A stretch of DNA of 64,000 nucleotides from Candidatus Pacebacteria bacterium CG2_30_36_39 (lineage in GTDB: Bacteria; Patescibacteriota; Microgenomatia; UBA1400; PJMF01). The notes under the pieces were generated by a model. That model was not told where the DNA came from. It saw only the letters and a list, made by a program, of their open reading frames with translations, and searched no databases. The stretch spans positions 206,031 to 270,030 of the forward strand of contig MNZB01000003.1 of NCBI GenBank assembly GCA_001873435.1, read 5' to 3'. The translations under genes were made by a program, and so were the position numbers. Below are positions 1 to 64,000 of this stretch, piece after piece (the first letter of the stretch is position 1; each line of letters begins with the position of its first letter).

Positions 1-1737
1 TGGATAGTAATAACATCAGTCATATTGTCCAAGTTTTCACCATTGACTGTAAATTTTTTGACTGTGGCACAGTCTTTTTGTTTACCACACTCAGTAAAAG
101 CATCAACAAACATAAAGCTACCATCGCCAACATAGGCAACATTGGTGTCATTAATTCTTTTTGGATCTGAGTTTTTAAAGTATCCTTTTAAATCAACATT
201 TAGAATTTTGGTGTTTTCCTTATTATTGAAATCAAGAATTTTAACTGCTCCAGTTTCATAATTTGTTAACCACATATATTTGCCGTCATAGGCAAGGTTG
301 CTGATATTCATTTTTTCAAATTCTGTGTCACCTAGTTTTTCTAATTTATCTGTTGGTAAATCATAGATATAGATACCATCACTAAAAACGCTTACTTCGC
401 ATGGCTCTGAACCACTACAGGTTTTTTCTTGAGACACTGGTCCTTTGATAATTAACCTGTCATAGCTGATGTAGCCACCAGCAAAAGTCCAAGCGGTAAC
501 AATGGGTAGCTTTTTGACAGTCAAAGTACTGCCGTCACATGACAAAGTGTAGATACGCCAATCCTCGCCAGTTGCTTTGCCATAGATAACTGCATGGGTC
601 TCATTTTGGAAGCGAGCAGCAATAGGATCATATGGGTAAGAAACGCTATAAAGTTCAATTGGTTTGTTGTCGTAACGTACTAATTGTCTACCACAAGCAG
701 AGTCAGGTGTTTGGAAAAAAGCGCCATCATGACCACCATAAACTATGGCTGTGCCTTGTGGAGAGATGACATAGTAACTATCGTCTGGCGCAGTGACTTG
801 ATCATAAACTTTTTCAGAATAACCGTTATAACTTACAAATGGGTCGTATTTATATAAGGCTCCACTTTTGACATAAAAAAGTTTGTTGTCACGAATCTCA
901 AATTTCTTGGGAAAACTTGCGTCATCCCAAATATTACTACCAGTAAAACGAATGTTTTCAGCTGGATCATAGAGAACCAGTTGCCTATTTTGAATTCCCA
1001 CCAACTTTTTTGGTTTATACTCTCTGAGTCCCATGGTTACAGTAGTGCCCTCTGGGGAGACCTTTAGTTCTTTGAAGGTGGTAGGAAACAAACCTGTGAC
1101 TCCATTAGATGATTCAAAGATTTGGTAATATTTTTGACCAAAAAAGTGTTGGTCAGCTGTTGGGCCATACTCATTATTGTAAGGACTCAGATAATAGGCT
1201 ACTTCATAATCGCCTTTGTCCAAGCCACTAAGCATAATTACTCCCTCGCCATCAGTTTCTAAGCTGATAAAGGGAAGTGTTTCTCCTTTGCGGCGAACAT
1301 TGATGCCTACTCCATCCTGGCCTTTTTCCCATTGTTCTTGTTTGCCATTGTCATTTAGATCAAACCAAAACTGGAATTTAACCATGCCAGCCGAAACTTT
1401 TTCTTCTGTACCAAACTTAGCAAAAAGCGTTTCTCCAATATCTGGCAAAGCCTGAGTTTGTTCTGGAGTTGGAGTTTTTTTCCAGGATGCTTTGGCATAA
1501 AAACCAACAGAGAAGAAGAATAATGCTATTAGAAAAGCACCAAAAATCCACATGGCAATTTTGATCATGCGTTTTCTTGCTATTTTTTTATCAGCATCAT
1601 CGTTGAAAGATTTTAGAATTGAAGTACCACCAGGATTTGTTTGTTCAGTTTTTGTTTCTTCTGGTTGTTCCAACCTAATTTTTGGAGTTGGAGAAACTTG
1701 GTTACTAGAGAAGGGTGAGCGTTGGAAAGAATCCATG
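1..1737 (-). CDS. Large N-terminally membrane-anchored extracellular protein; partial, runs off the window start
   Basis: Open minus-strand frame from ATG (revcomp of CAT at 1735-1737) to the window edge. The N-terminus has a charged stretch followed by one TM helix (IAMWIFGAFLIALFFF). The rest is Gly/Tyr/Asp-rich and repeat-like. It is not in the ORF track because it is truncated by the window. Confidence 0.45.
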
Positions 1738-1836
1738 TGTCTTATTATACGCACAATTTAATAATAAAAGAACAAATGGAGTTTTTTCAAAAAACTTGGT
1801 AATTATTAATATTTGTTAATTATAGATAGAAGAGCT

Positions 1837-1877
1837 CTGTAAACGTGAAAACAGGGTGGCTTTTGGCCACCCTGTTT
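1837..1877. terminator. 41-bp hairpin repeat, copy 1 (ctgtaaacgtgaaaacagggtggcttttggccaccctgttt); intrinsic terminator downstream of minus gene 1904..2452
   Basis: An 11-bp perfect stem (AACAGGGTGGC/GCCACCCTGTT) with a 5-nt loop. On the minus-strand RNA the stem is followed by UUUU. An identical copy lies at 2638-2678. Confidence 0.6.
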
Positions 1878-1903
1878 GTTTCTCACAAAGCACACAGGTG
1901 GGA

Positions 1904-2452
1904 TTAATCTTGCTTTCGGGCTACGGCAGCTGACAGCGCTGTAACCTTTGCAACTTTGCTTTTCTTGCGGCTCAGCGCGTTGCGTTCGCGAGTCATTTCC
2001 CGGATATTTTTCTGTAACTGATCGGTTTCCCGTTCAGCCATCTGCTCAACTTGTTCCGGAGTTTGTTGAAGCAGAACCAGGAGCTCTCTGGCTCCTTCGG
2101 TCACGTCCTTGACTTCTTTGCGAGCGGTTCGCAGATCCTTGCGCAGAACCTTGTTTTTCTTTTTTTCCTCTTCGAGCGCAGCCTGAGCTGCGTCTCCGAG
2201 TTCAACTCTTTCGAGGAGTCTGGCATTTTCAGCCATAAGAGCCTCGTATTCGTCGAGAGAAACAAGATCATCGAAGGTTGCCGCCAAGCGTCCGAAGACT
2301 TGCTTGTTGCCAGCCCATTGGGCGACTGATTTGGCGGTATTGCGAATTTTCCACTCGGTCCAGAAAGCGAAGAACTCAGAAAGCCAATGGCTAACTTTGT
2401 TCTGGCTCAGAACGATTTGTTCGAACTTCTTGACTTGGATGGGTTCGTCCAT
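1904..2452 (-). CDS. Hypothetical Ala/Glu/Arg/Lys-rich coiled-coil protein (unit A of the GC-rich module)
   Basis: 182-aa ORF in a ~57% GC region. A GAGGTG SD lies 4 nt upstream of the ATG. A promoter sits upstream and the hairpin terminator downstream. No recognisable catalytic motif. Confidence 0.5.
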   Translation of the reverse strand: MDEPIQVKKFEQIVLSQNKVSHWLSEFFAFWTEWKIRNTAKSVAQWAGNKQVFGRLAATFDDLVSLDEYEALMAENARLLERVELGDAAQAALEEEKKKNKVLRKDLRTARKEVKDVTEGARELLVLLQQTPEQVEQMAERETDQLQKNIREMTRERNALSRKKSKVAKVTALSAAVARKQD

Positions 2453-2555
2453 AGATCACCTCATGATTCTTGAATTAATCCTGTGTGTTGTGAAGGTGCG
2501 TCTTTGCGCGCTTGACTCCCATACGGGAATTGTTGCAGGCATCGACACATCTGTA

Positions 2556-2584
2556 ATTATAGCACAATAAGCCTATAATATCAA
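2556..2584 (-). promoter_or_regulatory. Sigma70-like promoter for unit A, read on the minus strand: TTGATA-17 nt-TATAAT with an upstream TG (extended -10)
   Basis: Revcomp of 2551-2590 reads ctaTTGATAttataggcttattgTGcTATAATtacag. The spacer is 17 nt. It lies about 100 nt upstream of the start at 2452. Confidence 0.5.
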
Positions 2585-2637
2585 TAGTAGAGATGTATTG
2601 GTTGAGTTTGAAAAAGAACGAAATTTATATATTTTGG

Positions 2638-2678
2638 CTGTAAACGTGAAAACAGGGTGGCTTTTGGCCACCCTGTTT
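2638..2678. terminator. 41-bp hairpin repeat, copy 2; intrinsic terminator downstream of minus gene 2746..3288
   Basis: Identical to 1837-1877. The stem-loop is followed by a T-tract on both strands (ttttgggg on plus). Confidence 0.6.
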
Positions 2679-2745
2679 TGGGGTATTACACTTGCACGGA
2701 GGAGAGAGGATCCAGCGCTATTCGATTGTAGCCGAGAGCCGCAGG

Positions 2746-3288
2746 TTACGCGCTGAGTTTTGAAGTCAGGGCGCGGACCTTGCGAGCCGAGGAGGTTGCC
2801 GAGCGGGACTGGCGGATGGTCTGGTTCACGAACGTCATGGAGACGGTCGCTTCCTTCTCAGCCTGTTCCATCCACTTGTCAACCTGATCGGGACTGATCT
2901 TGGCGAGTGTCAAGACCGTCTCGAACGCTTCTTGCTGTTCGCCGGCGAGGGCTTCAGCGCGTTCAGCGCGGGTCTTCATCGCGGGATATTTGTCCGCCAC
3001 GGCTTTGGCGCCGGCGAGAGCCTTGTTCAGGCGCTCGATTTCCTTGTTCGCGGTGCTGAGTTGGGACTCGAGACTGCGGACTTCGGAAATGTGGGCAAGG
3101 TGCTTCGGGAAGGAAGCGGCGATGCGACCGAATGAATCGGCATCGTGCAGGTCGGTCAGAGCGCCGAAGGCGGTCTGCAGATTGCTGGCTTCCTGGCGGG
3201 CTGCCAGGTTGGCGCGCATGGAGGCAAAGTTATCGGACAAGCCGAAAACGCCGGACGCGGGGACGATGGGTTCAAAAGTTTTGGTCAT
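2746..3288 (-). CDS. Hypothetical Ala-rich coiled-coil protein (unit B of the GC-rich module)
   Basis: 180-aa ORF at ~60% GC. An AGGAG SD lies 7 nt upstream of the ATG (revcomp of 3289-3310). It has its own promoter and terminator. The composition resembles phage scaffold or phasin-like proteins, but there is no diagnostic motif. Confidence 0.5.
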   Translation of the reverse strand: MTKTFEPIVPASGVFGLSDNFASMRANLAARQEASNLQTAFGALTDLHDADSFGRIAASFPKHLAHISEVRSLESQLSTANKEIERLNKALAGAKAVADKYPAMKTRAERAEALAGEQQEAFETVLTLAKISPDQVDKWMEQAEKEATVSMTFVNQTIRQSRSATSSARKVRALTSKLSA

Positions 3289-3349
3289 GGGTAGTACTCC
3301 TTGAGTTTTTTTTGGCTATTTAAAGCCGAATATGCAGTTTCACCTTTTT

Positions 3350-3423
3350 CTGAGTGCAGCGCACTCAGTATTTGGATTACGCAGTCAAAAACCTAAAAAT
3401 AAGTTTCTCACTGCGCAATCCAA
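3350..3423 (-). promoter_or_regulatory. Palindromic elements in the long 5' leader of unit B: a hairpin at 3350-3368 (ctgagtgc-agc-gcactcag) and a 14-bp inverted repeat at 3372-3385/3410-3423
   Basis: The hairpin has two perfect 8-bp arms (CTGAGTGC/GCACTCAG) around a 3-nt centre. TTGGATTACGCAGT pairs with ACTGCGCAATCCAA with one mismatch across a 24-nt spacer. Both lie between the predicted TSS (~3538) and the start codon at 3288. They could be operator-like or RNA structural elements. Confidence 0.3.
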
Positions 3424-3545
3424 TTTGGATCACAAGCAAAAAAATCAAAGAAGTAAAAACCTCTTTTCTATGTGCAATGTAAATGTGCGGTTGTTAGTGC
3501 CTTAGTGCATCGTAGTGATGCGTTAGGCGACTGACAACGAGGGGA

Positions 3546-3574
3546 AGTATAGCAAAATGAGCCTATAGTGTCAA
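3546..3574 (-). promoter_or_regulatory. Sigma70-like promoter for unit B, read on the minus strand: TTGACA-17 nt-TATACT
   Basis: Revcomp of 3541-3580 reads ctaTTGACActataggctcattttgcTATACTtcccc. The spacer (ctataggctcattttgc) is near-identical to the unit A promoter spacer (ttataggcttattgtgc). Confidence 0.5.
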
Positions 3575-3838
3575 TAGTTAAAATTATATCTGGTAGTGTA
3601 TTAGCAGTTTACCAGACTAAATATATATTTTATATTGTTATTATATATTTGTTATAAGACTGTTATTTCTATTACTATAACTATATATAAGTAGTCTTTG
3701 CTGACTAATTTGTGTTACTATATATTTGTAGTAAGCCAGTTGATTATCATTTTTCTTGTTTTTTATTGTGTGTCGTAATATTCACTTTTAAACAAAAAGC
3801 GAATGGGCTTAACTACCTAAAATGGATGAAAAAATGTT

Positions 3839-5812
3839 ATGAACACTCACGAATTTGTTGAATTTATTCTTTTTATTGGTATTTTTTTTACGGTTGCATC
3901 TCTATTGCAAGTGTTTGTAGAGAAAGTTAAATTCCCCTACACCGTTGCACTATTGATTTTGGGATTTTTTGTTCAATACCTCTCAAGAGTTTTTCATATC
4001 CCAATCCATGCAGAGCTAACTCCGGATTTTATTTTTTTCTTTCTTCTTCCCATTCTTTTGTTTGGGGCAGCAATGCATATTCGTTTACATCAATTCAAAC
4101 TCCAATTTAAAACAATAGCTTTTGCCGCTACCTTTGGTTTACTGTTATCAATTTTAATTGTGGGATTGGGAACAACTTGGTTATTGGGCTTACCCATAGA
4201 AGGAGCTTTTCTTTTTGGAGCTCTAATTTCTGCCACAGACCCAATTGCTGTTTTAGCAATTTTTAAAACTTTAGGCGCTCCCAAACGTTTATCTTTATTA
4301 GCAGACGGTGAAAGTATGTTCAATGATGCTACAGCCGTTATTTTATTTAGAATCTTAATTACCATAGTTTCTGGTGCGACTGTTTTTTCTAGTTATACTT
4401 TAGTTGAAGGTGTTGAAGAATTTTTTTATGTTTTCTTTGGTAGTATTGCTGCTGGACTAATCTTAGGCTATGGAGTGAGTTGGTTGGTTTCAAAAATCAA
4501 TAACTATGCTGTAGAAATGACTCTAACCATTGGTGCAGCTCTAATTGCCTTTACTGGTGCTGAATATTTTTTTCATCTATCTGGGGTTATTACTAGTGTA
4601 ATAGCTGGATTAGTAGTAGGAAACATGGGCAGATCTCGTTTTTCACCAAGTGTTGCCCATTTTATTAGCGAGCTATGGGAATATCTGGGTTACTTGGCTG
4701 TATCTGTGGTATTTTTCTTTGCTACTTTTTCACTTGATACAACTCAATTTTTATATAATCCGACTCGTTGGATGTTAGCCATAGGAATTGTGATTGTTGC
4801 CAGATCAATTTCTACTTATTTAACCTATGCCATTAGCAATGTTTTACCACTATTCAAAGATGAACCAACTGTGCCACTTAATTGGCAACATGTTCTCAAT
4901 TGGGGTGGATTGAGAGGAGTTATTCCACTGGTATTGGTTTTTTCTATTCCAGACTCTGTTTGGTATAAAGAGGATTTAACAATCTTTACTTTTGCAGTTT
5001 TATTATTTTCACTTTTTGTTAATGGCTTAACAATCAAATATTTATTAAAGTTTCTTGGTTTAAACATAACTAAAAAAGAAGTTCAGATTGCACAAATAGA
5101 AAAAGATATTTTTCGAATAGAAAAAGCTAAAAACATTCTCGCCTCTTTACCTAGTGGTGAATTTAATATTACCAATCTTAATGAAATGGATATTTTATTA
5201 AAAAATGAAGAAGCTTTGTATAAAAAACAATTAGACTCATTAGTAACAGTTGAGAGCTTAGAAAAGAGTTTGAGACTTGAGTTCATTTCTTTGCAACGTG
5301 AACATCTTGAAAGTTTATTTTGGCAGGGTTACGTAAGTGAAAATGTTATGTTGGAATTTGATGCGCGACTTGATTTATTGGAGGATGCTTTGGAATATCC
5401 AGAGGTATATAACAAAGAAAATTTTCGTTCAAAAAGCAGAATTACCGAGCGTGAATTATTTCGTAAACAATTATCTAGAGTGCGTCGAATCATGAGACGT
5501 TTGCCGTTTATTAAGAGACTTTTATTTAATGAAAACCAGCATTTGGTCACTGAACGCTTCTATTTACTCAAAGCCAGAATTATCACTAGCCGTGAAGTGC
5601 TCAAACAAATTGAAAGACTAGTTCCTTTATTTGCCAAAGAAGAAGCTGTGAAAGTATTGAAGAGTTTACAAGAAGAACATGAGATTTATATTGTCGATAA
5701 TACCTTAGAAATTAAAGAATTAAGACGTAAATATGGTAAATGGATTGATGAGTGTCAACAAAAATTATTAAGAAAGCTAATTCATCCCATTAACCCAAGT
5801 TTTATTGATTGA
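3839..5812 (+). CDS. Na+/H+ (cation:proton) antiporter, CPA1/NhaP-type, with a C-terminal cytoplasmic regulatory domain
   Basis: 657 aa. The N-terminal ~400 aa are polytopic membrane protein with NhaP-like motifs (ATDPIAVLAIF, GESMFNDA). The C-terminal ~250 aa are soluble. Confidence 0.75.
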   Translation: MNTHEFVEFILFIGIFFTVASLLQVFVEKVKFPYTVALLILGFFVQYLSRVFHIPIHAELTPDFIFFFLLPILLFGAAMHIRLHQFKLQFKTIAFAATFGLLLSILIVGLGTTWLLGLPIEGAFLFGALISATDPIAVLAIFKTLGAPKRLSLLADGESMFNDATAVILFRILITIVSGATVFSSYTLVEGVEEFFYVFFGSIAAGLILGYGVSWLVSKINNYAVEMTLTIGAALIAFTGAEYFFHLSGVITSVIAGLVVGNMGRSRFSPSVAHFISELWEYLGYLAVSVVFFFATFSLDTTQFLYNPTRWMLAIGIVIVARSISTYLTYAISNVLPLFKDEPTVPLNWQHVLNWGGLRGVIPLVLVFSIPDSVWYKEDLTIFTFAVLLFSLFVNGLTIKYLLKFLGLNITKKEVQIAQIEKDIFRIEKAKNILASLPSGEFNITNLNEMDILLKNEEALYKKQLDSLVTVESLEKSLRLEFISLQREHLESLFWQGYVSENVMLEFDARLDLLEDALEYPEVYNKENFRSKSRITERELFRKQLSRVRRIMRRLPFIKRLLFNENQHLVTERFYLLKARIITSREVLKQIERLVPLFAKEEAVKVLKSLQEEHEIYIVDNTLEIKELRRKYGKWIDECQQKLLRKLIHPINPSFID

Positions 5813-7157
5813 GTAGTTTTTGTCTTTGTAAATTCCAATATTTACCACGACGACACAAATATTTTTCATCTTCTGGATTTGCCAGAAGTTTTTCTACGGC
5901 AATTTCAAGTAGAAGAGTATTTTGCGAAGCTTTGACCAAGGCACAGTCATTTGGTTGAATTTTTGGTAATAGAAAATCAGCTGCTTTATGGGCATTGGAA
6001 AACCAATAAACAGGTGGTTTGCCATTTAGTTGTTCAAGATAAGGAAGAGCATATTCTTTCATCAATGGTCCAATTAAAATAATTAAATCAGCAATTTGAC
6101 TGGCTTTTTTTGCTATTTGCAGATGAGCTTGCTTGGCCTCGTCCCCCATCTCTCTCATATCACCAAGAACTGCAATTTTTCTTTTTGCTTGTAATTTATC
6201 AAGCAGTTCCAATAGCATTTCCATTGGTTTAACCGAGGCATTATAGGTACTGTCAAGAATATAGGAATTATTTTTTCCCTGAAAAAGACTAGATCTTCCT
6301 GGTGGATTAACTAGATTTTTTTCTAAAGCACTAACTGCTTCTTTTTGAGTAATGCCTAGAATTTTGGCTAAATTAAATACTGCTGCTAGGCTCAATCCAA
6401 ATTGTTCTGGTAGTACATGTTGAGGAAAGTTTAAAGAAAATTCTTTTAAGTCTTGTTTAAAAATAAACTTAGTTCCTTCAAAGGAAGTCTGCCAATTAAT
6501 GAGAAATGCTCCCTCATCTTCTTTATTTTTTTGGCCGAAAAATAATACTTGAGCTTTGGTTTTGTTAGAGAAGACTGAAACCTCACTATCATCTCTATTT
6601 AAAATTGCAAAACCATTTTTGGGTAATGAAGTAATTAATTTCCCCTTTTCTTGAGCAATGGCGTGAACAACTGCTTGTTTCTTTTTATTTTGATCAATCT
6701 CTTTAACTAAAGAATCAAATGCCTCGCTGTGAACAGCTTCAGCATTTAAAAATATTCCAATTTGAGGTTTTAAGAAACTCAATAAATAACTCATATTTTT
6801 GGGTGCAAAAGGACTATCAACTCCCATTTCTGCGACATAAATATCCACTGGTTGCCAATTAACTAGTAGTTGCCAAATTGCTTTAAAAGCAATCTTTGAC
6901 CAGGCTGCAATACTGAAATCTTGAGTTGTAATTCCGAGAATGTGGAGAGGCAGTCCTAGCTCTGAATTTGCCTTATGACTTACACTTATTTTTTTATTAG
7001 GCAAGGCTTTTAACACTGCTTCTATGGCATTTAGAACGCTGGTTTTACCGCTAGAACCAGTGATGCCAATAATTAGTGGTTTGGTTTTTCTAAGCTGTAA
7101 CTTGGCTAAATTTTTGATGTACCAAAGAAATAGTTTTAATAAAATATTTTTTACCAT
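5802..7157 (-). CDS. murF: UDP-N-acetylmuramoyl-tripeptide--D-alanyl-D-alanine ligase (Mur ligase family)
   Basis: 451 aa with the Mur ligase P-loop GITGSSGKTS, central domain and C-terminal domain. Length and domain order fit MurF. Confidence 0.7.
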   Translation of the reverse strand: MVKNILLKLFLWYIKNLAKLQLRKTKPLIIGITGSSGKTSVLNAIEAVLKALPNKKISVSHKANSELGLPLHILGITTQDFSIAAWSKIAFKAIWQLLVNWQPVDIYVAEMGVDSPFAPKNMSYLLSFLKPQIGIFLNAEAVHSEAFDSLVKEIDQNKKKQAVVHAIAQEKGKLITSLPKNGFAILNRDDSEVSVFSNKTKAQVLFFGQKNKEDEGAFLINWQTSFEGTKFIFKQDLKEFSLNFPQHVLPEQFGLSLAAVFNLAKILGITQKEAVSALEKNLVNPPGRSSLFQGKNNSYILDSTYNASVKPMEMLLELLDKLQAKRKIAVLGDMREMGDEAKQAHLQIAKKASQIADLIILIGPLMKEYALPYLEQLNGKPPVYWFSNAHKAADFLLPKIQPNDCALVKASQNTLLLEIAVEKLLANPEDEKYLCRRGKYWNLQRQKLLNQ

Positions 7158-7255
7158 ACACCAGATTGTAGCTTATCCATTGGCTTGTAAAAACCTTAAG
7201 AATTTGCCATACTCAATCTATCAATAGAATATATTTTTATTTAAAAAGGAAAAAA

Positions 7256-8107
7256 ATGAAAAAAACTGCATTAAAATTTGGCTTGGCTACCTTTGTTTTT
7301 ATAGCCTTAACATCTCCAGCTTTGGCTTTTGAAGTAGAAGTCGATCAAGCTGGTAATATGAAAATGTATGAGGGCTATGTTTTGGGTAGATCTACCGATG
7401 GTAGACCAGCTATTCGACAAGCGATGCCATCAAGAGCTCCATCTAGAATAGTGCCTGTTTCTTCTAATAAAGATATGGTGGTAACCATGGAAGCTGATGG
7501 GGCAAAAATTGAACTTAAAGATGATTTAGAGCAAACAGTTGTTGACGAGAAAGATGTTGTTAAAACCGAGAATTTAGAAGTGCGTTTTCCATCAAAAACT
7601 AAAAATATGACTGATGAGCAAAAGCAAAAGCTTAGTGAATATCAGGAAAAAATTCGTACTGCTAGACAAGAGCGTATTCAAGAAATGACTGAACTTCGTG
7701 AGCGTAAAAATGCTGATAGCAAAGCTTTGGAATTAAAGTCTAGGAATGTCAAAGCTCATATGAACGGTGCAGAGTTTGTTTATGATCCAACTACTGGTGA
7801 TGTTGCTCTTACAACCCCATCTGGCCAAACTCATGTTTTAACTCATTTGCCAGACCAAGCTTTGGCTAGAATGCAAGAAGCTGGATTAATTTCTGGCTTT
7901 GATTCAGAGAATCAGCAATTGGATGCTGTTGCCAATGATGATGGAGTTGAATATTCGTTAACTGTGGCAGAGAAGAAAAAATTCTTAAGCTTTTTCCCAA
8001 GAACAGTTGAACGTAAAGTTACTCTTGATGATGCTACTGGTGAGGTGAGTCAAGACTATACTTCTACTAGTTTCTTCACTCGTTTAATGGATAGATTGTC
8101 TTACTAA
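7256..8107 (+). CDS. Secreted hypothetical protein
   Basis: 283 aa with a signal peptide (MKKTALKFGLATFVFIALTSPALA). Charged, coiled-coil-prone body. No motif recognised. Confidence 0.45.
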   Translation: MKKTALKFGLATFVFIALTSPALAFEVEVDQAGNMKMYEGYVLGRSTDGRPAIRQAMPSRAPSRIVPVSSNKDMVVTMEADGAKIELKDDLEQTVVDEKDVVKTENLEVRFPSKTKNMTDEQKQKLSEYQEKIRTARQERIQEMTELRERKNADSKALELKSRNVKAHMNGAEFVYDPTTGDVALTTPSGQTHVLTHLPDQALARMQEAGLISGFDSENQQLDAVANDDGVEYSLTVAEKKKFLSFFPRTVERKVTLDDATGEVSQDYTSTSFFTRLMDRLSY

Positions 8108-8128
8108 AAGAAAAAAGTAATTAGATGG

Positions 8129-8158
8129 CCAGCCTCTTCATAAGGAGGCTGGTTTTTG
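8129..8158. terminator. Bidirectional intrinsic terminator between convergent genes
   Basis: ccagcctcctt-cata-aggaggctgg followed by TTTTT. Located between the stop of 7256..8107 (+) and the stop of 8167..8886 (-). Confidence 0.6.
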
Positions 8159-8166
8159 TTTAATAA

Positions 8167-8886
8167 CTATTTCATTTTTAAAAATTCAAGTCGAATGTCT
8201 TCTGGAAATTTTTCAATGGTATAGCGCAGCATTGTTCTTGGCATTTTAGTAGCATTGAGATAAAGAAAGTCTTTGAGAATTTGTTCGTTTCTTTTACCTA
8301 CTTCTCTCAACATCCAACCACTGGCTTTGTGGATTAAATCATGTCGGTCATTTAATACTTGTTTACCAATCTTTAGAATTTGTTTGAAATCATTGTTTTT
8401 AATAAATGGGAAGCAGGCAAGAATAGAAATTCTTCTTTCCCATAAATTATTTGAGCTAATTAAATTAAATATTTCTTTTTGTCTTTCAGGATTATTTAAA
8501 ATGTAATCCCCGATTATGTTTGGTGTTGTAACATCAACTAAATCCCAATTATTAATGTATTTACGTTGAGAAAAATATAAATTAAAGATTATTCCTTTTT
8601 GTTTTTCAGTCGCTTTTTTATATGCATAGACCATAGATAAAAGGCTAGTCAGTCTAATTTCATGGATTGGACTGGCAATGAGATTTTTTAAATCTGGCAA
8701 ATTAGTTAAAATCTTTGGAGCAAATTTTTGGGCGACTTTTCTTTGTTGTGGCACAGTAATTCCCCAAAAAATATCGCCTTCAGCATACTGACCTTTTCCA
8801 GTTTTAAAAAATCTCTGCAAAACTTTTGCTTTTTCTAGATTTTTAAGCTTTTCGAGGTCTTTAATGAGAGAGCTAGTCATTGTCAT
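8167..8886 (-). CDS. DNA alkylation repair protein (AlkD/AlkC-like HEAT-repeat family)
   Basis: 239-aa all-helical protein. Sequence features resemble the DNA_alkylation family (e.g. FFKTGKGQYAEGDIFWGI, WDLVD). Confidence 0.5.
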   Translation of the reverse strand: MTMTSSLIKDLEKLKNLEKAKVLQRFFKTGKGQYAEGDIFWGITVPQQRKVAQKFAPKILTNLPDLKNLIASPIHEIRLTSLLSMVYAYKKATEKQKGIIFNLYFSQRKYINNWDLVDVTTPNIIGDYILNNPERQKEIFNLISSNNLWERRISILACFPFIKNNDFKQILKIGKQVLNDRHDLIHKASGWMLREVGKRNEQILKDFLYLNATKMPRTMLRYTIEKFPEDIRLEFLKMK

Positions 8887-9005
8887 TGATTAACTTTAAC
8901 ACAACTATCAAGAACTGATATTTAAACATCAAGGGATACGAGATATAATTAAAATACTCCCTTTAGGGTAGTTGTTTTGTTTATTAAATTATTAAAGGAA
9001 ATTTC

Positions 9006-10424
9006 ATGCAGAAAATGCTCAAAAGAACCAAGATTGTAGCTACTATTGGTCCAGCCACAGAAACAGAAGAAGTTATTGGTCAATTGATTGATGCTGGTAT
9101 GAACGTAGCTCGTTTTAATACCAAACACGGTACTCCAGAATGGCATCGTGAGCGGGTTCAAAGAGTTCGTAAAGTTGCTGCTGAAAAAGGTTTGCCAGTA
9201 GCAGTATTACTTGATTTACAGGGTCCAGAAATTCGCGTAGATTTACGCGATGGTCAAGCTTTTTCAGTTCGTGATGGTGAAGAGGTATTTTTTACTTTTA
9301 ACAAGCAATCAACTGAAGAAAAAGTAATTTTTATTCCTGAAAACGTAGTAGATACTTTGCAAATTGGCAACTTTGTTCTTTTGGATGATGGTGCTTGTGA
9401 ATTTGAAATAGTAAAAAAAGAAGATGATTTTTTAATGGCAAAAGCTCTAGGTGATTTTGAAGTAAAAACTAGAAAAACTATGAATACTCCTGGTATTGTT
9501 ATTGATATGCCCTCATTGATCGATCCAGATCGTGTACAACTTGATGGGGCTGTAGAGACTGGAGTTGATTTTGTTGGTCTATCATTTGTAAGGGACAAAG
9601 AAGATATTAAAATTTTACGCGATGAGCTAGACAAGCGTGGTCTTAAGGACACCAGTATTGTTGCCAAAATTGAGAATCAATCAGCCTTGGACAATCTTGA
9701 TGAAATCATCAATGCCAGTGATGCTGTTATGGTGGCTCGTGGCGATTTGGCTGTAGAAGTACCTTTTGAGCAATTGGCTTTTTGGCAAAAACTCATTATT
9801 ACCAAATGTCGTTTGGCTGGTAAACCAGTAATTACTGCCACTCAAATGTTGAAATCAATGGTTGAGAGCCCACGTCCCACTCGTGCTGAAGTAAGTGATG
9901 TTGCCAACGCTGTTTACGATAGTACAGATGCAGTCATGCTTTCTGAAGAAACAACTATTGGTAAGTTTCCAGTTAAAGCAGTTGAGACTCAAGCAAAAAT
10001 TGCAGCTTTCAATGAAGAATATGAAACATCATATTTGGATGAATGGGAAGATGAAACTGATCCAAGTTTAGTTGCTCACGCAGCAGTTTATTTAATGCAA
10101 AATGAGGAGAATTCTATTGATAGTGTTGTGTGTTTGACTGAGACTGGTAATACTGTTAACTTATTAACTCGCTTTAGACCAAAAGTAGATGTTCATGCTT
10201 TGACTAGTAATGAACTTACTTATCGTAAATTAGCTCTTAATTATGGTGTAATTCCTCATATTGTGGAGTTTGCTGGCGGCAAGATTGAAGAGCCAAATGC
10301 TATGGTAGAAATTCTAAAAGAAAAAGGAATTGTAAAATCCGGAGAAACTGTTTTGGTGATTTATGGCACTATTTGGAAGACACCAGGATTAACCAATAGC
10401 TTGTCAATTGTTCATGTTAAATGA
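9006..10424 (+). CDS. pyk: Pyruvate kinase
   Basis: 472 aa. N-terminus RTKIVATIGPA...NVARFN, K+/Mg2+ site motifs, MVARGDLAVE, and a C-terminal allosteric domain. Confidence 0.9.
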   Translation: MQKMLKRTKIVATIGPATETEEVIGQLIDAGMNVARFNTKHGTPEWHRERVQRVRKVAAEKGLPVAVLLDLQGPEIRVDLRDGQAFSVRDGEEVFFTFNKQSTEEKVIFIPENVVDTLQIGNFVLLDDGACEFEIVKKEDDFLMAKALGDFEVKTRKTMNTPGIVIDMPSLIDPDRVQLDGAVETGVDFVGLSFVRDKEDIKILRDELDKRGLKDTSIVAKIENQSALDNLDEIINASDAVMVARGDLAVEVPFEQLAFWQKLIITKCRLAGKPVITATQMLKSMVESPRPTRAEVSDVANAVYDSTDAVMLSEETTIGKFPVKAVETQAKIAAFNEEYETSYLDEWEDETDPSLVAHAAVYLMQNEENSIDSVVCLTETGNTVNLLTRFRPKVDVHALTSNELTYRKLALNYGVIPHIVEFAGGKIEEPNAMVEILKEKGIVKSGETVLVIYGTIWKTPGLTNSLSIVHVK

Positions 10425-10478
10425 TCTCTTGACAACCACATTCTTTTTACTAGAGAATGAATACATCACAAAGTAGAC

Positions 10479-10727
10479 ATGAGGGATGTACTTATGGCAA
10501 AAAGAAAAGGTGGCTTGCTTGCTTTAATTGCTGGTTTAGCAGTTGGCGCAACAGCTTTATTTCTTTCTAAAAAAGAGAACAGAGCAAAAGTAGTTAAGAC
10601 TGCAAAAAGAGCAGCTTCAGTTGCTAAAAAAGAAGGCAAAAAAGTTGCAGTTACTGCTAAGAAGGTAGTAGCTAAGGGAAAAGCAGCAGCTAAAAAAGTT
10701 AGCAAGAAAGTTGCTAAGAAAAAGTAA
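10479..10727 (+). CDS. Small lysine/alanine-rich histone H1/Hc1-like protein with an N-terminal TM anchor
   Basis: 82 aa. One hydrophobic helix (LLALIAGLAVGATALFL) is followed by a KKxxAKK-type repetitive basic tail. A strong terminator lies immediately downstream. Confidence 0.5.
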   Translation: MRDVLMAKRKGGLLALIAGLAVGATALFLSKKENRAKVVKTAKRAASVAKKEGKKVAVTAKKVVAKGKAAAKKVSKKVAKKK

Positions 10728-10744
10728 TTTTTTTTGAAAATAAA

Positions 10745-10772
10745 AAGCCCCATTTAATATGGGGCTTTTTTT
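10745..10772. terminator. Bidirectional intrinsic terminator
   Basis: aaagccccat-ttaat-atggggcttttttt, between convergent genes 10479..10727 (+) and 10771..11214 (-). Confidence 0.65.
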
Positions 10773-11214
10773 ATTTAACTATATTTTGTAATTTTGCCAG
10801 CCACTGTTGTAATGCCTCCAAATTACTTTCCATTTGTGGAAAGCCATCTATTTTTAAACTGTCCATAATTTTTTCAGCATTTTTACTTAACCAAAATTCT
10901 TCAATTTTATCGACAGCAAAACAAAAGTGTTCATAACTACTATCACCACAGCCAAAGGCTATGAATTTTTTGCCAGTAAAATCCATATTTTGTACTTCTT
11001 GGAAAAAAGCATCAAAATCATATTGAAGCAAACCATCATCCCAAGTTGATGAACCCAAGATTAATAGATCATAATTTTGAATTTCATTTGGAGAAAATTC
11101 ATTGGCATTAATTAGGTCATGTGTAACGCCAGATTGAGTTAGAAACTCAGAAATTTGCTCAGCTACATATTGGGTGTTGCCGGTTAAAGAACCGTATAAA
11201 AGAAGAGTTTTCAT
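10771..11214 (-). CDS. Flavodoxin (short-chain)
   Basis: 147 aa. FMN-binding N-terminus MKTLLLYGSLTGNTQYVAE and the typical acidic, W-containing loops. Confidence 0.8.
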   Translation of the reverse strand: MKTLLLYGSLTGNTQYVAEQISEFLTQSGVTHDLINANEFSPNEIQNYDLLILGSSTWDDGLLQYDFDAFFQEVQNMDFTGKKFIAFGCGDSSYEHFCFAVDKIEEFWLSKNAEKIMDSLKIDGFPQMESNLEALQQWLAKLQNIVK

Positions 11215-11280
11215 AGCAAAATTGTATCATTTTTATCTAATTCTATTGACCTAAGTCTACTCTAACCCTACAATTGCCCC

Positions 11281-12987
11281 ATGATGAAGTGGAACTGGAA
11301 AATCGCTGGTCAGGCTGGCGAAGGTGTAATGGTTGTTTCAAGAATGGTGGCTCAATTGGCTAAAAGGCATGGTCTTTATGCTTTTAACTATCTTGAATAT
11401 CCATCACTAATTAAGGGTGGTCATCAAACTGGACAAGTTTTATTTTCTGATAAACCAGTTTTTTCTCAACAAAGAGAACTAGATGTTTTAATTGCTTTTG
11501 GTAAAGCTGCTTTCAAAGAGCATGTCAAAGAAATTACTAAAAAAACTATTGTAATTTACAATCAAAATGCTGGTGATTTAACCGCAGAAGATACAAATGA
11601 TTGTCAGGGAAAAATTATTAATTTACCATTGAATGAATTTGCACGTAGAGCAACCAAAACAAAATTAGCAACTAATACAGTTGCCTTTGGTATTACTACT
11701 GCTATTTTTGGTTTTGATAAAAAAGTTTCACTATCTTTGGTAAGCGAAGCATTTGTTGGTAAGGGAGAAGAAGTAATTAAAACTAACCATGCAGCTTTTA
11801 TGTTGGGTTACGAGGCAATTTTAGCTGAGCTCTCTCCTCTTCATGAATTTAAAGTTGCAACTGATAATCAAGTTATTACTACTGGTAACGAAGCAGTTGG
11901 ACTTGGGGCATTGGCTGGTGGTGTTCAGTTCTATAGCGCTTATCCTATGACTCCAGCTTCGGCTGCAATGCATTTCTTGGCTGATCAACAAAAAAATTAT
12001 CCTTTAATTGTTAAACATGTAGAAGATGAAATAGCAGCTATTAACCAAGCTATTGGTGCCTCCTATGCTGGAGTAAGATCTATGACTGGGTCTTCTGGCG
12101 GCGGTTTTGCTTTAATGGTTGAGGGTTTGTCTTTGGCTGGTATTACGGAAACCCCACTGGTTATTCTTTATGGTCAGAGACCAGGTCCAGCTACCGGTTT
12201 ACCAACTTGGACTTCGCAAGCTGATCTACAATTTATTCTTAGAGCAGGTCATGGAGAGTTTCAAAGAGTGGTTTTGACGCCAGGCACTATTGCCGAACAC
12301 TATGAATTAACTAAACTGGCCTTTGATCTCGCTGAGAAGTACCATATTCCGGTTTTTATTGTGAGTGATAAGTATGCCCTTGAATCACACCAAACTTGGC
12401 AACAACCACCCACAGAAGTCGAAGTGAAAAAGCTTAGTTATATGGCAGATAAAGATTTGTCTGCAGATGATAGTTACTTAAGATATTCGCTAGAAGCAGA
12501 AGATGGTATTTCTCCTCGCTCAGTTCCTGGTCAACCACATGGTTTGTATATTAGTAATTCTTATGAACATGATCCTTCTGGTTATGCAACAGAAGATGCT
12601 GATATGACTCGTCAGCAAACCGAGAAAAGAGCTGAAAAATATAATGGTTTGATTAAAGAAATTCCCCAGCCAGAACTAATTGGTCCCAAGGATGCTCCCA
12701 CTACTTTTGTATGTTGGGGTTCAACTGTTAATGTTTTGAAAGATTTGGTTGCTATGACTGATAAAGTAAATGTAATTCATTTGCCTTGTGTCTGGCCATT
12801 TCCTTCTAATGCCTTTATTGAATTAGCAGCAAAAGCTCAAAGATTAGTGATGGTTGAGGGTAACCATACCGGACAAGGAGAACAGTTAATTCGTCAAGAA
12901 ACTGGTATTACTTTTAAAGAAAATTTGCGTCGTTTTGATGGTCGTCCTTTTTATGCAGAAGATATTTTGAATTGGTTGGAGCAATAA
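11281..12987 (+). CDS. 2-oxoacid:ferredoxin/flavodoxin oxidoreductase, alpha subunit (fused gamma-alpha type)
   Basis: 568 aa with KorA/PorA-like domains. Translationally coupled to the TPP-binding beta subunit, overlapping it by 16 nt. Confidence 0.8.
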   Translation: MMKWNWKIAGQAGEGVMVVSRMVAQLAKRHGLYAFNYLEYPSLIKGGHQTGQVLFSDKPVFSQQRELDVLIAFGKAAFKEHVKEITKKTIVIYNQNAGDLTAEDTNDCQGKIINLPLNEFARRATKTKLATNTVAFGITTAIFGFDKKVSLSLVSEAFVGKGEEVIKTNHAAFMLGYEAILAELSPLHEFKVATDNQVITTGNEAVGLGALAGGVQFYSAYPMTPASAAMHFLADQQKNYPLIVKHVEDEIAAINQAIGASYAGVRSMTGSSGGGFALMVEGLSLAGITETPLVILYGQRPGPATGLPTWTSQADLQFILRAGHGEFQRVVLTPGTIAEHYELTKLAFDLAEKYHIPVFIVSDKYALESHQTWQQPPTEVEVKKLSYMADKDLSADDSYLRYSLEAEDGISPRSVPGQPHGLYISNSYEHDPSGYATEDADMTRQQTEKRAEKYNGLIKEIPQPELIGPKDAPTTFVCWGSTVNVLKDLVAMTDKVNVIHLPCVWPFPSNAFIELAAKAQRLVMVEGNHTGQGEQLIRQETGITFKENLRRFDGRPFYAEDILNWLEQ

Positions 12988-13853
12988 ATATGTCAAATAT
13001 AACGCAACAAAGTATTCAATCACCTATTACTCCAACTTGGTGTCCTGGTTGCGGTAATTTTGGGATTTTAGGAGCTATTAAACAAGCCTTTGTGCAAATG
13101 GCTATGCCAGAAGAAAATTTGGTGGTAGTTTATGGTGTAGGTTGTAGTGGTAATATGGCGGATTTTAATCGGGTTTATGGTTTTCATTCACTTCATGGTC
13201 GAGCTATTTCAAATGCTATGGGTATTAAGATGGCAAATCATAAGCTTAAGGTGATTGTAGTTGCTGGCGAAGGAGATACTTATGGTGAGGGTCTCAATCA
13301 TTTGATTTCTGCTGCTCGTGGTAATCATGACATTACTGTTTTGGTTCATAATAACCAGACTTACAGTTTAACTACTGGCCAAAGTTCTCCTACTACTTTT
13401 AAGGGGACTGCAACCAAATCAACTCCAGACGGTCTAATCGAAGAACCAATGAATCCTTTGACTATGGCTTTGGCTGCTCATGCTGGTTATGTTGCTAGAG
13501 CCTATGCTGGTAATATGGCTCAACTGATTAACTTGGTTAAAGCGGCTTTAAATCATGAGGGTTTTGCTTTGGTTGATGTCTTACAGCCTTGTCCAACTTT
13601 TAATAAGGTAAATACTTATCAATGGTTTCAACAAAAAGTTTATGATTTGGATAAAGAAGGTTATCAACCATACGACCAGAGATTGGCTTGGGAAAAAGCT
13701 ATGGAGACTGAAAAGATTCCTGTTGGTTTGTTTTATCATGATCCTAGTTTATTGGCTTATCATAAACATTTAAGTCAGTTGGAGAAACAATCTTTACTTG
13801 AACAAAGAGCGGAAAAAATTTCTCTTGAAAAACCTTTTCAAGCGTTTGTTTAA
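12972..13853 (+). CDS. 2-oxoacid:ferredoxin oxidoreductase, beta subunit (TPP-binding)
   Basis: 293 aa. Has CPGCGNFG and a GDG-type TPP motif (AGEGDTYGEG). Confidence 0.8.
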   Translation: MVGAINMSNITQQSIQSPITPTWCPGCGNFGILGAIKQAFVQMAMPEENLVVVYGVGCSGNMADFNRVYGFHSLHGRAISNAMGIKMANHKLKVIVVAGEGDTYGEGLNHLISAARGNHDITVLVHNNQTYSLTTGQSSPTTFKGTATKSTPDGLIEEPMNPLTMALAAHAGYVARAYAGNMAQLINLVKAALNHEGFALVDVLQPCPTFNKVNTYQWFQQKVYDLDKEGYQPYDQRLAWEKAMETEKIPVGLFYHDPSLLAYHKHLSQLEKQSLLEQRAEKISLEKPFQAFV

Positions 13854-13871
13854 AAAAAGTTCAAATACTAA

Positions 13872-13905
13872 ATAAGCCAGCTTTCGCTGGCTTATTCTAT
13901 TTTTT
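13872..13905. terminator. Bidirectional intrinsic terminator
   Basis: aataagccagc-tttc-gctggcttatt followed by ctatttttt, between convergent genes. Confidence 0.6.
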
Positions 13906-13918
13906 AAGCTTTTTGTAA

Positions 13919-14629
13919 TTATTCGGCTTTGATAGTTATTGATTGAACAGTTATTGGTTCAACTGGGCTAGATTTTTCTCCACCCAAACTTGTTTTTACT
14001 GGTGCAGTAGCAATTTTATCTACTGTTTCAATACCGCTAATGACTTTGCCAAAAATGACATAGTTCTGTGGTAATGGATAGTCTTGATGCATGATAAAAA
14101 ATTGGCTGCCATTGGTGTTTGGTCCAGCATTGGCCATAGCGATGGTACCGCGAGTGTATTCACCAGAGAACTTTTCATCGGCAAAGCGATATCCTGGTCC
14201 ACCCATGCCAGTTCCTTCTGGGTCACCTCCTTGGATCATAAAACCTTTGATAGTGCGGTGAAAAATTGTGTTGTCATAAAATTTTTCATTAGCTAAGAAC
14301 ACAAAGTTGTTGACAGTGTTAGGTACTTGGTCTGCATATAATTCAACTACGATTTCACCGGCTGAAGTAGTAAAAGTGGCCTGATATTTTTTATTTGCAT
14401 CAATGGCCATTGTTGGAGCAGAATCATATTGTTTTTTCATGTTTTCCTTTTTATTAATATTAATTGCTAAAGTTGGAACTGCGGTTGGTTTTGGTGTAAC
14501 TACTGGAACTTGGGTGTTCTGGTTGAGATAGGCCTCATTTTTTAATGAGTTGTTTTTGTTCATTAATAAAGCGAATCCACCTAAAGTTACAAAGATAGCA
14601 ATGATGATTATAATTGTTTCTTTTTTCAT
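13919..14629 (-). CDS. Peptidyl-prolyl cis-trans isomerase, cyclophilin type, with an N-terminal membrane anchor or signal
   Basis: 236 aa. An N-terminal TM is followed by the cyclophilin core (FHRTIKGFMIQGGDP, GTIAMANAGPNTNGSQFFI). Confidence 0.85.
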   Translation of the reverse strand: MKKETIIIIIAIFVTLGGFALLMNKNNSLKNEAYLNQNTQVPVVTPKPTAVPTLAININKKENMKKQYDSAPTMAIDANKKYQATFTTSAGEIVVELYADQVPNTVNNFVFLANEKFYDNTIFHRTIKGFMIQGGDPEGTGMGGPGYRFADEKFSGEYTRGTIAMANAGPNTNGSQFFIMHQDYPLPQNYVIFGKVISGIETVDKIATAPVKTSLGGEKSSPVEPITVQSITIKAE

Positions 14630-14942
14630 AAGAATGCTGGAATGGTATCACCGTAGGTAGTCAAATTACAAGGTTGTTTTTCTGTTGTCGGGTGAATGAT
14701 TTTTACTGGTTTTACGACTCTTAGATATATGGATATTGTGAGGCATTGGCGCTTAAGAAAACAGAGATATAGCTTGGAGGGAATTGATAAGGTTGATCAA
14801 GCCAATGGTGTTGGTTTGGCTCACATGAGTTCTTCATTGGAAACCATAGCTCAGGTGAAAAAGAATTTTAATGCATTGAAGCAAATACAAGAACAGCAAG
14901 ACCTTGAGGACCTTGCTGTTCTTAGAAAAGCATTTGAAAATA

Positions 14943-16199
14943 TTAAATAAAGGTTAGAGCGATGCCTGTTTTATTGGCTCTACCTGTACGACCAATGCGA
15001 TGGATGTAGTCTTCGTAAGATCCTGGTAGGTCATAGTTAATAACGTGAGTTACATCATCAATATCAAGTCCACGAGCTACAACGTCAGTTGCAATTAAGG
15101 CTTGTAGCTGATTTGCTTTAAATTGTTTTAAAGCTTTTTGTCTTTGGCTTTGAGTTTTATTGCCATGAATGGCATTGACTTTAAAGCCATTATCTTGAAG
15201 TTGTCTAGATAAGGTTTCAGCCCCTCTTTTGGTACGACCAAAGACTAGGACTTTTTCAAAGTTTTCTGAAACTAATAGTTCTTTAAGAACTTCAATTTTT
15301 GGTCTACCTTGAACTTTAATAATTTTTTGTTCAATGTTCTCTGAAGATTGCTGAGTTTTGATCGTAACAGAAACTGGATTGGTTAAAAAACCTCCCATGA
15401 TTTCTTCTACTTTAGTTGACATGGTGGCTGAGAAAAACAATGATTGTCTTTTTTCAGCTAAGCCATCGATAATCATTTTGACATCTTTGACAAATCCCAT
15501 ATCCAACATACGATCCACCTCATCTAAGATAATGTTGGTGAATTGATCAAAATTTAATTTTCTTCTTTGATTTAAATCTTTAATTCTTCCAGGAGTGCCA
15601 ATAACAAAGTGTTGTCCCATTCTCAATGAATCAACTTGTCTTTGAATTGAAGAACCGCCGATACAAACAGTGGAATAGATTCTTAAGCCAAAAGCAAAAG
15701 AAGCTAGTTCATCACGTACTTGAATAGCAAGTTCTCTGGTAGGAACAACGATTAAAACTTTTTCTTCAGAGTTATTAAGAACTTTATTAATCATAGGAAC
15801 TAAAAAGGCAGCAGTTTTTCCTGTACCAGTTTTAGCAACGCCAACTACGTCTCTACCAGCCAAGACATGAGGGATCACTTGATCCTGAATTGGGGTAGGA
15901 GTTAGATATTTTTTGTGAATAATGTTCTTTTTTAGTTCTTCAGCAATGTCAAAATCAATAAATTGATTTACTGGCACGAAGTTTTCTTGGGTTTGTTTTG
16001 GTTTTCTAACACCAGATTGCATGATTAGTGAGGTTGGGTCAAAGATGGTTTGTTTCATGCCACCCTTTTTACCACCACGACTTCTGCTACTGTAGTTACC
16101 ACCAAAGCTTCTGCCGCCTCCATTTTTGGAACGACGATCGTATCCCCCGCTATTGCGGTTGCCGAAACTAGAAGATGAGCGTTTGTTAAATTGACGCAT
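14943..16199 (-). CDS. DEAD-box ATP-dependent RNA helicase with an N-terminal RGG/Ser-rich extension
   Basis: 418 aa. Q-motif, Walker A AKTGTGKT, DEAD (DEVD variant), SAT and HRIGRTGR motifs. Confidence 0.85.
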   Translation of the reverse strand: MRQFNKRSSSSFGNRNSGGYDRRSKNGGGRSFGGNYSSRSRGGKKGGMKQTIFDPTSLIMQSGVRKPKQTQENFVPVNQFIDFDIAEELKKNIIHKKYLTPTPIQDQVIPHVLAGRDVVGVAKTGTGKTAAFLVPMINKVLNNSEEKVLIVVPTRELAIQVRDELASFAFGLRIYSTVCIGGSSIQRQVDSLRMGQHFVIGTPGRIKDLNQRRKLNFDQFTNIILDEVDRMLDMGFVKDVKMIIDGLAEKRQSLFFSATMSTKVEEIMGGFLTNPVSVTIKTQQSSENIEQKIIKVQGRPKIEVLKELLVSENFEKVLVFGRTKRGAETLSRQLQDNGFKVNAIHGNKTQSQRQKALKQFKANQLQALIATDVVARGLDIDDVTHVINYDLPGSYEDYIHRIGRTGRANKTGIALTFI

Positions 16200-16377
16200 A
16201 ATATATTTCTTTCTTTAACTATTATTAGGTTAAAGACAAGAAACAAATGTAATTAAGGGAAAAAATTCTTCTTAAAGCCAATTGTGAGCTTAACCTGGTT
16301 GATTGCATTAAAGAACAATCAATGAACCGGAAGTTTAGCATTATTATTAACTAATGTCAAACTATAGGATAAATTAT

Positions 16378-16863
16378 TTATTTTACTTGATGTAATTTAG
16401 TAATATCTTTGCTAAGTTTTTCTAGACTGGCTCTAATTTCTTCGATTGAAACTACTATTTTATCTTCATCTTCATCGTCTTCAATGTAGTCATCCGAAAT
16501 TTCTTTTACATCGTCGGTAAGATCCTCAACGTTTTCTTGGATGTCGTCAATGTCTTTTTCTACTCCAGCTAGGCTTTCTCGGTTTTTATTAATGGTCATT
16601 TGAATAAAAATGGCAAGATAAATGGCCTCCAGGGAGACTGCGGTGGTTAAAATTAACAAGATGTCATCATTGCTAACTCCAATGAATCTAAGTGAGAAGA
16701 TACTGATAAATAAAATAGTATGAGTAACTATCGAGGCTGGGGTGCCTACCCAAACAGTGAGTTTTTCTGATAGTTTTTCTAGATTTTTCATTAGATCCTT
16801 TCCAATTGTTTCTAATAATAGAAACAATAAGCCTATGTTGGTCTTAATTTTTTTTCTTGTCAA
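16378..16863 (-). CDS. Hypothetical membrane protein with an acidic coiled-coil C-terminus
   Basis: 161 aa with two predicted TM helices followed by a D/E-rich helical region. Confidence 0.35.
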   Translation of the reverse strand: MTRKKIKTNIGLLFLLLETIGKDLMKNLEKLSEKLTVWVGTPASIVTHTILFISIFSLRFIGVSNDDILLILTTAVSLEAIYLAIFIQMTINKNRESLAGVEKDIDDIQENVEDLTDDVKEISDDYIEDDEDEDKIVVSIEEIRASLEKLSKDITKLHQVK

Positions 16864-16884
16864 CCAAATGTTTGTTTTTGAAAA

Positions 16885-17142
16885 TTAATCTTCTTTTTCA
16901 GTTTCAATTCTTACAGTGCATTCAGTTAGTAGTACGAAGATGGCGGTGATAATAGTTATTGGTGGGAAGATTAAGGTTATAAATGTGGCGATAGTGACGG
17001 AGATGATAATTAGTGATTTTTCATCTTTGTCTTCAATTATTATTTTTCTAATATTTCCCTGATGGATTAGTTCTTTTATTTTTTTAAGTAGGTTTTCTCC
17101 ATTAACTTCGAAGGATTTTGTTTTTGTATTTTTTGTTGTCAT
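16885..17142 (-). CDS. Hypothetical small membrane protein
   Basis: 85 aa with a C-terminal hydrophobic hairpin. Tightly spaced with its neighbours. Confidence 0.3.
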   Translation of the reverse strand: MTTKNTKTKSFEVNGENLLKKIKELIHQGNIRKIIIEDKDEKSLIIISVTIATFITLIFPPITIITAIFVLLTECTVRIETEKED

Positions 17143-17168
17143 CTCGTTATTATATAGCTTTTTGGTTA

Positions 17169-17939
17169 TTAATGTTTTTTTGTAAATGAGAGGATGTTGG
17201 TTGATAAATTGGTGATAAACATAAAAATTCGCTCTTTTAAAGTTGGTTTTGGCATGAATAAATCAAAAAGTACCATGGTATAGGCAACTGAAAGAATGGT
17301 CATAATCCACCAGAATCCAGCAACAAAGCCTGCTATTACATCTGAAAAATAATGTACTCCTAGATATATTCTGCTGAAACTAATTATTCCAACCATGGAG
17401 ATTGAGAATATTCCTACTAATGAAGTGAGTTTTTTGTTTTTTGATAAATGATAGGTTAGATAGGTTAAGAGAATATAAAAAATAAAGTTGTTCATTGCGT
17501 GAGCTGATGGAAAGCTATAGGTAGATTCGTATGCTAGGGCATTAAATTGTGGCCTAGGTCGATCAAACATTGTTTTTAATGTGGAGTTAATTACTACTCC
17601 CATGATCATGCTGATTAAAAATAAAGCTGTTTCTTTTCTATGCTTTTTGAGTAGTAGTAAAGAAATTATTAGAGTGGCTAGGCTTAAGATTACGGCACCA
17701 CCCAAATGAGTGAAGAAGAACATTGTTTGGGTTAAAAGGGGTGTTCTAATGGTGTTTACCCAACTAATAAATTGGTTGTCAAGGTTGACTAGGTTTTTGT
17801 TAGTAGCAAAGTCTGCCAGATCATTGAAAGAGACGATGGAGACGATGCTGAAAATTAATCCAACCATTATTTCCATGGAGATGATGAGAACTTTTTTTGA
17901 TTTGCTGAGAGCTTGAAAATAATAATGTCTTATTTTCAT
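17169..17939 (-). CDS. PAP2-family lipid phosphatase (undecaprenyl-diphosphate or phosphatidate phosphatase-like)
   Basis: 256-aa polytopic protein with PAP2 motifs KxxxxxxRP (KTMFDRPRP), SFPSAH and a downstream GVHYFSD-type motif. Confidence 0.7.
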   Translation of the reverse strand: MKIRHYYFQALSKSKKVLIISMEIMVGLIFSIVSIVSFNDLADFATNKNLVNLDNQFISWVNTIRTPLLTQTMFFFTHLGGAVILSLATLIISLLLLKKHRKETALFLISMIMGVVINSTLKTMFDRPRPQFNALAYESTYSFPSAHAMNNFIFYILLTYLTYHLSKNKKLTSLVGIFSISMVGIISFSRIYLGVHYFSDVIAGFVAGFWWIMTILSVAYTMVLFDLFMPKPTLKERIFMFITNLSTNILSFTKKH

Positions 17940-17943
17940 AGAA

Positions 17944-18297
17944 TTAGATTAAATAGGGTAAGAAGATTATTAGTCCTGCAACGAGCGCTGCTATGGAAAC
18001 AATTAGAACTGCTCCAGCCGAGAGATCTTTTGGCAGTCCCATGGCTTTATAGGTTTCTGGGTTGGTTTTAGTGATGTTGTTGATTGTTTTTTCAATGGCT
18101 GTATTTAAGAGTTCGACTGAAATAACTAGTGATATTGCAAATGTAATGAGTAGCCATTCAGCTTTGGTGATGTGAAGAGCAGATCCCATTGTTATGGCAG
18201 CAATCGCAGCTAAAACATGAATTTTCATGTTTTTTTCAGATTTAAAGCCCTCAATGATTCCCATAATGGCATATTTAAATGAGTTAATTAATTTCAT
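17944..18297 (-). CDS. Diacylglycerol kinase (DgkA-like, prokaryotic)
   Basis: 117-aa three-TM protein whose N-terminal amphipathic helix resembles DgkA. Adjacent to the PAP2 phosphatase. Confidence 0.6.
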   Translation of the reverse strand: MKLINSFKYAIMGIIEGFKSEKNMKIHVLAAIAAITMGSALHITKAEWLLITFAISLVISVELLNTAIEKTINNITKTNPETYKAMGLPKDLSAGAVLIVSIAALVAGLIIFLPYLI

Positions 18298-18398
18298 ATG
18301 AATAGATCAAGTATACATTATTTATTTATGTTATTAATGTATGTTAACTTAAATTTATCTTTCTCAAGAACAAATTTTCAGTTATAATACTGCATCTA

Positions 18399-19322
18399 AT
18401 GTCTCCCAAAAACACCAACATAAGCGCTGAAAAAGTAGTTACAGTATCTTTTTTAGTTGATGTCAGCGATGTTTTAATAAATGTATTTTTAACTATTATT
18501 TCTGGTAGCGCTATTATGCTCTCCCAAGCCTTGCAAGGAGGAGCTGGTTTGTTAGCTTCTGGATTGCTAGTTGTTGGAGCAAACAAATCAAAAAGAGCTC
18601 CTGATAAAAAACATCCATTTGGCTATGGTAGGGAAATATATTTTTGGACTTTCATTTCAGCATTGGTCACTTTCACAATCACAGCTGGCATGTCATTTTT
18701 TTTGGGTTTACAAAGATTTTTAAATCCAGAGTCTGTTAAAAATGTTAATTACGTAATTATTGTTTTGCTAATCTCTATTTTTACTAATGGCTATGCAATG
18801 TCCTTAAGCTTTAGAAGATTGCTGGGTAAAAATGTTTATACAAAAATATTTGAAATATTTTTACACTCATCATTTATCACAACCAAAACAGCTTTTGTCT
18901 TAGATTTAATGGGCACGGTTGCCTCAATCATTGGTTTGATTTCAATCACAATTTATAAATTAACAGGCAACCAAAGATTTGATGGTGCTGGATCTATGGT
19001 GATTGGTGTCATCCTGGCTGTTTTAACAATTTATATTTTAAAGAGCGCCAAAGACCTTTTGGTTGGTCAAAGCGCCTCAGTAAAAATAGAAAATAGAATT
19101 AGAACTTCTGTTAAAGACCTTAAAGAAGTAAAAGAAATAATTATGCTCAGAACCCTACATATGGGAACTGGTACTTTATTGGTTGATATCGAGGTTAATT
19201 TAGAAAATAATTTAACAACAGATGAAATAGAACTTTTAGTTGATAAAATTCAACACAGCATTACCACTGATGTACCACAAGCAAAAGAAGTCAGAGTATC
19301 TTTGGAAACTCCAAGTAAATAA
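18399..19322 (+). CDS. Cation diffusion facilitator (CDF) family metal efflux transporter
   Basis: 307 aa with six TM helices plus a C-terminal cytoplasmic domain. CDF-like TM2/TM5 acidic/His positions. Confidence 0.65.
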   Translation: MSPKNTNISAEKVVTVSFLVDVSDVLINVFLTIISGSAIMLSQALQGGAGLLASGLLVVGANKSKRAPDKKHPFGYGREIYFWTFISALVTFTITAGMSFFLGLQRFLNPESVKNVNYVIIVLLISIFTNGYAMSLSFRRLLGKNVYTKIFEIFLHSSFITTKTAFVLDLMGTVASIIGLISITIYKLTGNQRFDGAGSMVIGVILAVLTIYILKSAKDLLVGQSASVKIENRIRTSVKDLKEVKEIIMLRTLHMGTGTLLVDIEVNLENNLTTDEIELLVDKIQHSITTDVPQAKEVRVSLETPSK

Positions 19323-19496
19323 ATTTATATGGAAAAAAATCAATCAACTATTGGAGATTTGTGGAAAATAAGTGATCAGAAAAATCTAGAAATATTAGAA
19401 AATCCTCTTAAAGATCCATTACATTTTTTAAGGTTAGTTCTTTTTTACGGGATGACCAAAAAAGATTTTCAAAAAGAATAACTCAGTTTAATTGTG

Positions 19497-19567
19497 ATGC
19501 CCGGCATGGATTCGAACCATGATTGAAGGCTTCAAAGGCCTCTGTCCTGCCATTAGACGACCGGGCA
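19497..19567 (-). tRNA. tRNA-Gln (anticodon UUG)
   Basis: The minus-strand sequence folds as a cloverleaf with a U1-A72 acceptor pair, anticodon loop CUUUGAA and T-loop GGTTCGAATCC. Not in the ORF track. Confidence 0.8.
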
Positions 19568-19612
19568 TTATGTTATAGAACTTTGATATTCTAAGCTCTA
19601 ACAGCTATTTTC

Positions 19613-20374
19613 TCAAGGCTTACTCAGAATTTGGTAATTATTCAGATTTCCAGATTTTCCATCAGCCGTATACTCTTTTTTTAATACCAAACTAGTTTGT
19701 TCAATTAATTTTTTTGCTTCCCCCTCATTGGTATAATGACAATAACGATAGGCAGTCAAACCCCTTTGCCAATCCAAAATATAATCATTTTCCTCGATTT
19801 CATCTGGATCAATTTTAGCTAAAGTAGGATGAATTTGTTTTTTCTCAAAACGCTTCTCATTCAAAAATCTCCACGCTGTAAAAACTAAAAGACCACCATC
19901 GGTAAGACGTTCAGCCAGAGCATTAAAAAGCTTTTTTCTCAAAGCAAAAGAAGGAATGTGATGCAAAACTCCAAACAAAGTAATAACATGATATTTTTTT
20001 AACGGCAAAATATTCGTTAAATTATCATTGATCAAAGCATCAATTAGATCAATATAAAAAAGATTTTTTTCAAAAGACTGCTTTTCCAACCTGCTTTGAG
20101 CAAAAGCCAAAAGCTCTTTGCTATTATCTCCACCATGATAAACAAGTTTTTTATGAACCCCCTCTTTTTGCAAAAATTCTGCAAACCTACCATTGCCACA
20201 ACCCAAGTCTAAAACCTTTAATTGAGAATGACTCTTCCCCAACTCAGTCAAAGGACCAACCAATTCTTTCCAACCTTGCCAATAAAAACTGCGAGTCTTA
20301 CTAAACTCCTCAGCTGTAATTTGATAAAAACGCTGATTTAAACGATTAAGCTGGAGGACGGTTTCCTGTTTCAT
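19613..20374 (-). CDS. Class I SAM-dependent methyltransferase
   Basis: 253 aa with motif I VLDLGCGNGRF and downstream methyltransferase motifs. Confidence 0.7.
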   Translation of the reverse strand: MKQETVLQLNRLNQRFYQITAEEFSKTRSFYWQGWKELVGPLTELGKSHSQLKVLDLGCGNGRFAEFLQKEGVHKKLVYHGGDNSKELLAFAQSRLEKQSFEKNLFYIDLIDALINDNLTNILPLKKYHVITLFGVLHHIPSFALRKKLFNALAERLTDGGLLVFTAWRFLNEKRFEKKQIHPTLAKIDPDEIEENDYILDWQRGLTAYRYCHYTNEGEAKKLIEQTSLVLKKEYTADGKSGNLNNYQILSKP

Positions 20375-20394
20375 TGATACAATACACTTCCTAA

Positions 20395-22218
20395 ATGAAG
20401 AAACATCTTAATTATACCGATCATCTAGCACAAGTGGTAGCCATTTTGAAAGAAATAGAAAATTCACCACGCATTAGTGCCAAAAAACTAAGTCAGCTCA
20501 CCAAAAAACATCCTTTGACTGATGGCGATCTATTATCTAAAACCCAATTAATTGAAGCATATGCAGAGCTAGCTGGAAAACATGGTTTGGCAGATTTCAA
20601 CGAATCGGTGATCAAAAGAATCATGATGAAGCCAGTTAGAACGCTCTCTGGCGTAGCTCCAGTCACTGTTCTGACTAAGCCATTTCCCTGTCCAGGAAAA
20701 TGCATTTTTTGTCCCAGTGATGTACGCATGCCCAAAAGCTATTTAAGCGACGAGCCAGGAGCTCAAAGAGCTGAACGCAACTATTTTGATCCATATCTCC
20801 AAACCTATAACAGACTCACTGCCCTACATGCAATGGGACATACGGTTGATAAAGTTGAGCTAATAATTTTAGGTGGAACCTGGTCATATTATCCAGAAAA
20901 TTATCAAATTTGGTTTATTAAAGAATGCTTTAGAGCTTTAAACAATTTTGAAGTCAAAGACGACAGAAAAATAATTCGTGAGCAATACAAAAAAATACAA
21001 CAGGATTTAGAAAAAAATAATCAACACGTAAGAAGCGATAGTCCTGAAGAAAACAGAGAACGTTTTTCCGATGCCTTAATCTCTGGTGCTGATCTTATAA
21101 AACCATACAACCAAACCGTAGCTGATTTCTATATTGCTCCAGAAAAAAAACTTGGCATCGACAAATTACAAACCGCTACTTGGGAAGAATTAGCTAAAGA
21201 ACAAAAACAAAATGAAACTGCTAGTATTCGCAACGTAGGCCTAGTAATCGAAACCAGACCAGACAATATTTCTGAAAAAGAAGTCTTAAGAATTCGCAAA
21301 TTAGGTTGTACTAAAACACAAATTGGTTTGCAAAGCACCAACGATGAAGTCTTAGAAAAAAACCATCGAGGACATAATGTCGATGCCACTCGTAGAGCCT
21401 TCAAGCTACTGCGCCAAGCAGGCTTCAAAATTCATGCTCATTGGATGGCAAATCTCTATGGCTCAAATCCAGCAGCAGATAAAAAAGATTTTGATCACTT
21501 ATTTACTGGTAAAGATTTCTATCCAGACGAACTCAAAGTTTACCCTTGCTCATTGATTGATAGTGCTGAACTAATGCAATACTACCAAAAAGGCTTATGG
21601 CAACCATATTCTCACGAAGAACTTTTGGGAGTATTAGAACATGTGTTAGAAACTACTCCATCCTATTGTCGTTTAACTAGAATTATTCGCGACATACCAT
21701 CACAAGACATTGTGGTAGGAAACAAAAAAAGCAATTTTAGACAAATAGCTGAACAAGGAATTAAAGACAAGGGAATTATCTCTCATGACATCAGATCTCG
21801 TGAAGTTAGAGGTGAAGTATTTGACCCAACTAAAGCAGAGCTAAAAACTGAAAAATACAGCACCTCAATTAGCGATGAAGAATTTTTACAGTTCATAGTA
21901 CCCACTGAAAATGGTGAAAAACTTCTTGCTTTCTTAAGACTTAGTTTTCCCAAAGAAAACTTTATTCCAGAATTAAAAACTAGCGCCATCATTCGTGAGA
22001 TACACGTTTATGGTCGAGCTTTGCAAATTGGTAAAAAAGGTTTAAAACATGCCCAACATTTTGGTTTTGGTACACGCCTAATAGAAGAAGCAGTTTTACG
22101 AGCGAAAGACCAAGGCTATCAGGATTTAGCAGTTATTTCTGCGATAGGCACTAAAGAATATTATCGTAAAAAAGGCTTTACTGATGGAGAGCTTTATCAA
22201 CATCGAGAATTAAAATAA
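20395..22218 (+). CDS. Elp3-like tRNA uridine-34 modification enzyme (radical SAM domain + C-terminal GNAT acetyltransferase)
   Basis: 607 aa. RTLSGVAPVTVLTKPFPCPGKCIFCP matches the Elp3 radical-SAM cysteine cluster. The C-terminus has a GNAT motif (HVYGRALQIGK...QHFGFGTRLIEEA). Confidence 0.7.
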   Translation: MKKHLNYTDHLAQVVAILKEIENSPRISAKKLSQLTKKHPLTDGDLLSKTQLIEAYAELAGKHGLADFNESVIKRIMMKPVRTLSGVAPVTVLTKPFPCPGKCIFCPSDVRMPKSYLSDEPGAQRAERNYFDPYLQTYNRLTALHAMGHTVDKVELIILGGTWSYYPENYQIWFIKECFRALNNFEVKDDRKIIREQYKKIQQDLEKNNQHVRSDSPEENRERFSDALISGADLIKPYNQTVADFYIAPEKKLGIDKLQTATWEELAKEQKQNETASIRNVGLVIETRPDNISEKEVLRIRKLGCTKTQIGLQSTNDEVLEKNHRGHNVDATRRAFKLLRQAGFKIHAHWMANLYGSNPAADKKDFDHLFTGKDFYPDELKVYPCSLIDSAELMQYYQKGLWQPYSHEELLGVLEHVLETTPSYCRLTRIIRDIPSQDIVVGNKKSNFRQIAEQGIKDKGIISHDIRSREVRGEVFDPTKAELKTEKYSTSISDEEFLQFIVPTENGEKLLAFLRLSFPKENFIPELKTSAIIREIHVYGRALQIGKKGLKHAQHFGFGTRLIEEAVLRAKDQGYQDLAVISAIGTKEYYRKKGFTDGELYQHRELK

Positions 22219-22261
22219 TTTTCCTCTATTATTTTTAGGTTTTTTTCGCTACTGTGAAAGA

Positions 22262-22828
22262 GTGAAAATATCTTTAAAAAGCAAAAGTTTTTATTCCCTA
22301 CTTTCACTAGTATTTATTGCCATTTATTCCCTATTTCAACTTTTTCAGGAACACTTTGTCCTAGGTGATGCAACTCAAAAACCATTAAACGACGAAGTAC
22401 TAGTTACCAGAGTAGTTGATGGAGATACTTTTGAAATTGAAAGCGGTGAAAAAGTTAGATTAATCGGCATTGATGCTCCAGAAACAGTCCACCCACAGCA
22501 ACCAGTTGAGTGCTATGGGAAAGTTTCTAGTGAAACACTGAAGAAATTAATCGAGGGTAAACAAGTAACTATGGAGAAAGATGTGAGTGAAACTGATCGC
22601 TATGGTCGACTACTACGCTATGTCTATATCGATGGCCAGAGTATCAATGAGTTCTTAGTTCAAGAGGGTTTTGCCTATGCTAGCTCATATCCACCTGATG
22701 TAGCAGAACAAACAAAGCTCAAAGATTTGCAGCAACAAGCAATGGTATCTGGTAAAGGTTTGTGGGGTACTTGTGAAGTAAATAACTCACAAGAAATAAA
22801 TGATTTTTTAAAACAAAAATCTTTTTAA
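22262..22828 (+). CDS. Thermonuclease (staphylococcal nuclease, SNase-like), membrane-anchored or secreted
   Basis: 188 aa. An N-terminal TM or signal is followed by an SNase fold (VVDGDTFEI, VRLIGIDAPE, RYGRLLRYVY). Confidence 0.8.
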   Translation: MKISLKSKSFYSLLSLVFIAIYSLFQLFQEHFVLGDATQKPLNDEVLVTRVVDGDTFEIESGEKVRLIGIDAPETVHPQQPVECYGKVSSETLKKLIEGKQVTMEKDVSETDRYGRLLRYVYIDGQSINEFLVQEGFAYASSYPPDVAEQTKLKDLQQQAMVSGKGLWGTCEVNNSQEINDFLKQKSF

Positions 22829-23169
22829 TCGTTCATTCCAAAACGGTCGCGAGTAAATTTGAGTTTTTTACGCATCACCTGTTCAACATCAATATCTAAT
22901 TCATTAGCCAATAGGATAAGTGAACCCAAAACATCAGCAAACTCATCTTCCATGTTTTCACGACTAAAAGCTGCAATTTTTGTATCACGAGCAAGGTTCA
23001 TACTAGTTAGAATTTCATCAGCCAATTCACCTAGTTCTTCAACCACCTTCATGGTTCTAGCAAAAATTTGTTGATTCTTATCTTTCAAAGGCCAGCGAGT
23101 GTTTAAAAATTCACCAACCTCTTTATATTCTTCAACCAATTTATTAATAGTTAAATCATTATTATTCAT
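22825..23169 (-). CDS. MazG-like nucleoside triphosphate pyrophosphohydrolase
   Basis: 114 aa with the EExxE motif pair (VEELGELADE, EDEFADVLG). Confidence 0.7.
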   Translation of the reverse strand: MNNNDLTINKLVEEYKEVGEFLNTRWPLKDKNQQIFARTMKVVEELGELADEILTSMNLARDTKIAAFSRENMEDEFADVLGSLILLANELDIDVEQVMRKKLKFTRDRFGMND

Positions 23170-24589
23170 GAGACATATATTTTAGCACATTTTCCCCTAC
23201 TCCCAGATAGTGCTGAAGATTACTTGACTGATTAACATAATCAAAGATTATTTTTTGTTGTTCAACTGTTGTATTAATATATTTATTATGTTTAATTTTT
23301 TGACGGATTTTTTGTTTAATTAACTCGCAACTTGGACTGCAATATTCACAAGCCGCACAAGAAAAATTAGTATAAGTTTTTTCACCAAAAAAACTAAGGA
23401 TCTTTTGATGATGACATTTTTTAGTTGCAAAATATTCAATCATTACGTCTAAAGCCTGATTATTTTTATTAAGTTTTTGTTGAACAACAATATCGCTAGG
23501 ATGAATAAGTAATTCACAAAAAGACAGTTTTCTATCTCTACCAGCCCTACCTATTTCTTGCACATAATGTTCCAAACAAGCTGGTAATTGAGCATGAATA
23601 ACAAATCTCACATCACTTTTATCTATGCCCATGCCAAAGGCATTGGTAGTGACCAACAGTTTAATTTTCCCACTTAAAAATTTATTCTGTACAACTTGTT
23701 TTTCTTCAGGTTTTCTTCCAGCATGAAAGTAATCTATTTTTAATTGCTTCTCAAAATCAAATTTTTTTAGAGCCTGAAAAATTACCTCTGTTTCTTTTCT
23801 GGTAATGCAATAAATAATTCCATTTTGTTGTGTATATTTCTTTAATACTAAATAACAAAGATAGAGAAAGCGTTGGTGACGTAATGAAAAATTAGTAATC
23901 TTAATAAAGAGGTTTTTTCGTAAAAAACTACCTGCAAAAGTATTTGTTTTTAAAATGCCAAAAGCTTGCTGTAAATCGTCTATTACTCTTTGAGAGGCAG
24001 TTGCAGTCAGCAAAATTAATTTAACTGATTTGTCCAGTGATTCAATGAAATTTGGCAATTGTCTGTAGGCAGGTCTAAAGTCATGTCCCCAAAGAGAAAA
24101 ACAATGGGCTTCATCTATAGCAATTAAAGCTGGAGGATTTTCTTTAATTATTTGATTGAATTTTTTTGAAAGCAATTTTTCAGGAGAAATATAGATAAAT
24201 TTATCTTTAATGTTGGCGAAAGTTTTTGAATCAAAAGGATTTAGGCTATGAATTGCTCTAGCTGAAATATTATTTTGTTTTAAATGTAAAACTTGGTCGT
24301 CCATTAGCGCAATTAATGGTGAAATAACTAAGGTATAGTCGTTTAGGTATAGACCTGGAATTTGGTAACAAATTGATTTGCCATAGCCAGTTGGCAAAAG
24401 GGCAAGGGTTTTTTTGTTTTCTAGAACAGTTTTAATGATTTGGTCTTGAGGTTTGCGAAATTCTTTAAGTTTAAAAAACGTATTTAAGATGTTAAGTATT
24501 TTTTGGTTTTCCATATTGGCAAAATTGTATGAAATCTTCCTTGCAAGAAACCAGATCATGATGAATAATAGGAAACATGAAAGATTCAA
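23162..24589 (-). CDS. recQ: ATP-dependent DNA helicase, RecQ family
   Basis: Walker A LLPTGYGKS, DEAH (IDEAHC) and a RecQ zinc-binding region (CxxCxxC). The first 25 aa of the ORF are hydrophobic, so the true start is probably M26 (about 24514). Confidence 0.8.
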   Translation of the reverse strand: MNLSCFLLFIMIWFLARKISYNFANMENQKILNILNTFFKLKEFRKPQDQIIKTVLENKKTLALLPTGYGKSICYQIPGLYLNDYTLVISPLIALMDDQVLHLKQNNISARAIHSLNPFDSKTFANIKDKFIYISPEKLLSKKFNQIIKENPPALIAIDEAHCFSLWGHDFRPAYRQLPNFIESLDKSVKLILLTATASQRVIDDLQQAFGILKTNTFAGSFLRKNLFIKITNFSLRHQRFLYLCYLVLKKYTQQNGIIYCITRKETEVIFQALKKFDFEKQLKIDYFHAGRKPEEKQVVQNKFLSGKIKLLVTTNAFGMGIDKSDVRFVIHAQLPACLEHYVQEIGRAGRDRKLSFCELLIHPSDIVVQQKLNKNNQALDVMIEYFATKKCHHQKILSFFGEKTYTNFSCAACEYCSPSCELIKQKIRQKIKHNKYINTTVEQQKIIFDYVNQSSNLQHYLGVGENVLKYMSHE

Positions 24590-25035
24590 TTAACTTGCTA
24601 GAAAAATATAAAAACTGGGTTATGGGCTTGGCAATTTTTGGCGTTGGCTTGGCTTCTTATCTTTTTTATGAATATCTAATCCAAGATACAGCTGGAATTT
24701 GTAATATTAATGCTGTTTTTAATTGTGCTCCTATTACCACTGGTTCTTTAGCAGAGCTTTGGGGAATTCCTGTGGCCTTAATAGGTTTGGTTGGTTATGT
24801 GGTAATCTTTTTAACTGCTAAATTCAAGAGCTTTAAATGGGCGTATTACATGGCTGTTTTTGGAATGGTTTTTTGTTTAAGATTAACTATTCTTGAGATT
24901 TTTGTAGAGCATGTTTTATGTCCAATCTGTATGGCATGCCAGGCAGTAATGTTAGTTGAGTTTATTTTAACTTATCAATTAGCTTTTCCTGAAAAGGTAG
25001 GGTTAAAATCCTCCCAAGAAAAGAAAACTAAGTGA
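24577..25035 (+). CDS. VKOR (vitamin K epoxide reductase) family membrane protein; DsbB-analogue disulfide oxidoreductase
   Basis: 152 aa and polytopic. A loop Cys pair (CNINAVFNC) plus a TM CxxC (CPIC) is typical of bacterial VKOR. Confidence 0.5.
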   Translation: MKDSINLLEKYKNWVMGLAIFGVGLASYLFYEYLIQDTAGICNINAVFNCAPITTGSLAELWGIPVALIGLVGYVVIFLTAKFKSFKWAYYMAVFGMVFCLRLTILEIFVEHVLCPICMACQAVMLVEFILTYQLAFPEKVGLKSSQEKKTK

Positions 25036-25053
25036 TATAATCTCTAAGTCTTT

Positions 25054-25127
25054 CGGAGAGTAGCTCAGATGGCTAGAGTGCACGCTTTGGGAGCGTGAGG
25101 TCGCAGGTTCGAGCCCTGTCTCTCCGA
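25054..25127 (+). tRNA. tRNA-Pro (anticodon UGG)
   Basis: CGGAGAG...CTCTCCG acceptor, anticodon stem-loop CACGC-TTTGGGA-GCGTG, T-loop GGTTCGAGCCC. Confidence 0.85.
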
Positions 25128-25149
25128 CATTAACATCTCTTGTGTGAAG

Positions 25150-25235
25150 TGCCGCGATGGCGGAATTGGTAGACGCGCGAGACTTAAAATCTCGTTCTAG
25201 CAATAGAGTGTGGGTTCGATTCCCACCCGCGGCAC
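25150..25235 (+). tRNA. tRNA-Leu (anticodon UAA), long variable arm
   Basis: 86 nt. Anticodon stem-loop CGAGA-CTTAAAA-TCTCG, an extended variable arm and T-loop GGTTCGATTCC. Confidence 0.8.
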
Positions 25236-25240
25236 AAATT

Positions 25241-25627
25241 TTAATCTAAAATAGGTAAATTATCAGGATCATCTTCTTTTTTAACCAAACAAACAGCAAT
25301 ATAAGTATCTTTATCTGTGTCTTCTGTATTTTCTATCGAATAAGTTATGCTCACATTTTTACTTCTTACAATCTTATACCAGGCAAGAAATTCTTTTTTT
25401 AGAAAAAAAGGAATTTGTAGTAAAGCCATACTCCCATTTTTATTCATTTTCGCCCAAATATTATTAATTAAGAAATACAAAGAATCTAAGCTATCTGGTA
25501 AATCATAAAGAGCTCCTCTAGGCATGGCTAGCACCAGATCTAAGTTATTTTGAATTTGAGACCAGGTTTCTTTATCCAGCAAGTCTCGTTCAATAGTTTC
25601 AAATCTTGAATCTTTTTTCTTTTTCAA
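25241..25627 (-). CDS. Hypothetical protein
   Basis: 128-aa ORF. Its N-terminal SRFETIERDLL resembles the N-terminus of the adjacent 72-aa ORF (SRFESNFLALL). Confidence 0.3.
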   Translation of the reverse strand: MKKKKDSRFETIERDLLDKETWSQIQNNLDLVLAMPRGALYDLPDSLDSLYFLINNIWAKMNKNGSMALLQIPFFLKKEFLAWYKIVRSKNVSITYSIENTEDTDKDTYIAVCLVKKEDDPDNLPILD

Positions 25628-25689
25628 TTGAACAGCTTGACCTTCATCTAGATTTAGGTCTTCTAGAATTGTTGTTCCACCAAATAAGT

Positions 25690-25908
25690 TTATGCCTTTA
25701 GTAGTCCCTTCTTTTGTTTAATTACATCAACCACATCAGCAATACTTTTGCCTTTTAATATATTTCTAAAAAAATTATCAAAGGCAATCAAGTTTTCATT
25801 ATCAAAAGTCCAGACATCATTTTTTTCTAATAGACGATCTCTAATAGCTCTTTTTGCTTCTAATAAAGCTAGGAAATTGGATTCAAACCTAGATGACTCA
25901 TTAGGCAT
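25690..25908 (-). CDS. Hypothetical small protein
   Basis: 72-aa ORF immediately downstream of murC. Shares an N-terminal motif with 25241..25627. Confidence 0.3.
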   Translation of the reverse strand: MPNESSRFESNFLALLEAKRAIRDRLLEKNDVWTFDNENLIAFDNFFRNILKGKSIADVVDVIKQKKGLLKA

Positions 25909-25922
25909 ATGACAACGATGTA

Positions 25923-27329
25923 TTAAAGTTTTTCGTACACTTCATAAATATCACCTGCTCCAACAGTAAGAAAAACATCTCCTGGTTGTAGAGTGGAGTT
26001 AAAAAAGTCAGCTAATTTTTCAATAGAACCAAGATTTTTTGCTTTAATCATTGGGTACTTATTAACGATTGCCTCACATAAAAGTGTACTAGAAATTGTT
26101 GAGTCATCCTTTTCTCTAGCAGAAGAAAAAATATCAATCATAACCACTTCTTTTGCCTGCTCAAAAGCATCAACAAAATCTGGAAATAATTGTTTAGTTC
26201 TAGAGTAAGTATGAGACTGAAAAGCAATTACTTTACGAGCATTGGGATACCATTCATTAAGAGCTTGAATGGCAGCTTTAACTTCTTGTGGATGGTGAGC
26301 ATAGTCATCAAAACAATGAACTCCTTTGATAGAGCCTTTATTTTCAAAACGACGAGCTGTAGATCGAAACTTATTTAAGCCATTATTAGTCAGTACTTCT
26401 GGATATAAGGGGGCCACTACGGTAATTGCAGCTAGAGCATTTAGAAAGTTGTATTTACCTGGAATTTGTAACTCAAGATCATAGGTTTCTTCTAGATAAG
26501 TGAATTTTCCGTAAGTTCTTCCCAACTCTGATTTGTATTCAATTAATCTAATGTCCGCTTTTTCGTTTTCACCAAAACTGATTTTTTTAATTTCCAAATT
26601 TTCTACTAATTCCATTAAATTTTGATCATCAGCATTAACGACGAGATAACCACTTGGATTTATCTGTTGAAAGAAAGCTTTATAAACAGATTTAGTGTGG
26701 TTAAAATCAACATAAACATCTGGATGGTCATAACGTAAATTAGTACAAACTGTCGCGTATGGTTTGAGGAAAGAAAAACGAGGAGTAATTAACTCTCCCC
26801 TTTGTGGGGCAGAAGGATCAATAACATATTCATCAGCTTCGGCTACACAATATTCAGATTTATTTTTCCAAGCTCCAGTTTTTTCTAGACCAGGAATATT
26901 ACCTACTCCAACTGAAAAAGACGGTTCTTGTTTTAGATATTCTAAAATCCAAGTGATCATGGCGGAGACAGTTGATTTGCCCCCTACTCCACAGACAGCA
27001 ATGCCTTTTTTTTGATTAAATAAAGAAGCAATAGCTTCTGCTTGTGAAAAAACTGGTAAATTATTTTCTATTGCCCACTGAACTTGAGGATTATTTATGC
27101 CTTGATGAGCAGCGGTATAGACAACGCAATCAATTTCACTAGGTAGTGGTAAAACAAAATTATCAATTTTAATTTGCAAATCTTGGAGAATTTTTTCAGT
27201 AACAAACTTTTGAGTTACATCGCTACCAACAACTGTTTTTCCAGCGTCAATTAACATTTGAGCTAGAGAAGTCATGGCGACTCCTTTAATACCAACGAAA
27301 TAAAAATTAGAAAATTCTAATATGTTCAT
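25923..27329 (-). CDS. murC: UDP-N-acetylmuramate--L-alanine ligase
   Basis: 468 aa. MurC-type N-terminus (FVGIKGVAMTSLAQML), P-loop GVGGKST and Mur ligase C-domain. Confidence 0.85.
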   Translation of the reverse strand: MNILEFSNFYFVGIKGVAMTSLAQMLIDAGKTVVGSDVTQKFVTEKILQDLQIKIDNFVLPLPSEIDCVVYTAAHQGINNPQVQWAIENNLPVFSQAEAIASLFNQKKGIAVCGVGGKSTVSAMITWILEYLKQEPSFSVGVGNIPGLEKTGAWKNKSEYCVAEADEYVIDPSAPQRGELITPRFSFLKPYATVCTNLRYDHPDVYVDFNHTKSVYKAFFQQINPSGYLVVNADDQNLMELVENLEIKKISFGENEKADIRLIEYKSELGRTYGKFTYLEETYDLELQIPGKYNFLNALAAITVVAPLYPEVLTNNGLNKFRSTARRFENKGSIKGVHCFDDYAHHPQEVKAAIQALNEWYPNARKVIAFQSHTYSRTKQLFPDFVDAFEQAKEVVMIDIFSSAREKDDSTISSTLLCEAIVNKYPMIKAKNLGSIEKLADFFNSTLQPGDVFLTVGAGDIYEVYEKL

Positions 27330-28555
27330 TTTCTTTCAAGAGCTTGTTTGACTACTGCTTCTTCATCCCATGGGTATTCGACTGTGCCATAGCACATGCT
27401 TTTTTCTGGGCCTTTGCCAAAAATACCAATTAAATCACCTTTTTTTGCTAGTTTGTTAATAACAAAATCAATAGCTTCTTTGCGATCCGCAATAGAAATT
27501 ATTCTGTTGTGACCAGTTTCTAGCTGTTCTTTCATTTGTCTAATAATTGACCAAACATCTTCTGTGCGAGGATCTTCCGCAGTGAAGACTACCAAGTCAG
27601 CATATTGAAGCCCAACTTGTCCCATCATGGGTCTTTTTAAGGCATCTCTGAGTCCGGCACAGCCATATATGGCGATTAGTTTGCCAGTAATTTTATTTAC
27701 CTTCATGTATTTTTTGAGTGACTTTAATGCTTCTTCAAGAGCGTTGGGGGTGTGGGCAAAATCAATAGCGATGTTTAGTCCTCTTTTGTTTTTTACAAAC
27801 TGCATTCTTCCTTCTACGCCAGGGAAAGATTTTATTCCCTGAGCTATTTCATCTTGTGCCAAACCCAATTGTAATGAAATTTTTGTTACAAGACGAGAGT
27901 TCATTTGGTTGTATGGTTCTAGAAAACGTTGGTCAACTATTTCTCTGATTTTTTTTGGCAAAGGTTCTTCTTGGCTATAGGATACGACTTTGTTTTTTTC
28001 AGTTAAATATTTTCTAATTTTATGAAAAGAACCATCGTCTTGATTTAAAACAACTAGAGGAGCTTTTTTAATAATAAGTGATTTGGCTTCGATGTAGTTT
28101 TGATAATTTAGATGATAATCAAAATGGTCTTGAGTAATGTTGGTGACACCTACAATTGTTGGTTTAATTCCCCAAAGTCTATTTTGATAAGCTCCATGAG
28201 AGGTAAATTCTAAAACTAAAAATTCCATATCTTTTTTAACCATTTTAGCTAAAAACTTTTGTAGTGAATTAGCGTCTGGAGAGGTGACATGAAAACCAGT
28301 ATCAATTTTTTCATCACCAATGTAGGCAGCAACTGTGGAGAGTAGAGCTACTTTTTTTCCAGCATTTTTAAGAACGTGATAAAGCAAGGTTGAAGAAGTA
28401 GTTTTGCCATCAGTGCCAGTAATAGCAATGATTTTTAATTTTCTGGCTGGATTGCGATATTTTAAGGAAGCGATAGCTCCTTTTATTAGGCCGGTTTTGA
28501 AAAAATGATACCAGTATTTTAAACGGTATAAGATTTGTTGCATGAATTTATTCAT
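27326..28555 (-). CDS. murE: UDP-N-acetylmuramoyl-L-alanyl-D-glutamate--2,6-diaminopimelate (or L-Lys) ligase
   Basis: 409 aa with P-loop IAITGTDGKTTSS and Mur ligase domains. The stop and start overlap murC by 4 nt. Confidence 0.75.
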   Translation of the reverse strand: MNKFMQQILYRLKYWYHFFKTGLIKGAIASLKYRNPARKLKIIAITGTDGKTTSSTLLYHVLKNAGKKVALLSTVAAYIGDEKIDTGFHVTSPDANSLQKFLAKMVKKDMEFLVLEFTSHGAYQNRLWGIKPTIVGVTNITQDHFDYHLNYQNYIEAKSLIIKKAPLVVLNQDDGSFHKIRKYLTEKNKVVSYSQEEPLPKKIREIVDQRFLEPYNQMNSRLVTKISLQLGLAQDEIAQGIKSFPGVEGRMQFVKNKRGLNIAIDFAHTPNALEEALKSLKKYMKVNKITGKLIAIYGCAGLRDALKRPMMGQVGLQYADLVVFTAEDPRTEDVWSIIRQMKEQLETGHNRIISIADRKEAIDFVINKLAKKGDLIGIFGKGPEKSMCYGTVEYPWDEEAVVKQALERK

Positions 28556-28609
28556 TATATCAGTAAAATGTCCTCTGATCTGGAATAATTTATTGTTTAA
28601 TTTGGTTTA

Positions 28610-29374
28610 TTAGGTTAGTTGCGAAAATATCACGATTAGTCCGAGTGCTAAACAATAAATTCCAAACACTGTAAATTGTGATTTATTAATAAGTTTTTTA
28701 AATACAGTTAAACTGGCTAAGCTTGCAAATAAAGTGCTAATGCCTCCTATTACAAATAGTGACCAATGGGGCATGGTAGCTCCATCTCTTATGATATCTA
28801 TTCCTTGAAGTAATAGCGCGCCCATGATGGCTGGAATAGCCAACAAGAAAGTGAAGGTGAAAGCTTGTTTTTTTCCCAGTTTTTGTCCTAAACTAGCTAA
28901 GAGGGTTGTACCAGACCTAGATATTCCAGGGATTAAAGCCAAAGATTGAAATAGTCCAATGATTAAAGCTTTTTGGGGAGTAATTTCAGTTTCTTCTTTA
29001 GGTGATTTCTGTAGTAGTCGATGAGAAAAAAGGTTGTCGATACCGGTAATTAACAGAGCAACTCCAATTAGTAGAGGTACTTGCAGAGCTAATTCCAAAG
29101 TATCTTTAAAAAGAAGTCCAACTATTACTGCTGGGATAGTGGCAATACCGATGAGAAAATATTGTTTGAAGTTGAGTTGGCGAATTTCTTGAAAGAAAAA
29201 TACTAAAATGGCAATTAAGCTCATGCCATGAAGAAAGACGTCAAATGATAAAAGTGGTTCTTGGATACCAAACCAGTTTTGGGCTAAAGCTAAGTGTCCA
29301 GAGCTTGAGACTGGAAGAAACTCAGTTACTCCCTGAAGCAATCCTAGAATAAGGGCTTGCCATGTGTTCATCAT
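28610..29374 (-). CDS. uppP: Undecaprenyl-diphosphatase
   Basis: 254 aa. N-terminal LGLLQGVTEFLPVSSSGHL and PGxSRSG motif (PGISRSGTT). Confidence 0.85.
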   Translation of the reverse strand: MMNTWQALILGLLQGVTEFLPVSSSGHLALAQNWFGIQEPLLSFDVFLHGMSLIAILVFFFQEIRQLNFKQYFLIGIATIPAVIVGLLFKDTLELALQVPLLIGVALLITGIDNLFSHRLLQKSPKEETEITPQKALIIGLFQSLALIPGISRSGTTLLASLGQKLGKKQAFTFTFLLAIPAIMGALLLQGIDIIRDGATMPHWSLFVIGGISTLFASLASLTVFKKLINKSQFTVFGIYCLALGLIVIFSQLT

Positions 29375-29379
29375 AATAA

Positions 29380-30090
29380 TTATTTTTTCTTGGGTTTATC
29401 TTCTATATTATTAGTGACATTTTTCTCATAAAGATCATTCAAGATTTTTTCCACGAGAGTTTTACCACCAAGTCCAATGGCTAGGCCAAAGCCTAGTGAA
29501 AGCATGGCTACAAAACCAATAAAGACGATGGTAAGAAATTCTGCCGCAATGCCAAGTTCAGAAAAAGCTGTCATTGCTGTTAGGGTAATCACGAAATATC
29601 CAGAAACTTTACCCAGTAAACGACCGGTTTTTGGATCAATGGTTCTAATAGCGCCTTTAACCAAGCTTTCTACCCAACCAGCAACCAAAACACCAAAGAG
29701 CAGGATAAACATGGCTGAGATTACATTGGGGATGTAACCTAGGATTTTTTCTAAAACAATAGATATTGAGCCCAAGCCTAGGATGGAGACAATGGTATGA
29801 ATAATTACTAGCATTGTTAACCAGTAAAAAAGATTGGAGATGGTGAAAACAATTCGATCGCCAAGATTTTCTTGTTCAAAAGCTAGTTGTAATGGAGTTT
29901 TGTTTACAAAGCCAGCAAAATTTATGGCTTTAAGAACTTTTTTAACAATGCTTCTAACCATTTTTGCTAGGATGACTCCAACTACTAAGGCAGTAAGAGC
30001 ACCTAGTATTTTTGGTAGTAAAAGTGAGAGGCTTTGGGTGGTCTGTAAGGCCAGATATTGGAAGGAATTTTGTAGGGCTTCATTTGTCAT
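29380..30090 (-). CDS. Membrane protein with TM-helix repeats (mechanosensitive-channel-associated-like)
   Basis: ORF 29380..30294 as listed reads through the RNase P RNA gene. Its first 68 aa are a translation of structured RNA. The likely start is M69 (MTNEALQNSF), about 30090. The remaining ~236 aa are polytopic and end in a basic tail. Confidence 0.45.
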   Translation of the reverse strand: MTNEALQNSFQYLALQTTQSLSLLLPKILGALTALVVGVILAKMVRSIVKKVLKAINFAGFVNKTPLQLAFEQENLGDRIVFTISNLFYWLTMLVIIHTIVSILGLGSISIVLEKILGYIPNVISAMFILLFGVLVAGWVESLVKGAIRTIDPKTGRLLGKVSGYFVITLTAMTAFSELGIAAEFLTIVFIGFVAMLSLGFGLAIGLGGKTLVEKILNDLYEKNVTNNIEDKPKKK

Positions 30091-30111
30091 AATGATCCCA
30101 TTATATACACA

Positions 30112-30430
30112 AAAGCGTACAACCCGTAAGCCGGATTCTGTTTTAGGCGAGATTTGTCTAATGCCGAAAGCTTGATGACCCGGCTTTGTTGCCAAAGCAC
30201 CAGGAGTAGGTCTAATAAGGTCAAGGTCGTTCGTTGCAGCCGGGAGGATTGCCCCATTCCCGAAGGAATAGATCCAGTAGCTTGATCGTTTCACTCGGCG
30301 CCACCCGATTCGTCACTGTTGCTCTAACTGTCAAAGCCTCCATTTTCATGGAGCACCGTCTACTCTGCTGTCCGGACTTTCCTCCCCTTTTGCATAAAGC
30401 AAAAGAGGCCGCGCCCGGTTGTACGCAACC
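30112..30430 (-). ncRNA. rnpB: RNase P RNA (bacterial type A)
   Basis: The minus strand contains the P4 5' strand AGGAAAGTCCGGAC (revcomp of ~30374-30387) and the conserved 3' region ACAGAATCCGGCTTACGGGTTGTACGC. The P1 stem pairs GCGTACAACCGGG with CGGGTTGTACGC. A TATAAT -10 lies just upstream (revcomp of ~30432-30440). Local GC is elevated. Not in the ORF track. Confidence 0.85.
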
Positions 30431-30445
30431 TATATTATACCTTAA

Positions 30446-31417
30446 TTAATTTTCGAGTATTTTATTGATAATTAATTCTATAGAAAATTCTTCTGCAGTT
30501 TGCCAAGTTATTTGGGTTTGTTTTTTCCACCAAGTCATTTGTCGTCTGGCATATTGGATTTCACTTGTAGTCCAAAGCTCGATCATTTTTTCTTGATCTA
30601 TTTCATTTTTTAGGTATTGATTAATTTCTTGGTAACCCAGTGAAGCTTTGGCAATTAAGTTTTCTGTGGAATAGTTTTTTTCAAAGTTTTTTATTTCTTC
30701 AATTACTTGTTGTTCGATTCTTTTTTTTACTCTTAGAGCTATCTTTTCCTCTAAGTTTTCTGTGGTTAATCCTATTTGAATAGTTGGAATGATTTTTTTA
30801 ATGTTATTATTTTTTGGATTATCTTTAGGAGATAAACTGATTTCTATTGCTCTAATTAAACGACGTGGATTGTTTAAATCTGAGTTGTTCATGGCAATTA
30901 ATTTATTTGGATCACTTTCAATTAGTTGATTTTGAAGTTCTTCTAGGGTTTTGGTTTCTAGTTCGGTTCTTAGTTTTTCATTTGGTTGCTGATGAAGAGT
31001 TGCTGCTGGTTGATAAATCTGTTGATGGTAAAGACCAGTGCCTCCTACAATAATAAAAATTGTTTCTGTTAAATTAGCTACTAAATTAATAACTAAGTTA
31101 TGGAAATGGCCAACTGACCATTCTTTGTCACCAGTTAAAATGCTGGTGCCATGCAAGGTTATCGGTAGTTTTTGGTGAGCAAAATATTGATAAGTTAGTG
31201 AGTCGTTTTTCTTTTTCAACCAGTTTTTTGGAATATCTGCTCCAGTGAGAATAGCGAGCTCTGAGAATACTTGTTTTGAGTCTGCGGAGATTAAAGCTAT
31301 TTTGTAGTTAGGAAATTGTTGATGGAGTTTGTTGGCAAGGCTAAGGGCTTTTTCAGTTTTACCTGTAGCTGTTTGACCGACTAAAGAAATAAATAAAGGT
31401 GTGTTACGATTAATCAC
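30446..31417 (-). CDS. miaA: tRNA dimethylallyltransferase
   Basis: 323 aa with P-loop LVGQTATGKTEKAL and a MiaA-like fold. Confidence 0.8.
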   Translation of the reverse strand: MINRNTPLFISLVGQTATGKTEKALSLANKLHQQFPNYKIALISADSKQVFSELAILTGADIPKNWLKKKNDSLTYQYFAHQKLPITLHGTSILTGDKEWSVGHFHNLVINLVANLTETIFIIVGGTGLYHQQIYQPAATLHQQPNEKLRTELETKTLEELQNQLIESDPNKLIAMNNSDLNNPRRLIRAIEISLSPKDNPKNNNIKKIIPTIQIGLTTENLEEKIALRVKKRIEQQVIEEIKNFEKNYSTENLIAKASLGYQEINQYLKNEIDQEKMIELWTTSEIQYARRQMTWWKKQTQITWQTAEEFSIELIINKILEN

Positions 31418-31449
31418 ATAGTTATTATAACTAAATAAAGGAAATACCT

Positions 31450-31890
31450 ATGTCAAGAATAATAGTTCACGATCAACAGGGTCCAGTTAAAGTTGGTGAT
31501 AAGTTTGTTTGTCAGTGTGGGTTGAGTAAAAACAAGCCATTTTGTGATAAATCTCATCTAAAAACTCTGGATGAAAAGGAAGACACTCTTTATAGCTATG
31601 ATGAAAATGGCAATCGTGAGGAGGTCGAAGAAATGATGGATGATTGTTGTTGTGGTGATTGTGATGATGAAAAATGTGAAAGTTGTTGTAGCGAGGAGCA
31701 ATGTAAAGAATGTTGTGATGATGGTTGTAAAGAATGTGGAGATGAGAAGTGTGGTTGTGGCGACTGTAAAGATTGCAAAGCTGATAAAAAAGATGATAAA
31801 TGTGGTTGCGAATGCGAAGATTGCTCTGATGATGAATGCGGTAGCTGTGACTGTAAAAAATGTGGTTGCGGCAAAGGCTGTTGTAGCTAA
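31450..31890 (+). CDS. CDGSH-type iron-sulfur domain protein with a metallothionein-like Cys/Asp/Glu-rich C-terminal tail
   Basis: The N-terminus has the zf-CDGSH signature CQCGLSKNKPFCDKSH. The C-terminal ~85 aa contain more than 30 Cys in CC, CxC and CxxC arrangements interspersed with D/E/K. The underlying DNA is internally repetitive (tgtgg/tgtga/tgatga units). Confidence 0.6.
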   Translation: MSRIIVHDQQGPVKVGDKFVCQCGLSKNKPFCDKSHLKTLDEKEDTLYSYDENGNREEVEEMMDDCCCGDCDDEKCESCCSEEQCKECCDDGCKECGDEKCGCGDCKDCKADKKDDKCGCECEDCSDDECGSCDCKKCGCGKGCCS

Positions 31891-33062
31891 ACGATTTTTG
31901 GTCGGTTGTTTAAATTGTCTTTATTAATGATTTGATCGAGTATTTCCCAACGCTTTTTTCTAATTGGGTATGGGATCTCGTCGTGATATAGGCGATGTGC
32001 TGCTGTTCCAGGTCTTGGGGAATACATAGCGACAAAGCCTACTTTCCAGTTCATTTTTTTAGCAAATTCTACTGTTTCATTAAATTCTTCATCTGTTTCT
32101 CCAGGGAAACCTACGATAATATCTGTGCCTAATACTATTTCTGGGTCTCCTGCTCTTAGTTTTTCAACTACTTTAGCATAGTCTGCGGTGGTATAACCTC
32201 GATTCATTCTATCCAAAACAGTGTTGCTTCCAGATTGAACTGGTAGATGGACATAGCGATCAATTTTTTTGTTTTTAACTATCTCTGCCACTAGTTCATC
32301 ATGGAAGTCCCAAGGGTTGCTGCTTAAAAAGCGAATTATTTTTATTTCTGGGAAAGCTGAAATTTTTTGTAATAATTCCACAAAAGGTGGAGTTCCCTCA
32401 GGTTTTAGGTATTGGGATTGGTTATTTGGAATCATTTCTCTAGTGAATTTTTCATCGCTCATTAACATTTTTCTAAGGCTAATGCCCATTTTTTCCAGTC
32501 CCCAGGAATTGACGTTTTGGCCAAGTAAAGTAATTTCGCTATAGCCTTTTTTTACTAAATCTTCAACTTCTATAATGATTTCCTCCATGCTTCTGGATTG
32601 TTCTCTGCCTCTAGAATATGGGACTATGCAGTAGGTACAAAAAGAGTTGCAGCCAGCAGAAATTGGTACCCAAGCATGTTTTTTATCTCTACGAACAGCG
32701 CTTTGATTGAAGCCAACCTCATTGACAGGCAAAATTTCATCAATGGCTGTGACCATTTCCATGATTTTGTTTTTGCCATGATGTAGCATGCAGCCAGTAA
32801 AGATTATTTTTGGTTTTGGTAAATTGCGATCAGCATATGACTTAACTACTTTAAGGACAAAAGCTCTTGCTCTGTCCTCGGCGCTTTTGCGGATGGCACA
32901 GGTATTTACCACTAGTTCATCAGTGTTATCCCAAGATTTGGCTGGTTCATATCCTCTGGCCTCGTAATCACCAGCGATTCTTTCTGAATCACTTTTGTTT
33001 GATTGGCAGCCAAAGGTGTGAATGAAATATGTTTTTTTCATAATAAATAGGACTTGAGGCAC
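31887..33062 (-). CDS. miaB: tRNA-2-methylthio-N6-dimethylallyladenosine synthase (radical SAM methylthiotransferase)
   Basis: 391 aa. UPF0004 N-domain with TFGCQSNKSD, radical SAM CxxxCxxC (CTYCIVP) and a TRAM-like C-terminus. Confidence 0.85.
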   Translation of the reverse strand: MPQVLFIMKKTYFIHTFGCQSNKSDSERIAGDYEARGYEPAKSWDNTDELVVNTCAIRKSAEDRARAFVLKVVKSYADRNLPKPKIIFTGCMLHHGKNKIMEMVTAIDEILPVNEVGFNQSAVRRDKKHAWVPISAGCNSFCTYCIVPYSRGREQSRSMEEIIIEVEDLVKKGYSEITLLGQNVNSWGLEKMGISLRKMLMSDEKFTREMIPNNQSQYLKPEGTPPFVELLQKISAFPEIKIIRFLSSNPWDFHDELVAEIVKNKKIDRYVHLPVQSGSNTVLDRMNRGYTTADYAKVVEKLRAGDPEIVLGTDIIVGFPGETDEEFNETVEFAKKMNWKVGFVAMYSPRPGTAAHRLYHDEIPYPIRKKRWEILDQIINKDNLNNRPKIV

Positions 33063-33130
33063 GAGCGGGATTCGAACCCGCGAACGAAGGTTTTGCAGAC
33101 CTCGCCATTAGGCCACTCTGGTATCGTGCC
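33057..33130 (-). tRNA. tRNA-Cys (anticodon GCA)
   Basis: The minus strand reads GGCACGA...TCGTGCC acceptor with a U73 discriminator, anticodon loop CUGCAAA and T-loop GGTTCGAATCC. Not in the ORF track. Confidence 0.85.
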
Positions 33131-33205
33131 GTTTCTCACCGGTAAGCAGTACGGGTGCGATTATACTGGTTGAATCATTAAAATTCGAGGTGCTTTTTAT
33201 TTTTT

Positions 33206-34141
33206 TTAGGCTGTTTGTTGTTTTGCCTGTAGTTCACCTAAGATTTGTTGGGTTTTGACTAAGTTTTCTGCTACGTGCGGCAGTATTTCTTGGGCGGCTG
33301 CAGTGTAATAGCCGTAGGTTGTTGGTTGGTTTTCTTTGGTTCTAGCGCTTTCTCTTTTTAGGAAGCCAGTTAAGATTGTTTCTTGGCTTTTATAGAATTT
33401 TATCCATTCTTCATCGGTGTATGGTTCTTCATGACTTGGTAAGATTCCTAGTTCTCTGCAGATTTTTATTGCTCCATTTAGATAAGTATTCCATTCGCTA
33501 CCCATGCCACATAAATCGGCATCGGCCATGATTTTTTTTAATTTTAAAATACCAATGCTGTCCTTGGTATTTAAATTTGCATCCCAGGTTGTAACTTCTT
33601 CTCCCCCACCAAGAGTAGGAACAATTGTATTTTTTCTTTTGCCTAGTAAGTTGTTTATTTTTTGGGCGATTGCTCCATTGGTATCCATATACCATTGTGT
33701 TGCCAAGATTGTTTCTATTACTTTGCGGATTTGTATTGGAGGAAAATTTAATTCTGCCATTCTTTTCATTACAGTCGTCGCAGTTTTAATTTCATCAATG
33801 CCAGATTCTTGGTTGCTGTCTATATCGTGCCAAGCAACAGCAATTCTTAGAAGAATGGTATCTTCTTTGGGTAATCCCATTTTTTGTGCAATTTTTTCTG
33901 CTACTGCCATTACGGTATTGATGTGTTCTGGATTATGATAGATTCTTGGTTCTTTACCTTTTGTTCCATATTTTTCATTCATTAAAAAATATGCTTCAGC
34001 AATGAGTTGTTCTGCTTTTGCTTCTAGTTCTTTGTCTTTGAGGGAAGTTTTTTCTGGGATGTTCCAGAATTGTGTATTTAGTTCATGTGACAAGTCTTCT
34101 TGCATCAAAATAATGATACGTTGACTTGAGGATAAGCACAA
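33206..34141 (-). CDS. HD-domain phosphohydrolase-like protein
   Basis: 311 aa. H...HD spacing (YHNPEH, then AVAWHDID). The start may be M13 (about 34105). Confidence 0.35.
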   Translation of the reverse strand: MCLSSSQRIIILMQEDLSHELNTQFWNIPEKTSLKDKELEAKAEQLIAEAYFLMNEKYGTKGKEPRIYHNPEHINTVMAVAEKIAQKMGLPKEDTILLRIAVAWHDIDSNQESGIDEIKTATTVMKRMAELNFPPIQIRKVIETILATQWYMDTNGAIAQKINNLLGKRKNTIVPTLGGGEEVTTWDANLNTKDSIGILKLKKIMADADLCGMGSEWNTYLNGAIKICRELGILPSHEEPYTDEEWIKFYKSQETILTGFLKRESARTKENQPTTYGYYTAAAQEILPHVAENLVKTQQILGELQAKQQTA

Positions 34142-34153
34142 GCTAGCAGATTC

Positions 34154-34930
34154 TTATTCTGTTTCTGGTATTTCAGCTAAAACTGGAATTAGAATTGAGG
34201 CATAGAGGTTTAGGGCTTCATTGTCTGCAATCAGTGTTTCTTGATCGTTAAATATTTCGTCACTTGCTAATGATTCTCTGGCTACAACAATTATTGGAAT
34301 TGTTGGTACTGAGATTTGTTTGTCTAGTAATGCTTTGGAGATGAGTTTTTTTAGAGAGTTAATGGTTGCTCCAGAGCTGTAGACGTCATCGACAAAGGCA
34401 ATATTTTTTCCTTGTTGAATTAGGTTGATTATTTTTTCTAGAGTTTCTTCGTTAATAGCAAAGAATTTTGATGGATCGTTTGGTCCTAGGGTGATTGGTC
34501 TACATTCTTCTATCCAATATGTTTCTCCGTTGGGGCTAGCTAGTTTTACTACTTCGTCTTTGGTGTAGATGTGTTTTTGTCCGTTTTCTTGAGTTGATCC
34601 GCCAAGAATAATAATTGGTTGATTTTCAAGTTCGGCTTTAATATTTGCTTCTTGGATCATTTGTTCTGATTTTGAAGATGGTGCAGTGATGATTAAATCA
34701 ATTTTTAGTTTCTTTAAGAATTCAGCCAAAACATTGGCTCCTGCGATGCCTAGTTCTGGAGATCTTGGGTCTAGAATGGCAATGTATTCTGGGTGTTCTG
34801 TGGTTCCAACATTAATGATTGGAAGGTGAAATTTTTGGTTGTCTAAGGTTATTTCTAAGGAAAAAGTATCGTTACTTTCTTTTTTAATATTTTTAGCAGT
34901 GTAGATTTCGATCTCTTTTGAATGACTCAT
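34154..34930 (-). CDS. Phosphoribosyltransferase-domain protein with an N-terminal domain of unknown function
   Basis: 258 aa. The C-terminus has the type I PRTase PRPP-binding motif IAFVDDVYSSGATI. Confidence 0.5.
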   Translation of the reverse strand: MSHSKEIEIYTAKNIKKESNDTFSLEITLDNQKFHLPIINVGTTEHPEYIAILDPRSPELGIAGANVLAEFLKKLKIDLIITAPSSKSEQMIQEANIKAELENQPIIILGGSTQENGQKHIYTKDEVVKLASPNGETYWIEECRPITLGPNDPSKFFAINEETLEKIINLIQQGKNIAFVDDVYSSGATINSLKKLISKALLDKQISVPTIPIIVVARESLASDEIFNDQETLIADNEALNLYASILIPVLAEIPETE

Positions 34931-34977
34931 TTAAAAATAATATAGCACAAGTTTTATTTAATAAATAATTTTATATT

Positions 34978-35310
34978 TTGGATGTATTATGTTTGTATAT
35001 GTCAACTGAATTTGCTCAAAAGGTTTATGAAGCTTTGAAAAAAGTTCCTAGGGGGAAAGTAATCAGTTATAAGCGATTAGCTGAGATGATTGGCTCAAAA
35101 GCCTATAGGGCTGTTGGTTCTGTTTTGGCAAAAAATCCTTACGCTCCAGTAGTTCCTTGTCATCGGGTGGTTGCCAGCGACGGATCTCTTGGTGGTTTTA
35201 TGGGTAGTAAATCCAAGAATAATTTAATTAAAAAACAATTACTTCTTAATTCTGAGGGGGTTATAATAAAAGATGGAAAAATAGTAGATTTTGAGGTAAT
35301 AAGTTTTTAA
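34978..35310 (+). CDS. Methylated-DNA--protein-cysteine methyltransferase DNA-binding domain protein (Ogt/MGMT C-terminal domain)
   Basis: 110 aa containing the PCHRVV active-site motif. Confidence 0.75.
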   Translation: MDVLCLYMSTEFAQKVYEALKKVPRGKVISYKRLAEMIGSKAYRAVGSVLAKNPYAPVVPCHRVVASDGSLGGFMGSKSKNNLIKKQLLLNSEGVIIKDGKIVDFEVISF

Positions 35311-35315
35311 TTGAA

Positions 35316-35594
35316 ATGGAAGAAAAAGAAAAGCAATCAGGGTATAAATTGCCAGAGCGAGGTCCTAATATCATTAGGAATTGGTGGGATTTTTTAGTGT
35401 TAACCGTTATGTTGGGTAAGCCAATTTCTTGGAATAAGAGTCTTGGAGATTTTATTGAGACTAGGGGTATTTCTAGAAAATATATTATTGATTTGTATGG
35501 TAGATACGACAGGAAAAGTATTGAAAAATATATAAATGCTTTAGCTGATATTAGGGGCAATAGTTATGATGAAATTCTTGGAAAGAAGATATGA
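35316..35594 (+). CDS. Hypothetical protein
   Basis: 92-aa ORF immediately after the MGMT gene. No motif. Confidence 0.3.
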   Translation: MEEKEKQSGYKLPERGPNIIRNWWDFLVLTVMLGKPISWNKSLGDFIETRGISRKYIIDLYGRYDRKSIEKYINALADIRGNSYDEILGKKI

Positions 35595-35643
35595 TATTTT
35601 TCCCAGTAAGTAATAGTAAATGATTCAGATATTTAGTCTCATA

Positions 35644-35672
35644 TTGACATATTATAGGATATAAAGTATAAT
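35644..35672 (+). promoter_or_regulatory. Consensus sigma70-like promoter TTGACA-17 nt-TATAAT upstream of the small membrane protein gene
   Basis: Perfect -35 and -10 hexamers with a 17-nt spacer (tattataggatataaag). Followed by a ~190-nt leader containing hairpin GGAGAC-actgc-GTCTC and a 12-bp perfect inverted repeat TCTAGGGGAAAA...TTTTCCCCTAGA (35792-35803/35827-35838). Confidence 0.4.
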
Positions 35673-35870
35673 TATTGGTGTTCTTTACCAATTTAGTTAT
35701 CCAAGATGTTGGAGACACTGCGTCTCAAGGCTAAATGCCAAAAATATCTTGTTTTACTAATTCATACGCCACACTGATATATTCTCTATTTTCTAGGGGA
35801 AAATTATGTTTATTTTGTAAATATAGTTTTCCCCTAGATTCTAAACCCTGACTCGGGAAAGAACCACAGA

Positions 35871-36182
35871 ATGAGTCATTTATGGAGAAGTATCATGTTT
35901 AACCATCTTAATATTCTATTTGCTATCCTTTGGGCAATTTCGCAAACCCTGTTGGGCGTTGCTATTGCTTTTGCCATTGCCAAGCTTCGCAAGAACTGGT
36001 ATGGCGCTGGTCGCTGGGGCGCTGGTCTTTCGACCGCGATGGCTTTGTTGCTGTTTGCTCATGTTTATGAAAGCAATCCAGTCACTTTCGCTGTGGGAAT
36101 TTTCATTGGCTTAGTTATCTCTGCCATTGTTGATGCCCTCTTTTCCCCAAAGACTGAGCAGGATGTAGATGATATGTATTAA
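35871..36182 (+). CDS. Small three-TM membrane protein with an acidic C-terminus (holin-like topology; function unknown)
   Basis: 103-aa ORF. GC (~47%) is higher than the flanks. Followed by a stem-loop at 36192-36224 and a canonical terminator at 36304-36330. Confidence 0.45.
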   Translation: MSHLWRSIMFNHLNILFAILWAISQTLLGVAIAFAIAKLRKNWYGAGRWGAGLSTAMALLLFAHVYESNPVTFAVGIFIGLVISAIVDALFSPKTEQDVDDMY

Positions 36183-36303
36183 TAGTTTGAGAAGGTGGGA
36201 TGTCGTTAGTTGACATCCCACCTTTGAAGATAAGATTTTTATTTAGGAGTGGATAAATATTTTTTTATCAGTGTGGCAAACACAAATTAGCAATAAACAT
36301 AAT

Positions 36304-36330
36304 AAGAGCTCCTCTAAGGGAGCTTTTTTT
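36304..36330 (+). terminator. Intrinsic terminator (agctcc-tctaag-ggagct + TTTTTTT)
   Basis: GC stem followed by a 7-T tract after the small membrane protein gene. Confidence 0.6.
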
Positions 36331-36369
36331 GTTTAATATTAATGAAAATAATTGTTATTATTTCTTTTT

Positions 36370-38091
36370 TTAATTTAATTTTGCCTTTTTGCATAATTCA
36401 AGCAAAACAGTCTTTTTTTCTAACGAAATATTTTTTGATTCCCAAGCTCTTAAAGCAATTTTTTCTGGATGAAATCTATTATGGTGAGTATAGATTCTAT
36501 CTGGCTTAAACTGTTCAATAGGAATGGCATCAACATCGTTGCTTGAAGCTACAACTAAGACATTTTTTTCAATTAAGTAACATGGAGCGGTATTGTTTTT
36601 AACAGCCCAAAAATAGACATTGTCCAACTGTTTAATTCCTTCAAGGGTTTTTTCATCACGATTGTTTGCTTGAAATTGAACTAGACTAGGATCTATTTGG
36701 TTGTACCAAGAAAAGAAAATATATGGTTGTGTGTCGGTATTTGTAAAATAAATTTTGTCGTAATTATGTCTGTTATTCCAGATTTCTGTACTAGCTTCTT
36801 TATAAAAACCATGCCAATAAGGCTCAGACATTTCTGGAAAATATATTAACCAATCATGAAAATATAAACCAAAGTTTAAGCCTAAGATTAATATAATACC
36901 TATTTTATAAAATAATGTGAAAGTATAGCTCTTGGTTTTTATTTTAATCCAACTAATACTATCAATGATTCCTTTTGCAGCGAAGAAACAGAGGGCTGGA
37001 ATCATAATGAGCGATCTATTTGGGTTGGTGTCACCACTTGTAAGAGTTGATGGGATTGGAGAGATGAGAAGCCATGATATGAAGAACCAATACATGTTGT
37101 TTCTGTTTTTTGTTGAAAAGATACCAATTATTAAGAATGGCACTAAAAATAAATAAAAGTTTCCATGTATGCTAAACGAAAAAGCAGCAGTTTGGTTGTT
37201 TGAGGGCAATAAATACTCTGGTGAAAAATGTGATGTATATTTTTTTCCCAACTGATTTATTACATACCAGCCTTTATTATTAAAGATTCTCACAAATGGG
37301 TAATTTAGGATTCTATTTCTATAAATCCCTTCTTCCGTTGCACTTGTTATTTCTGTGCTATTCCAAAAAAAGACAGTTTTAGCGCGTTCTCCTCCAAAAG
37401 AAAAAATAGCGTTGTATAGTATTAAAATACTTCCAATTACTAGTATCATCCATGGAGTTTTTTGTTTTAAAATTTGTTTCCAAAATTCTTTTTTATAAAA
37501 AATTATTTGATAAATAAATATTAGAACTGGAACAAATAGTCTGGCTGAATGATAAACATACATGGACATTAATAATAAAATAGCGCCAAGTATATTTAGT
37601 TTTTTATTTTTTACAGTCCAAAACCAGAGTCCCATTAGCATTAATCCAAGTGATGGCATTGGTTCAAAGGCAATTCTTGAGTAATGAAGAAACCATGGGT
37701 TTGTAACAAGTATTAATCCTGTAACTAAAGATAATTTATCTGCTTTTGGTTGGATAAATTTAATTAGCCCTAAAACTCCTATTATTGCAAGAATTACACT
37801 GGGTAATCTGGCCATAGTTTCATTTACTCCACCTATAATAAAAAAAGGAATAATGGCATATGATAAAAATGCAGATTTGTAGTCGCCAAATGATTTAATA
37901 AATAATGGCCAGTTTATCCCCCATTCGTCTTTTCCAGATTTTAATATGCTATAGGCACTGTATCCATTTGCTGATTCATCCCAATGAAAACCGTTTGGAA
38001 CAGAGCCTAAGTTGAATGAGGTTAAAAATATTCCAAGCAGAATAATTAAAATTAGATACAGATTAAATTTTTGAGTTAAAAACTTATACAC
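36370..38091 (-). CDS. Glycosyltransferase family 39 (ArnT/PMT-like) polytopic membrane protein
   Basis: 573 aa with about 11 TM helices. N-terminal region and loop motifs resemble dolichyl-phosphate-mannose / undecaprenyl-phosphate-sugar transferases. Confidence 0.6.
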   Translation of the reverse strand: MYKFLTQKFNLYLILIILLGIFLTSFNLGSVPNGFHWDESANGYSAYSILKSGKDEWGINWPLFIKSFGDYKSAFLSYAIIPFFIIGGVNETMARLPSVILAIIGVLGLIKFIQPKADKLSLVTGLILVTNPWFLHYSRIAFEPMPSLGLMLMGLWFWTVKNKKLNILGAILLLMSMYVYHSARLFVPVLIFIYQIIFYKKEFWKQILKQKTPWMILVIGSILILYNAIFSFGGERAKTVFFWNSTEITSATEEGIYRNRILNYPFVRIFNNKGWYVINQLGKKYTSHFSPEYLLPSNNQTAAFSFSIHGNFYLFLVPFLIIGIFSTKNRNNMYWFFISWLLISPIPSTLTSGDTNPNRSLIMIPALCFFAAKGIIDSISWIKIKTKSYTFTLFYKIGIILILGLNFGLYFHDWLIYFPEMSEPYWHGFYKEASTEIWNNRHNYDKIYFTNTDTQPYIFFSWYNQIDPSLVQFQANNRDEKTLEGIKQLDNVYFWAVKNNTAPCYLIEKNVLVVASSNDVDAIPIEQFKPDRIYTHHNRFHPEKIALRAWESKNISLEKKTVLLELCKKAKLN

Positions 38092-38179
38092 AACTCACAA
38101 GATTTTAATGATTTAATGAAAAATTAGCAATCTTAATAAAAAATAATTTTTTTGAAAACTGGTGAGCAACCGTTTGGCT

Positions 38180-38345
38180 GGTTCAAACTTTTTATCTGAT
38201 GTTGTCCATGCGTTGGAAGACTTTAAAGCCTTCATCGCGAGCATGGGCGAGGCATTTTTACCAACCCCTGCACTTGCATATTAGCCCACCCACGGTGTGG
38301 CCTACACCCCCTGCGTGGGAATTACCCTTAAAGGGGCGACATATA
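38180..38345. other. GC-rich (~55%) structured intergenic element; candidate small ncRNA or recombination site
   Basis: Nested inverted repeats: CCATGC...GCATGG enclosing GGAAGACTTTAAAGCCTTC, and CCCACG-GTGTGGCCTACACC-CCCTG-CGTGGG. No ORF. Lies between the GT39 gene start and the OLD-like gene stop, at the proposed island edge. Confidence 0.25.
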
Positions 38346-38412
38346 CTAATGGTATAGCTTGGTTTATAGGTTAAATAATACCTATATTGAAATATTCATA
38401 TTTCAATAAACA

Positions 38413-40311
38413 TTACTCAGAAATTGGTTCTGTCGGTGATTCTGTTTGAACAGGTGGCGAAATTTCTGTCATTATTTCCTCAACTACTTTTGCTAATTTC
38501 TCGAGATTCTTTTTTGAAGTGTTATCTAATTCATTCAATGTAATAGTACCGTCCTCCACTGCGTTAAAGAAACGAACTGCAAGTAACCCCTTTGATTCTT
38601 TCTTTGTCGGGTGTTTCATATACGTAGAATTCTCTTTAGAAATATCCTTGATATCAATCTGAGCAATCAATTTGGCAAAATTGTCTTTGCTGAAAACATC
38701 TTCTATGCCTTTGCAACCAGGAATTACACGTAAGATTTTGTCTAGTCTTTCTTTTAGTACGTCTCCCGGATATACCTCTTTTCGAACTTTTTCTAGAGTT
38801 TTTCTCCCACTGTCTTCATCATCAACTAATACGCCATATGTAATGCCCCAACCAAATAAAAGGCGCGCAAGTTGAGGTATTGTTGTTGTGCCATTGGCTG
38901 GAAGCAAATGAACATTTTTAATATTTTTGAGCTTGAAAAGTGCTTGTAGATAATAGCAAACACTTACTTCTTCAACAATTATATTGTTCGTTTTATCAAT
39001 AACATTTTGATTAGCAAAACTGCTACCCATGCAATCAAAAATTGGAGTCAATGTATCAGATGATAATGCCCCTAATTGATGTGCACTGAAAACACGCGTG
39101 TTGGCCAAACTATAGTCGTCTCCTTCAATGGTTTCTCTTTGAGCCGCAATTATCCTGTAAAGTCTAGTTAGGTCAAGCAAGTGGTGAGTATGTGTTGTAT
39201 AGATGACTTGAATATTTTTTTTAAGTGTTTCAAAAACTCTTAGTACATCTTCTTGTGCTTTAGCGTGAAGACTACCAGCAGGCTCATCAATTAGGAGTAT
39301 TAAATCTTTTTTAACACCATCGCTGTCCTCACTTTGTTTTTCACTTCTAACTGAACAAGCTTTTAATTGCAAATAAAACGACAAGAACCAGAGCAATCCT
39401 TTGCTTCTTTGTCTTGGGGAGAACTGCACCCCATTCTCAGCTATCCAAAAACTCAAATATGATTCTCCAACAAGCTCTGGTTCATCTTTACCATGTCTTT
39501 GGAAAACAACCTGAATTTCTAGCTCGTCACGATTGCCAATTTTTTGTGACCAAAATTGCCTAAAGTCAGCTGTGAACGAGCGGTATTTTTTTCCTAATTG
39601 GTTGTTTCTCAATCTATCACTAAGTAGTTCAAGCTCATCAACTTTAATGTCTAAAATTTCCAATAGATTCAAAACACCATGTAGTCCTTCAGTTTTGGGA
39701 TTTTTTTTGATGACATCTTTAATGTCAATTTTATCTGGAAGTAAGCTTTCAAAATCTACAAATTTTTGAAATTCAGGTAGAGATGAAACAACTCGGTCAG
39801 TAAACTCTTTAGCCGTTAGTTGTTTCACTGTTGGTTCTGGAGGAGCTGTTGGAGTCTCTGTTTTAGTTTCTCCCACAGTTTGTTTTTCAGCTGGTTGCGG
39901 TTCTGATTCTGGAGGAGCTATTGGAGCAAAAAGTGTTTCTAAATCAAGAAAGTTGATTTTTACTTCGTTCTTTGTCAGTGTCGACCAATTTCTAGTTAAT
40001 GAAATCCTGTTTTCTGCTTCTTTAATTTTTGCCTTCAATCCTCTTGGCAGTTCTCCCTCTTCAAAATTTTCATCAAACCAAGCTTTTTGAATCCTAAAAA
40101 CACAAGTAATCTCTGGAAAGCCGTCTTCTCGTAAAGCATCTGGATTAAGTTTTCCCGTTGAAAATGTTTCAAGCGCCTCGAGTATCGAAGTTTTGCCAGA
40201 CTCATTTTGTCCGATAATTGCTGAAATATTGTCTGCTGGAAAATTAAAAAAACCAGTATTCTGAATCGACTTAAAATTTGAAATTTTGCATGAAATCAAC
40301 TGAGTTCTCAT
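38413..40311 (-). CDS. OLD-family (overcoming lysogenization defect) ABC-type ATPase + TOPRIM nuclease; candidate anti-phage defence protein. A fused PARIS AriAB-like assignment is an alternative.
   Basis: 632 aa. Walker A GQNESGKTS. ABC signature/Q-loop region RSKGLLWFLSF. Walker B/D-loop LILLIDEPAGSLH. H-loop YTTH. C-terminal TOPRIM-like Glu (IIVEEVSV) and DxD (VLVDDEDSG). A Pro/Thr/Glu-rich low-complexity insert (APIAPPESEPQPAEKQTVGETKTETPTAPPEPT) sits inside the ATPase domain. No UvrD-like helicase partner is adjacent. Confidence 0.6.
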   Translation of the reverse strand: MRTQLISCKISNFKSIQNTGFFNFPADNISAIIGQNESGKTSILEALETFSTGKLNPDALREDGFPEITCVFRIQKAWFDENFEEGELPRGLKAKIKEAENRISLTRNWSTLTKNEVKINFLDLETLFAPIAPPESEPQPAEKQTVGETKTETPTAPPEPTVKQLTAKEFTDRVVSSLPEFQKFVDFESLLPDKIDIKDVIKKNPKTEGLHGVLNLLEILDIKVDELELLSDRLRNNQLGKKYRSFTADFRQFWSQKIGNRDELEIQVVFQRHGKDEPELVGESYLSFWIAENGVQFSPRQRSKGLLWFLSFYLQLKACSVRSEKQSEDSDGVKKDLILLIDEPAGSLHAKAQEDVLRVFETLKKNIQVIYTTHTHHLLDLTRLYRIIAAQRETIEGDDYSLANTRVFSAHQLGALSSDTLTPIFDCMGSSFANQNVIDKTNNIIVEEVSVCYYLQALFKLKNIKNVHLLPANGTTTIPQLARLLFGWGITYGVLVDDEDSGRKTLEKVRKEVYPGDVLKERLDKILRVIPGCKGIEDVFSKDNFAKLIAQIDIKDISKENSTYMKHPTKKESKGLLAVRFFNAVEDGTITLNELDNTSKKNLEKLAKVVEEIMTEISPPVQTESPTEPISE

Positions 40312-40459
40312 AGCTAGTGCCTCTACTATTCAATATTACGATGTTTTGGGCAGGTTACCATGAGATAATGGTTTAGCATTCACTATAGCACTTTTCTTGT
40401 GCTGCAAAAGAGCAAATTAATTTATATCCAATAATTCTGTGTCAAGTTCACCTGAACAC

Positions 40460-41182
40460 TTAAAATGAAAACGAAATTTCGGCTCCATTTTTTTTTAGTT
40501 TCATAAATCCTGGCAAGCCATGTGTTTCACCAAAATCATCAGTATAAATATCATCACCGCCAAATCTATCAATTTTGAAACCCAAATTCTTGAATTTATC
40601 ATCGTCCATATCAAGTCGATGTAGCGGATAATCAAATAAGATTTTGAAGTCTTCATCTTCGAAAGTACCCTCCTTGTACTTAAGGCATGGACTAAGAACC
40701 CATGCTCTGTTTCCATCAGCAAACTTAATCAGGCGTTCATACACAGAAAATTCTAAGTTAGGCTCAAACCCATCTTCATCACCAGCCACAATTGAAGAAT
40801 ACAACAAGTTGGTTGTGCCGTCTCTTTTCACGAGACCACTAAGGTTGGAACCGTTGTTATTGGTCGAAACAAAGTAGACATTCTCACCCACCAAATAGTG
40901 AAAGTGAACATAAGCTCTATTGCCAAGTTTCTCTCTGTATTTTTTGTGCCATAGTTCGTTATCTGCTTTACTCCAATCCTTATAGGGTTTGCCTGCACTC
41001 TTAATTCCAGTGAGTTCTCCAAACTTTGGATGACTCATTATTGCCTCCATAACATTCACATTGAAGCTTGTTGAGAATCCAGGGCCTCGCTCATCCTCTA
41101 TTTTTTCAAATCTTTTACTTATAGAGGAGGAAATGCTGTATAAAGAGAATCCGACAACGGCGGTAAAAATGTATGACCACAT
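40460..41182 (-). CDS. Hypothetical membrane-anchored protein (N-terminal TM + ~210-aa soluble domain)
   Basis: 240-aa ORF. N-terminal helix MWSYIFTAVVGFSLYSI. The soluble part is rich in D/E/F/G with no known motif. Immediately upstream of the OLD-like gene in the same orientation. Confidence 0.4.
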   Translation of the reverse strand: MWSYIFTAVVGFSLYSISSSISKRFEKIEDERGPGFSTSFNVNVMEAIMSHPKFGELTGIKSAGKPYKDWSKADNELWHKKYREKLGNRAYVHFHYLVGENVYFVSTNNNGSNLSGLVKRDGTTNLLYSSIVAGDEDGFEPNLEFSVYERLIKFADGNRAWVLSPCLKYKEGTFEDEDFKILFDYPLHRLDMDDDKFKNLGFKIDRFGGDDIYTDDFGETHGLPGFMKLKKNGAEISFSF

Positions 41183-41252
41183 GATGATTATTTTACATCA
41201 AACGATTTAATCTTGCCAGATGAACAGCACTCTCAAATGATATAATTACCTC

Positions 41253-41906
41253 ATGGATAATTATATTGACCAGTGGGAAAAATCCCAGCTGGATGACTAT
41301 GAGCTTAGGAGTTCTCAAGAGGCACTTTCTTTAGCAGCCAAGCAGAACCAAGACCTTGCAAACCAGAGTCGGGGACAGTTTGATATTTTTTATGACAAGA
41401 TTCTTCTATATTCAGCTGGTGCTTTTTCTTTTAGTGTTGCCCTGGTAGGGCTAGTCGTTGGCGACAGAATCAACGCTCTTGCAAAAGCAGGCTTTCTATA
41501 TCCAAATATCTATTGGCTCTACTTAAGCCTCGGTGGTTATCTCATCACATGTGCTATGGTTCTATTATCTAGACGTTTCGATGCTTTGTACCTTGGTCAC
41601 TTCGGCATGGCCAACTACTGCAAACGAAAGAGAGAACAACAGGAAGCTATACATCAGAAACTCCAAAATAGCCAAAGCAATGAAATTCTGGTGACAAAAG
41701 GGGGAACTCGAGAATCTGAAATAGAGATTTGTAAAAGTAACATCCAAAAGTTGAGAAATGCGGAAAATAAGAATGCAAACGCTAGGGATAGAGAACAATT
41801 CTTAAAAAGGCTTTGTCACCAGATTGCTGAATTAATAGTGGTCGTGGCGACTATACTTTTACTATTTTTTACCATTCAGCTAACCCAAGCAATGATTTGG
41901 GGTTGA
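41253..41906 (+). CDS. Hypothetical 2-TM membrane protein with N- and C-terminal helical cytoplasmic segments
   Basis: 217 aa. Two central TM helices (LLYSAGAFSFSVALVGLVV, WLYLSLGGYLITCAMVLL) and a third C-terminal hydrophobic segment. Coiled-coil basic region. Confidence 0.35.
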   Translation: MDNYIDQWEKSQLDDYELRSSQEALSLAAKQNQDLANQSRGQFDIFYDKILLYSAGAFSFSVALVGLVVGDRINALAKAGFLYPNIYWLYLSLGGYLITCAMVLLSRRFDALYLGHFGMANYCKRKREQQEAIHQKLQNSQSNEILVTKGGTRESEIEICKSNIQKLRNAENKNANARDREQFLKRLCHQIAELIVVVATILLLFFTIQLTQAMIWG

Positions 41907-41909
41907 TGT

Positions 41910-42428
41910 TTACTCTGGAATAACTACTTTTAATTCTTTAATTGCTTTACTAAGGGCAGGTTTTAGCCTATGTGAAATACTTGTGAGCTGTCCACCATGA
42001 TTCCTTTGTATTTCTTGATTATGTGTGTAAAGGTTTATTTCTTCGTTGTATAGAGCAACTTCGTTATAAAGACTAATCAAGGATTTTTGTTCTTCAGGTT
42101 TCCACCAATATAAATACATTTTCGTTGATTCCCATGCCGAATCCGGAAATCTCCTATTCCTTGGTAGGTCCTTAACCATATCACTCATCTGCATAATCTC
42201 AGCGTGAATCCAATTCTTGGCTTGTTCAACTCTTTCCATTTTTTCTCTTTCGTCTTTAGCTCTCTCTTTTTTTGCCCTTTCTAACTCTGTTTTTTGAGAC
42301 TGTTCTACCGTGGCATCAATGCTTTTCCTTGTAGCCCAGATAGTTGCAAGGGCACCTGCAGCAGAGCCAATTACACCACTTCCTAATGAGAGAAACACTT
42401 GAAACCAGTCAATCATATTAATGTTCAT
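41910..42428 (-). CDS. Hypothetical TM + coiled-coil protein; last gene of the hydrolase-NTase operon
   Basis: 172 aa. N-terminal TM (WFQVFLSLGSGVIGSAAGALATIWA) then a K/E-rich coiled coil. Start overlaps the upstream gene's stop by 4 nt. Confidence 0.4.
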   Translation of the reverse strand: MNINMIDWFQVFLSLGSGVIGSAAGALATIWATRKSIDATVEQSQKTELERAKKERAKDEREKMERVEQAKNWIHAEIMQMSDMVKDLPRNRRFPDSAWESTKMYLYWWKPEEQKSLISLYNEVALYNEEINLYTHNQEIQRNHGGQLTSISHRLKPALSKAIKELKVVIPE

Positions 42429-43489
42429 TTATATTCCTCCGGCAACTCAATCCCAAACCTCTCACAAAGTGCTTTAACATCATGGAAGTCGCTCGCTCTC
42501 AGCTTATATCCTGTATGAAATTTGACCATCCACTCTGGAGAAATACACTTCACCTCTATATTGTCAACACAACCTTTGCCGCTAAGTGCATCTTTATGAT
42601 AGGAATTGCCGTTTTCTACTGGGCCATAAATACCATTGCCATTTTCATCTAAATTAATAACATGAAAATCAACGAATCGAGCATTTTTGTCACCCATGAT
42701 AAAATTCCAGTCGGTTTCATCACCTCTTTTTACTCGATTAAAACCTCTTACTTTAAGTAGATTAACTACGGAAGTCACGTCCTTTTGTTGAAGAACTAAA
42801 TCAAGGTCACCATGAGCTCTAGTTTGCTTCTCCAATAGAGCATCAACGCCCCAGCCACCATCAAGCCAAAATTCAATATTTTTATCTTTGAATTCTTTTA
42901 TAAGTTCCAACACATACTCCTCTGTCATTGCATCACCCGCGATATGATGCAAAAGAAAAGGAAACTGTCTATATGCTTCGCCAAATGTGCCAACGCTAAA
43001 ATGCTTTTGTCCTGGCAAAACAATTAAATCGCCACCAATTTTTTCATATAGGTATTCAGCGTGCTCGAGAGGGCAATAGGGGTCATTATCTGAGTGGATG
43101 AAGTACCATGTCAGAGACTTTGAATTAATTTTCTTAAAGTCAAATGGTGTGATGAAAAGGTCTTTAAGAGAATCCCATCCCAAATCATCTTTGAATGAAC
43201 CCACTAAGTAGCAGGCTTTGACAACAACACCCTCTGGCAATGCTTGCAAAAGACCGAGAGTAGCTACAGCCCCTGATGAGTGACCAATGATTGTGGTCTC
43301 CTCATCAAACTTCCAGTTTTTGTTGCTCAAAATGAATTCGTTATATCTCTGAATATTGGGTTTATCAGCTCCAGGCAAGTTAGGTGTCCAAACCTCGTAA
43401 CCTCGTGACTTTAATTCAGTCTCAAGCCAAGGAAACCAATTTTCTTGGGAATTGCCGTTTGTGCCGTGGAGGATGAGCGCTTTTTTCAT
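42425..43489 (-). CDS. Fusion protein: N-terminal alpha/beta serine hydrolase (RBBP9/YdeN-like) + C-terminal ANT(2'')/Lnu-type nucleotidyltransferase
   Basis: 354 aa. N-terminal ILHGTNGNSQENWFPWL with nucleophile elbow GHSSG. The C-terminal half aligns to ANT(2'')-Ia: WLDGGWGVDALLEKQTRAHGDLDL vs WIGGGWAIDARLGRVTRKHDDIDL. Its tail VKCISPEWMVKFH compares with VRCNSWEAIIWDY. Confidence 0.7.
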   Translation of the reverse strand: MKKALILHGTNGNSQENWFPWLETELKSRGYEVWTPNLPGADKPNIQRYNEFILSNKNWKFDEETTIIGHSSGAVATLGLLQALPEGVVVKACYLVGSFKDDLGWDSLKDLFITPFDFKKINSKSLTWYFIHSDNDPYCPLEHAEYLYEKIGGDLIVLPGQKHFSVGTFGEAYRQFPFLLHHIAGDAMTEEYVLELIKEFKDKNIEFWLDGGWGVDALLEKQTRAHGDLDLVLQQKDVTSVVNLLKVRGFNRVKRGDETDWNFIMGDKNARFVDFHVINLDENGNGIYGPVENGNSYHKDALSGKGCVDNIEVKCISPEWMVKFHTGYKLRASDFHDVKALCERFGIELPEEYK

Positions 43490-44001
43490 AAATCAATTAA
43501 AGGCTCATCACCTTCCTCCCATACTTCTTCATTAAAAAATTTCATTTTCTTTGGTGTGATTTTGTACATCCTCCCTTTTATCAGTTTCTTCATCATGCCT
43601 TCGTACGTATAGGCATCACTCTTAACATTCAGTGTATTCCTCCAAAGTTTGAGAGCATGAACAATTTTGTTTTTGCTGGTAATCTGCTCTGCTAGTCCAA
43701 AAATCTGAATCCCCATTTTCTTGCTTGCAGGATTTTGTGGTGAATCGGCAATAGCTACCGCCACTTGTGGGTTAGCGGTAATGTGCTTACAGTGAATCGT
43801 TTCTGGGTTGCTTAAGAAATACAAATTCAAGTCATCGTCAAATGAGTAATAAACAGTAGCAATCCAAGGATGTTCTCCCTGAGTTGCTATAACCATTTGT
43901 ACTCTTTCAGTTATGTATTTTCTAGCTAGGTCAAATGCTTTTTTATCACTCATAGACTTCAATCTTCTCAACGTCAACCATTTTGCCGTCAGCCATCTCA
44001 A
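43486..44001 (-). CDS. Pyridoxamine 5'-phosphate oxidase-like FMN-binding split-barrel protein (general stress protein 26 family)
   Basis: 171 aa with a PNPOx-like fold signature. Overlaps its neighbours by 4 nt (operon). Confidence 0.5.
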   Translation of the reverse strand: MRWLTAKWLTLRRLKSMSDKKAFDLARKYITERVQMVIATQGEHPWIATVYYSFDDDLNLYFLSNPETIHCKHITANPQVAVAIADSPQNPASKKMGIQIFGLAEQITSKNKIVHALKLWRNTLNVKSDAYTYEGMMKKLIKGRMYKITPKKMKFFNEEVWEEGDEPLIDL

Positions 44002-44335
44002 ACAGTATGCCTACATTAACCTCTGATTGGTTAACAACGGCATGTGGTAAATATGAAGGCACTTCAATTAGTAAAATTTGCCCATCTGGGTGCATATGTT
44101 CTTCATACTTTGCGCCATTTTCATCTAGCCACACAAACAGTAAGTCACCAATACCAATGAACCATTCTGTTCTTGGATGTTTGTGATTGCCACCAATACT
44201 CAAAGGTGCTAAGTGAACTATCTGTTGGTCTTTGATTTTTTCCTTACCAACAGGAATGTCATCTGTGTTGAGTACCCAGACATCGGTATCAGGTTTTTTG
44301 TAGGTGTAATTTAGTTTGGTGATGATAGGTGTCAT
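43946..44335 (-). CDS. Cupin-domain protein
   Basis: 129 aa. Cupin His/Glu motif region (GGNHKHPRTEWFIGIGDLLF ... HAVVN). The 3' end overlaps the PNPOx-like gene by 56 nt in another frame. Confidence 0.45.
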   Translation of the reverse strand: MTPIITKLNYTYKKPDTDVWVLNTDDIPVGKEKIKDQQIVHLAPLSIGGNHKHPRTEWFIGIGDLLFVWLDENGAKYEEHMHPDGQILLIEVPSYLPHAVVNQSEVNVGILFEMADGKMVDVEKIEVYE

Positions 44336-44340
44336 GTTAT

Positions 44341-45264
44341 TTAATTTACCTGTGTGAGATATTCTCCATTACATGCGTTAACTATTGCTTCAACCCACTG
44401 CTCAGCATTTTTTCTCATTGAATCTTCAGTGCACCATGCAAGTTCGGGGCCTGCCCAAACATTTCCTTCGAAGTTTTCCATCTTAGCCTTACCATCTTCA
44501 AATGCATAACCATATAAGTTACCATTCTTAACCATTTCTAGTAGTAAATCGTGGTTATAAACGGCATGAACATCACTTACAAACATTGCAGTTTTCTTCA
44601 TTGATTTAAGCATGTCGTCAGTCAGCATTCCTTGCGTTTCATCATTTTGGGCAACACAAGGGATGATTACATCAGATGTTTTCAATAACTCTTCAAGTTC
44701 TACACGCTTAAAACGGTCATCCTTTGAACTTTTTGACCAATACTGAACATTCATACCAAGCCCATGACAGTTTTCTGCTACAGCCGTGCCTATATTACCT
44801 ATTCCTATGACTCCTGCAGTTTTGCCTCGTAACTCAATACCTTGATGGGCAATATAATCCTGCTTCCAGCTATCTTTGATAATGATAGGTAGTTTACGTG
44901 CCAAAGCTAGCATCATCATTGTTGCCCACTCTGCGACAGCAATGCTAGAAAAGCCGCGGAGATTCATCACAGGAATGCCTTTTTTTTCTGCGAAGTCTAC
45001 ATCAATCCAGCTAAAAGAAGTTGTTTGCAAAACTATAGCTTTCAGTTGTGGTATTTTGTCGATTATCTTGTTCGGCACTTTCCAATCACAAAAATCAGGG
45101 TCAATAGCAAGAATTCTCTCTTCATTTCCTTCAAGTAAGCCAGGTATTTGTTCAAACGGTGTAATGTCAGAATGAAGGATTACTTCACTGACATCATTAA
45201 GCTGAGACATCTGCTTTTCAGAAAGTAGTGCTTTAATATTTGGGCTAATGAGAAAGAGTTTCAT
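44341..45264 (-). CDS. D-isomer-specific 2-hydroxyacid dehydrogenase (NAD-binding; glyoxylate/hydroxypyruvate/phosphoglycerate dehydrogenase-like)
   Basis: 307 aa. Rossmann GVIGIGNIGTAVA and catalytic R/E/H-region motifs. First gene of the operon. Confidence 0.8.
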   Translation of the reverse strand: MKLFLISPNIKALLSEKQMSQLNDVSEVILHSDITPFEQIPGLLEGNEERILAIDPDFCDWKVPNKIIDKIPQLKAIVLQTTSFSWIDVDFAEKKGIPVMNLRGFSSIAVAEWATMMMLALARKLPIIIKDSWKQDYIAHQGIELRGKTAGVIGIGNIGTAVAENCHGLGMNVQYWSKSSKDDRFKRVELEELLKTSDVIIPCVAQNDETQGMLTDDMLKSMKKTAMFVSDVHAVYNHDLLLEMVKNGNLYGYAFEDGKAKMENFEGNVWAGPELAWCTEDSMRKNAEQWVEAIVNACNGEYLTQVN

Positions 45265-45542
45265 ATAAGCTTCATTTTAACTCAAAAAAGCTCTACACCA
45301 AAACCAATATTGCAAAGTATGCAAAAATTCACAACATAAATAATCGCTAGTTGAGGTATAATATCCCCATAACAAAGAGATGACCTAAACTTGGTTTTTC
45401 GAAATCAGGCATGGTCAAAAAACTCACAACGGTTAAAGCCCCTCGCTGGGGAATTCGTTGTGAGTCGTACAGGGAAACTTGTGCGGGTGGAGACACCTAA
45501 ACCGGCGGGGGACTTTTGCGTCTTCCGGCCGAAAAGGCCGCA

Positions 45543-46238
45543 ATGAAAAAACTACGACAACTAATTACATCAATTCTTCCAGCAGTTTTATTATTGCTTT
45601 TAATTGGTACTGGTGTAGCCTTTGCACATTACCGCGAGCAACAAATCACTCAACGTGTTCAACTTGTGGTTTCACCAACCCCAACATTAAAACCAACCTC
45701 AAATCAGTTTCCAAGGGCAACCCCATTACCAAACACTGTACAACCAACCACCAAAAAAGCTTTTGACAATATTACTTGTACAGGGCCTGACGGTAAGCAG
45801 TTCCAAACTACTCAGAAAGAATGTGAAAACTTCAACGCCGCCTGGGGCAACACCTCTAAAACTCAACTAGCACCTGCTGATTTACCAAGTCAACAAAAAT
45901 ACACTGAAACCCAAAATGGACAAAAACAGCCACCTTGTACCGTTGGTGGTTATACCTATTATTACACTGACCCCACTACTTGTGCCCGTTGGCAACAAGA
46001 ACAAAAAGAATTTGAAGAATCACTAAACAATATACAGTACGTTTTTACTCCACCAGATACCACGACTATTCAACCAGATAATACCGTAGCGAAAGAAGCT
46101 TGCAAGTCCGCCGCACAATCCGAATATAACTCAGCAGTAGCCGCTGCTCAAACCTATGGCGGCAATGTGCAGACTGCAGCATTAGAGATTACTCGCAATG
46201 ACCTTAATTATAAACTTGGAAAATGTGAAGGCTTATAA
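45543..46238 (+). CDS. Secreted Thr/Gln/Pro-rich protein with conserved Cys pairs
   Basis: The ORF track starts at 45516 (TTG). The ATG giving MKKLRQLITSILPAVLLLLLIGTGVAFA is a classic signal peptide and has an AAAGG SD, so it is the likelier start. The mature protein has 6 Cys. Confidence 0.45.
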   Translation: MKKLRQLITSILPAVLLLLLIGTGVAFAHYREQQITQRVQLVVSPTPTLKPTSNQFPRATPLPNTVQPTTKKAFDNITCTGPDGKQFQTTQKECENFNAAWGNTSKTQLAPADLPSQQKYTETQNGQKQPPCTVGGYTYYYTDPTTCARWQQEQKEFEESLNNIQYVFTPPDTTTIQPDNTVAKEACKSAAQSEYNSAVAAAQTYGGNVQTAALEITRNDLNYKLGKCEGL

Positions 46239-46239
46239 A

Positions 46240-46563
46240 ATGGAAATAAAGATATTAAAACCAATCAATATCATACTTATCTATGGCGTAATTGTGTCTG
46301 TCTTGTTTACTACTATGGCACTCTATACTTGGCCCCAATTGACCTCGGACGGCACGAGATTCGGTTATGAAACTTGTATTGAGACAAGTCGTGAAATGGG
46401 TAAAGACATTTGTGATGCTTGGACAGATGACCCCTCATATTACCGCCCAGCTGGTGGCGAACTCTACGCAATACTAACAAGAGTTGCTATTCTGGTGGGA
46501 ATTATATGGTTTCCAACTAGTGTGTATCAATGGAATAAGCTAAGAACAAAAGAAGCAAAGTAG
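46240..46563 (+). CDS. Small 2-TM membrane protein
   Basis: The ORF track starts at 46198. The internal ATG at 46240, 1 nt after the upstream stop, gives a 107-aa protein that begins with a TM helix (translational coupling). Confidence 0.35.
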   Translation: MEIKILKPINIILIYGVIVSVLFTTMALYTWPQLTSDGTRFGYETCIETSREMGKDICDAWTDDPSYYRPAGGELYAILTRVAILVGIIWFPTSVYQWNKLRTKEAK

Positions 46564-46624
46564 TATGCAAAACTCACTTCGGAGTGTCTAGTCTGATAGT
46601 CTTTTCTTCAAGCCTCTATCTCAA

Positions 46625-47116
46625 TTGATTTCGGCAAATATTATCATGAGCTCCAGCAAAAGGGTGGTTGAAGCCACACCGCAAATTTCCATTTCTAGCG
46701 TTAAAGATTTTGTCAGTCAACGAAATTCAGTCGTTCAACTGAGCCTCACTAATAGCATTGGCAACCAATCACCTTATTTCGCAAAAACCACAACCACGAA
46801 ATGCTATTTTGGTGGCACTAGACCTTGGTTTGAGTGTAATTTATGTAGTAAAAGAGCAGGAAATTTATATCTCAATGAGAACGGCACAGACTTGTTTTGC
46901 AGAGTGTGTTCTAATCTTCGCTACCGTTCTCAAGGGTTCAGTGGTAGCTCACGTTTACTGATGATGGCCTTTGATGCTGATGAAAGAGCCGAAGCCGTTT
47001 TTAAGGGGCCACAGAGGGTCAAATTTCTCTATAAAGGTAGACCAACCAAGAGATTTAAGCGATTTTTGAAATATCGACAGAAAGCCGAGCGATTAAGTCG
47101 TATATTCACCAATTAA
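46625..47116 (+). CDS. Hypothetical protein with a zinc-ribbon-like CxxC...CxxC
   Basis: 163 aa. CNLCSKRAGNLYLNENGTDLFCRVC. Basic C-terminus. Confidence 0.3.
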   Translation: MISANIIMSSSKRVVEATPQISISSVKDFVSQRNSVVQLSLTNSIGNQSPYFAKTTTTKCYFGGTRPWFECNLCSKRAGNLYLNENGTDLFCRVCSNLRYRSQGFSGSSRLLMMAFDADERAEAVFKGPQRVKFLYKGRPTKRFKRFLKYRQKAERLSRIFTN

Positions 47117-47256
47117 ATTTGCTATTGCAGAACAATCACTAAGAATTTAAAATGTGACTCACTAGACTTCCCTGGATTCTACGCAGAATCCCTTTTAGTT
47201 CTAGTTACAAGCAATCCTATTAATAACGGCTGGCGAGCCGAAGGATTTTTGTAGCT

Positions 47257-48204
47257 ATGAACATTTCATTTTCCCTTCCCAAAGATAGAGTAAAAATGTT
47301 GTTTGACCCCAAGATAGCTAAATCGGTGGGAACTGACTCGGCCATTATTCTACAAAATATTGAATACTGGGTAACTCGTAAAGAAGAAGAAAGCTCAGAT
47401 TCGAATTTTCATGGTGGGCACTACTGGACTTACAACAGCTCCAGAAGATTCGCCGAGATATTTGACTGGATGCATGAACGAAAGATTGCCCGATGCCTTC
47501 AAAAACTTGAAGTAAAAGGTTATCTTATCTCTGGTAATTACAACAGGCATCAGTATGACCGCACAAAATGGTATTCACTCAAATGCAACCGACAAGATTG
47601 CACACTTTGCAATGGTATCAACCAAAAACGTCTAAAAGATTCACCTGCCAGTTCTGATGCTGGTGACAACAATGTCCAACCTATACCAGATACTAAACAC
47701 AGAGTAAATAAACCACCTATTAATCATTATTCTGGTTTGGAGCAAACCAGTGTACATGTAGAGGTAGATGACACCAACTTTCTTTCTCTTGGTTCTGAGC
47801 GAAGCTCGAGCGAGCGGTCTAAAGGCGATAGCCGTAGCGTAAAAAACCGCCCAATGAGTAAGCGATTAGCCAACAAGGCTCGAACACTTAGAGAAAGATT
47901 AAGCCTTGTTCATGGCTACAACATTCATTTCTATGAAGCTTGGGAAGAGAAATTTAGGAAGCCCTATCCATGGTCAGAAGATTACGAAAGCGAAGAAGTG
48001 TGGGAAAAAATGAAGGAATTAGAGCAAGAATGGGGAGAAGAATTTGAAGTATTGATAGAGCTTTACTTGCTTCAAGAGTTCAGAGGAAAGACAAATTCTA
48101 GGATACATCACTTTCTATCTGACCGAATTCAAAACAACCTTCAAAATAAGATTATTACCTCAAGTATGAAAAATGAACATAGAGAAAAAATACGCGGATG
48201 TTAA
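47257..48204 (+). CDS. Hypothetical protein with an N-terminal winged-helix-like DNA-binding region and acidic C-terminus (possible replication/regulatory protein of an integrated element)
   Basis: 315 aa. The N-terminal ~110 aa (IEYWVTRKEE...HGGHYWTYNSSRRFAEIFDWMHERKIARCLQKLEVKGYLISGNY) resemble phage/plasmid replication-initiator or DnaD-like wH domains. Serine- and acid-rich C-terminus. Confidence 0.35.
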   Translation: MNISFSLPKDRVKMLFDPKIAKSVGTDSAIILQNIEYWVTRKEEESSDSNFHGGHYWTYNSSRRFAEIFDWMHERKIARCLQKLEVKGYLISGNYNRHQYDRTKWYSLKCNRQDCTLCNGINQKRLKDSPASSDAGDNNVQPIPDTKHRVNKPPINHYSGLEQTSVHVEVDDTNFLSLGSERSSSERSKGDSRSVKNRPMSKRLANKARTLRERLSLVHGYNIHFYEAWEEKFRKPYPWSEDYESEEVWEKMKELEQEWGEEFEVLIELYLLQEFRGKTNSRIHHFLSDRIQNNLQNKIITSSMKNEHREKIRGC

Positions 48205-48429
48205 CTTGCTTGAAATGAAAATTACTATGAGCCTCTTCAACTATAACTGCAACTACAAGCCCTCACAAGAGATTTTTAAAAGTCAAGAATGTCTTTTTTT
48301 CACACTCAGTGTTATAAACACCTCACAAGCATTTATCTTTTATAAATAACTGCATAATCTAGGCACGCCTTTGAGTTTCAAATTTTGAGCTCCACCTGTG
48401 TGACTTGATGAAGCGCGGAAGCACTCATC

Positions 48430-48648
48430 ATGTCCAAAAGGCATTCTAGCGGTCGACAAGCGACGACTGGCTTACCAAACCCCCAAAACAGTCCTGCCCA
48501 ACAGTACAAATTTTCGAGTGATGAACTCGATAACCTTGTCGATTCTTTTATCGACTTGATTATTGACGACTTCATTGTGAAGTATCGCTCGGGCCAGCTT
48601 GATGTGTCTGTGTTGAAAAAGAAGGGAGTAAGTATGTTTGAAAAGTAG
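48430..48648 (+). CDS. Small ORF upstream of the serine recombinase (candidate recombination directionality factor or regulator; uncertain)
   Basis: 72 aa, co-oriented with and 55 nt upstream of the recombinase. It conflicts with antisense ORF 48378..48728, so either could be spurious. Confidence 0.2.
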   Translation: MSKRHSSGRQATTGLPNPQNSPAQQYKFSSDELDNLVDSFIDLIIDDFIVKYRSGQLDVSVLKKKGVSMFEK

Positions 48649-48702
48649 GCCTGTAAAAAGACCAAGGTTGAAATTATAATAAGTAAATGAAAGTATGAGT
48701 TT

Positions 48703-50253
48703 ATGAAAAATAAAAAAGAAACAATCAATATAAATAGAGCCTGTCTATATCTAAGGTTTAGCGATGATAAGCAAATTGGTGGAACATCAATTGCAGTTCA
48801 AAACAAATCATGTCGTGACTACTGCGCAATACATGAATGGAAAGTAGTAATAGTTGAGAAAAACGAAGCAGTCACAGCTAAAACCTCAAATATCCGTAGA
48901 GTTGCAGAATTACTAGAATTTTGCAAAAGAAATAAGGGTAAATTTGAGGTACTCGTGGTCTTCAAGCTTAATAGATTTGCTCGAGACCAAGCAATGCACC
49001 ATTATCTGAGGTCAGAACTTCTAAAATTAGGTATTTTATTACGTTCTGCCACTGAACCAATAGATGAAACTCCAATGGGTAAGTTAACTGAAGGAATATT
49101 AGCTGCTTTAGCTGAGTTTGATAATGGTGTTAAGTCTGAAATGGTTAAAGCAGCTCTTTGGCGCAGAGTTGAGGAAGGCATGTGGCCATGGCATCCGCCA
49201 CTTGGCTATATGTCAATTCGTCAAAAGGATGAGAAAGTGAAAGCTCACGTACCAGACCCAGGGCTTGAGCAAGCAATTATTGACCTTTTCACCAGTTTCT
49301 CAACGGGCACTGTCTCTCAATTCGATTTGTCAAAAGAGTATGCAGCCAAGAAATTAACAGACTATAAAGGGAGAACAATTAAATTTTCACCCCAGTCGGT
49401 CAATAATATTCTTAACAACCGCTACTATATGGGAATCTTGGTTCATGAAGATGGCAGGCATATCCAAGGAAAGCATAAAGCTATTATTAAGCCAAGTTTG
49501 TTTGAGAAATGCCAGTATATCTTGCACAAAAAGTCTAATGGCACCGCTGGAAGTCAACGACTGCACGATAACCCAGAATTTCCCTTGAAACCAACCTTGC
49601 GCTGTGCAAGTTGCAAGGAGTTATTGACGGCTCAGTTTTCCAACTCTGCAAGAGGTACTAAGCATCCTCATTACTTTTGCAGAAATAATAAGTGCAATTT
49701 ATTTCGTAAAACGTACAAGCGGTCAAAATTAGAGAATGAGTTTGGCATCTATTTGCGACAAATTAAACCAACTAAAGAGTTTGTAAAGCGGTTCCAGGAG
49801 AGATTCCTGGACCGCTACAAAACCCGTGAGCTAGACCTAAAAGGTGAGTATTTGCGAAAGCTTGGAGATGTGCAAAAACTCGAGAAAGACCTTAAGTTTG
49901 TTATTGACCAAGGTAAGAAGGGAGTTTTGAAAAATGACACTTTCAAGAATGCTATTGAGGAAGTTGAATCAAAGCTTAGTTTAGCAAAAATGTCACTGCG
50001 AGAAACTCATGGAGAAGAGATTGACGTTCAGCTTTTGATGGCTTATGCGGAGAGCTTTATTCAAACCATTGAAAAAGTCTGGTATGACGCTCCATTTGAG
50101 ATTAAGAAGAAAATTCAGAATTTTGTTCTGCCTGGTGGCGTTTACTTAACTAAGACCAGAGAAGGCTATTTTTTTTCGAACCCTCAATTAGGTGGATTGT
50201 TCCAACTAATTCAGGATTTTGGTGCTGATGATTCAACTGTTGTGACCCCATAG
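48703..50253 (+). CDS. Large serine recombinase (integrase)
   Basis: 516 aa. Resolvase catalytic domain with the Ser nucleophile in YLRFSDDKQ. Recombinase domain. Zinc-ribbon Cys cluster (CASCKELL...HYFCRNNKCN). C-terminal coiled coil. The last 11 nt overlap the 3' end of tRNA-Glu. Confidence 0.8.
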   Translation: MKNKKETININRACLYLRFSDDKQIGGTSIAVQNKSCRDYCAIHEWKVVIVEKNEAVTAKTSNIRRVAELLEFCKRNKGKFEVLVVFKLNRFARDQAMHHYLRSELLKLGILLRSATEPIDETPMGKLTEGILAALAEFDNGVKSEMVKAALWRRVEEGMWPWHPPLGYMSIRQKDEKVKAHVPDPGLEQAIIDLFTSFSTGTVSQFDLSKEYAAKKLTDYKGRTIKFSPQSVNNILNNRYYMGILVHEDGRHIQGKHKAIIKPSLFEKCQYILHKKSNGTAGSQRLHDNPEFPLKPTLRCASCKELLTAQFSNSARGTKHPHYFCRNNKCNLFRKTYKRSKLENEFGIYLRQIKPTKEFVKRFQERFLDRYKTRELDLKGEYLRKLGDVQKLEKDLKFVIDQGKKGVLKNDTFKNAIEEVESKLSLAKMSLRETHGEEIDVQLLMAYAESFIQTIEKVWYDAPFEIKKKIQNFVLPGGVYLTKTREGYFFSNPQLGGLFQLIQDFGADDSTVVTP

Positions 50254-50314
50254 GGAGTCGAACCCTACTTACCAGGATGAAAACCTGGTGTCCTAACCGA
50301 TAGACGATGGGGCC
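50243..50314 (-). tRNA. tRNA-Glu (anticodon UUC)
   Basis: The minus strand reads GGCCCCA...TGGGGTC acceptor, anticodon stem-loop CCAGG-TTTTCAT-CCTGG and T-loop GGTTCGACTCC. The 3' end overlaps the recombinase stop region. Not in the ORF track. Confidence 0.8.
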
Positions 50315-50398
50315 TTTTAAAAAGGCTATCAGTCACCCAACATTTCAAAGTGCTAGCAATGATAGCAAATTAATAACTATCTCGTAAATAACTCAATA

Positions 50399-50743
50399 TT
50401 ATTCAGCTTTAGTAAAAGCACTCTTCTCTTTAATACGAGAAGCAGCCTTACCAATCTTTTCGCGTAAATAATATAATTTACTACGGCGAACAGCACCTTT
50501 GCGTTTCACTTCGATATTTTTAATTGAACCAAGCATAACTGGGAAGATTTTCTCTACTCCAATACCATTGGCACCAATCTTTCTTACAGTAAAAGATTTA
50601 CCAGAAGCGACGTTTTTAATAGCAATAACAATACCCTCAAAAATCTGGATACGCTTCTTACTACCTTCTACAATCTCCTGATGAACACGAACGGTATCAC
50701 CGATAGAGACATTGTTGTTGTTATATTCAAAATATTGAGCCAT
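50399..50743 (-). CDS. rplS: 50S ribosomal protein L19
   Basis: L19 core ([24 protein letters not shown]...RRSKLYYLR). The ORF track begins 20 codons upstream. The likely start is MAQYFEY (about 50743) with an AAGGGA SD. Confidence 0.85.
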
Positions 50744-50860
50744 TATTTTTCCCTTTCTCAAAGTCTGAGAGATGTTCTTGTTTGCTGTCGGAATATCGCT
50801 CACGACAGACGGATATTTTACTCTGGAATGCTAGTTATCGCAAGTCCGGTATTTTAGTTA

Positions 50861-52630
50861 TTATACAGTTTCTGAAATTTTTTCTGCTTTACTAGTAGTT
50901 CCCTGGTCATGCTTAGCATCATAATCGAGAACAGCCTTAACATACTCAATAAAAATTGGATGTGGTTTCAAAGGCTGAGACTTGTATTCTGGATGAGCCT
51001 GAGTAGCGATAAAGAATGGATGCTCACTAATTGGCAACTCAATCATCTCGACAAAAAAATCATCTGGACTGGTACCTGAAATTACAAAACCCTTATCTTC
51101 CAAAACCTTGCGATAAGCATTATTAAATTCAAAACGATGACGATGACGTTCAGAAATCAAATTCTTACCCTTATCTTTGAAAGCATTATGTTTGGAATAG
51201 ATCTGGTGGGCAAGAGTCTTTGGTTTTAACACACAATCATAGCCACCAAGTCTCATGCTAGCCCCTACTCCTTTAATTTGCTGGTATTTAGCCTCAAAAG
51301 GAATATCATGAATAATTGGATTGGTTGTATTTGGATTAACCTCTTTTGTATTAGCATCTTCCAAACCAACAACATTACGAGCAAATTCTACTGAAGCCAA
51401 CTGCATACCATAACAAAGACCCAAATATGGAACCTTATTTTCTCTAGCATATTTAATAGCTGCTATCTTACCCTCAACACCTCTGGATCCCCAACCGATT
51501 GGCACAATAACTCCATCAGCCCGATGAAGATTTTCTAGTGCTTTTTCATCATTCTTTTCCAAAAGCTCTGCTTTAATGAAAATAATTTCTAAGTCAGTAT
51601 CGTTGTACCAACTAGAATGATCGAGTGACTCTAATAAAGAAGTATATGAATCTTTTAACTCATAATCACCAGTGGCAATATATTTAGCAATAATTGCAAT
51701 GGAAATTTTTCTTTTCTTCTTTGATAAAATCTTAGTGACCAAATTCTCCCACTCCTTCAACTTAACTGGTTTATATGGCAATTTTAATTTAGCCATCAAC
51801 TGTTTATCGACAGTTTGCTTGTGAAAAGTTAAAGGAATTTCATAGATACTCTTTGCATCTGGATTAGAAATAACATCTTCCTTTTGCATATTACAAAAGT
51901 AAGCTACTTTTTCTTTGCGCTTATCATCAATAACCGCCTCTGCTCTACCAACAATTAAATCTGGTTGAATACCCATGGCATGCAAATTTTTAACAGAAAG
52001 CTGAGTTGGTTTTGATTTAAGCTCATTAATATGATGAGGAGTTGGGAAGTATGTAACATGAACCAATACCACATCGTCTGGTAGACTTTGTTTCATGATG
52101 CGATAGGCTTCGTAGTAGATGATATTCTGGTATTCCCCAGCAGTGCCACCCAATTCAATCATAACCACGTCATAGCCCTCTGCAGCTTCTCTAATGCGTC
52201 TAATCACCTCTTCTGGAACATAGGGAATGGCATCAACAGTAGCACCTTCATATTCAAGGTTTTTGGCTTTTTCAATAACAGTTGAATAAATCTGGCCCAT
52301 GGTAGTGAAGTTTTTATATCCCACTTCTTTACCAATGAAGCGCTCATAGGTACCAAGGTCAAGATCTGCCTCGAGTCCATCTTCACATAAGAAAACATCC
52401 CCATGTTCAATGGGATTAATATTGCCTGAGTCAATGTTTAAATAATTTTCACACTTCAAATTAGTGACGGAAAAACCATGTTGCTTGAATAAAACTCCAA
52501 TAGATGCGGCTGTAGCGCCCTTTCCTAGACCAGAAAGAACACCTCCAGAAACGAAGATGTATTTCTTTGGTTTTTTGCTAGAAAAATTAAGTAACCCGTC
52601 TAATCTCACGGGATTGAATTGTACCGACAA
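50861..52630 (-). CDS. pyrG: CTP synthase
   Basis: 589 aa. N-terminal synthetase domain (KYIFVSGGVLSGLGKG). C-terminal glutamine amidotransferase with GLCYGMQ and HPE. The N-terminus may start later with a non-ATG codon. Confidence 0.9.
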   Translation of the reverse strand: MSVQFNPVRLDGLLNFSSKKPKKYIFVSGGVLSGLGKGATAASIGVLFKQHGFSVTNLKCENYLNIDSGNINPIEHGDVFLCEDGLEADLDLGTYERFIGKEVGYKNFTTMGQIYSTVIEKAKNLEYEGATVDAIPYVPEEVIRRIREAAEGYDVVMIELGGTAGEYQNIIYYEAYRIMKQSLPDDVVLVHVTYFPTPHHINELKSKPTQLSVKNLHAMGIQPDLIVGRAEAVIDDKRKEKVAYFCNMQKEDVISNPDAKSIYEIPLTFHKQTVDKQLMAKLKLPYKPVKLKEWENLVTKILSKKKRKISIAIIAKYIATGDYELKDSYTSLLESLDHSSWYNDTDLEIIFIKAELLEKNDEKALENLHRADGVIVPIGWGSRGVEGKIAAIKYARENKVPYLGLCYGMQLASVEFARNVVGLEDANTKEVNPNTTNPIIHDIPFEAKYQQIKGVGASMRLGGYDCVLKPKTLAHQIYSKHNAFKDKGKNLISERHRHRFEFNNAYRKVLEDKGFVISGTSPDDFFVEMIELPISEHPFFIATQAHPEYKSQPLKPHPIFIEYVKAVLDYDAKHDQGTTSKAEKISETV

Positions 52631-52744
52631 ACGTCAATAACGAAAAGGACTAATTTGAATAAGTAACCACAACCTGTGGTATCTCATCTGGATAAATTGG
52701 TGCCACTGCTAGTATTTGGCAAAATAATATTTTAATTAATTGAT

Positions 52745-53341
52745 TTGCAAGTTCAGTGTACAATCACTAGTGAAATGTTAAATGTCACAACCAAAACTGG
52801 TGATGCAGGTGAAACCTCGCTTGCCAATGGCAAAAGATTGTCTAAAGCAGATGCTACTTTTGCTGTTATCGGCACTTTAGACGAATTAAATTCTCATTTG
52901 GGTGTAGTTAATAGTTTATTTTTGAAATTAAATTCTGAGTTAAAAAAAACCAAAGAAAAAAAGACCTTATCTGATCAGCAATATCTCATTAAACAAATTC
53001 AAAAACAACTTTTTGTTTTGGGTGGTTATGTTGCCAAAGCAAACATAAAACTATCTTTGGAATTTCTTGAAAATTTAGAGCAAAACTCTATCTTACTTCA
53101 GGAGAAAATGGCAGCTGATTGGCACAATCGCTTTGTTTTGCCAGGAGGACATATATTAGCGGCTCACTTAGATGTTGCCAGATCAGTTTGCCGAAGATTA
53201 GAACGAGAGTGTGTTATTTATCAAATAGATAACAAAGTAGATGAACTATTGCTTAAAACAATCAATCGTCTTTCTGACTATCTTTATGTTTTGCGTTGTT
53301 TCATTAATGAAGAACTTGGTGTTGAAGAACACTACGTTTAA
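52745..53341 (+). CDS. ATP:cob(I)alamin adenosyltransferase, PduO-type (MMAB-like)
   Basis: TKTGDAGETSL motif near the N-terminus with a helical bundle. The start is probably M11 (about 52775). Confidence 0.6.
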   Translation: MQVQCTITSEMLNVTTKTGDAGETSLANGKRLSKADATFAVIGTLDELNSHLGVVNSLFLKLNSELKKTKEKKTLSDQQYLIKQIQKQLFVLGGYVAKANIKLSLEFLENLEQNSILLQEKMAADWHNRFVLPGGHILAAHLDVARSVCRRLERECVIYQIDNKVDELLLKTINRLSDYLYVLRCFINEELGVEEHYV

Positions 53342-53958
53342 TAACGAAATTTGCGAATTAAACCGACCACTCTACCCTGGATCTGCACATTAGTGGCATA
53401 AATTGGACTCATGGTGGCATTTGCTGGTTCAAGTCTAACGCGAGTTACTTCTTTATAGAAACGTTTGAGGGTGGCAAGGCCATTGTCTAGAAGAGCAACT
53501 ACAATGTCACCATTATTTACTTCAGCAGTTTCTTCAATGACTACATAATCGCCATCATCAATATGGTCTTCAATCATTGATTGACCTTTAACCTGAAGAA
53601 TATAGGCACGTTTTTTACCAGAAATCATTTCTGGGGAGACTTTAAAGGTTGCATCAGTATCGGTATATGGTTCAATCGGAGAACCAGCTGCGATGAAGCC
53701 TAAAATTGGCAAATCAATACTTTCTGTAACATGAAGAAAAGTGCGATCAAATAGTTCAATACCCCTAACAGTGCCTTCATGTTTTTTAATAACATTTTTT
53801 CTTTCCAAAGCTTGAAGATGTTCATGAACTGTAGCTAAAGATGAAACTTGAATAGAGCCAGCGATTTCTTTTAAGGTTGGAGAAAAGCCATTTTTCTGGA
53901 TATATTGAGCAATATAGTCCACAATTTGTCTTTGTCTTTTATAAAGAGTAACAGCCAT
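53338..53958 (-). CDS. lexA: LexA repressor (S24 peptidase family)
   Basis: 206 aa. N-terminal wH DNA-binding domain. C-terminal Ser/Lys dyad (VKGQSM...KRF) and an Ala-Gly-type cleavage region (GFIAAGSP). Confidence 0.85.
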   Translation of the reverse strand: MAVTLYKRQRQIVDYIAQYIQKNGFSPTLKEIAGSIQVSSLATVHEHLQALERKNVIKKHEGTVRGIELFDRTFLHVTESIDLPILGFIAAGSPIEPYTDTDATFKVSPEMISGKKRAYILQVKGQSMIEDHIDDGDYVVIEETAEVNNGDIVVALLDNGLATLKRFYKEVTRVRLEPANATMSPIYATNVQIQGRVVGLIRKFRY

Positions 53959-54193
53959 AAATTCTCCTTTTTAATGTTTATATATACCAAAACTATCCCA
54001 AACAATACCCAGAGTATATGCAAGTAAAGACCGAACATCAACAGCAACTTTAAGTATCTAAACATATCTTTTTCGATAAATTAACAAATACATGATTCGG
54101 GTTTGTGATAGGTTAGGCTTTTCAAATCAAGTTTTTCTCTTTATACTCTTCTCTATCTTTAATCAGATGAATTAATAAATAAAAGGAACAGAT

Positions 54194-54838
54194 ATGGAAT
54201 TTATCTCTGGAATAATTAGTTTTATTTTACACATTGATACGCACTTAACTGACTTGACCTCTACTTATGGTGCTTTAACGTATGGAATTTTGTTTTTAAT
54301 TGTTTTTGCTGAAACAGGATTTGTGGTAACTCCATTTTTACCAGGAGACTCACTTTTATTTGCGGCAGGTGCCTTAGCAGCCCTGGGAACTATGAATATT
54401 TGGATGATTGTGGGAATTTTATTGGCAGCTGCTATCTTGGGGGATGCAGTCAATTATTGGATTGGCCATTTTTTTGGGCAAAAAATCATTGAAAGCAAAA
54501 AATTTCCTTTGATTAAAAAAGAACATATTGATGAGGCACAAAAGTTTTACAATAAATATGGTGGTAAAGCCATTATGTTATCTAGATTCGTACCAATCGT
54601 CCGTACTTTTGCACCTTTTATTGCTGGTATTGGAAAAATGAACTACGCTCAATTTTTAATGTATAACGTTCTTGGAGGTACAGTTTGGATTTTGCTATTT
54701 TCTTTTGCTGGCTTTTTCTTTGGTAATATCCCCAGTGTCAAACATAATTTTACTTTAGTAATCTTAGGCATTATTGCTATTTCTGTTGTTCCAATTATTT
54801 TTGAGACACTAAAAGCAAAGAAAAATAAAAATAAATAA
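54194..54838 (+). CDS. DedA/SNARE-associated family membrane protein
   Basis: 214 aa. DedA signature FAETGFVVTPFLPGDSLLFAAG. Confidence 0.7.
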   Translation: MEFISGIISFILHIDTHLTDLTSTYGALTYGILFLIVFAETGFVVTPFLPGDSLLFAAGALAALGTMNIWMIVGILLAAAILGDAVNYWIGHFFGQKIIESKKFPLIKKEHIDEAQKFYNKYGGKAIMLSRFVPIVRTFAPFIAGIGKMNYAQFLMYNVLGGTVWILLFSFAGFFFGNIPSVKHNFTLVILGIIAISVVPIIFETLKAKKNKNK

Positions 54839-54846
54839 TCAATAAA

Positions 54847-55299
54847 ATGATTGCTAAATTACAAAATTGGGATTCTTCATTTTGGCAAGAGTGGTTGTCT
54901 AAAGCTCCTGTGCTTTGCGTTGATGCTGTTATTTTTAATCAAAAAAATGAAGTTCTTTTAGTTAAGCGCAACACTCAACCATCTGAAGGTCTTTGGCATT
55001 TGCCAGGCGGTGTAGTGAGAAAAAATGAGTTATTGGAAAATACTGTGAAGAGAGTTGTTGCTACTGAGGTTGGTAGTATTGATTTTGAGATAATTGAAAT
55101 GTTAGGAGTTTTTGATGATCCAAAAAGAGATCCTAGGGGTCATTTTGTAACTTGCGCTTTTAGATTAAAAACTAGTTCAGAGGTAGGTCCTTTCAATTCT
55201 CAGGGTGAAGCAATTAAATATTTTAATAATTTGCCAGCTATTCTTGGCTTTGATGCAAAAAAAATCATCGCTAAAGCAAAAGCTAAAGCGATGATTTAA
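54847..55299 (+). CDS. NUDIX hydrolase
   Basis: 150 aa. Nudix box region GGVVRKNELLENTVKRVVATEVG. Confidence 0.7.
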   Translation: MIAKLQNWDSSFWQEWLSKAPVLCVDAVIFNQKNEVLLVKRNTQPSEGLWHLPGGVVRKNELLENTVKRVVATEVGSIDFEIIEMLGVFDDPKRDPRGHFVTCAFRLKTSSEVGPFNSQGEAIKYFNNLPAILGFDAKKIIAKAKAKAMI

Positions 55300-55313
55300 T
55301 TATTTTTTCTACT

Positions 55314-57266
55314 TTAAACTTCAGGTTCTGTCTTTGGCAGTTCATCAGTTGAGTCTACAGTTGGAGCAGTTGGTGTTGCTACTTTGCCAATTTCAGCCAA
55401 GGTAGTATCAATGGCTTCCTGGGCATTAGTAGCAACCTCTACAACCTTTTCTGTTGGGTCGGTTGTCTCTACTGTAGGAACATTTTCTTGAGTTGCTGTT
55501 GGTTCGGCATTTTCAATGGGTGTAGTAGGAATTACTGGGGAGGGTGGAATGTTCATTGGAGGCTGACTATCAGCGACGAAAGGATTTGGGGCAACCATAG
55601 TTGGTGCAGTAGTCACTGCTGCTGCTCCCATGGAGAGAGGCTCATTAACTGTTTCTACTGGAGTAACTTGAGTTTCTGTTATTGCTACTGGAGTTGGAAT
55701 AGTTGGAGGTGTTGCTGCTGCTGGAGTTGGAACAACTGGAGGCATAGTAGGTTCTACCACTGGAGTAGGAGCAACTGGAGCTGCTACTTCTTGAGTTGCT
55801 ACCGCATCAGCAGGAGCAAATGGGTTTGGAGCTTGGGTAGCAACTGGTGTAGCTACTGTTTGTGTTGGTGCAGTGACATCAGTCACTGGATTTGTTGGTT
55901 GAGAATTCATATCTGAACTTTCTCCTTGATTATTTGTTACTTGGACAGGAGTTGGATTCGTGTTTATTTGGTCTTGGGCAATAGTTTGATTGATAACTTC
56001 ACCTTCAATATTTTGTTGTTCAATTGCAATATAAATATCGGCTAGACGGTTGTATTTTTCTACGGCTTCTCCACGATTTGTTGGTCCAAATTTTACAAAA
56101 TCTGCCCCAACACCAACAGCAAAATCAGCTAAAAAATTATCATTAGTTTCTCCACCCCTTTGTGAAACTACAATATTCCAACCAGCATTTTTAGCAGTTT
56201 TAACTGCTTGAATTGCCTCTGTGATAGTGCCGGTTTGACTAGGCTTAATAATAACTGTGTTAGCATATTTTTGATTAACAGCTTCTTGAATTTTTGCTTG
56301 GTCAGTAACAGTGAAAGCATCTGTGGCTATTCTAGTTGTGTTGCCAAGATCAGAAGTAAAGTTTTTCCATGTTTCAAGATCTTGAGTAGTAAAAGGATCT
56401 TCAAAATATGTAATGTTGTATTGTTCTTTGAGATTTTTGTAATAATCTAGAATGTCTTTACTACTATAAACAGCTGTCTTATCTCGAAGGATATATTTTC
56501 CTCTATCGACTAAATTTTCTGCACCAGAATCAAGGCCAAAGAAAAAATCTCTCGATAAAATGTATTCAGTCTTATGTGCTGCTTCAATAATAAAATCAAA
56601 AACATCAGTATTTTTTTGTAAAGCAGGAGTAAATCCTCCTAAAATTCCAGTTGAATAACCAGCTTTTCTTCCTTTTAAAATATTTAGCAAACTTTCTCTA
56701 ATAGCACTCTCAATCTCCAGTGCCACCCTATAATCAACATGGCTAGCGGGTAGAATTAAAAATTCCTGTAAATCTAAATTTCCAGACCCATATTTACCAC
56801 CATTTACTAAGCCAAAAATACAATTTGGTATTTCTAGTTCATTGGTTAAATGGTATTGCTCAAACAAATATTGATAAACAGCTGTGCCATTAATAGCAGC
56901 ACCAGCCTTGCAAATAGCTTGAGAAATTACAGCTAATGAATTTGCTCCGAATTGTTTTTTTTGTTCTAAAGGATTTTGTCCTAAAAGAATTTTATCTAAA
57001 GCTTCTTGTTGGGTAGGATCTTGTCCAATTAGTAGTGGAGCTAAATTTTTATTTATTAAAGAAATAGCTTTTTGAACTCCCCTACCACTACGATGATCCG
57101 GATCATTGTCAACTAAAACTGGAGCCTCATTGGCTAGATGCTGAGAGCTATTGGGAATGCTGCTTTCAACATAGAAACCATCGTCAGTCCACAAAGAAAC
57201 CTGTATGGTTGGAATACCTTGGGAATCTAATATTTCTTTAGCAACAATGGCACGAATGGCAGACAT
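55314..57266 (-). CDS. eno: Enolase-family protein with divergent active-site residues and a ~220-aa Pro/Thr/Ala/Val-rich C-terminal extension
   Basis: 650 aa. The N-terminal ~430 aa align to enolase (ILDSQG..., FGANS, IIKPSQTGTITE, VVSQRGGETND, FVKFG). At conserved catalytic positions it has GGKYGSGN instead of GGxHADN, TGILGG instead of GDEGG, and SQRGGET instead of SHRSGET. The equivalents of K345, K396, D246 and E290 appear retained. The tail is low-complexity (PTPV/APT repeats). Confidence 0.8.
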   Translation of the reverse strand: MSAIRAIVAKEILDSQGIPTIQVSLWTDDGFYVESSIPNSSQHLANEAPVLVDNDPDHRSGRGVQKAISLINKNLAPLLIGQDPTQQEALDKILLGQNPLEQKKQFGANSLAVISQAICKAGAAINGTAVYQYLFEQYHLTNELEIPNCIFGLVNGGKYGSGNLDLQEFLILPASHVDYRVALEIESAIRESLLNILKGRKAGYSTGILGGFTPALQKNTDVFDFIIEAAHKTEYILSRDFFFGLDSGAENLVDRGKYILRDKTAVYSSKDILDYYKNLKEQYNITYFEDPFTTQDLETWKNFTSDLGNTTRIATDAFTVTDQAKIQEAVNQKYANTVIIKPSQTGTITEAIQAVKTAKNAGWNIVVSQRGGETNDNFLADFAVGVGADFVKFGPTNRGEAVEKYNRLADIYIAIEQQNIEGEVINQTIAQDQINTNPTPVQVTNNQGESSDMNSQPTNPVTDVTAPTQTVATPVATQAPNPFAPADAVATQEVAAPVAPTPVVEPTMPPVVPTPAAATPPTIPTPVAITETQVTPVETVNEPLSMGAAAVTTAPTMVAPNPFVADSQPPMNIPPSPVIPTTPIENAEPTATQENVPTVETTDPTEKVVEVATNAQEAIDTTLAEIGKVATPTAPTVDSTDELPKTEPEV

Positions 57267-57312
57267 AATTCCACTATACCGAATTTTACTAGACTAGACC
57301 AGCAGCTATTCT

Positions 57313-58398
57313 TTATTTTTTGAGTTCTTCTTTGAACATATCAACATAAGGAATGGGACTTGGGTCTATTCCTTCTAAAATACTGAGATAGAAACCAGAG
57401 TAACTCATTAGGGTAATTAGTTCAAAAACTTGAGTTAGTTTTGTTTCAGCAGTCAAATGAATTGCCATGCTTTCAATTTCATTATGCTCAACAATGGTTT
57501 GGGTGATTTTCATTCTCTTCTGATTTCTTTCATCATATAGATTAGAGTTGAAGAATAAAAAGAAATGATTTAAAGCATTGCTTTTTGGAAACTTCAGACC
57601 TTCAAGTAAATGATGATTCATCTCTGGTATTGCCTTGAAATCAGCAAAAATCTTGGCATTTTCATTCCACTGATTGGCAGCAACATGAGCAGCTCCTTTT
57701 AAGAATTGGCTAGCTACAAACACAGGTCTTCGTTCAACACTAGAAAATGCTAAAAGCTTGGCTTGATTTTCTTCTTGTGGTACTTCTACTCTAAGTTTTT
57801 CAGAAGTACTAATAATAGTTGTAATTACCTCATCGATTTCTTCTTGAAGAATATTTGTTACTCCAGCGGCATTCATTAGGCCAAATAGACCAACTAAAGC
57901 ATAACCCAAAGCCATTCTCGGTTGGTTGGAAGGATTGTGAACGGGATTGATTACATAGGCTGGATAATTTTCTTTTTTAGCTAGCTCAACCAAATCTCCT
58001 CCAGCTGCAATTATTGCTACCTGAGTTTTTCTTTCTTTAACTTGTTCAATACAGTTAAGTACTTCTTCAGTTGTTCCAGAATAGCTAGATAGGATGACTA
58101 AAGTTTTTTCATTAACATAGGCTGGTAAAAAATAGTCGTTATAGATCTCAAAAGGAACCATTAACTGATCGGCAAAAAGATGTTTAAAAACATCTGCTCC
58201 TAATCCTGAGCCACCCATACCAACGACCACTACTTGCTCAATTTTTTCTTTTTTAGCAAATATAATTTTTTGAGTATCATCCCAAGCATGTTTGACTTGG
58301 TCGGCCAAAGCATCAATAGAACCCATCATGTTTGAGAGGTCTAATTTGGCAATTGAATCTCTAGAATTTAAAATAGCTGTTGAATTATTATTTGTCAT
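57313..58398 (-). CDS. SIS-domain bifunctional phosphoglucose/phosphomannose isomerase (archaeal-type PGI/PMI)
   Basis: 361 aa. SIS motifs (VVVGMGGSGLGADV; ILSSYSGTTEE). Length and architecture fit the PGI/PMI family. Confidence 0.5.
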   Translation of the reverse strand: MTNNNSTAILNSRDSIAKLDLSNMMGSIDALADQVKHAWDDTQKIIFAKKEKIEQVVVVGMGGSGLGADVFKHLFADQLMVPFEIYNDYFLPAYVNEKTLVILSSYSGTTEEVLNCIEQVKERKTQVAIIAAGGDLVELAKKENYPAYVINPVHNPSNQPRMALGYALVGLFGLMNAAGVTNILQEEIDEVITTIISTSEKLRVEVPQEENQAKLLAFSSVERRPVFVASQFLKGAAHVAANQWNENAKIFADFKAIPEMNHHLLEGLKFPKSNALNHFFLFFNSNLYDERNQKRMKITQTIVEHNEIESMAIHLTAETKLTQVFELITLMSYSGFYLSILEGIDPSPIPYVDMFKEELKK

Positions 58399-58416
58399 AA
58401 CTTTTTAAGATCTTTC

Positions 58417-58941
58417 TTAGTCTTTTAAATATTTTTTTACTTTTTCAATAATTATTTCTACATTACGAAATGCTAATTTTTGAGGAATTTCTTTTAATGA
58501 GAACCATTGCAAATCTGCTACATCATCTTGAGCAATTGGTTTTTGTTCAGGATCTTTTGCCTCAACTAAATACAAAAAAGGAATAGAAGGTCGTTCATTA
58601 TAGATATCCCAGACAGAACCTAAAAATTCTTTAATCTCAACATCTAAACCAGTTTCCTCTTTCATTTCTCTAATTACCGCTTCCTCGCAAGACTCCCCTG
58701 CTTCAATAAAACCACCAAGAATATCCCATTCTCCGAATTTTGGTTCAATTCCTCTTTTTGCTAACAATATCTTTCCATCTTTAATTAAAGCAATAGAAGT
58801 AGAGGCAGCTGGATTGTCATACCAGGAATTACCACATTTATTGCACTGCACACTATTTTTATCAATATCACCATGTTCCAATTCATTGCCACATTGAGGA
58901 CAGAATTGGTAGAGCTGATGAAATTTAGTGTGCAGTGACAT
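58417..58941 (-). CDS. NUDIX hydrolase with an N-terminal zinc ribbon
   Basis: 174 aa. CPQCGN...CNKCGN zinc ribbon followed by Nudix box GGFIEAGESCEEAVIREMKEETGL. Confidence 0.65.
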   Translation of the reverse strand: MSLHTKFHQLYQFCPQCGNELEHGDIDKNSVQCNKCGNSWYDNPAASTSIALIKDGKILLAKRGIEPKFGEWDILGGFIEAGESCEEAVIREMKEETGLDVEIKEFLGSVWDIYNERPSIPFLYLVEAKDPEQKPIAQDDVADLQWFSLKEIPQKLAFRNVEIIIEKVKKYLKD

Positions 58942-58951
58942 ATCTTTCTTA

Positions 58952-60373
58952 TTAATCTAAAGCGTGAGTATTGACGCCTGATTTCCAATCGATTTCTGGA
59001 TATTTTTTAAGTACTTCTCTTAGAGTTTTTTTCATAGCATCATAGTCTGCTTGAGTTTTACCTTCGAATTTAACAGTAATATATGGACCATTTTGTGAAG
59101 CTCTGACGATAGCCATTTCTTTGTCGGTGTCCATACGAATACCATCAATATCAATATAATCAGCTTTTGGCCATAAAGATTTGAATTCTTGACGAATTTT
59201 AGTGTCAATAAATTGGAATTTAATCTCGTCTGCTAGGCCAAACTTAATTTCTGGACTACTAACATAAATAGTTAATTCTCCGACTGCTTCACTAAGCTTC
59301 ATGTTTTTTCTCTCCAAATATTGAAGTAGACGCAAACTGGCATAAGCACCATCATCGTGACCATAGAAATTATCCATGAAGAAGATGTGGCCAGATAATT
59401 CACCCCCAAATGGAGAGCGAGCTTCTTTAACCTTAGCTTTAATAAATGAGTGACCGGTCATCCACATTACTGGTTTGCCACCAGCCGCCTCAATGGCTTC
59501 AGTTACTTGTCTAGAACAAAGAGTGTTATAGACAATTGGAGCACCGGGAATGAAGTCTAAAACATCTTTAGCAAATAAAGCGACAATAGTGTCCATCCAA
59601 AGCACTTTGCCATTTTCATCTACCACTGCCATACGATCACCATCTGTATCGTAGGCAAAGCCGATATCTGCTCCAGCTTTTTTAACGCCAGCAGAAAGTC
59701 TTTCTAGCACTTCTACTTCAGTGGGATCTGGAACGCCTAATGGGAAGTTGCCATCTAACTCGCAGTTTTGTTCAATAATTTCACAACCTGCTTGACGAAG
59801 AAGCTCTGGATAAAATTTGCCAGAACCAGTGTTGCAACCCTCAACTACAACCTTCCACTTTTTTTGGAGGTTAAAGTATTTGTTGATTTCATCGCGATAA
59901 ATTGGAAACAAATCAAATTCTCTATTTTTACCTTTGCCTTCAGAGTATTTGCCTTTTTCAACCAATTCTTTCATGTACAGAATTTCTTCTGCAATCATAG
60001 TGTCTGAATAGCCCACTCCCAATTTTAAGCCATTAAAGTCTTTGGGGTTGTGAGAGGCAGTAATCATGGCGCCACCCTTAGTTTTAAATTCATAACTAGA
60101 AAAATAGACTATTTGACTTAAGCTTAAGCCAATATAGATAGTGTCTATTCCTCCATCGTTAAGGCCTTGGATGAAAGCTTTACTAAACTCCACACTGGTT
60201 AAACGGTTATCATGTCCAACAGCAGATTCTTTAATTCTGCGTTCGGCTAAAAAAGTGGCATAAGCACGACCCATGGTGTAGTAGACATCGGCATTAAGTT
60301 GTTTACCAACTACGCCGCGAATGTCGTAGCCACGAAAAATGGTGGGATCGATTTTTTTCACTATTGAATACAT
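58952..60373 (-). CDS. Phosphoglucomutase/phosphomannomutase (alpha-D-phosphohexomutase superfamily)
   Basis: 473 aa. Active-site Ser loop TASHNP. Metal-binding DTDGDR (FAYDTDGDRM). Sugar-binding GELSGH. Confidence 0.8.
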   Translation of the reverse strand: MYSIVKKIDPTIFRGYDIRGVVGKQLNADVYYTMGRAYATFLAERRIKESAVGHDNRLTSVEFSKAFIQGLNDGGIDTIYIGLSLSQIVYFSSYEFKTKGGAMITASHNPKDFNGLKLGVGYSDTMIAEEILYMKELVEKGKYSEGKGKNREFDLFPIYRDEINKYFNLQKKWKVVVEGCNTGSGKFYPELLRQAGCEIIEQNCELDGNFPLGVPDPTEVEVLERLSAGVKKAGADIGFAYDTDGDRMAVVDENGKVLWMDTIVALFAKDVLDFIPGAPIVYNTLCSRQVTEAIEAAGGKPVMWMTGHSFIKAKVKEARSPFGGELSGHIFFMDNFYGHDDGAYASLRLLQYLERKNMKLSEAVGELTIYVSSPEIKFGLADEIKFQFIDTKIRQEFKSLWPKADYIDIDGIRMDTDKEMAIVRASQNGPYITVKFEGKTQADYDAMKKTLREVLKKYPEIDWKSGVNTHALD

Positions 60374-60385
60374 AAATTCCTTTCT

Positions 60386-61084
60386 CTATTGATGTTTATC
60401 ACTGTATAAATTTACTACTAAGAGATCAAGTCTCTGTTGCAATGAAGAAAAGCCTTTTGAAGACTTTAAATCCATGTCTATTTTGAATAAATCCTCATGG
60501 ATTTGTAATAGGGTTGGCAAAGAAAAATAGTTAGCTTGTTTTTTTATTTTCTGGATCATAAAGGGAGCTCCTGGGGGAATTATTCCTTCCTTAATTTGAA
60601 TTAATAAGCGAACTTGTCTCATGAGCATGACAAAGCACATGTGGTCAGTATTTGCCTCAATTGCTTTGTGGAGTGATTCTAGGTTTTTTTGAATTTGGGT
60701 TTCTGAATGAAATAGATCTAGCCAGCTAAATAAGGCGCTAGATAATTTAAACATTTCTATATTTGCATTGGGAAACTTTGCCAACATTGGTTTGGTTAAA
60801 TCTCTTTTTTCCCACAAAATCACATCTTTGTTGGCAGCAGCAACTAAGTTTATTAATTGGTCTTTTCTTTTTGATTTTAATAATGAGTGCAATTCCTCAA
60901 TTACTACTGTTTCTGTGGCACCAAATAAATCAGTTTGAATTAAGGCAGCTTCTAGTTCTGGAAGATTGAGTTTGTTTGCCTCCAAACGAACTATTTTTAT
61001 TCCTTTTGCTTGTAAGTCAGTTAGCAAAGAAACTAGTTTTTCTCGAGATTTGATAGTGTTTTCTCCATGGAGAATTTTTATCAT
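60386..61084 (-). CDS. holA: DNA polymerase III delta subunit-like protein
   Basis: 232 aa. The N-terminal pattern (MIKILHGENTIKSREKLVSLL) is typical of HolA N-termini and the rest is all-helical. A weak call. Confidence 0.35.
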   Translation of the reverse strand: MIKILHGENTIKSREKLVSLLTDLQAKGIKIVRLEANKLNLPELEAALIQTDLFGATETVVIEELHSLLKSKRKDQLINLVAAANKDVILWEKRDLTKPMLAKFPNANIEMFKLSSALFSWLDLFHSETQIQKNLESLHKAIEANTDHMCFVMLMRQVRLLIQIKEGIIPPGAPFMIQKIKKQANYFSLPTLLQIHEDLFKIDMDLKSSKGFSSLQQRLDLLVVNLYSDKHQ

Positions 61085-61135
61085 ACAAAGATCATATCAT
61101 TTCTATAGACGCTGTGAAGTACTTCATAATTTTTA

Positions 61136-61822
61136 TTATTCCAGTTGTCCACCTTGTCTTTTTAGCCAACCTCTATTAAGCCGATACTCTGGGTCATATT
61201 TTTCCACTAATTCCCAAAATTTATTGGAATGATTCATATGAGTAAGGTGAGCTAGCTCATGGATAATTACATAATCAATTATTTTTGGTTCAAAATGAAC
61301 TAGCCTCCAATTGAAGTTGAGGTTTTTTTGTGAGCTGCAACTTCCCCAGCGAGTTTTTTGGGCTCTGAAATGGATATCGTTGTATTTGGTATTCATAACT
61401 TTTGCCAATTCAGCTGTGCGTTTTAAAAGATAGTGTTGAGCAGTGTTTTTAAGGAATCTAACAAAAAAAGCCGGAGGGTCTATTGGGTTAAATATTGGGA
61501 TTTTGGCGTCGATATTATTCTGATGAAAGGCAATGATTAGTCTATCATTTTGTAAGTTTACTTGAGAGGCTTTTAATGTATTAATTTTATCCAAAAGATA
61601 TTTTTTACCAAAAAGGCTAATAGAGTTTTCTGCAAAAAATTGGTTTTGTTGTGATAATTTTTGTTGCCTAGCTTTATTTATCCAGGCCTGTTGTTGTTCA
61701 ACGAAGCGTTTAATAAAAAACTTTGGAACGAGTGGTGGCACTGTGACTAGTGGAATACCATCTTTGCCAATCCGCAGAGTAATGCGTCTCGACTTAGGAT
61801 TAACTTTAATCGTGTATTCCAT
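61136..61822 (-). CDS. YgjP-like (DUF45/WLM) zinc metallohydrolase
   Basis: 228 aa with the family motif VIIHELAHLTHMNHSNKFW (HExxH + NHS). Confidence 0.65.
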   Translation of the reverse strand: MEYTIKVNPKSRRITLRIGKDGIPLVTVPPLVPKFFIKRFVEQQQAWINKARQQKLSQQNQFFAENSISLFGKKYLLDKINTLKASQVNLQNDRLIIAFHQNNIDAKIPIFNPIDPPAFFVRFLKNTAQHYLLKRTAELAKVMNTKYNDIHFRAQKTRWGSCSSQKNLNFNWRLVHFEPKIIDYVIIHELAHLTHMNHSNKFWELVEKYDPEYRLNRGWLKRQGGQLE

Positions 61823-61854
61823 ATGTTTAAACTAATTAAATAGGACTTCTAGTA

Positions 61855-62418
61855 TTACTTGGGTTGGAGAAAACGCAAGAGTAAGTCACCGAGGATTTTG
61901 CTGGAGTTTTGGCTGTTTAAGAATTGGATTATTTCTGAGTTAGTAAAAAAGATGATCATACCAATAACTGTATTTAGTCTTTTAGCAAATTCTGATTTTA
62001 TACCAGAGAGTTTGACAGCAAAAACCATACTGATTAAGGCTGAGAACGCCATGATGATTATTCTACTAGTAAGGGCATTAACGTCTTCTTGACCAATTAA
62101 ACCGTTTTTGAGAGCTAGGCTCTGAGTAGGAATTTCCACCAAAACAAATACTCCTGATTTATAGATTGCTTGTAAGCCTTGAAAAGTTAATCCCCAAACT
62201 ACTAATTTATGTACCCAATGTCCATATTTGGTTATTAAGCGGTCGGCTAGTGGGGTTTCTAGCTTTTCTATAATATTTAGTTCTGGCGCTGGTTCTGGAG
62301 AAGTAGGGATTGTGTTTGTTGTCTGAATTTGGTTTCCCTGCAAAGGAAGATTATTAGTTTGAATGGTTTGTAATGGAGTTTCTTGAGGGTTTTTATTGAT
62401 GGTAGGCACCGAATTCAT
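61855..62418 (-). CDS. Hypothetical membrane protein
   Basis: 187 aa. N-terminal Thr/Asn/Gln-rich region, then several hydrophobic helices. Confidence 0.3.
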   Translation of the reverse strand: MNSVPTINKNPQETPLQTIQTNNLPLQGNQIQTTNTIPTSPEPAPELNIIEKLETPLADRLITKYGHWVHKLVVWGLTFQGLQAIYKSGVFVLVEIPTQSLALKNGLIGQEDVNALTSRIIIMAFSALISMVFAVKLSGIKSEFAKRLNTVIGMIIFFTNSEIIQFLNSQNSSKILGDLLLRFLQPK

Positions 62419-62492
62419 ATTTTTAATATTACTCTACTCTCGTCTTGAAAAGCAACCCAATTTTAGCAAAAAAAGGTATAATGTGACCTTAT

Positions 62493-62574
62493 GCCCAGGT
62501 GGCGGAATTGGTATACGCGTACGGCTTAGAACCGTATGGAGCAATCCTTGGAGGTTCAAGTCCTCTCCTGGGCA
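62493..62574 (+). tRNA. tRNA-Leu (anticodon UAG), long variable arm
   Basis: GCCCAGG...CCTGGGC acceptor, anticodon stem-loop ACGG-CTTAGAA-CCGT, extended variable arm and T-loop GGTTCAAGTCC. A TATAAT -10 lies at ~62477-62482. Confidence 0.8.
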
Positions 62575-62589
62575 CACTTAAATTGAATC

Positions 62590-62838
62590 TTATAAACGAT
62601 TACTAACTGAATTCACAAGCTCAATAAGTTCTTTATCTCTGCCAGAGTGACTTTTGGTATAGGACACATATTGGTCCCAAACAGCTGAGTGTTTACGTGC
62701 TTCAATAACAATTTCATTAAACAATTGAGGTAGATTTCTAGAAGAAAGAAATTTTGCTCTGCGATAGTGTCCGATTTTGGCATTTACCAAGTTAATGCAG
62801 AGTTCTAAAGGTGACAATGGTGATAATTCTTCTTGCAT
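62590..62838 (-). CDS. Hypothetical small protein
   Basis: 82-aa ORF. No motif. Confidence 0.25.
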   Translation of the reverse strand: MQEELSPLSPLELCINLVNAKIGHYRRAKFLSSRNLPQLFNEIVIEARKHSAVWDQYVSYTKSHSGRDKELIELVNSVSNRL

Positions 62839-62945
62839 AATATGTAGTTATAATCAATAATTATGGGATAATTATACTACATGAACCAAAAATGGTTCTT
62901 CGCACATAACTTGAATTTTTTTCTTTTGGCAATATACTACTTGGC

Positions 62946-64000
62946 GTGCACGAAAGATTTTCTACTTTTGAACTAACTCCTGGAAGAATTAGTATTCCAG
63001 TTTCTTCACATGGAATTAATACTCATTCTGAATTAAAAGATGTTGTGGAACGTACTAGGTTGATTAATTCTGAGGAGTGGTTGGAGAATATTTATGAAAA
63101 TGAAGCCTGTGGTTCTTATATTTCTCCAACCGGCACACGCTTTGGTTTTATTAGGCCAGTGGCACCCTATGCTGATTGGGATTTAATGCCAATGGTTTTT
63201 CCAAAAAAGGTTGAAAGCACTTTAAAGACAGAAGAAATTTATGATTATTCAGCAGTTGACCAGCTGATTTATTGGCAGATTTTAACAACTGGTCTTAGTG
63301 AAGCAACTAAAGTAATGGCTCAACAAGAGCCACAGCGTCCTCATCGTGTTTTTGCCACCCAGAACTCTAATCATTTTTTAAGTAATGAAAATCATCGTGG
63401 AGCAAGGTCAATTCATTTGATTCACGCTCGAATTTTAGGTTTTTATTTAGACAATATTGTTGCTGCTGGTGAAACAAATGCCAATGGCCAACCATTGCCT
63501 TTTGGAATACCAGAGCATTTATGGCAGGAATGGGGCTTATTGCGTGGAGCAGAAACTAGAATTGTTGAAGGTATTAAAAAAAGAATGAATCCAGATTTTT
63601 TACGTCACTGTTCTTTTGCAGTGCGAGAAGCTCCCCCATTTGGTCACAGCCTAATTATCGCTGGACCAAAAAATGGAGATTATAGTCAGTTTGATTGGTT
63701 GCAAAGAGTACAGTTGATTGCAGCTGATCATTATCAGGCTTATACAAAGTTTTGTGAGAGTGGTGATTTGGCAAAGACTTTAGGTGCAGATAATATTAAG
63801 TTTCCCCAACCATCTTTTCGTCTTTATGTTTCATTGCAAAACAATACATTAGAGTTAATTCATTCGCCTATTGTTTTGTCTCATGCTGGTCCAATTGAAG
63901 CTGCTGGTATTATTTTGCATCGTAATGAAGAAGTTCTTGAACCAGAGAGATTGGCAGAGAAAACTGCTCATGAAAATTTACTTTATGAAGCAATTATGGC
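62946..64000 (+). CDS. Hypothetical protein, partial (runs off the window end); possibly a HIT-like/GalT-like nucleotidyltransferase
   Basis: Open frame from a stop at 62907-62909 to the window end. There is no in-frame ATG near the 5' end, so the start is probably GTG at ~62946 or another non-ATG codon. The His-rich stretch HRVFATQNSNHFLSNENHRGARSIHLIHARILGF loosely resembles HxHxQ-type nucleotidyl transferases. Confidence 0.35.
   Translation, partial: MHERFSTFELTPGRISIPVSSHGINTHSELKDVVERTRLINSEEWLENIYENEACGSYISPTGTRFGFIRPVAPYADWDLMPMVFPKKVESTLKTEEIYDYSAVDQLIYWQILTTGLSEATKVMAQQEPQRPHRVFATQNSNHFLSNENHRGARSIHLIHARILGFYLDNIVAAGETNANGQPLPFGIPEHLWQEWGLLRGAETRIVEGIKKRMNPDFLRHCSFAVREAPPFGHSLIIAGPKNGDYSQFDWLQRVQLIAADHYQAYTKFCESGDLAKTLGADNIKFPQPSFRLYVSLQNNTLELIHSPIVLSHAGPIEAAGIILHRNEEVLEPERLAEKTAHENLLYEAIM

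What the first reader, a model, noticed from the sequence alone, without database searches (positions are those of the whole stretch)
1837..3590. GC-anomalous 1.75-kb module of two tandem, fully equipped transcription units in an AT-rich genome
GC jumps from ~33-35% to ~55-60% exactly between 1837 and ~3560 and then drops back. Inside are two minus-strand units with the same architecture. Each has a near-consensus sigma70 promoter (TTGATA/TTGACA-17-TATAAT/TATACT) whose spacers are near-identical, a strong SD (GAGGTG / AGGAG), a ~180-aa ORF, and an identical 41-bp hairpin terminator. The ORFs are Ala/Glu/Arg/Lys-rich, coiled-coil-prone and carry no catalytic motif. Their composition is reminiscent of phage scaffold, phasin or structural proteins. 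This looks like a horizontally acquired (phage- or high-GC-donor-derived) expression module, a selfish two-gene element, or an assembly chimera. It would not be found by homology-based annotation.
Basis: seen in the sequence. Interest (0 to 1): 0.75.

Follow-up and report, generated by a model that had tools for sequence, protein, structure and literature searches.

The report
Armoured-mRNA genes for orphan coiled-coil proteins
Two real, tandem genes for unknown helical proteins in an AT-rich candidate-phyla-radiation bacterium keep a GC-rich codon usage and appear built for very stable, heavily translated mRNAs whose two ends pair; related strains swap the cassette, and it is neither an assembly artefact nor a phage insert.

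Summary
Window 1837-3590 holds two minus-strand units, each with a promoter, leader, Shine-Dalgarno site, ~180-aa ORF and terminator. An exact 41-nt repeat marks both terminators. GC3 is 0.75 (B) and 0.54 (A) against 0.28±0.05 for 55 other ORFs.

It is not a chimera. Independent JGI, Logan, ENA and GTDB assemblies of Patescibacteria carry the same module at the same syntenic site. A and B are distant paralogs under purifying selection (dN/dS about 0.2). They form an orphan family: a handful of clusters among 15 billion proteins, with no phage, plasmid, Pfam or fold match.

The GC3 anomaly persists in orthologs down to about 30% identity. Polarised synonymous changes are balanced, and one degraded copy has fallen to host GC3. 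Selection therefore maintains it; it is not a residue of import.

New finding: all 13 units examined share a covarying 5' stem-loop and a 12-23-bp helix predicted between the leader and the 3' UTR next to the terminator. The closest known case is B. subtilis hbs mRNA.

The module diverged far less than its flanks (dS 0.14-0.45 versus 1.3-3.2). In near-identical genomes a different "C-type" ORF replaces it, so it is exchanged within the clade.

Protein function is unknown.

The parts
3546..3577 (-). Unit B promoter: -35 TTGACA (3569-3574), 17-bp spacer, TG-extended -10 TATACT (3546-3551). The core ATTGACACTATAGG is invariant in all B/C-type units.
3289..3539 (-). Unit B 5' leader, about 250 nt and highly structured (MFE -87 kcal/mol, z = -7.1). 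The same modular architecture is seen in all B/C-type units.
3490..3538 (-). Unit B 5'-terminal stem-loop. It has compensatory changes and sense-strand G-U pairs across 9 sequences.
3460..3482 (-). Unit B leader motif (UUACAUUGCACAUAGAAAAGAGG), predicted to pair with the 3' UTR at 2686-2709.
3374..3421 (-). Unit B long leader hairpin: 12-bp basal stem plus 9-bp apical stem. The shape is conserved with different sequences in other loci. Candidate RNase III or regulatory site (inference).
3350..3368 (-). Unit B second leader hairpin: 8-bp stem with a 3-nt loop.
3297..3302 (-). Unit B Shine-Dalgarno site, AAGGAG, 8 nt upstream of the ATG at 3288.
2746..3288 (-). ORF B: 180 aa, an orphan all-helical protein with a basic C-terminal tail. 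GC3 0.75, dN/dS about 0.2-0.28.
2686..2709 (-). Unit B 3'-UTR motif (CCUCUCUCCUCCGUGCAAGUGUAA) that pairs with the leader at 3460-3482. It lies directly upstream of the terminator.
2638..2679 (-). Unit B intrinsic terminator: hairpin arms 2649-2661 and 2667-2679, a U-tract, and the conserved tail CACGUUUACAG. This is copy 2 of the exact 41-nt repeat.
2556..2587 (-). Unit A promoter: -35 TTGATA (2579-2584), 17-bp spacer, TG-extended -10 TATAAT (2556-2561). Paralogous to the B promoter.
2453..2549 (-). Unit A 5' leader, about 97 nt. It contains a 5' stem-loop (2497-2549), the pairing motif (2479-2494) and the SD GAGGUG (2457-2462).
1904..2452 (-). ORF A: 182 aa, a distant paralog of B (24% identity, shared FGR[LI]AA[ST]F motif). 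GC3 0.54. Synonymous sites are unusually conserved, and the ORF folds better than synonymous shuffles (z = -4.9).
1882..1903 (-). Unit A 3'-UTR motif (UCCCACCUGUGUGCUUUGUGAG) that pairs with the leader at 2479-2494.
1837..1877 (-). Unit A intrinsic terminator: arms 1849-1860 and 1866-1877, a U-tract and the tail. This is copy 1 of the exact 41-nt repeat.

Best explanation
This is a clade-restricted expression locus of Patescibacteria (CPR) bacteria. It carries two paralogous orphan genes, B and A, for all-helical, coiled-coil-like proteins of about 180 aa with basic C-terminal tails.

Each gene is an autonomous monocistronic unit. The units look built to produce a long-lived, efficiently translated mRNA. 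The features are:
- a consensus, TG-extended sigma70-type promoter;
- a stem-loop at the very 5' end;
- a single-stranded leader motif that pairs over 12-23 bp with a motif just upstream of the terminator hairpin, so the two mRNA ends are clamped beside two protective hairpins;
- a strong SD in an unstructured A-rich tract;
- a GC-rich ORF with C-ending codons, folded about twice as stably per nucleotide as host genes;
- a covarying intrinsic terminator.

Selection maintains the GC anomaly at synonymous sites. It is not a leftover of foreign origin.

The whole cassette is exchanged by recombination among related lineages. At the same site it alternates with a deeply divergent 'C-type' allele that has the same mRNA architecture.

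Shown: the genes are real, conserved and syntenic; the codon anomaly is persistent and at equilibrium; the structures covary; cassette replacement occurs.

Inferred: high expression, mRNA stabilisation by the 5'/3' clamp, and the structural (self-assembling, possibly nucleic-acid- or membrane-binding) role of the proteins.
For: Coding status and selection: substitutions are concentrated at third codon positions (48 versus 17 and 15), and dN/dS is 0.16-0.28.

Not an artefact: the same B->A tandem sits between murF and the 'MDSFQRS' membrane-protein gene in independent JGI, Logan, ENA and GTDB assemblies.

Rarity: 3 and 2 clusters among 5.8 billion proteins. A profile search of 1.84 billion representatives adds 2 more, and a second profile search adds one fragment.

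GC3 persistence:
- B-type 0.66-0.81 and A-type 0.47-0.54, in hosts of 0.22-0.32, down to about 30% amino-acid identity.
- Codon usage is C-ending (CGC 85%, GGC 83%, ATC 83%, TTC 88%; no TTA, AGA or ATA) with GAA kept at 65%.
- Polarised synonymous changes are 16 S>W against 17 W>S.
- A frame-disrupted A copy in L017 has GC3 0.36.

RNA features:
- The B leader has z = -7.1.
- The 5' stem-loop has 4 of 18 pairs with compensatory changes, plus G-U pairs.
- The terminator has 8 of 11 pairs with compensatory changes.
- The 5'/3' helix in all 13 units has dG -11.6 to -20.6 kcal/mol and z -3.5 to -9.4 (0-6 of 1000 shuffles as good).
- Cognate pairings beat 20000 of 20000 permutations.
- The helix appears in the whole-mRNA MFE of 8 of 8 units.
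- ORFs fold better than synonymous shuffles (mean z -2.9, versus -1.2 for host controls).

Precedent: B. subtilis hbs mRNA has a 14-bp 5'/3'-UTR interaction that modulates RNase Y cleavage (PMC5737220).

Exchange:
- dS is 0.14-0.45 for the module against 1.3-3.2 for six flanking genes.
- Identity between L001/L002 and L014 drops sharply from 90-100% to random level, from about 75 nt into the leader to inside the downstream 87-aa gene.
Against: - There are no expression data. Promoter strength, transcript ends, mRNA half-life and protein abundance are all inferred.
- The 5'/3' helix is almost purely Watson-Crick (2 G-U in 204 bp), and the antisense duplex is equally stable. Wobble pairs therefore do not prove that it acts in the sense RNA rather than as a DNA-level inverted repeat.
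- Other presumably well-expressed genes (enolase, pyruvate kinase, L19) show no C3 shift, so ordinary translational selection is not an obvious cause of the codon bias.
- The synonymous-shuffle test is also negative on average for host genes, and one control reaches -3.8.
- dN/dS of about 0.2 is high for a typical very abundant protein (a comparison from my own knowledge).
- The structure models are of low confidence (pLDDT 51-56).
Confidence: 0.6

Rival explanations
1. The 5'/3' pairing and the long leader hairpin are a repression or processing device rather than a stabiliser. The full-length mRNA is held translationally inert or awaits cleavage (for example by RNase III at the ~22-bp hairpin), as in hok mRNA fold-back inhibition or the S. 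aureus icaR 3'-UTR/5'-UTR pairing. Expression would then be conditional.
For: - B/C-type leaders carry a ~22-bp hairpin of conserved shape, long enough for RNase III (the length requirement is my own knowledge).
- B 3' UTRs contain CUCCUCC, an anti-SD-like sequence.
- The region upstream of the promoter is conserved to about -90, suggesting regulation.
- There is an icaR precedent (PMC3868564, listed).
Against: - In the predicted helices the 3' motif pairs with a leader motif about 170-200 nt (B) or about 20 nt (A) upstream of the true SD, which stays in an unstructured A-rich tract.
- The CUCCUCC pairing is weak in the sense strand because of C-A mismatches.
- A-type leaders lack the long hairpin.
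Confidence: 0.15
2. The GC-rich composition is a mutational by-product of GC-biased gene conversion at a recombination hot spot. It does not reflect selection on codons or mRNA.
For: The locus clearly recombines: the trees are incongruent, cassettes are replaced, and the two terminators are 41/41 identical in this genome but differ in L001.
Against: - The shift in GC3 (0.28 to 0.75) is far larger than gBGC effects reported in bacteria (own knowledge).
- C greatly exceeds G at 4-fold sites (for example GGC 83% versus GGG 3%; CGC 85% versus CGG 6%), and GAA is retained. This is codon-specific, not simply AT-to-GC.
- The leaders and spacers inside the exchanged block remain AT-rich.
Confidence: 0.08
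3. The complementary motifs that flank each ORF are DNA-level inverted repeats, meaning recombination or transposition sites of a mobile cassette, and not RNA pairing partners.
For: - The pairing is almost purely Watson-Crick and is strand-symmetric.
- The 5' breakpoint of the B+A versus C replacement falls at the leader motif.
Against: - The 3' breakpoint is about 200 nt beyond the terminator, inside the next gene, not at the 3' motif.
- The flanks of the motifs covary between units rather than being conserved as a recombinase site would be.
- No transposase or integrase lies within 10 kb.
- The motifs sit exactly between the 5' stem-loop and the terminator of a transcript.
Confidence: 0.07
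4. A recently acquired foreign module: a phage moron or a gene pair from a high-GC donor that has not yet ameliorated.
For: - The units are autonomous (promoter, ORF, terminator) and deviate in GC, which are the features of morons as I recall them.
- There are weak sub-threshold hits to phage scaffold profiles.
- An 11-nt identity to the SP6 RNA-polymerase promoter core lies inside the promoter (sequence; SP6 consensus from my own knowledge).
Against: - No relatives in 50,697 phage records, 72,556 plasmids or PHROGs at significant scores.
- The promoter pattern is absent from IMG/VR.
- No phage genes are nearby.
- The anomaly persists at equilibrium in orthologs whose dS reaches about 1 and in family members at about 30% identity.
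- The site is syntenic across the clade.
Confidence: 0.05
5. An assembly chimera that joins high-GC reads into an AT-rich contig.
For: Only the abrupt compositional change.
Against: The same junctions and gene order occur in independent assemblies from different projects and assemblers (JGI 3300014060, 3300007988, 3300009868; Logan SRR35206414, SRR9016298, SRR21707642; ENA; GTDB MAGs).
Confidence: 0.01

Closest known systems
Bacillus subtilis hbs (HBsu) mRNA with a 5'/3'-UTR interaction (Braun, Durand & Condon 2017, PMC5737220)
   Same: - A monocistronic mRNA with a highly structured 5' UTR and a strong SD.
[quoted passage not shown]
- In hbs the interaction modulates endonuclease access and supports stability.
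   Different: - The proteins are unrelated (HU fold versus an orphan helical protein).
- Here the helix is flanked directly by a 5'-terminal stem-loop and the terminator.
- The ORF has an extreme GC3 shift.
- The pairing is conserved and covaries across three cargo types.
- Nothing here has been tested experimentally.
Staphylococcus aureus icaR mRNA 3'-UTR/5'-UTR pairing (PMC3868564), and hok mRNA fold-back inhibition (own knowledge)
   Same: A 3'-UTR segment base-pairs with the leader of the same mRNA.
   Different: - In icaR and hok the pairing occludes the SD or translation-activation element and represses translation. Here the true SD is not the predicted partner.
- There is no small toxin and no evidence of an antisense RNA.
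Phage 'morons' (autonomous promoter-ORF-terminator insertions with deviant GC; own knowledge of Hendrix/Juhala)
   Same: Self-contained transcription units with a composition unlike their neighbours.
   Different: They are not in a phage or prophage. They sit at a conserved chromosomal site, have no phage homologs, and their composition is maintained over deep divergence.
Hyper-stable mRNAs of very abundant proteins: E. coli ompA and lpp 5' stem-loops, B. thuringiensis cry mRNA STAB-SD plus 3' stabiliser, Lactobacillus S-layer slpA leader (own knowledge)
   Same: A strong promoter, a 5'-terminal hairpin, an SD-like element in the leader (B-type, about +75) and a strong 3' hairpin. Together these point to high, durable expression.
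   Different: An explicit 5'/3' clamp, a codon-composition island in an AT-rich genome, and cargo with no signal peptide and no known function.
Hypervariable allelic loci exchanged by recombination between conserved flanks, such as flagellin, pilin and S-layer cassettes or O-antigen loci (own knowledge)
   Same: Near-identical flanks with unrelated or deeply divergent central alleles (B+A versus C); gene trees that conflict with the flanking genes.
   Different: The products show no export signal. The conserved 5' anchor is the promoter plus the first ~75 nt of the leader RNA rather than a coding region.

Membership tests
Sigma70-type promoter | -35 and -10 hexamers close to TTGACA/TATAAT with a 16-18-bp spacer | tested here: met
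   11 of 12 matches, a 17-bp spacer and a TG extension for both units. The hexamers and TG are conserved in all loci, though the scan pattern required part of this.
Sigma70-type promoter | Transcription start mapped downstream of the -10 box | not testable with these tools
   No RNA data.
Intrinsic (Rho-independent) terminator | GC-rich hairpin followed by a U-tract, on the transcribed strand | tested here: met
   A 12-13-bp perfect stem followed by UUUU. 8 of 11 stem pairs show compensatory changes across 11 terminators. The U-tract is short (4 U, then CACGUUU).
hbs-type 5'/3'-UTR clamped mRNA | [quoted passage not shown] | tested here: met
   Prediction only. 12-23 bp in 13 of 13 units, z -3.5 to -9.4; present in 8 of 8 whole-mRNA MFE folds; cognate pairings beat 20000 of 20000 permutations.
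hbs-type 5'/3'-UTR clamped mRNA | The pairing protects against RNase cleavage or raises mRNA stability | not testable with these tools
   Needs half-life measurements with pairing mutants.
icaR-type 3'-UTR anti-SD repression | The 3'-UTR motif pairs with the SD of the ORF | tested here: not met
   The predicted partner is the leader motif just after the 5' stem-loop, and the true SD remains unpaired.
hok/sok-like type I toxin-antitoxin | A small hydrophobic toxin ORF plus an antisense RNA | tested here: not met
   The ORFs are 167-198-aa soluble helical proteins (GRAVY -0.3 to -0.7). The antisense RNA was not tested.
Phage moron | An autonomous promoter-ORF-terminator unit with deviant composition | tested here: met
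Phage moron | Located within a phage or prophage genome | tested here: not met
   The neighbours are murF, a Na+/H+ exchanger and membrane proteins. There are no phage, IMG/VR or PHROG relatives.
Integron gene cassette | An adjacent integron integrase and attC recombination sites | tested here: not met
   No recombinase within 10 kb. The only recombinase in the window is a serine recombinase about 45 kb away. The swap breakpoints are not at the repeats.
Pfam Phage_scaffold (PF06810) / DivIVA (PF05103) | Score at or above the Pfam gathering threshold | tested here: not met
   16.6 bits against 35, and 17.2 bits against 28. These are generic coiled-coil similarities, as are the hits to SMC, Rad50 and JetC arms and to ZapB.
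Phasins (PHA granule proteins) | A match to a phasin profile | tested here: not met
   No phasin family is listed, even at E <= 1.
Any Rfam cis-regulatory leader | A match at or above the gathering score | tested here: not met
   Only sub-threshold chance hits in 1500-4000, and none at gathering score anywhere in the window.

The most novel reading that the evidence does not exclude
CPR bacteria of this clade keep a dedicated, conserved 'expression site' made of a promoter, the first ~75 nt of a structured leader and a terminator. Deeply divergent allelic cassettes (B+A or C) are swapped into it by recombination. Each cassette carries its own covarying 5'/3' mRNA clamp and a selection-maintained C3-rich codon island. 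On this reading it is a previously undescribed system for making very large amounts of a fast-evolving, interchangeable coiled-coil protein from an armoured mRNA. The purpose might be interaction with the host cell or with phages. The unexplained SP6-like CTATAGG core and the non-host codon usage also leave open that the transcripts are made by, or meant for, a different transcription or translation machinery.
Probability: 0.25. Interest if true: 0.85.

Novelty: new variant of a known kind. Interest (0 to 1): 0.66.

Why it matters
1. It is a clean natural case of a gene whose synonymous composition is held about 9 SD from its genome (GC3 0.75 against 0.28) across deep divergence. That makes selection on codon or mRNA composition directly testable in a lineage thought to have weak translational selection.

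2. It adds a phylogenetically supported, covarying 5'/3'-UTR clamp to the very few bacterial examples (hbs, icaR, hok). It also suggests a general design for long-lived mRNAs in ribosome-poor ultra-small cells.

3. It flags an orphan protein family and a recombining cassette locus. These are probably among the most highly expressed and fastest-changing features of these uncultured episymbionts, so they are good candidates for host- or phage-interaction studies and for metaproteomic markers.

4. The promoter, leader and terminator set is a candidate genetic part for future CPR genetics.

Tried and rejected
Protein searches that gave no family assignment:
- Pfam, PHROGs, PADLOC and NCBIfam scans of A, B and C-type proteins gave only sub-threshold coiled-coil noise.
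- A PDB sequence-profile search gave ZapB, protein A and GCN4-type coiled coils at E >= 4e-4.
- AlphaFold2 models of B and A had pLDDT 56 and 51, all helical. Foldseek of the B model against PDB found nothing at E < 2. No further fold searches were run because the models are too poor.
- hhalign of A/B against C-type gave a probability of 0.8%, so homology is not detectable.

RNA and collection searches:
- Rfam found no family for the leaders.
- Phage and plasmid BLAST searches found nothing.
- The promoter pattern is absent from IMG/VR.
- The bare 14-mer ATTGACACTATAGG hits more than 120 viral contigs, almost all as single matches. I took these as chance and uninformative.

Analyses with weak or biased results:
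- RNAduplex with whole leaders gave weak z-scores because of unrealistic long loops. I replaced it with 30-nt windows and whole-mRNA folds.
- The synonymous-shuffle structure test is only suggestive, because host controls are also negative on average.

Literature:
- Searches for CPR codon-usage or expression reports of such genes found nothing relevant.

Readings considered and rejected:
- Non-coding RNA instead of ORFs: rejected by codon-periodic substitutions.
- A functional antisense ORF at 2900..3304 (+): explained by the avoidance of TTA, CTA and TCA codons in B.
- Integron, IS or MITE cassette: no recombinase nearby, and the breakpoints are not at the repeats.


Full report
**1. Observation**

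The sequence at 1837-3590 is as described.
- GC in 200-nt windows climbs from about 0.33 to 0.45-0.62 between about 1800 and 3300.
- No other 1-kb bin of the 64-kb window exceeds 0.42.
- Two minus-strand ORFs are present: A (1904..2452, 182 aa) and B (2746..3288, 180 aa).
- Each ORF follows a promoter matching 11 of 12 sigma70 consensus positions, with a 17-bp spacer and a TG extension (3574..3546 and 2584..2556).
- Each ORF is followed by one copy of an exact 41-nt repeat (1837-1877 and 2638-2678; none expected by chance). The repeat holds a 12-13-bp perfect hairpin and a short U-tract.
- The promoter and terminator motifs occur nowhere else in the window.

Two refinements apply.
- The high GC is confined to the ORFs and terminators. 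The B leader is only about 36-40% GC.
- The anomaly sits at synonymous sites. GC3 is 0.746 (B) and 0.536 (A), against a mean of 0.280 (sd 0.054) for 55 other ORFs, so z = 8.7 and 4.8.

**2. Real genes, and not a chimera**

A and B are distant paralogs: 24% identity over 128 aa, with a shared FGR[LI]AA[ST]F motif at the same position.

Homologs are extremely rare.
- Searches of 5.8 billion proteins found 3 clusters for B and 2 for A.
- A profile search of all 1.84 billion 50%-identity representatives added only two more 177-aa members.
- A final profile search added one fragment.

The contigs that encode these homologs come from independent projects and assemblers (JGI, Logan, ENA). All show the same B->A tandem in the same neighbourhood: upstream are flavodoxin, pyruvate kinase, a DNA-alkylation-repair gene and murF; downstream are an optional 87-aa gene and the membrane-protein gene beginning 'MDSFQRS'. 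This rules out an assembly chimera.

Between orthologs, substitutions pile up at third codon positions (for example 48 against 17 and 15), and dN/dS is 0.16-0.28. These are therefore translated genes under purifying selection.

A scan of GTDB species genomes with the B-promoter pattern recovered the locus in Patescibacteria MAGs. Two of them are titled 'Pseudomonadales', evidently mislabelled. The same promoter type appears upstream of other genes in a WWE3 MAG and in a Patescibacteria SAG. The host is therefore a CPR/Patescibacteria bacterium.

**3. The composition anomaly is maintained, not residual**

- In every relative, B-type ORFs have GC3 0.66-0.81 and A-type ORFs 0.47-0.54, while the neighbouring genes have 0.22-0.32. 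This includes family members only about 20-30% identical to the window proteins.
- The bias is codon-specific. C-ending codons dominate (CGC 85%, GGC 83%, ATC 83%, TTC 88%, ACC 74%). TTA, AGA, ATA and CTA are absent. C greatly exceeds G at four-fold sites, and GAA stays at 65%. From my own knowledge, this is not the pattern of a typical high-GC donor genome.
- Synonymous changes polarised with an outgroup are balanced: 16 strong-to-weak against 17 weak-to-strong. This indicates compositional equilibrium in a genome whose own equilibrium is about 0.25.
- One A-type copy (L017) has a disrupted N-terminal frame, and its GC3 has fallen to 0.36.
- Enolase, pyruvate kinase and ribosomal protein L19 in the window are not shifted. 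The cause is therefore not a general expression-linked codon preference of this genome.

**4. A conserved mRNA architecture**

Non-coding parts are at least as conserved as the ORFs.

The B leader (about 250 nt) folds with -87 kcal/mol and z = -7.1. Leaders of all B/C-type units are 282-302 nt from the -35 box to the start codon. They share the following modules:
- a 5'-terminal stem-loop;
- a single-stranded CA-rich motif;
- a small U-rich hairpin;
- a ~22-bp hairpin whose sequence differs between lineages but whose shape is kept;
- one or two GC hairpins;
- an unstructured A-rich tract that carries the SD.

The 5' stem-loop has 4 of 18 pairs with compensatory double changes, plus sense-strand G-U pairs. 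The terminator has 8 of 11 pairs with compensatory changes across 11 terminators.

The new observation concerns the motif right after the 5' stem-loop. It is complementary to a motif just upstream of the terminator hairpin in every unit of every type.
- Using 30-nt windows, all 13 units give duplexes of 12-23 bp, with dG -11.6 to -20.6 kcal/mol and z -3.5 to -9.4. At most 6 of 1000 shuffles do as well.
- The variable parts covary. Cognate 5'/3' pairs are much better than cross-type pairs, and the cognate sum (-157.9) was never reached in 20000 permutations, whose mean was -100.1.
- Minimum-free-energy folds of eight complete predicted mRNAs (690-907 nt) all contain this helix, with 14-20 bp.
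- In the window, the partners are 3460-3482 with 2686-2709 (B) and 2479-2494 with 1882-1903 (A).

One caveat: the helix is almost purely Watson-Crick (2 G-U in 204 bp), and the antisense duplex is equally stable. Wobble pairs therefore cannot assign it to the sense RNA. Its position between a sense-specific 5' stem-loop and a terminator is the argument for that assignment.

The ORFs fold about 1.6-2 times more stably per nucleotide than host ORFs. They also fold better than synonymous-codon permutations of themselves (z -1.3 to -4.9, mean -2.9). Host controls average -1.2, with one at -3.8. This result is suggestive and is strongest for A-type ORFs. A-type ORFs also show unusually low synonymous divergence: pS 0.13, against a p-distance of about 0.27 in the adjacent non-coding spacer (my count from the alignment) and pS 0.34 in B.

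**5. Exchange between lineages**

Between the window genome and the L001/L002 genome, six flanking genes are 43-83% identical in amino acids, with dS 1.3-3.2. B is 87% identical (dS 0.45) and A is 94% identical (dS 0.14). The B tree groups window, L001 and L005 against L004. The MurF tree groups L001 and L004 against the window.

The clearest evidence comes from L001/L002 and L014.
- These genomes are about 90% identical through murF and 98% identical through the promoter and the first ~75 nt of the leader.
- They are 94-100% identical from inside the downstream 87-aa gene onward.
- Between those points the sequences are unrelated.
- L014, L012 and L016 carry a single 'C-type' ORF there instead of B+A. 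It is 167-180 aa, acidic (pI 4.8-5.3), with GC3 0.52-0.73.
- C shows no detectable homology to A/B (hhalign probability 0.8%).
- C nevertheless has the same leader modules, its own covarying 5'/3' helix and a terminator.

The locus therefore behaves as a conserved expression site with recombining, deeply divergent alleles.

**6. Proteins**

A and B are Cys-free, Ala/Glu/Lys/Leu-rich and mildly basic. Their last 30 residues carry a net charge of +2 to +7 (+7 and +6 for the window's A and B). AlphaFold2 predicts five helices at low confidence (pLDDT 51-56).

Foldseek, PDB profile, Pfam, PHROGs, PADLOC and NCBIfam searches give only sub-threshold coiled-coil similarities: ZapB, DivIVA, phage scaffold, and SMC/Rad50/JetC arms. 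There are no relatives in phage or plasmid collections.

Function is therefore unknown. My inference is an abundant, self-associating structural protein whose basic tail may bind nucleic acid or membrane.

**7. Mechanism proposed**

Each unit appears designed to give a long-lived, heavily translated mRNA, through these features:
- a consensus extended -10 promoter;
- a 5' hairpin;
- a 5'/3' clamp stacked between that hairpin and the terminator, which would hide both ends from exonucleases and limit endonuclease entry;
- a strong SD left accessible;
- a GC-rich, compactly folded ORF in an organism whose RNases presumably prefer AU-rich single strands.

The closest documented analogue is B. subtilis hbs mRNA. 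There, a 14-bp 5'/3'-UTR interaction modulates RNase Y cleavage of a highly structured leader (PMC5737220).

Expression level, stabilisation and protein role are inferred. Gene reality, conservation, covariation, codon equilibrium and cassette exchange are shown.

Rivals are:
- a repressive or processing role of the pairing, as in icaR or hok;
- GC-biased gene conversion;
- DNA-level inverted repeats of a mobile cassette;
- recent foreign or phage origin;
- assembly chimera.

Each is weighed in the rivals section. The last two are essentially excluded.

**8. Unexplained**

- The preference for C over G at third positions is not accounted for.
- CTATAGG immediately 3' of the -35 hexamer is invariant. 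This creates an 11-nt identity to the SP6 RNA-polymerase promoter core (TGACACTATAG; the SP6 consensus is from my own knowledge). It may be coincidence with TTGACA or a regulator site.
- The tail CACGTTTACAG after the terminator is conserved.
- The selective force behind allele swapping is unknown.

**9. Verdict**

This is a new variant of known kinds: a 5'/3'-clamped stable mRNA, and a recombining allelic cassette locus. It encodes an orphan CPR protein family and carries a selection-maintained codon-composition island.

Interest: 0.66.

Noticed in passing
window 38413-50314: Probable integrated genomic island beside tRNA-Glu (50242-50314). It contains a large serine recombinase (48703..50253), an OLD/AbiEii-like AAA ATPase (38413..40311) and an aminoglycoside-2''-nucleotidyltransferase-like fusion (42425..43489). 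Its ORFs have mildly raised GC3 (0.36-0.38, against a 0.28 mean).
   Followed up: partly
window 45382-45497 (+): Rfam LOOT RNA (RF03000), 77 bits against a gathering score of 46.4. It lies inside the putative island, just upstream of ORF 45516..46238.
   Followed up: no
L012 3867-4409: The C-type ORF of MAG Betzabe_MAG183 has an in-frame TAA where the near-identical L014 has CAA. This splits it into 89-aa and 86-aa ORFs, and could be a pseudogene, a sequencing error or read-through.
   Followed up: partly
L017 2220-2890: The A-type unit has a disrupted N-terminal reading frame (only a 148-aa ORF remains). Its GC3 has dropped to 0.36, close to the host's 0.28-0.31. This is consistent with decay of the codon bias once selection is relaxed.
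   Followed up: partly
L013, L014 (GTDB records CAYPPX010000007.1, CAYSQA010000012.1): MAGs titled 'uncultured Pseudomonadales' carry the AT-rich Patescibacteria murF-cassette locus. They are probably mislabelled or mis-binned.
   Followed up: no
L015 123-513 (-); L011 5413-5442 (+): The same promoter core (ATTGACACTATAGG-N6-TTGnTATnnT) occurs in two other places. In a WWE3 MAG it precedes an 87-aa Cys-rich, GC-rich ORF with its own terminator. In a Patescibacteria SAG it lies between infB and the next gene. It may be a clade-wide strong-promoter signature.
   Followed up: partly
window 3562-3574 and 2572-2584 (-): CTATAGG / TTATAGG is invariant immediately 3' of the -35 hexamer. In unit B, TGACACTATAG is identical over 11 nt to the SP6 RNA-polymerase promoter core. 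Sigma70 promoter requirements do not explain this.
   Followed up: partly
window 1837-1847 and 2638-2648 (-): The tail CACGUUUACAG after the terminator U-tract is conserved in most relatives, beyond what termination needs.
   Followed up: no
L009 ~935-990; L008 ~95-170: Some B-type leaders contain an SD-like sequence followed by a short ORF (for example 16 codons in L009). These may be leader peptides, but they are not conserved in the window.
   Followed up: no
window 2900-3304 (+): A 134-aa antisense ORF lies opposite B (similar ones lie opposite C-type ORFs). It is explained by the absence of TTA, CTA and TCA codons in the sense frame, so it is not evidence of a gene.
   Followed up: partly

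Follow-up and report, generated by a model that had tools for sequence, protein, structure and literature searches.

In eukaryotes, CDGSH (or NEET) proteins have been the subject of intensive study, both as labile donors of [2Fe-2S] clusters and as regulators of iron and ROS, and to our knowledge their roles in bacteria are almost unknown. The closest known prokaryotic or NEET systems to the protein described here are the type 3 PcCISD (PDB 3TBO), the type 4 RsCISD (PDB 3TBM) and, more distantly, mitoNEET/CISD1. Every single-motif CDGSH protein with a solved structure is a dimer (PMC3174974). A poly-Cys tail is found in none of the seven CISD types described. Proteins of type 7 pair CDGSH with another Fe-S binding element based on Cys, DUF1271/Fer4_19 (PF06902).

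Cys-rich elements are better described in other proteins. The C-terminal domain of anamorsin/Dre2 (CIAPIN1), a reported recipient of mitoNEET clusters, is a disordered Cys-rich region binding [2Fe-2S] or [4Fe-4S] clusters. Metallothioneins, such as the bacterial SmtA/BmtA and the mycobacterial MymT, contain about 30% Cys in CC, CxC and CxxC spacings, and are free-standing and regulated by SmtB/ArsR. Finally, SlyD, HspA (GroES) and HypB carry a disordered Cys- and acid-rich extension on a folded housekeeping domain, and the tail of SlyD binds Ni and Zn (PMC3292732). Our literature searches found no paper joining CDGSH proteins and the candidate phyla radiation, and those on CDGSH proteins with Cys-rich C-terminal tails or Fur operons returned only irrelevant papers. 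Patescibacteria have tiny genomes with few recognised metal-homeostasis genes. Here, we analyze a gene in the DNA of an uncultured groundwater bacterium of this group, within a window of 64,000 nucleotides (the whole stretch of DNA under study). We hold with moderate confidence that its product is a NEET-type Fe-S protein with a metallothionein/SlyD-like tail that buffers metals or clusters.

The gene and its reproducibility

The gene (31450..31890, + strand, TAA stop at 31888-31890) encodes a 146-aa CDGSH protein with a poly-Cys tail, and a Shine-Dalgarno-like AAGGA can be read in the sequence 7 nt 5' of the ATG (31438..31442, + strand). An identical protein, encoded by identical DNA, is present in many independent metagenome assemblies. 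The exact 146-aa sequence was found in 118 blocks of the assembly collection, and the window shares 100% identity over 16.4 kb with three contigs from different samples. Because contigs of different samples agree over such a length, the ORF is neither the product of a frameshift nor an assembly artefact: it is real. The preliminary description had considered that the tail might turn out to be frameshifted or absent, and its recurrence in independent assemblies speaks against this. Likewise, none of the family members seen has the Val-/Ser-rich translation expected from a frameshift. The exact protein is missing from the clustered protein collection, though it was found in the assembly index. 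One of the overlapping ORFs previously listed as antisense (31640..31927) is actually on the + strand, in a different frame.

The 32-nt intergenic gap between miaA and the CDGSH gene contains a perfect 7-1-7 inverted repeat (TAGTTATtATAACTA, 31419..31433), a possible operator that we mention only as a lead. Related loci do not preserve the repeat in their equivalent gaps, and when the miaA/CDGSH gaps of nine loci were searched for a conserved operator, only locus-specific inverted repeats came up.

The CDGSH domain

Residues 1-60 (31450..31629, + strand) are a genuine single-motif CDGSH (NEET-type) domain, predicted to bind a [2Fe-2S] cluster. When residues 1-61 are searched alone, they match the Pfam profile zf-CDGSH (PF09360) with 36.7 bits (E 5e-9), above the gathering score of 29.5, in agreement with the 2Fe-2S signature initially reported at the N-terminus. 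The full-length protein had no match in Pfam or NCBIfam scans; the loss of the Pfam match is presumably due to the composition-bias filter of HMMER. The cluster-binding motif C21-x-C23-x2-S26-x3-P30-x-C32-D-K-S-H36 (31510..31557, + strand), which reads C21-Q-C23-GLSKNKPF-C32-DKS-H36 in the protein, fits the pattern C-X-C-X2-(S/T)-X3-P-X-C-D-G-(S/A/T)-H at every position except for a K in place of the G. This position is variable in the family (G in 124 members, K in 29, S in 11, and others). The 3Cys+1His ligands (C21, C23, C32 and H36), whose conservation the preliminary description had proposed to check, are invariant in alignments of 68 and 74 sequences.

The AlphaFold model of the core has a mean pLDDT of 89.9 (range 80-96) and a beta-beta-motif-alpha-beta-beta topology. 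The top matches of this model in a Foldseek search of the PDB were all CDGSH proteins, the best being 3TBM, 3TBO, mitoNEET and 3TBN, albeit with every E-value above 0.1. The profile finds the same entries by sequence. PcCISD and RsCISD are the best matches by both approaches, and at such Foldseek E-values type 3 cannot be separated from type 4. The window protein has in common with them the 3Cys-1His motif, the conserved Ser, Pro and Asp, and a domain of about 60 aa (PMC3174974). It differs from them by having CDKSH instead of CDGSH and by a conserved C-terminal hairpin (T39, E42, Y48-x-Y50, R56) that is specific to its own family. The presence of a single motif leads us to expect a dimer with two [2Fe-2S] clusters, and the protein is probably a cytoplasmic, homodimeric NEET-type [2Fe-2S] protein. 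Fusions of CDGSH with DUF1271/Fer4_19, as in type 7, occur among the more distant matches of our searches (P0004, L017, L037, L044). However, the partner in type 7 is a folded and conserved 4Fe-4S domain, whereas the window protein has a low-complexity segment whose length varies.

The poly-cysteine tail

The other 86 residues (61-146; 31630..31887, + strand), in frame with the CDGSH domain, constitute a tail of Cys, Asp, Glu, Lys and Gly that is predicted to be disordered. They include 27 Cys, 28 Asp or Glu, 12 Lys, no His, no aromatic residue, and only 3 hydrophobic residues. Cys thus accounts for 31% of the tail, against 0.85% in the long ORFs of the window. The earlier estimate of more than 30 Cys was too high, since the whole protein has 30. 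The CxxC spacing is found 9 times, when 3.9 are expected from shuffles (P=0.009). The pLDDT of residues 61-146 ranges from 41 to 53, and values below 55 mean that no autonomous fold is predicted.

The resemblance to metallothioneins noted in the preliminary description holds at the level of composition: the tail has about 30% Cys in CC, CxC and CxxC arrays, with an enrichment in CxxC, and lacks aromatic residues and His. Having neither aromatics nor a hydrophobic core, it would be expected to fold only around metal. The resemblance does not extend to homology. The tail has no Pfam or NCBIfam match even at E<=10, it matches no PDB sequence when searched alone, and the one metallothionein model that the protein matches (yeast MT, E 0.042) aligns with the CDGSH motif instead of the tail. 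It also differs from metallothioneins in being fused, or translationally adjacent, to an Fe-S domain. Its proportion of Asp and Glu, one-third of the residues, is unusual for metallothioneins, and searches of Pfam, PDB sequences and the protein index revealed no homologue among metallothionein families or solved structures. The Cys-rich region of anamorsin/Dre2 is eukaryotic, has defined conserved Cys motifs, and is unrelated in sequence to the tail.

The second point of comparison is the SlyD/HspA type of architecture, a disordered C-terminal extension rich in Cys, His, Asp and Glu on a folded domain, which the window protein reproduces but for the His. The short tails of its family (EGGCCGGGCCGGK) look like the tail with which E. 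coli SlyD binds metal (...DGCCGGHGH...EGCCGGKGNGGCGCH) and share the GCCGG motif with it, and some long tails of relatives terminate in His runs, e.g. HHHDHGHGHSH. Unlike the tails of SlyD and HspA, that of the window protein has no His and many more Cys, and it is carried by an Fe-S protein instead of a PPIase or a chaperonin. We saw no link between the window protein and the maturation of hydrogenase or urease.

The tail probably binds metal or extra Fe-S clusters. We propose that a Cys/Asp/Glu-rich appendage lacking a fold of its own has been added to the C-terminus of a NEET-type [2Fe-2S] protein. The 27 thiolates and 28 carboxylates of the tail would fold only around bound metal and would give it a high capacity to bind or buffer Fe(II) or additional Fe-S clusters, possibly also Zn, Ni or Cu, much like a metallothionein or the Cys/His tails found on SlyD and HspA. 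Redox state or iron may be sensed by the labile 3Cys-1His [2Fe-2S] core, which may pass clusters to client Fe-S enzymes. MiaB could be one such client, not necessarily the only one.

The internally repetitive coding DNA had been taken as a sign of expansion by slippage. Yet, its repetitiveness is no higher than predicted by codon shuffles of the same DNA: the longest exact repeat is of 13 nt, where the shuffles average 12 (P=0.31), the duplicated 9-mers are not in excess (P=0.19), and Tandem Repeats Finder and a repeat finder returned only units of 66-71% identity. On the basis of the codon-shuffle test we rejected recent slippage.

Family, tail length, and a split form

The family is largely made of Patescibacteria, with source names that include Woesebacteria, Collierbacteria, Roizmanbacteria, Paceibacterota and Azambacteria. 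It comprises 1205 proteins at E<=1e-3 and 377 representatives (50%-identity clusters) at E<=1e-10. The members are CDGSH proteins of 58-158 aa. Their C-terminal tails have between 0 and 27 extra Cys, the one in the window being the longest seen. Among 191 members, the tail has no Cys in 55, 1-3 in 10, 4-7 in 113, 8-14 in 7, and at least 15 in 6. The preliminary description suggested looking for the same fusion in other genomes, and homologous tails of variable length are present there. Since about 29% of the retrieved members have no tail, the latter is dispensable for the core function. Among the small proteins of Patescibacteria, this family may be a main one for handling Fe-S or metals, and its natural series of tail lengths lends itself to work on metal or cluster binding by disordered Cys arrays.

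The closest relatives encode the Cys-rich module apart from the CDGSH gene, in an unannotated ORF of 30-46 aa directly upstream of it. Locus L046 has an uncalled ORF of 46 aa with 12 Cys, and the lineage of L131-136 has one of 30 aa with 9 Cys. Both come with an RBS and end 3 nt before the ATG of the CDGSH gene. The two differ by an in-frame indel of 16 codons, and their last 18 codons show 7 synonymous and 3 nonsynonymous changes, with all Cys retained. This split arrangement was observed in a single lineage, as two sequence variants. The micro-ORF of L046 has no match in Pfam or in an index of 5.8 billion proteins, and its exact sequence is absent from the collection. Such unannotated Cys-rich ORFs are a part of the system that gene callers have missed.

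The existence of fused and split forms argues for a functional partnership between the Cys module and the CDGSH domain, and against neutral slippage. More generally, we find it decidedly unlikely that the tail results from a neutral low-complexity expansion, in which a run of TGT/GAT/GAA codons was tolerated without serving any specific function. Such an origin would agree with the poor conservation and the many indels of tail positions among close relatives, with the fraction of family members that are tail-less, and with the other frames of the region being open too. Yet, the same Cys/acidic composition recurs across all three context clades, the Cys frame is always the one used, and the changes in the stand-alone ORF of the closest relatives are mostly synonymous and spare the Cys. 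The enrichment in CxxC and the lack of excess repetition in the DNA also count against it.

Genomic neighbourhoods

The gene lies between two tRNA modification genes. Upstream is a divergent miaA, encoding a tRNA dimethylallyltransferase (30446..31417, - strand; Pfam IPPT, E 7e-40), whose score of 129 on the NCBIfam miaA equivalog is under the cut-off of 148.65. Downstream is a convergent gene for a radical-SAM methylthiotransferase of the MiaB/RimO family (31887..33041, - strand, with the start at 33041 taken from gene callers), which overlaps the CDGSH stop by 4 nt. It scores 343.6 on TIGR00089 (cut-off 251) and 314 on the MiaB equivalog, under the cut-off of 355. Its only domains are UPF0004 and Radical_SAM, with no TRAM even at E<=10. 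A tRNA-Cys(GCA) with A36-A37-A38 in its anticodon loop is found immediately 5' of miaB (33056..33130, - strand), and this pairing of tRNA-Cys and miaB is conserved in L011, L046 and L048. The gene is indeed flanked by miaA and miaB, as first described, but both are on the - strand, one divergent and the other convergent, and therefore form no operon with it.

We read 89 loci of the family. The CDGSH gene is adjacent to miaA in 6 of them and directly adjacent to miaB in 3, while 17 are beside trmD and 17 after dnaB. All the long tails (at least 18 Cys) whose locus was read belong to the miaA-linked clade. The ancestral order in that clade seems to have been miaA, then the CDGSH-tail gene and fur, then nudix, xseB and xseA, then tRNA-Cys and miaB, which would make the miaA/miaB sandwich of the window a derived state.

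This bears on the suggestion that the protein is a dedicated helper of MiaB, which would supply or repair its sacrificial auxiliary [4Fe-4S] cluster, or relay sulfur. NEET proteins are known cluster donors. The order miaA, X, miaB, tRNA-Cys of the window is repeated in L046, L057 and L131-136, the tRNA-Cys-miaB pair lies no more than about 4 kb away in L011, L048 and L125, and miaA adjoins every long-tail locus with an identifiable upstream neighbour, even where MiaA identity falls to 33-38%. However, the CDGSH gene is on the strand opposite to both mia genes, which speaks against co-transcription, and miaA needs no Fe-S cluster. Most family members are near trmD or dnaB with no mia gene nearby, and the further loci with miaB within about 4 kb are few and all in one clade, so that the linkage could be inherited synteny. 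In relatives, fur, nudix and xseAB lie between the gene and miaB. The linkage of long tails to miaA lends some weight to a dedicated donor and the strands and the adjacency in 3 of 89 loci take it away; overall, we regard this role as unlikely.

A Fur-family regulator is the one clear operon partner, and it points to a putative function in general metal or redox homeostasis. In L004, L048, L127/128 and L129 its gene comes directly after the CDGSH gene in the same orientation, and in the long-tail relatives the two co-oriented genes are separated by gaps of 0-27 nt. The link is limited to one clade, and no Fur-family gene occurs within the 64-kb window. The homologue scores almost as high on PerR models as on Fur models; Fur, PerR and Zur could not be told apart. 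Together with the 0-27-Cys tails and the fused or micro-ORF module, this predicted co-transcription provides handles on iron and metal buffering in Patescibacteria.

A PerR-like regulator would fit a tail working as a thiol or redox buffer, either a sacrificial reductant or a scavenger of ROS and metal in an antioxidant-poor anaerobe. CDGSH clusters are redox- and pH-labile, and in anaerobes some small Fe-Cys redox proteins are co-transcribed with PerR, as in rbr-perR-rdl of Desulfovibrio. We consider this quite unlikely, as the type of regulator is ambiguous, its gene is missing from the window, and the conserved neighbourhood has no peroxidase, rubrerythrin or thioredoxin partner. It also overlaps with a metal-buffering tail and does not exclude it.

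The tRNA-Cys gene suggests yet another role, in which the 30 UGY codons would tie synthesis of the protein to tRNA-Cys carrying i6A/ms2i6A37. The output would report MiaA and MiaB activity, and thereby Fe-S status, which is compatible with a buffering tail. Cys codons are 20% of the gene, against 0.85% in the genome, miaA, miaB and a tRNA-Cys(GCA) with the A36A37A38 determinant surround it, and the tRNA-Cys and miaB genes stay paired. In E. coli, iron limitation lowers ms2 formation and alters decoding (PMC5699536). This case is purely circumstantial: the clustering of tRNA and modification genes may be a coincidence, and other clades with Cys-rich tails lack mia genes. Such a sensor is highly improbable. 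We see only a slim chance, too, that miaA, the poly-Cys CDGSH gene, miaB and tRNA-Cys(GCA) make up a self-referential iron/Fe-S circuit. There, MiaA and the Fe-S-dependent MiaB would set the ms2i6A37 state of tRNA-Cys, this state would gate the translation of the UGY-rich ORF, and the product would serve as a store or donor of iron and Fe-S clusters. In relatives, a Fur-family regulator would join the same transcript and the Cys-rich module may be a separate micro-ORF. If true, this would be a metal-sensing device based on codon bias in organisms with minimal regulatory repertoires.

Two other candidates were rejected. A RiPP precursor of the SCIFF/ranthipeptide kind is at odds with an N-terminus that is a conserved folded Fe-S domain, and the radical-SAM protein encoded next to it belongs to the MiaB/RimO family and has no SPASM domain. 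The tail is not the remnant of a TRAM domain lost by miaB on the opposite strand either: its antisense translation is a low-complexity sequence of Ser, Gln and Pro, and TRAM-less MiaB proteins (383-388 aa) are usual in relatives where miaB is not beside a long tail.

The poly-Cys tail and its coding sequence

The coding sequence of the CDGSH protein (31450..31890, forward strand) has an ATG start, 146 codons and an AAGGA motif 7 nt 5' of the start. Its product contains 30 Cys (24 TGT and 6 TGC codons), together with 23 Asp, 19 Lys, 17 Glu and 14 Gly. Three of these Cys and one His belong to the CDGSH motif (C21-Q-C23-GLSKNKPF-C32-DKS-H36), and all the others lie within residues 61-146. The tail is indeed Cys-rich, as the preliminary description had it, with 27 Cys instead of more than 30. 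It also holds 28 acidic residues (Asp and Glu), 12 Lys, 3 hydrophobic residues, and neither His nor aromatic residues, and it has nine CxxC motifs, where residue shuffles give 3.9 (P=0.009). Cys accounts for 0.85% of the residues in the window's long ORFs, and no second Cys-rich coding segment was found elsewhere in the 64 kb.

The tail is a genuine part of the protein, in frame with the CDGSH domain and extreme in composition. The exact 146-residue sequence appears in 118 blocks of the assembly collection. Across 16.4 kb the window has 100% identity with three contigs, each from a different sample (JGI 3300008086, JGI 3300025839 and ENA ERZ22296795), so the proposed refutation by a frameshifted or missing tail does not apply. 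Two overlapping ORFs, 31640..31927 and 31596..31874, have low-complexity translations rich in Val or in Ser and Gln. Both had been called antisense, which is correct for the second; the first is on the forward strand in a different reading frame. Such Val-, Ser- or Gln-rich tails are absent from all family members seen, and no frame-shifted (Val- or Ser-rich) version occurs among the family sequences examined.

Expansion by slippage had been proposed from the repetitive DNA. Tandem Repeats Finder and a repeat finder returned only degenerate units of 66-71% identity in the tail DNA. Compared with 2000 codon shuffles of the tail, the longest exact repeat (13 nt, shuffle mean 12, P=0.31), the duplicated 9-mers (P=0.19) and the duplicated 12-mers (P=0.22) match what codon composition predicts, and recent slippage is thus unsupported.

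The CDGSH domain

The full-length protein matched nothing in Pfam or NCBIfam, presumably because of the composition-bias filter of HMMER. When searched alone, residues 1-61 match zf-CDGSH with 36.7 bits (E 5e-9; Pfam gathering score 29.5), which bears out the initial assignment of a 2Fe-2S signature. Alignments with 68 and with 74 homologues show the ligands C21, C23, C32 and H36 to be invariant, and S26, P30 and D33 to be invariant or almost so. By profile score and ligands, the N-terminal domain is thus assigned to the CDGSH family. Since the Gly position of the motif varies in the family (G in 124 sequences, K in 29, S in 11, and others), CDKSH is a normal variant.

In the AlphaFold2 model of the whole protein, residues 11-60 have a pLDDT of 80-85 and the tail one of 41-53. 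With a deeper alignment, residues 1-63 reached a mean pLDDT of 89.9 and a pTM of 0.66, with a predicted beta-beta-[motif]-alpha-beta-beta topology. The best PDB fold matches are exclusively CDGSH proteins (3TBM type 4, 3TBO type 3, mitoNEET, 3TBN type 6), all with E>0.1 and TM of 0.3-0.5, low scores that are expected for a 60-residue module that is normally an intertwined dimer; the fold comparison agrees with the CDGSH assignment, with weak statistics. Sequence profiles matched the same entries (3TBN 2.7e-12, 3TBM 2.3e-7, 3TBO 7e-5). The motif sits close to the N-terminus, ahead of a beta-hairpin, an arrangement that among the types of Lin et al. is nearest to type 3, which makes this a tentative placement. 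All single-motif CISDs of solved structure form homodimers that carry one [2Fe-2S] in each subunit (Lin et al., PMC3174974), and by analogy we infer the same for the window protein.

A family with hypervariable tails

Searches with the window protein and with alignments of the first matches gave 1205 proteins at E<=1e-3 in a 90%-clustered collection, 377 representatives of 50%-identity clusters at E<=1e-10, and at least 459 metagenome loci. Species-representative genomes with the family carry the names Paceibacterota, Roizmanbacteria, Azambacteria, Woesebacteria, Collierbacteria and 'Patescibacteria group', and the source names, where given, are 'CDGSH iron-sulfur domain-containing protein' or 'iron-binding protein'. 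Members have 58-158 residues, the first ~60 of which are well conserved (consensus MPRLVKKTAHGPxxVGDKxICMCGLSKNQPFCDGSHxKTLDE..LYxYDExGKRE); the region that follows is hypervariable. Of 191 family-like sequences, 55 have no Cys after the core, 10 have 1-3, 113 have 4-7 (with EGGCCGGGCCGGK or ECCGKCDDNCCKE as the typical end), 7 have 8-14 and 6 have 15 or more, the 27 of the window protein being the highest number seen. Some long tails finish in His runs, such as HHHDHGHGHSH in the family protein P0107. Long tails align poorly, with many indels even among close relatives, and retain their Cys/Asp/Glu/Lys/Gly/Ser composition. This family-wide indel pattern shows that tail length has altered frequently over evolutionary time.

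The Cys-rich module also occurs as a separate ORF

Gene order in the closest relatives is that of the window (Mur ligase, BacA, MscS-like channel, miaA, X, miaB, 242-aa protein, Ogt); one of these metagenome loci, L046, has 86% identity with the window in MiaB and 69% in the CDGSH core. Their CDGSH protein has 67 residues and ends in KE(C/G)CCCC, and the 180-230 nt between miaA and the CDGSH gene hold an ORF missed by gene callers. In L046 it encodes MCGTCDEHNKKGGACPDCKKESCECSDKKCSCCGHKDCDGSCCKKE (2484..2624, forward strand; 46 aa, 12 Cys), and in the lineage of loci L131-L136 it encodes MCGTCDEHNKKETCSCCSHEGCDGSCCKKE (L131, about 2905..2997, forward strand; 30 aa, 9 Cys). Both micro-ORFs have an AAAGG ribosome-binding site and stop 3 nt 5' of the CDGSH start (TAAtttATG). 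They are separated by a 16-codon in-frame indel, and their last 18 codons show 7 synonymous and 3 nonsynonymous changes, with all Cys retained. Such a pattern is what purifying selection on a translated gene leaves behind. The module thus exists in two forms, fused, as in the window, or encoded separately just upstream. A scan of all other loci gave no further stand-alone Cys-rich copies, and neither peptide had database homologues.

We take the fused and split forms as the strongest evidence that the Cys-rich module is functional and probably acts with the CDGSH domain. That the tail is a neutral low-complexity expansion, a reading on which its indels and its retained composition bear in opposite directions, is improbable.

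Genomic neighbourhood

The CDGSH gene does lie between miaA (30446..31417, reverse strand; 32-nt gap) and a MiaB-family gene (31887..33041, reverse strand; 4-nt overlap with the CDGSH stop). The former is divergent and the latter convergent, so that there is no operon. The MiaB-family methylthiotransferase (384 aa; 383-388 aa in relatives) has UPF0004 and Radical_SAM domains, and a search down to E<=10 gave no TRAM domain. Its score is above the cut-off of the MiaB/RimO subfamily model and under that of the MiaB equivalog.

Neighbour clustering of 89 family loci gave three clades, with trmD divergent and upstream of the CDGSH gene (17 loci), dnaB upstream on the same strand (17) or miaA divergent and upstream (6). 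Looking up further long-tail proteins revealed more miaA-linked loci, and, wherever the locus could be read, tails with at least 18 Cys all fall in the miaA clade. Two clades, including the trmD-divergent one (L006, L008, L045, L047, L049 and others), pair the CDGSH gene with modifiers of tRNA position 37 (trmD, for m1G37, and miaA), which may be a coincidence.

A tRNA-Cys(GCA) gene (33056..33130, reverse strand) immediately precedes miaB and shares its strand, a pairing also present in L011, L046 and L048. Its anticodon loop carries A36-A37-A38, the MiaA determinant (PMC5699536). The tRNA-Cys-miaB pair is striking beside a gene with 20% Cys codons. A translation sensor, in which these UGY codons would respond to the adjoining tRNA-Cys modification genes, is compatible with the other readings and highly improbable. 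Adjacency to miaA is kept despite MiaA identity down to 33-38%, which with the tRNA-Cys-miaB pairing speaks for some link to the mia genes. The preliminary description suggested a dedicated Fe-S/metal donor or repair protein in this locus; for a donor dedicated to MiaB, the shared neighbourhood speaks in favour and the opposed orientations against, and we consider it unlikely.

The commonest order in the miaA clade is miaA (reverse), CDGSH-tail and a fur-family gene (forward), nudix, xseB and xseA (reverse), then tRNA-Cys and miaB (forward). It occurs with fur in L004, L048, L127/128 and L129, and without it in L011 and L125. We take this order as probably ancestral, in which case the window arrangement is derived, through loss of the fur-to-xseA segment and inversion of the tRNA-Cys-miaB unit.

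The Fur-family genes (L004 1238..1597; L048 4489..4848; L127 1579..1953; L129 1175..1534; CDGSH strand) encode regulators of 119-124 aa directly 3' of the long-tail CDGSH gene. In four distinct species the two genes are 0-27 nt apart, which implies co-transcription, and the Fur-family gene is thus a putative operon partner in these relatives. The regulators score under every equivalog cut-off and are not assignable to Fur, PerR or Zur. Thiol-redox protection under a PerR-like regulator is unlikely. No Fur-family gene was found in the 64-kb window. Most of the 32-nt miaA/CDGSH gap is filled by a perfect 7-1-7 inverted repeat, TAGTTATtATAACTA (31419..31433), with the architecture of a Fur-family box. 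Only about 4/7 positions per half-site match the B. subtilis Fur/PerR consensus, and the repeat is not conserved at related loci.

A candidate metal or cluster buffer

We lean, by a little over an even chance, towards the tail being a metal or cluster buffer. Since neither a hydrophobic core nor a fold is predicted for it, it could gain structure only around ligands. The most economical reading is that its 27 thiolates and 28 carboxylates would bind Fe(II) or extra Fe-S clusters, or alternatively Zn, Ni or Cu, with high capacity. The labile 3Cys-1His cluster predicted for the core might sense redox state or iron and hand clusters to clients.

By composition the tail falls within the definition of a metallothionein, but it is unusually acidic and belongs to none of the described families. 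Metallothioneins and the Cys/His tails of SlyD and HspA are its proposed functional analogues; the E. coli SlyD tail (...DGCCGGHGH...EGCCGGKGNGGCGCH), which binds Ni and Zn (PMC3292732), shares GCCGG with the family's short tails. A poly-Cys CDGSH protein is not a new principle. The described CDGSH architectures (types 1-7 and Fer4_19/DUF1271 fusions; PMC3174974, PMC5859297) include neither a poly-Cys tail nor a Cys-rich micro-ORF as partner, and the literature that we searched contained no paper on CDGSH proteins in Patescibacteria. This Fe-S/metal module, unusual in its fused/split architecture and suggestive in its regulatory neighbourhood, is widespread, unstudied and tractable by experiment, and belongs to a bacterial radiation that is poorly understood.

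Two other features of the window were recorded. A VKOR-family (vitamin K epoxide reductase) gene at about 24577..25035 (converted from 1128..1586 of locus L001), ~6.5 kb upstream of the CDGSH gene, means that this small genome encodes a disulfide-forming enzyme. A LOOT RNA match (Rfam RF03000) lies at 45382..45497 on the forward strand, with 77 bits for a gathering score of 46.4.

Follow-up and report, generated by a model that had tools for sequence, protein, structure and literature searches.

Class 1 is the least understood class of the OLD enzymes. Several of its members have been described as defending their hosts alone, namely, Vc OLD from Vibrio cholerae (PMC12392090), P2 OLD (PMC12445682), and YbjD (PMC13261556). 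In the class 1 enzyme of Thermus scotoductus (Ts OLD), K34 is the catalytic lysine of the P-loop, residues E276, H283, H310, E377, D431, and D433 are experimentally required, and a four-helix dimerization domain is inserted between strands beta8 and beta9 (PMC7049728). Bacteria of the CPR (Patescibacteria) have tiny genomes, and their immunity is thought to consist mostly of restriction-modification (PMC12455944).

Here we analyzed a stretch of 64,000 nucleotides (the window) from the MAG of a groundwater CPR bacterium, Candidatus Pacebacteria. A preliminary description of the window had recognized a single-gene OLD-family ATPase-Toprim protein without giving its strand; the gene is one uninterrupted ORF on the minus strand (Table 1), and Ts OLD and GajA are the best profile and fold matches of its product. 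On balance, we favor the reading that this gene, which a serine-recombinase element carries as cargo at tRNA-Glu, specifies a stand-alone, catalytically intact OLD enzyme of class 1 type that most likely serves in defense. Pfam detects AAA_15 (1.5e-20) and AAA_21 (1.5e-13) in the protein. The gene is flanked by genes for an uncharacterized 240-aa protein and a 573-aa multi-pass membrane protein; on the downstream side lie a micro-ORF and the membrane protein gene.

Table 1. Features of the OLD gene and of its surroundings (window coordinates)
Feature	Position	Strand	Remarks
OLD-family ATPase-Toprim gene, stand-alone class 1-type	38413..40311	-	632 aa, ATG start, single ORF
Walker A / P-loop G34-QNESGK40-T	40189..40212	-	invariant in 38 homologs; aligns to Ts OLD P-loop, K40 on Ts K34
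Pro/Thr/Glu-rich disordered linker	39817..39930	-	~aa 128-165; pLDDT 43-52
Four-helix insertion in ATPase domain, candidate dimerization domain	39559..39723	-	aa 197-251, predicted model
Signature-like Q301-R-S-K-G305, Walker B D342-E343, D-loop His H349	39265..39411	-	invariant in 38 homologs
H-loop T373-H374	39190..39195	-	invariant in 38 homologs; aligns to Ts OLD H310
Toprim nuclease domain	38677..38994	-	aa 440-545; E447/E448, D497-D498-E499, E537-D538
C-terminal helical region	38461..38676	-	aa 546-617, predicted helices; K574 invariant in 38 homologs
Unannotated 40-codon ORF MSNRLAGSNFLSDVVHALEDFKAFIASMGEAFLPTPALAY	38162..38284	+	convergent with OLD gene; GTG start
Large serine recombinase, 516 aa	48703..50253	+	Pfam Resolvase 2.2e-22 plus Recombinase
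tRNA-Glu(UUC), integration target and right island border	50242..50314	-	ARAGORN and Rfam
tRNA-Cys	33056-33130

When a profile of the family was compared with the sequences of solved structures, Ts OLD (6P74) was the top match (E = 6e-14), in an alignment that extends from Walker B through the Toprim domain and pairs D342, H349, H374, E447, D497, and E499 with the six required Ts OLD residues listed above, in that order. The AlphaFold model of the protein (pLDDT 85) gave the same enzyme as the first-ranked Foldseek match (1.1e-14, at 13% identity), with GajA next (1.6e-13). The preliminary description had called for a comparison with P2 Old, GajA, and AriA/AriB, and its outcome supports an OLD-type protein: in addition to GajA's second place among the fold matches, hhalign aligned the family across the Toprim motifs to P2 Old (80% probability, E = 1.4e-5) and to YbjD (76%, E = 2.3e-5). 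The C-terminal domain alone gave fold matches that were not significant (E of at least 0.06), those of low rmsd being Toprim domains only (2i5r, T7 primase, and RNase M5; probability 0.94-0.95, E of ~0.08), and a profile of the C-terminal domain alone matched nothing among the PDB sequences at E up to 10, so that the full-length profile was needed.

The Walker A and B motifs, the signature region, and the H-loop, all noticed in the preliminary description, are present and invariant in a conservation alignment of 38 homologs with 34-67% identity, and the QRS of the signature-like motif aligns with a QRS in P2 Old. In the model, helices are predicted at residues 197-202, 210-220, 224-227, and 232-251. 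They lie between two strands, 194-196 and 264-272, and this insertion may be analogous to the dimerization domain of Ts OLD. The Toprim domain is modeled as a four-stranded beta/alpha fold of four beta-alpha units (pLDDT ~93), in which E447/E448 directly follow a predicted beta-strand and D497-D498-E499-D500 directly follow the third strand, in agreement with the Toprim-like Glu and DxD described earlier. E447, E448, D497, and E537 do not vary among the 38 homologs, and the same holds, fully or nearly, for D498, E499, D500, D538, and K574; E537 and D538 both come after strand 4, D538 being nearly invariant. This conservation across sequences that are 34-67% identical indicates selection for catalysis; the clade, with its invariant active site, has hundreds of metagenomic members. 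In Ts OLD, D381, S478, and E480 make up the second acidic cluster (metal B), assigned to the segment behind strand 4; the HMM alignment to Ts OLD stops at Ts 474, before S478/E480, and in our protein E447 is followed by E448 and S450. As in class 1 OLD enzymes, strands 3 and 4 of the modeled Toprim domain are only ~30 residues apart (helices 500-513 and 520-526), and the extra helices come after strand 4, outside the Toprim fold. An SK at the K574 region aligns with the SSKP of YbjD.

The Pro/Thr/Glu stretch had been described as an atypical linker inside the ATPase domain, perhaps a regulatory or sensor insertion. Its existence is borne out, and its core (residues 138-153) has pLDDT values below 50 and is predicted to be disordered, but it lies outside the ATPase core, at the insertion point of the family's variable "arm," and it is not atypical, since every homolog carries a low-complexity linker of 27-96 aa, without sequence conservation, at the same site. 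Part of the DNA is duplicated within the linker (repeat D1, 39832-39854 and 39904-39926, spacing of 72 nt), and proteins of a related 775-aa class have a 228-aa insertion there. What occupies the arm-insertion site is a tether, flexible and rapidly evolving, and the suggestion of a specific sensor falls away.

Across ~35 independent contexts, no gene is conserved beside the OLD homologs, which places the protein with the class 1 (stand-alone) OLDs and not with Gabija, retrons, or PARIS, as the preliminary description had it for class 1. Similarly, clustering of the neighbors at 43 short-class loci revealed no family common to more than three loci, duplicate contigs aside. The neighbors in the window include no UvrD/PcrA/Rep-type helicase, in keeping with the earlier description, no retron reverse transcriptase or noncoding RNA (ncRNA), and no separate Toprim domains; a helicase of this type is also not conserved at the 43 loci. 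The gene therefore stands alone in the manner of class 1, with the caveat that a convergent micro-ORF accompanies it in five of eight close-clade loci.

The OLD gene is accessory cargo of a serine-recombinase island that targets tRNA-Glu. The tRNA gene and the 3' end of the recombinase gene overlap in just the way seen at locus L005, where the recombinase, 47% identical to that of the window, accompanies a 66%-identical OLD homolog, and locus L116, which lacks the island, keeps the backbone genes L19 and CTP synthase that in the window lie beyond tRNA-Glu. GC content is 0.36-0.40 over 38-50 kb versus 0.32-0.34 leftward. The preliminary description had drawn the island between a tRNA and a serine integrase; its right edge is supported by the parallel arrangement at L005 and by the backbone synteny with L116, but nothing points to tRNA-Cys as the left edge. 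We found no convincing att-type direct repeats flanking the island, as expected for a serine recombinase. A mobile, defense-type setting, already suspected in the preliminary description, recurs among the homologs: a type II restriction-modification cassette encloses that of L007, where a recombinase also adjoins tRNA-Ser; a type III restriction-modification pair immediately precedes a 78%-identical homolog; that of L014 is near Eco57I/XhoI genes; MazG-like and Schlafen-type helicase genes come after that of L103; and at L101 the homolog is followed, 16 nt on, by a recombinase gene. DNA methylases and ResIII subunits are the families met most often up to two genes away from the homologs, the restriction-modification genes being scattered. 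Within the window itself, no restriction-modification or other recognized defense system directly adjoins the OLD gene. A tblastn search of a phage collection, P2 included, found no relative of the protein, and the only relatives on plasmids and in IMG/VR had at most 30% and 32% identity, respectively.

Guilt by association and family precedent together suggest that the enzyme would protect its host, or the element that carries it, from phages or rival mobile elements. In the mechanism that we infer (enzymatic activity, substrate, trigger, and defense phenotype alike), the ABC-type ATPase head would self-associate via the small helical insertion, and ATP binding and hydrolysis by the dimerized heads would gate a two-metal Toprim nuclease, which may nick or degrade invading DNA in the manner of Vc OLD and Ts OLD or, in that of P2 OLD, cut the anticodon stems of tRNAs.

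The convergent micro-ORF raises the alternative of a two-component system, in which a 40-aa acidic, helix-like micro-protein would serve as a labile inhibitor or antitoxin of the OLD enzyme or in which the nuclease gene would be regulated by convergent transcription. Copies of the micro-ORF occur at L006, L016, L102, L005, L100, and L116. It lies 52-128 nt past the OLD stop codon, in convergent orientation, in the window and at L006, L016, and L102 and one gene further out at L005, which accounts for the five of eight independent close-clade loci. Variable sites fall 10/7/20 by codon position, a coding-type pattern that goes with a conserved GTG start, a stop codon alternating only between TAG and TAA, and a 7-codon in-frame indel. 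The micro-ORF is otherwise absent among 34,777 ORF segments. A structured RNA (retron-like ncRNA, tmRNA, or tRNA-like) in the GC-rich conserved block at 38190-38345 was considered and rejected: the block instead harbors a small ORF, conserved and read from the other strand, has no Rfam match at E up to 1 and nothing detected by ARAGORN, and has an MFE z-score of only -2.5. Inspection for a Shine-Dalgarno sequence was uninformative because most genes of this genome lack one. We nevertheless judge a two-component system unlikely. At L100 and L116, the micro-ORF is found without an OLD gene, followed by an EamA transporter gene and then by AbiU2 HEPN and ABC-3C defense cargo, and no copy is detectable beside the close homologs at L101, L103, and L106 or beside any distant homolog. 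A 43-aa convergent ORF at L106 looks similar by eye; it has no HMM score and was not counted as a copy. The six unnamed protein clusters of the micro-ORF in a database of 5.8 billion sequences all come from Pacebacteria-type genomes, a restriction that would suit a backbone or hotspot gene specific to the lineage, and a metagenome scan added one locus only. Since the micro-ORF flanks other defense cargo, anchoring the hotspot seems a likelier role for it than partnering the OLD gene. A bolder version, which we regard as a long shot, is that the conserved micro-ORF, of 33-40 codons, marks a Pacebacteria-type defense hotspot with swapped cargo (OLD, AbiU2 HEPN, or ABC-3C) and that the micro-protein or the convergent transcript acts as a shared regulator or antitoxin-like brake on the facing effector; were this true, the "class 1" OLD of the window would actually be a two-part system.

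A role in genome maintenance, whether as a RecF/SbcC/Rad50-like repair ATPase or as a Cran1-like chromatin or cell cycle nickase, seems to us quite unlikely. The N terminus matches RecF, Rad50, and SMC head models, and there is a precedent in Cran1, an OLD protein with a housekeeping role, whose genes lie in a conserved operon (PMC12796447). However, the match to RecF scores 36.3 bits against a cutoff of 172 and that to Rad50 22 against 700, both in the P-loop region only, and a Toprim domain is present, so that the housekeeping RecF/SbcC-like family without a Toprim that was envisaged at the outset does not describe this protein. Furthermore, the OLD gene of the window is not in a conserved operon, unlike Cran1-type genes, the short class has a patchy taxonomy and a different neighborhood in almost every genome, and the closest homologs (59-78% identity) have only mobile-element genes in common as flanks. 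The related 775-aa class of Bacteroidota is syntenic and looks nondefensive, and it has lost the Toprim catalytic residues. The synteny of that class would suit genome maintenance, and its lost residues would suit a further alternative, namely, an ATPase-driven function with a dispensable or noncatalytic Toprim domain, comparable to that of E. coli YbjD, whose anti-phage phenotypes reportedly need the ATPase and not the Toprim domain (PMC13261556). The invariance of E447, E448, and D497 in the short class, together with that, complete or nearly so, of the other Toprim residues and K574, makes this decidedly improbable for the protein of the window.

The PADLOC models, suggested as a check in the preliminary description, gave partial and modest matches only: the best single match was to AriA (80 bits, 7e-23), that to AbiLi (6e-20) covered the ATPase half, the best-scoring stretch of the Old model was confined to residues 5-54, and the GajA model PDLC00067 aligned with residues 324-616, spanning the Toprim domain. 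A fused PARIS-like (AriA-AriB) protein, with an ATPase that senses phage anti-restriction proteins and a Toprim that cleaves tRNA, was the other identity proposed earlier, and the AriA match, the AriA chains among the PDB sequence matches of the profile (2e-5), and the position of two homologs within or directly behind restriction-modification systems, a sensible place for a restriction guard, would fit it, but we consider it most improbable, because the AriA model aligns with nothing beyond the N-terminal ATPase part (residues 7-253, against positions 5-202 of the 373 in the profile), the AriA chains from the PDB align just around Walker B (residues 332-378), Ts OLD and GajA rank well above AriA, neither AriA nor AriB is among the best 50 Foldseek matches of the full model, and the Toprim half matches the Toprims of Ts OLD, P2 Old, and YbjD and the OLD-type Pfam model PF20469 (14.2 bits, below the cutoff of 23.2), with no further Toprim-type Pfam family at E up to 1.

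We therefore return to a stand-alone OLD enzyme with a likely role in defense. To judge from its sequence, a divergent, catalytically intact OLD nuclease of this kind appears to move between CPR genomes on islands with a serine recombinase and tRNA genes as their targets. Present defense finders would probably miss the gene of the window, and, given the incomplete matches of the clade to PADLOC and Pfam models, defense censuses of CPR lineages probably undercount it. A well-populated divergent clade also provides more material for comparing substrates, DNA nicking versus tRNA cutting.

Among the known systems, Gabija GajA (class 2 OLD) shares the two-domain architecture and ranks second among the fold matches (8U7I, 8X5I, and 8SM3; E of ~1e-13 to 1e-12), but its partner, the GajB/UvrD-type helicase gene, is neither adjacent in the window nor conserved at the 43 short-class loci. 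The ATPase half resembles AriA of PARIS (AriA/AriB, class 4 OLD) and AbiLi of AbiL (AbiLi/AbiLii), whereas here the ATPase and an OLD-type Toprim are on one polypeptide with no conserved second gene. The ATPase head is also similar in fold to those of the retron-associated OLD (class 3, Eco8) and PtuA, but no reverse transcriptase, ncRNA, or PtuB HNH gene lies near the OLD gene of the window. The class 1 OLDs (Ts OLD, P2 Old, Vc OLD, and YbjD) are closest: as in our protein, an ABC ATPase at the N terminus, interrupted by a small helical insertion (predicted in our case), precedes a Toprim domain in the C-terminal half, and they are encoded by lone genes amid variable neighborhoods. The D-loop and H-loop histidines and the Toprim Glu and DxD of Ts OLD are matched residue for residue, and P2 old, like the gene of the window, is mobile-element cargo near an element end. 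The similarity to class 1 OLDs is at the profile level only, and where Ts OLD has a Walker B Glu, our protein has the canonical Asp, D342. Its family is set apart from the known class 1 OLDs by an invariant QRSxG signature-like motif, by a disordered low-complexity linker of 27-96 aa preceding the helical insertion, by a helical region of ~80 aa after the Toprim domain with the invariant K574, and by its CPR bacterial host. Overall, the OLD gene of the window is a divergent further member of a known family, which it extends while leaving its concepts unchanged.

The NCBI label of the OLD protein is "hypothetical" or "AAA family ATPase," and a Pfam search with the whole protein identified the ATPase only (AAA_15, 1.5e-20; AAA_21, 1.5e-13). 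The C-terminal half alone matched the OLD-type Toprim family PF20469 below threshold (E 0.068; 14.2 bits, cut-off 23.2), and a C-terminal-only profile matched no PDB sequence; four stronger tests for the Toprim domain were therefore needed. The best PDB sequence match of a whole-family profile was the class 1 OLD protein of Thermus scotoductus (Ts OLD; 6P74, E 6e-14), with a second aligned segment running unbroken from Walker B to past Toprim strand 4. In this alignment, Ts OLD E276, H283, and H310 correspond to D342, H349, and H374 of the window protein, and the Ts metal-A ligands E377, D431, and D433 correspond to E447, D497, and E499; mutagenesis has shown that these Ts residues are needed for ATPase or nuclease activity (PMC7049728). 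Using hhalign, the family aligned from Walker B into the Toprim domain with P2 Old (80% probability, E 1.4e-5) and Escherichia coli YbjD (76%, E 2.3e-5), each taken as a single sequence, pairing IIVEE with P2 LLVEGKTE, LVDDED with P2 LADCD and YbjD LVDGDE, and the SK574 motif with YbjD SSKP. A Foldseek search of the PDB with our AlphaFold2 model (mean pLDDT 85, pTM 0.76) ranked proteins with both ATPase and Toprim domains at full length best, Ts OLD at 1.1e-14 and GajA of Gabija at 1.6e-13 to 1e-12, and placed the ATPase-only PtuA proteins behind them. Modelled alone, the C-terminal domain (pLDDT 93) forms four beta-alpha units, and its sole low-rmsd, high-probability fold matches, at an E of ~0.08 that is not significant alone, were Toprim domains: those of a small Toprim protein of Bacillus stearothermophilus, T7 primase, and RNase M5 (probability 0.94 to 0.95, 3.8 to 4.1 Å, ~95 to 100 columns). 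The 6P74, hhalign, and Foldseek results thus bear out the proposal, made in the preliminary description, of an OLD-family ATPase-Toprim protein. The alternative it had named, a RecF/SbcC-like housekeeping ATPase without a Toprim domain, fails, as the RecF match is confined to the P-loop region and scores 36 bits (cut-off 172).

Features of the OLD gene and its surroundings in the window
Feature	Position	Strand	Description
OLD-family ORF	38413-40311	-	single ORF, 632 aa, ATG start
Pro/Thr/Glu-rich stretch	~residues 128-165		predicted disordered, pLDDT 43-52
Micro-ORF MSNRLAGSNFLSDVVHALEDFKAFIASMGEAFLPTPALAY	38162-38284	+	40 codons, opposite strand of GC-rich block
Large serine recombinase	48703-50253	+	516 aa, overlaps 3' end of tRNA-Glu(UUC)
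tRNA-Glu(UUC)	50242-50314	-	3' end overlapped by recombinase gene

When the window protein was aligned with 37 homologs (34 to 67% identity), invariant residues were found in Walker A (G34, Q35, N36, E37, G39, and K40), the signature-like motif (Q301, R302, S303, and G305), Walker B (D342, with E343 nearly so), the D-loop (H349), and the H-loop (T373 and H374). In the C-terminal half, N443, E447, E448, S450, G487, W488, D497, E537, and K574 are invariant and D498 and D538 nearly so. Because of this invariance, the ATPase and Toprim-like motifs noticed at first are real and under selection; both the ABC head and the Toprim acidic constellation are intact.

OLD proteins are sorted into classes on the basis of gene neighbourhood and of insertions in the Toprim domain (PMC10568477, PMC12796447). 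The same-strand neighbours in the window encode 240 aa, with no match to any family, and 573 aa, a multi-pass membrane protein; neither is a helicase, reverse transcriptase, or Toprim protein. We also clustered the genes within five positions of the homolog in 80 loci, drawn from named genomes and from additional metagenome contigs. Across the 43 loci of the ~600-aa class, to which the window protein belongs (~35 independent contexts), no neighbour family was common beyond duplicate contigs. In its Toprim domain, the AlphaFold2 model has no large insertion of helices between strands 3 and 4. The window gene is thus a lone gene and shows the class 1 pattern, one of the two possibilities that had been suggested. 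The other suggestion, a fused PARIS-like protein, fails because the AriA model matches residues 7 to 253 only, the sole Toprim-type Pfam match at E up to 1 is OLD-type, PDB AriA matches are confined to the Walker B region, and AriA and AriB are absent from the top 50 fold matches.

The model places the Pro/Thr/Glu-rich stretch between a strand (residues 115 to 120) and a helix (167 to 177), ahead of a predicted four-helix insertion (197 to 251), by its position a candidate counterpart of the Ts OLD dimerization domain. The stretch itself is real, but its reading as an atypical, possibly sensory insertion does not hold, as a low-complexity segment occupies this site in all homologs (27 to 96 residues, median ~50; 31 to 82% P/E/S/T/A/Q), Pro-rich, Glu/Lys-rich, or Ala-rich according to clade and with no sequence conserved across homologs. 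The coding DNA of the window segment carries a 23-nt repeat spaced at 72 nt, a mark of slippage or duplication, and a related ~775-aa class from Bacteroidota has ~228 residues here. For these reasons, we regard the stretch as the family's variable arm or tether site. In this class (L040 to L095, e.g., L044 9120-12325 and L043 9183-14919), the catalytic residues of the Toprim domain are gone (VEE to VKD, DDED to NFGN); a SpoIIE/PP2C phosphatase gene precedes it in 46 of 48 loci, and a SiaC-type phosphoprotein gene often follows in conserved synteny. Rather than a nuclease, the class appears to be a partner-switch signalling module.

The window DNA matches contigs of a Candidatus Pacebacteria (CPR) MAG from groundwater. 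The OLD gene was described as lying in an island bounded by a serine integrase and a tRNA, and this holds for the right side. The OLD homolog of locus L005 (66% identity) is accompanied by a 47%-identical recombinase that has the same relative orientation and overlaps a tRNA-Glu(UUC), and L005 has no other gene in common with the window. Beyond tRNA-Glu, the window genes for L19 and CTP synthase share 79% and 71% identity with their counterparts in L116, a locus without the island, and this match of backbone genes fixes the right border. On the left, no evidence was found for tRNA-Cys as the edge. GC content is 0.36 to 0.40 over 38 to 50 kb and 0.32 to 0.34 leftward. Elsewhere, a recombinase abuts tRNA-Ser (L007) or lies 16 nt past the OLD homolog (L101). 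An XRE-type helix-turn-helix gene is common to L005, L102, L101, L106, and L016, and L005 and L102 have several further genes in common, including an AAA_25 ATPase; these five loci represent one family of integrative elements. The island also contains a LOOT RNA motif (45382-45497, +; Rfam RF03000, 77 bits, gathering score 46.4), between metabolic genes and recombinase-proximal unknown ORFs, and an alpha/beta serine hydrolase fused to an aminoglycoside-2''-adenylyltransferase-type nucleotidyltransferase domain (42425-43489, -).

The 320-bp spacer downstream of the OLD gene contains a GC-rich block with ~75% DNA identity to sequence that immediately follows the L006 and L016 homologs. It is not a recognizable RNA: Rfam gave no match at E up to 1, ARAGORN found nothing, and the folding z-score was weak. 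On its opposite strand lies the micro-ORF, unannotated and convergent with the OLD gene. Its variable sites (10/7/20 by codon position) show the substitution pattern of coding sequence; the GTG start is conserved, and the stop is TAG or TAA throughout. Copies of 33 to 40 codons occur in L006 (8038-8160), L016 (11987-12109), L102 (5988-6089), L005 (~8563-8680), L100 (131-253), and L116 (6001-6201). Those of L102 and L005 are more divergent, with a 7-codon in-frame deletion, and that of L005 lies one gene further out. An HMM found no further copy in 34,777 ORF segments; in a protein database of 5.8 billion sequences, six clusters without a name were found, one with a label of origin from a Candidatus Pacebacteria MAG, and the copies found are confined to Pacebacteria-type genomes. 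The position just after OLD homologs would fit a functional link to the enzyme, which we nevertheless think improbable: L101, L103, and L106 have close OLD homologs and no detectable micro-ORF copy, and in L100 and L116 the micro-ORF is followed, with no OLD gene, by an EamA transporter and then by an AbiU2-type HEPN gene (L100) or an ABC-3C system (DUF2326, MC6/7, CTD10; L116). Most simply, the micro-ORF can be read as the anchor of a variable defence hotspot in Pacebacteria-type genomes. Further stretches of at least 55% GC in this ~35% GC genome lie at 2651-3300, 30221-30330, and 35931-36060, the others in the window being mostly tRNAs and the LOOT RNA. Most genes inspected (e.g., those with start codons at 41253, 11281, 31417, and 20395) have no Shine-Dalgarno sequence and carry a TATAAT-like box ~6 to 10 nt ahead of the start codon, a pattern suggestive of frequent leaderless mRNAs in this genome.

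By analogy with characterized relatives, the helical insertion would bring the OLD heads together, and a two-metal Toprim nuclease would be gated by the binding and hydrolysis of ATP. Ts OLD and Vc OLD nick or degrade DNA (PMC7049728, PMC12392090), and P2 OLD amputates tRNA anticodon stems (PMC12445682); both are candidate substrates here. Either activity might block an invader or cause abortive infection, and it may be the element, not the cell, that benefits, as in the case of P2 old.

A tblastn search of 50,697 phage records, P2 among them, found no relative of the window protein, and relatives reach at most 30% identity on plasmids and 32% on IMG/VR contigs; by these comparisons the clade is divergent. 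The best plasmid relative, a 602-aa "AAA family ATPase" of Lactococcus lactis pLLN8-2 (50625-52433; 26% identity, 89% coverage), is encoded by a lone gene that directly follows one for a small serine recombinase. The window protein is a new divergent member of an already known family, and modest interest is added by its CPR host, by the only partial coverage of its clade by defence-finder models, and by the adjoining micro-ORF-anchored hotspot.

The surroundings of the OLD gene are mobile and defence-rich. Within two genes of homologs of the ~600-aa class, the most frequent families are DNA methylases and ResIII subunits (each 5 of 149 neighbours). In L103 (2463-6807; also L104 and L105), MazG-like and Schlafen group 3-type helicase genes come after a 48%-identical homolog and on its strand, beside a transposase, and the three may form a defence cluster. 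In the window, the pair adjoining tRNA-Cys (33206-34141 and 34154-34930, both -) encodes a protein with a weak HD-domain match (E 0.0065) and a phosphoribosyltransferase with weak matches to PRTase-CE, ShosT, and the retron III-A PRTase, and may be another small conflict system. The L014 homolog lies near Eco57I-type and XhoI-type genes. A 78%-identical homolog immediately follows the two genes of a type III Mod/Res system, which share its strand (L016 5140-11908), and another homolog lies inside a type II restriction-modification cassette in the order methyltransferase, BsaWI-like endonuclease, OLD, methyltransferase (L007 4052-8458). We take the arrangement in these two loci to resemble that of restriction-linked anticodon nucleases such as PrrC.
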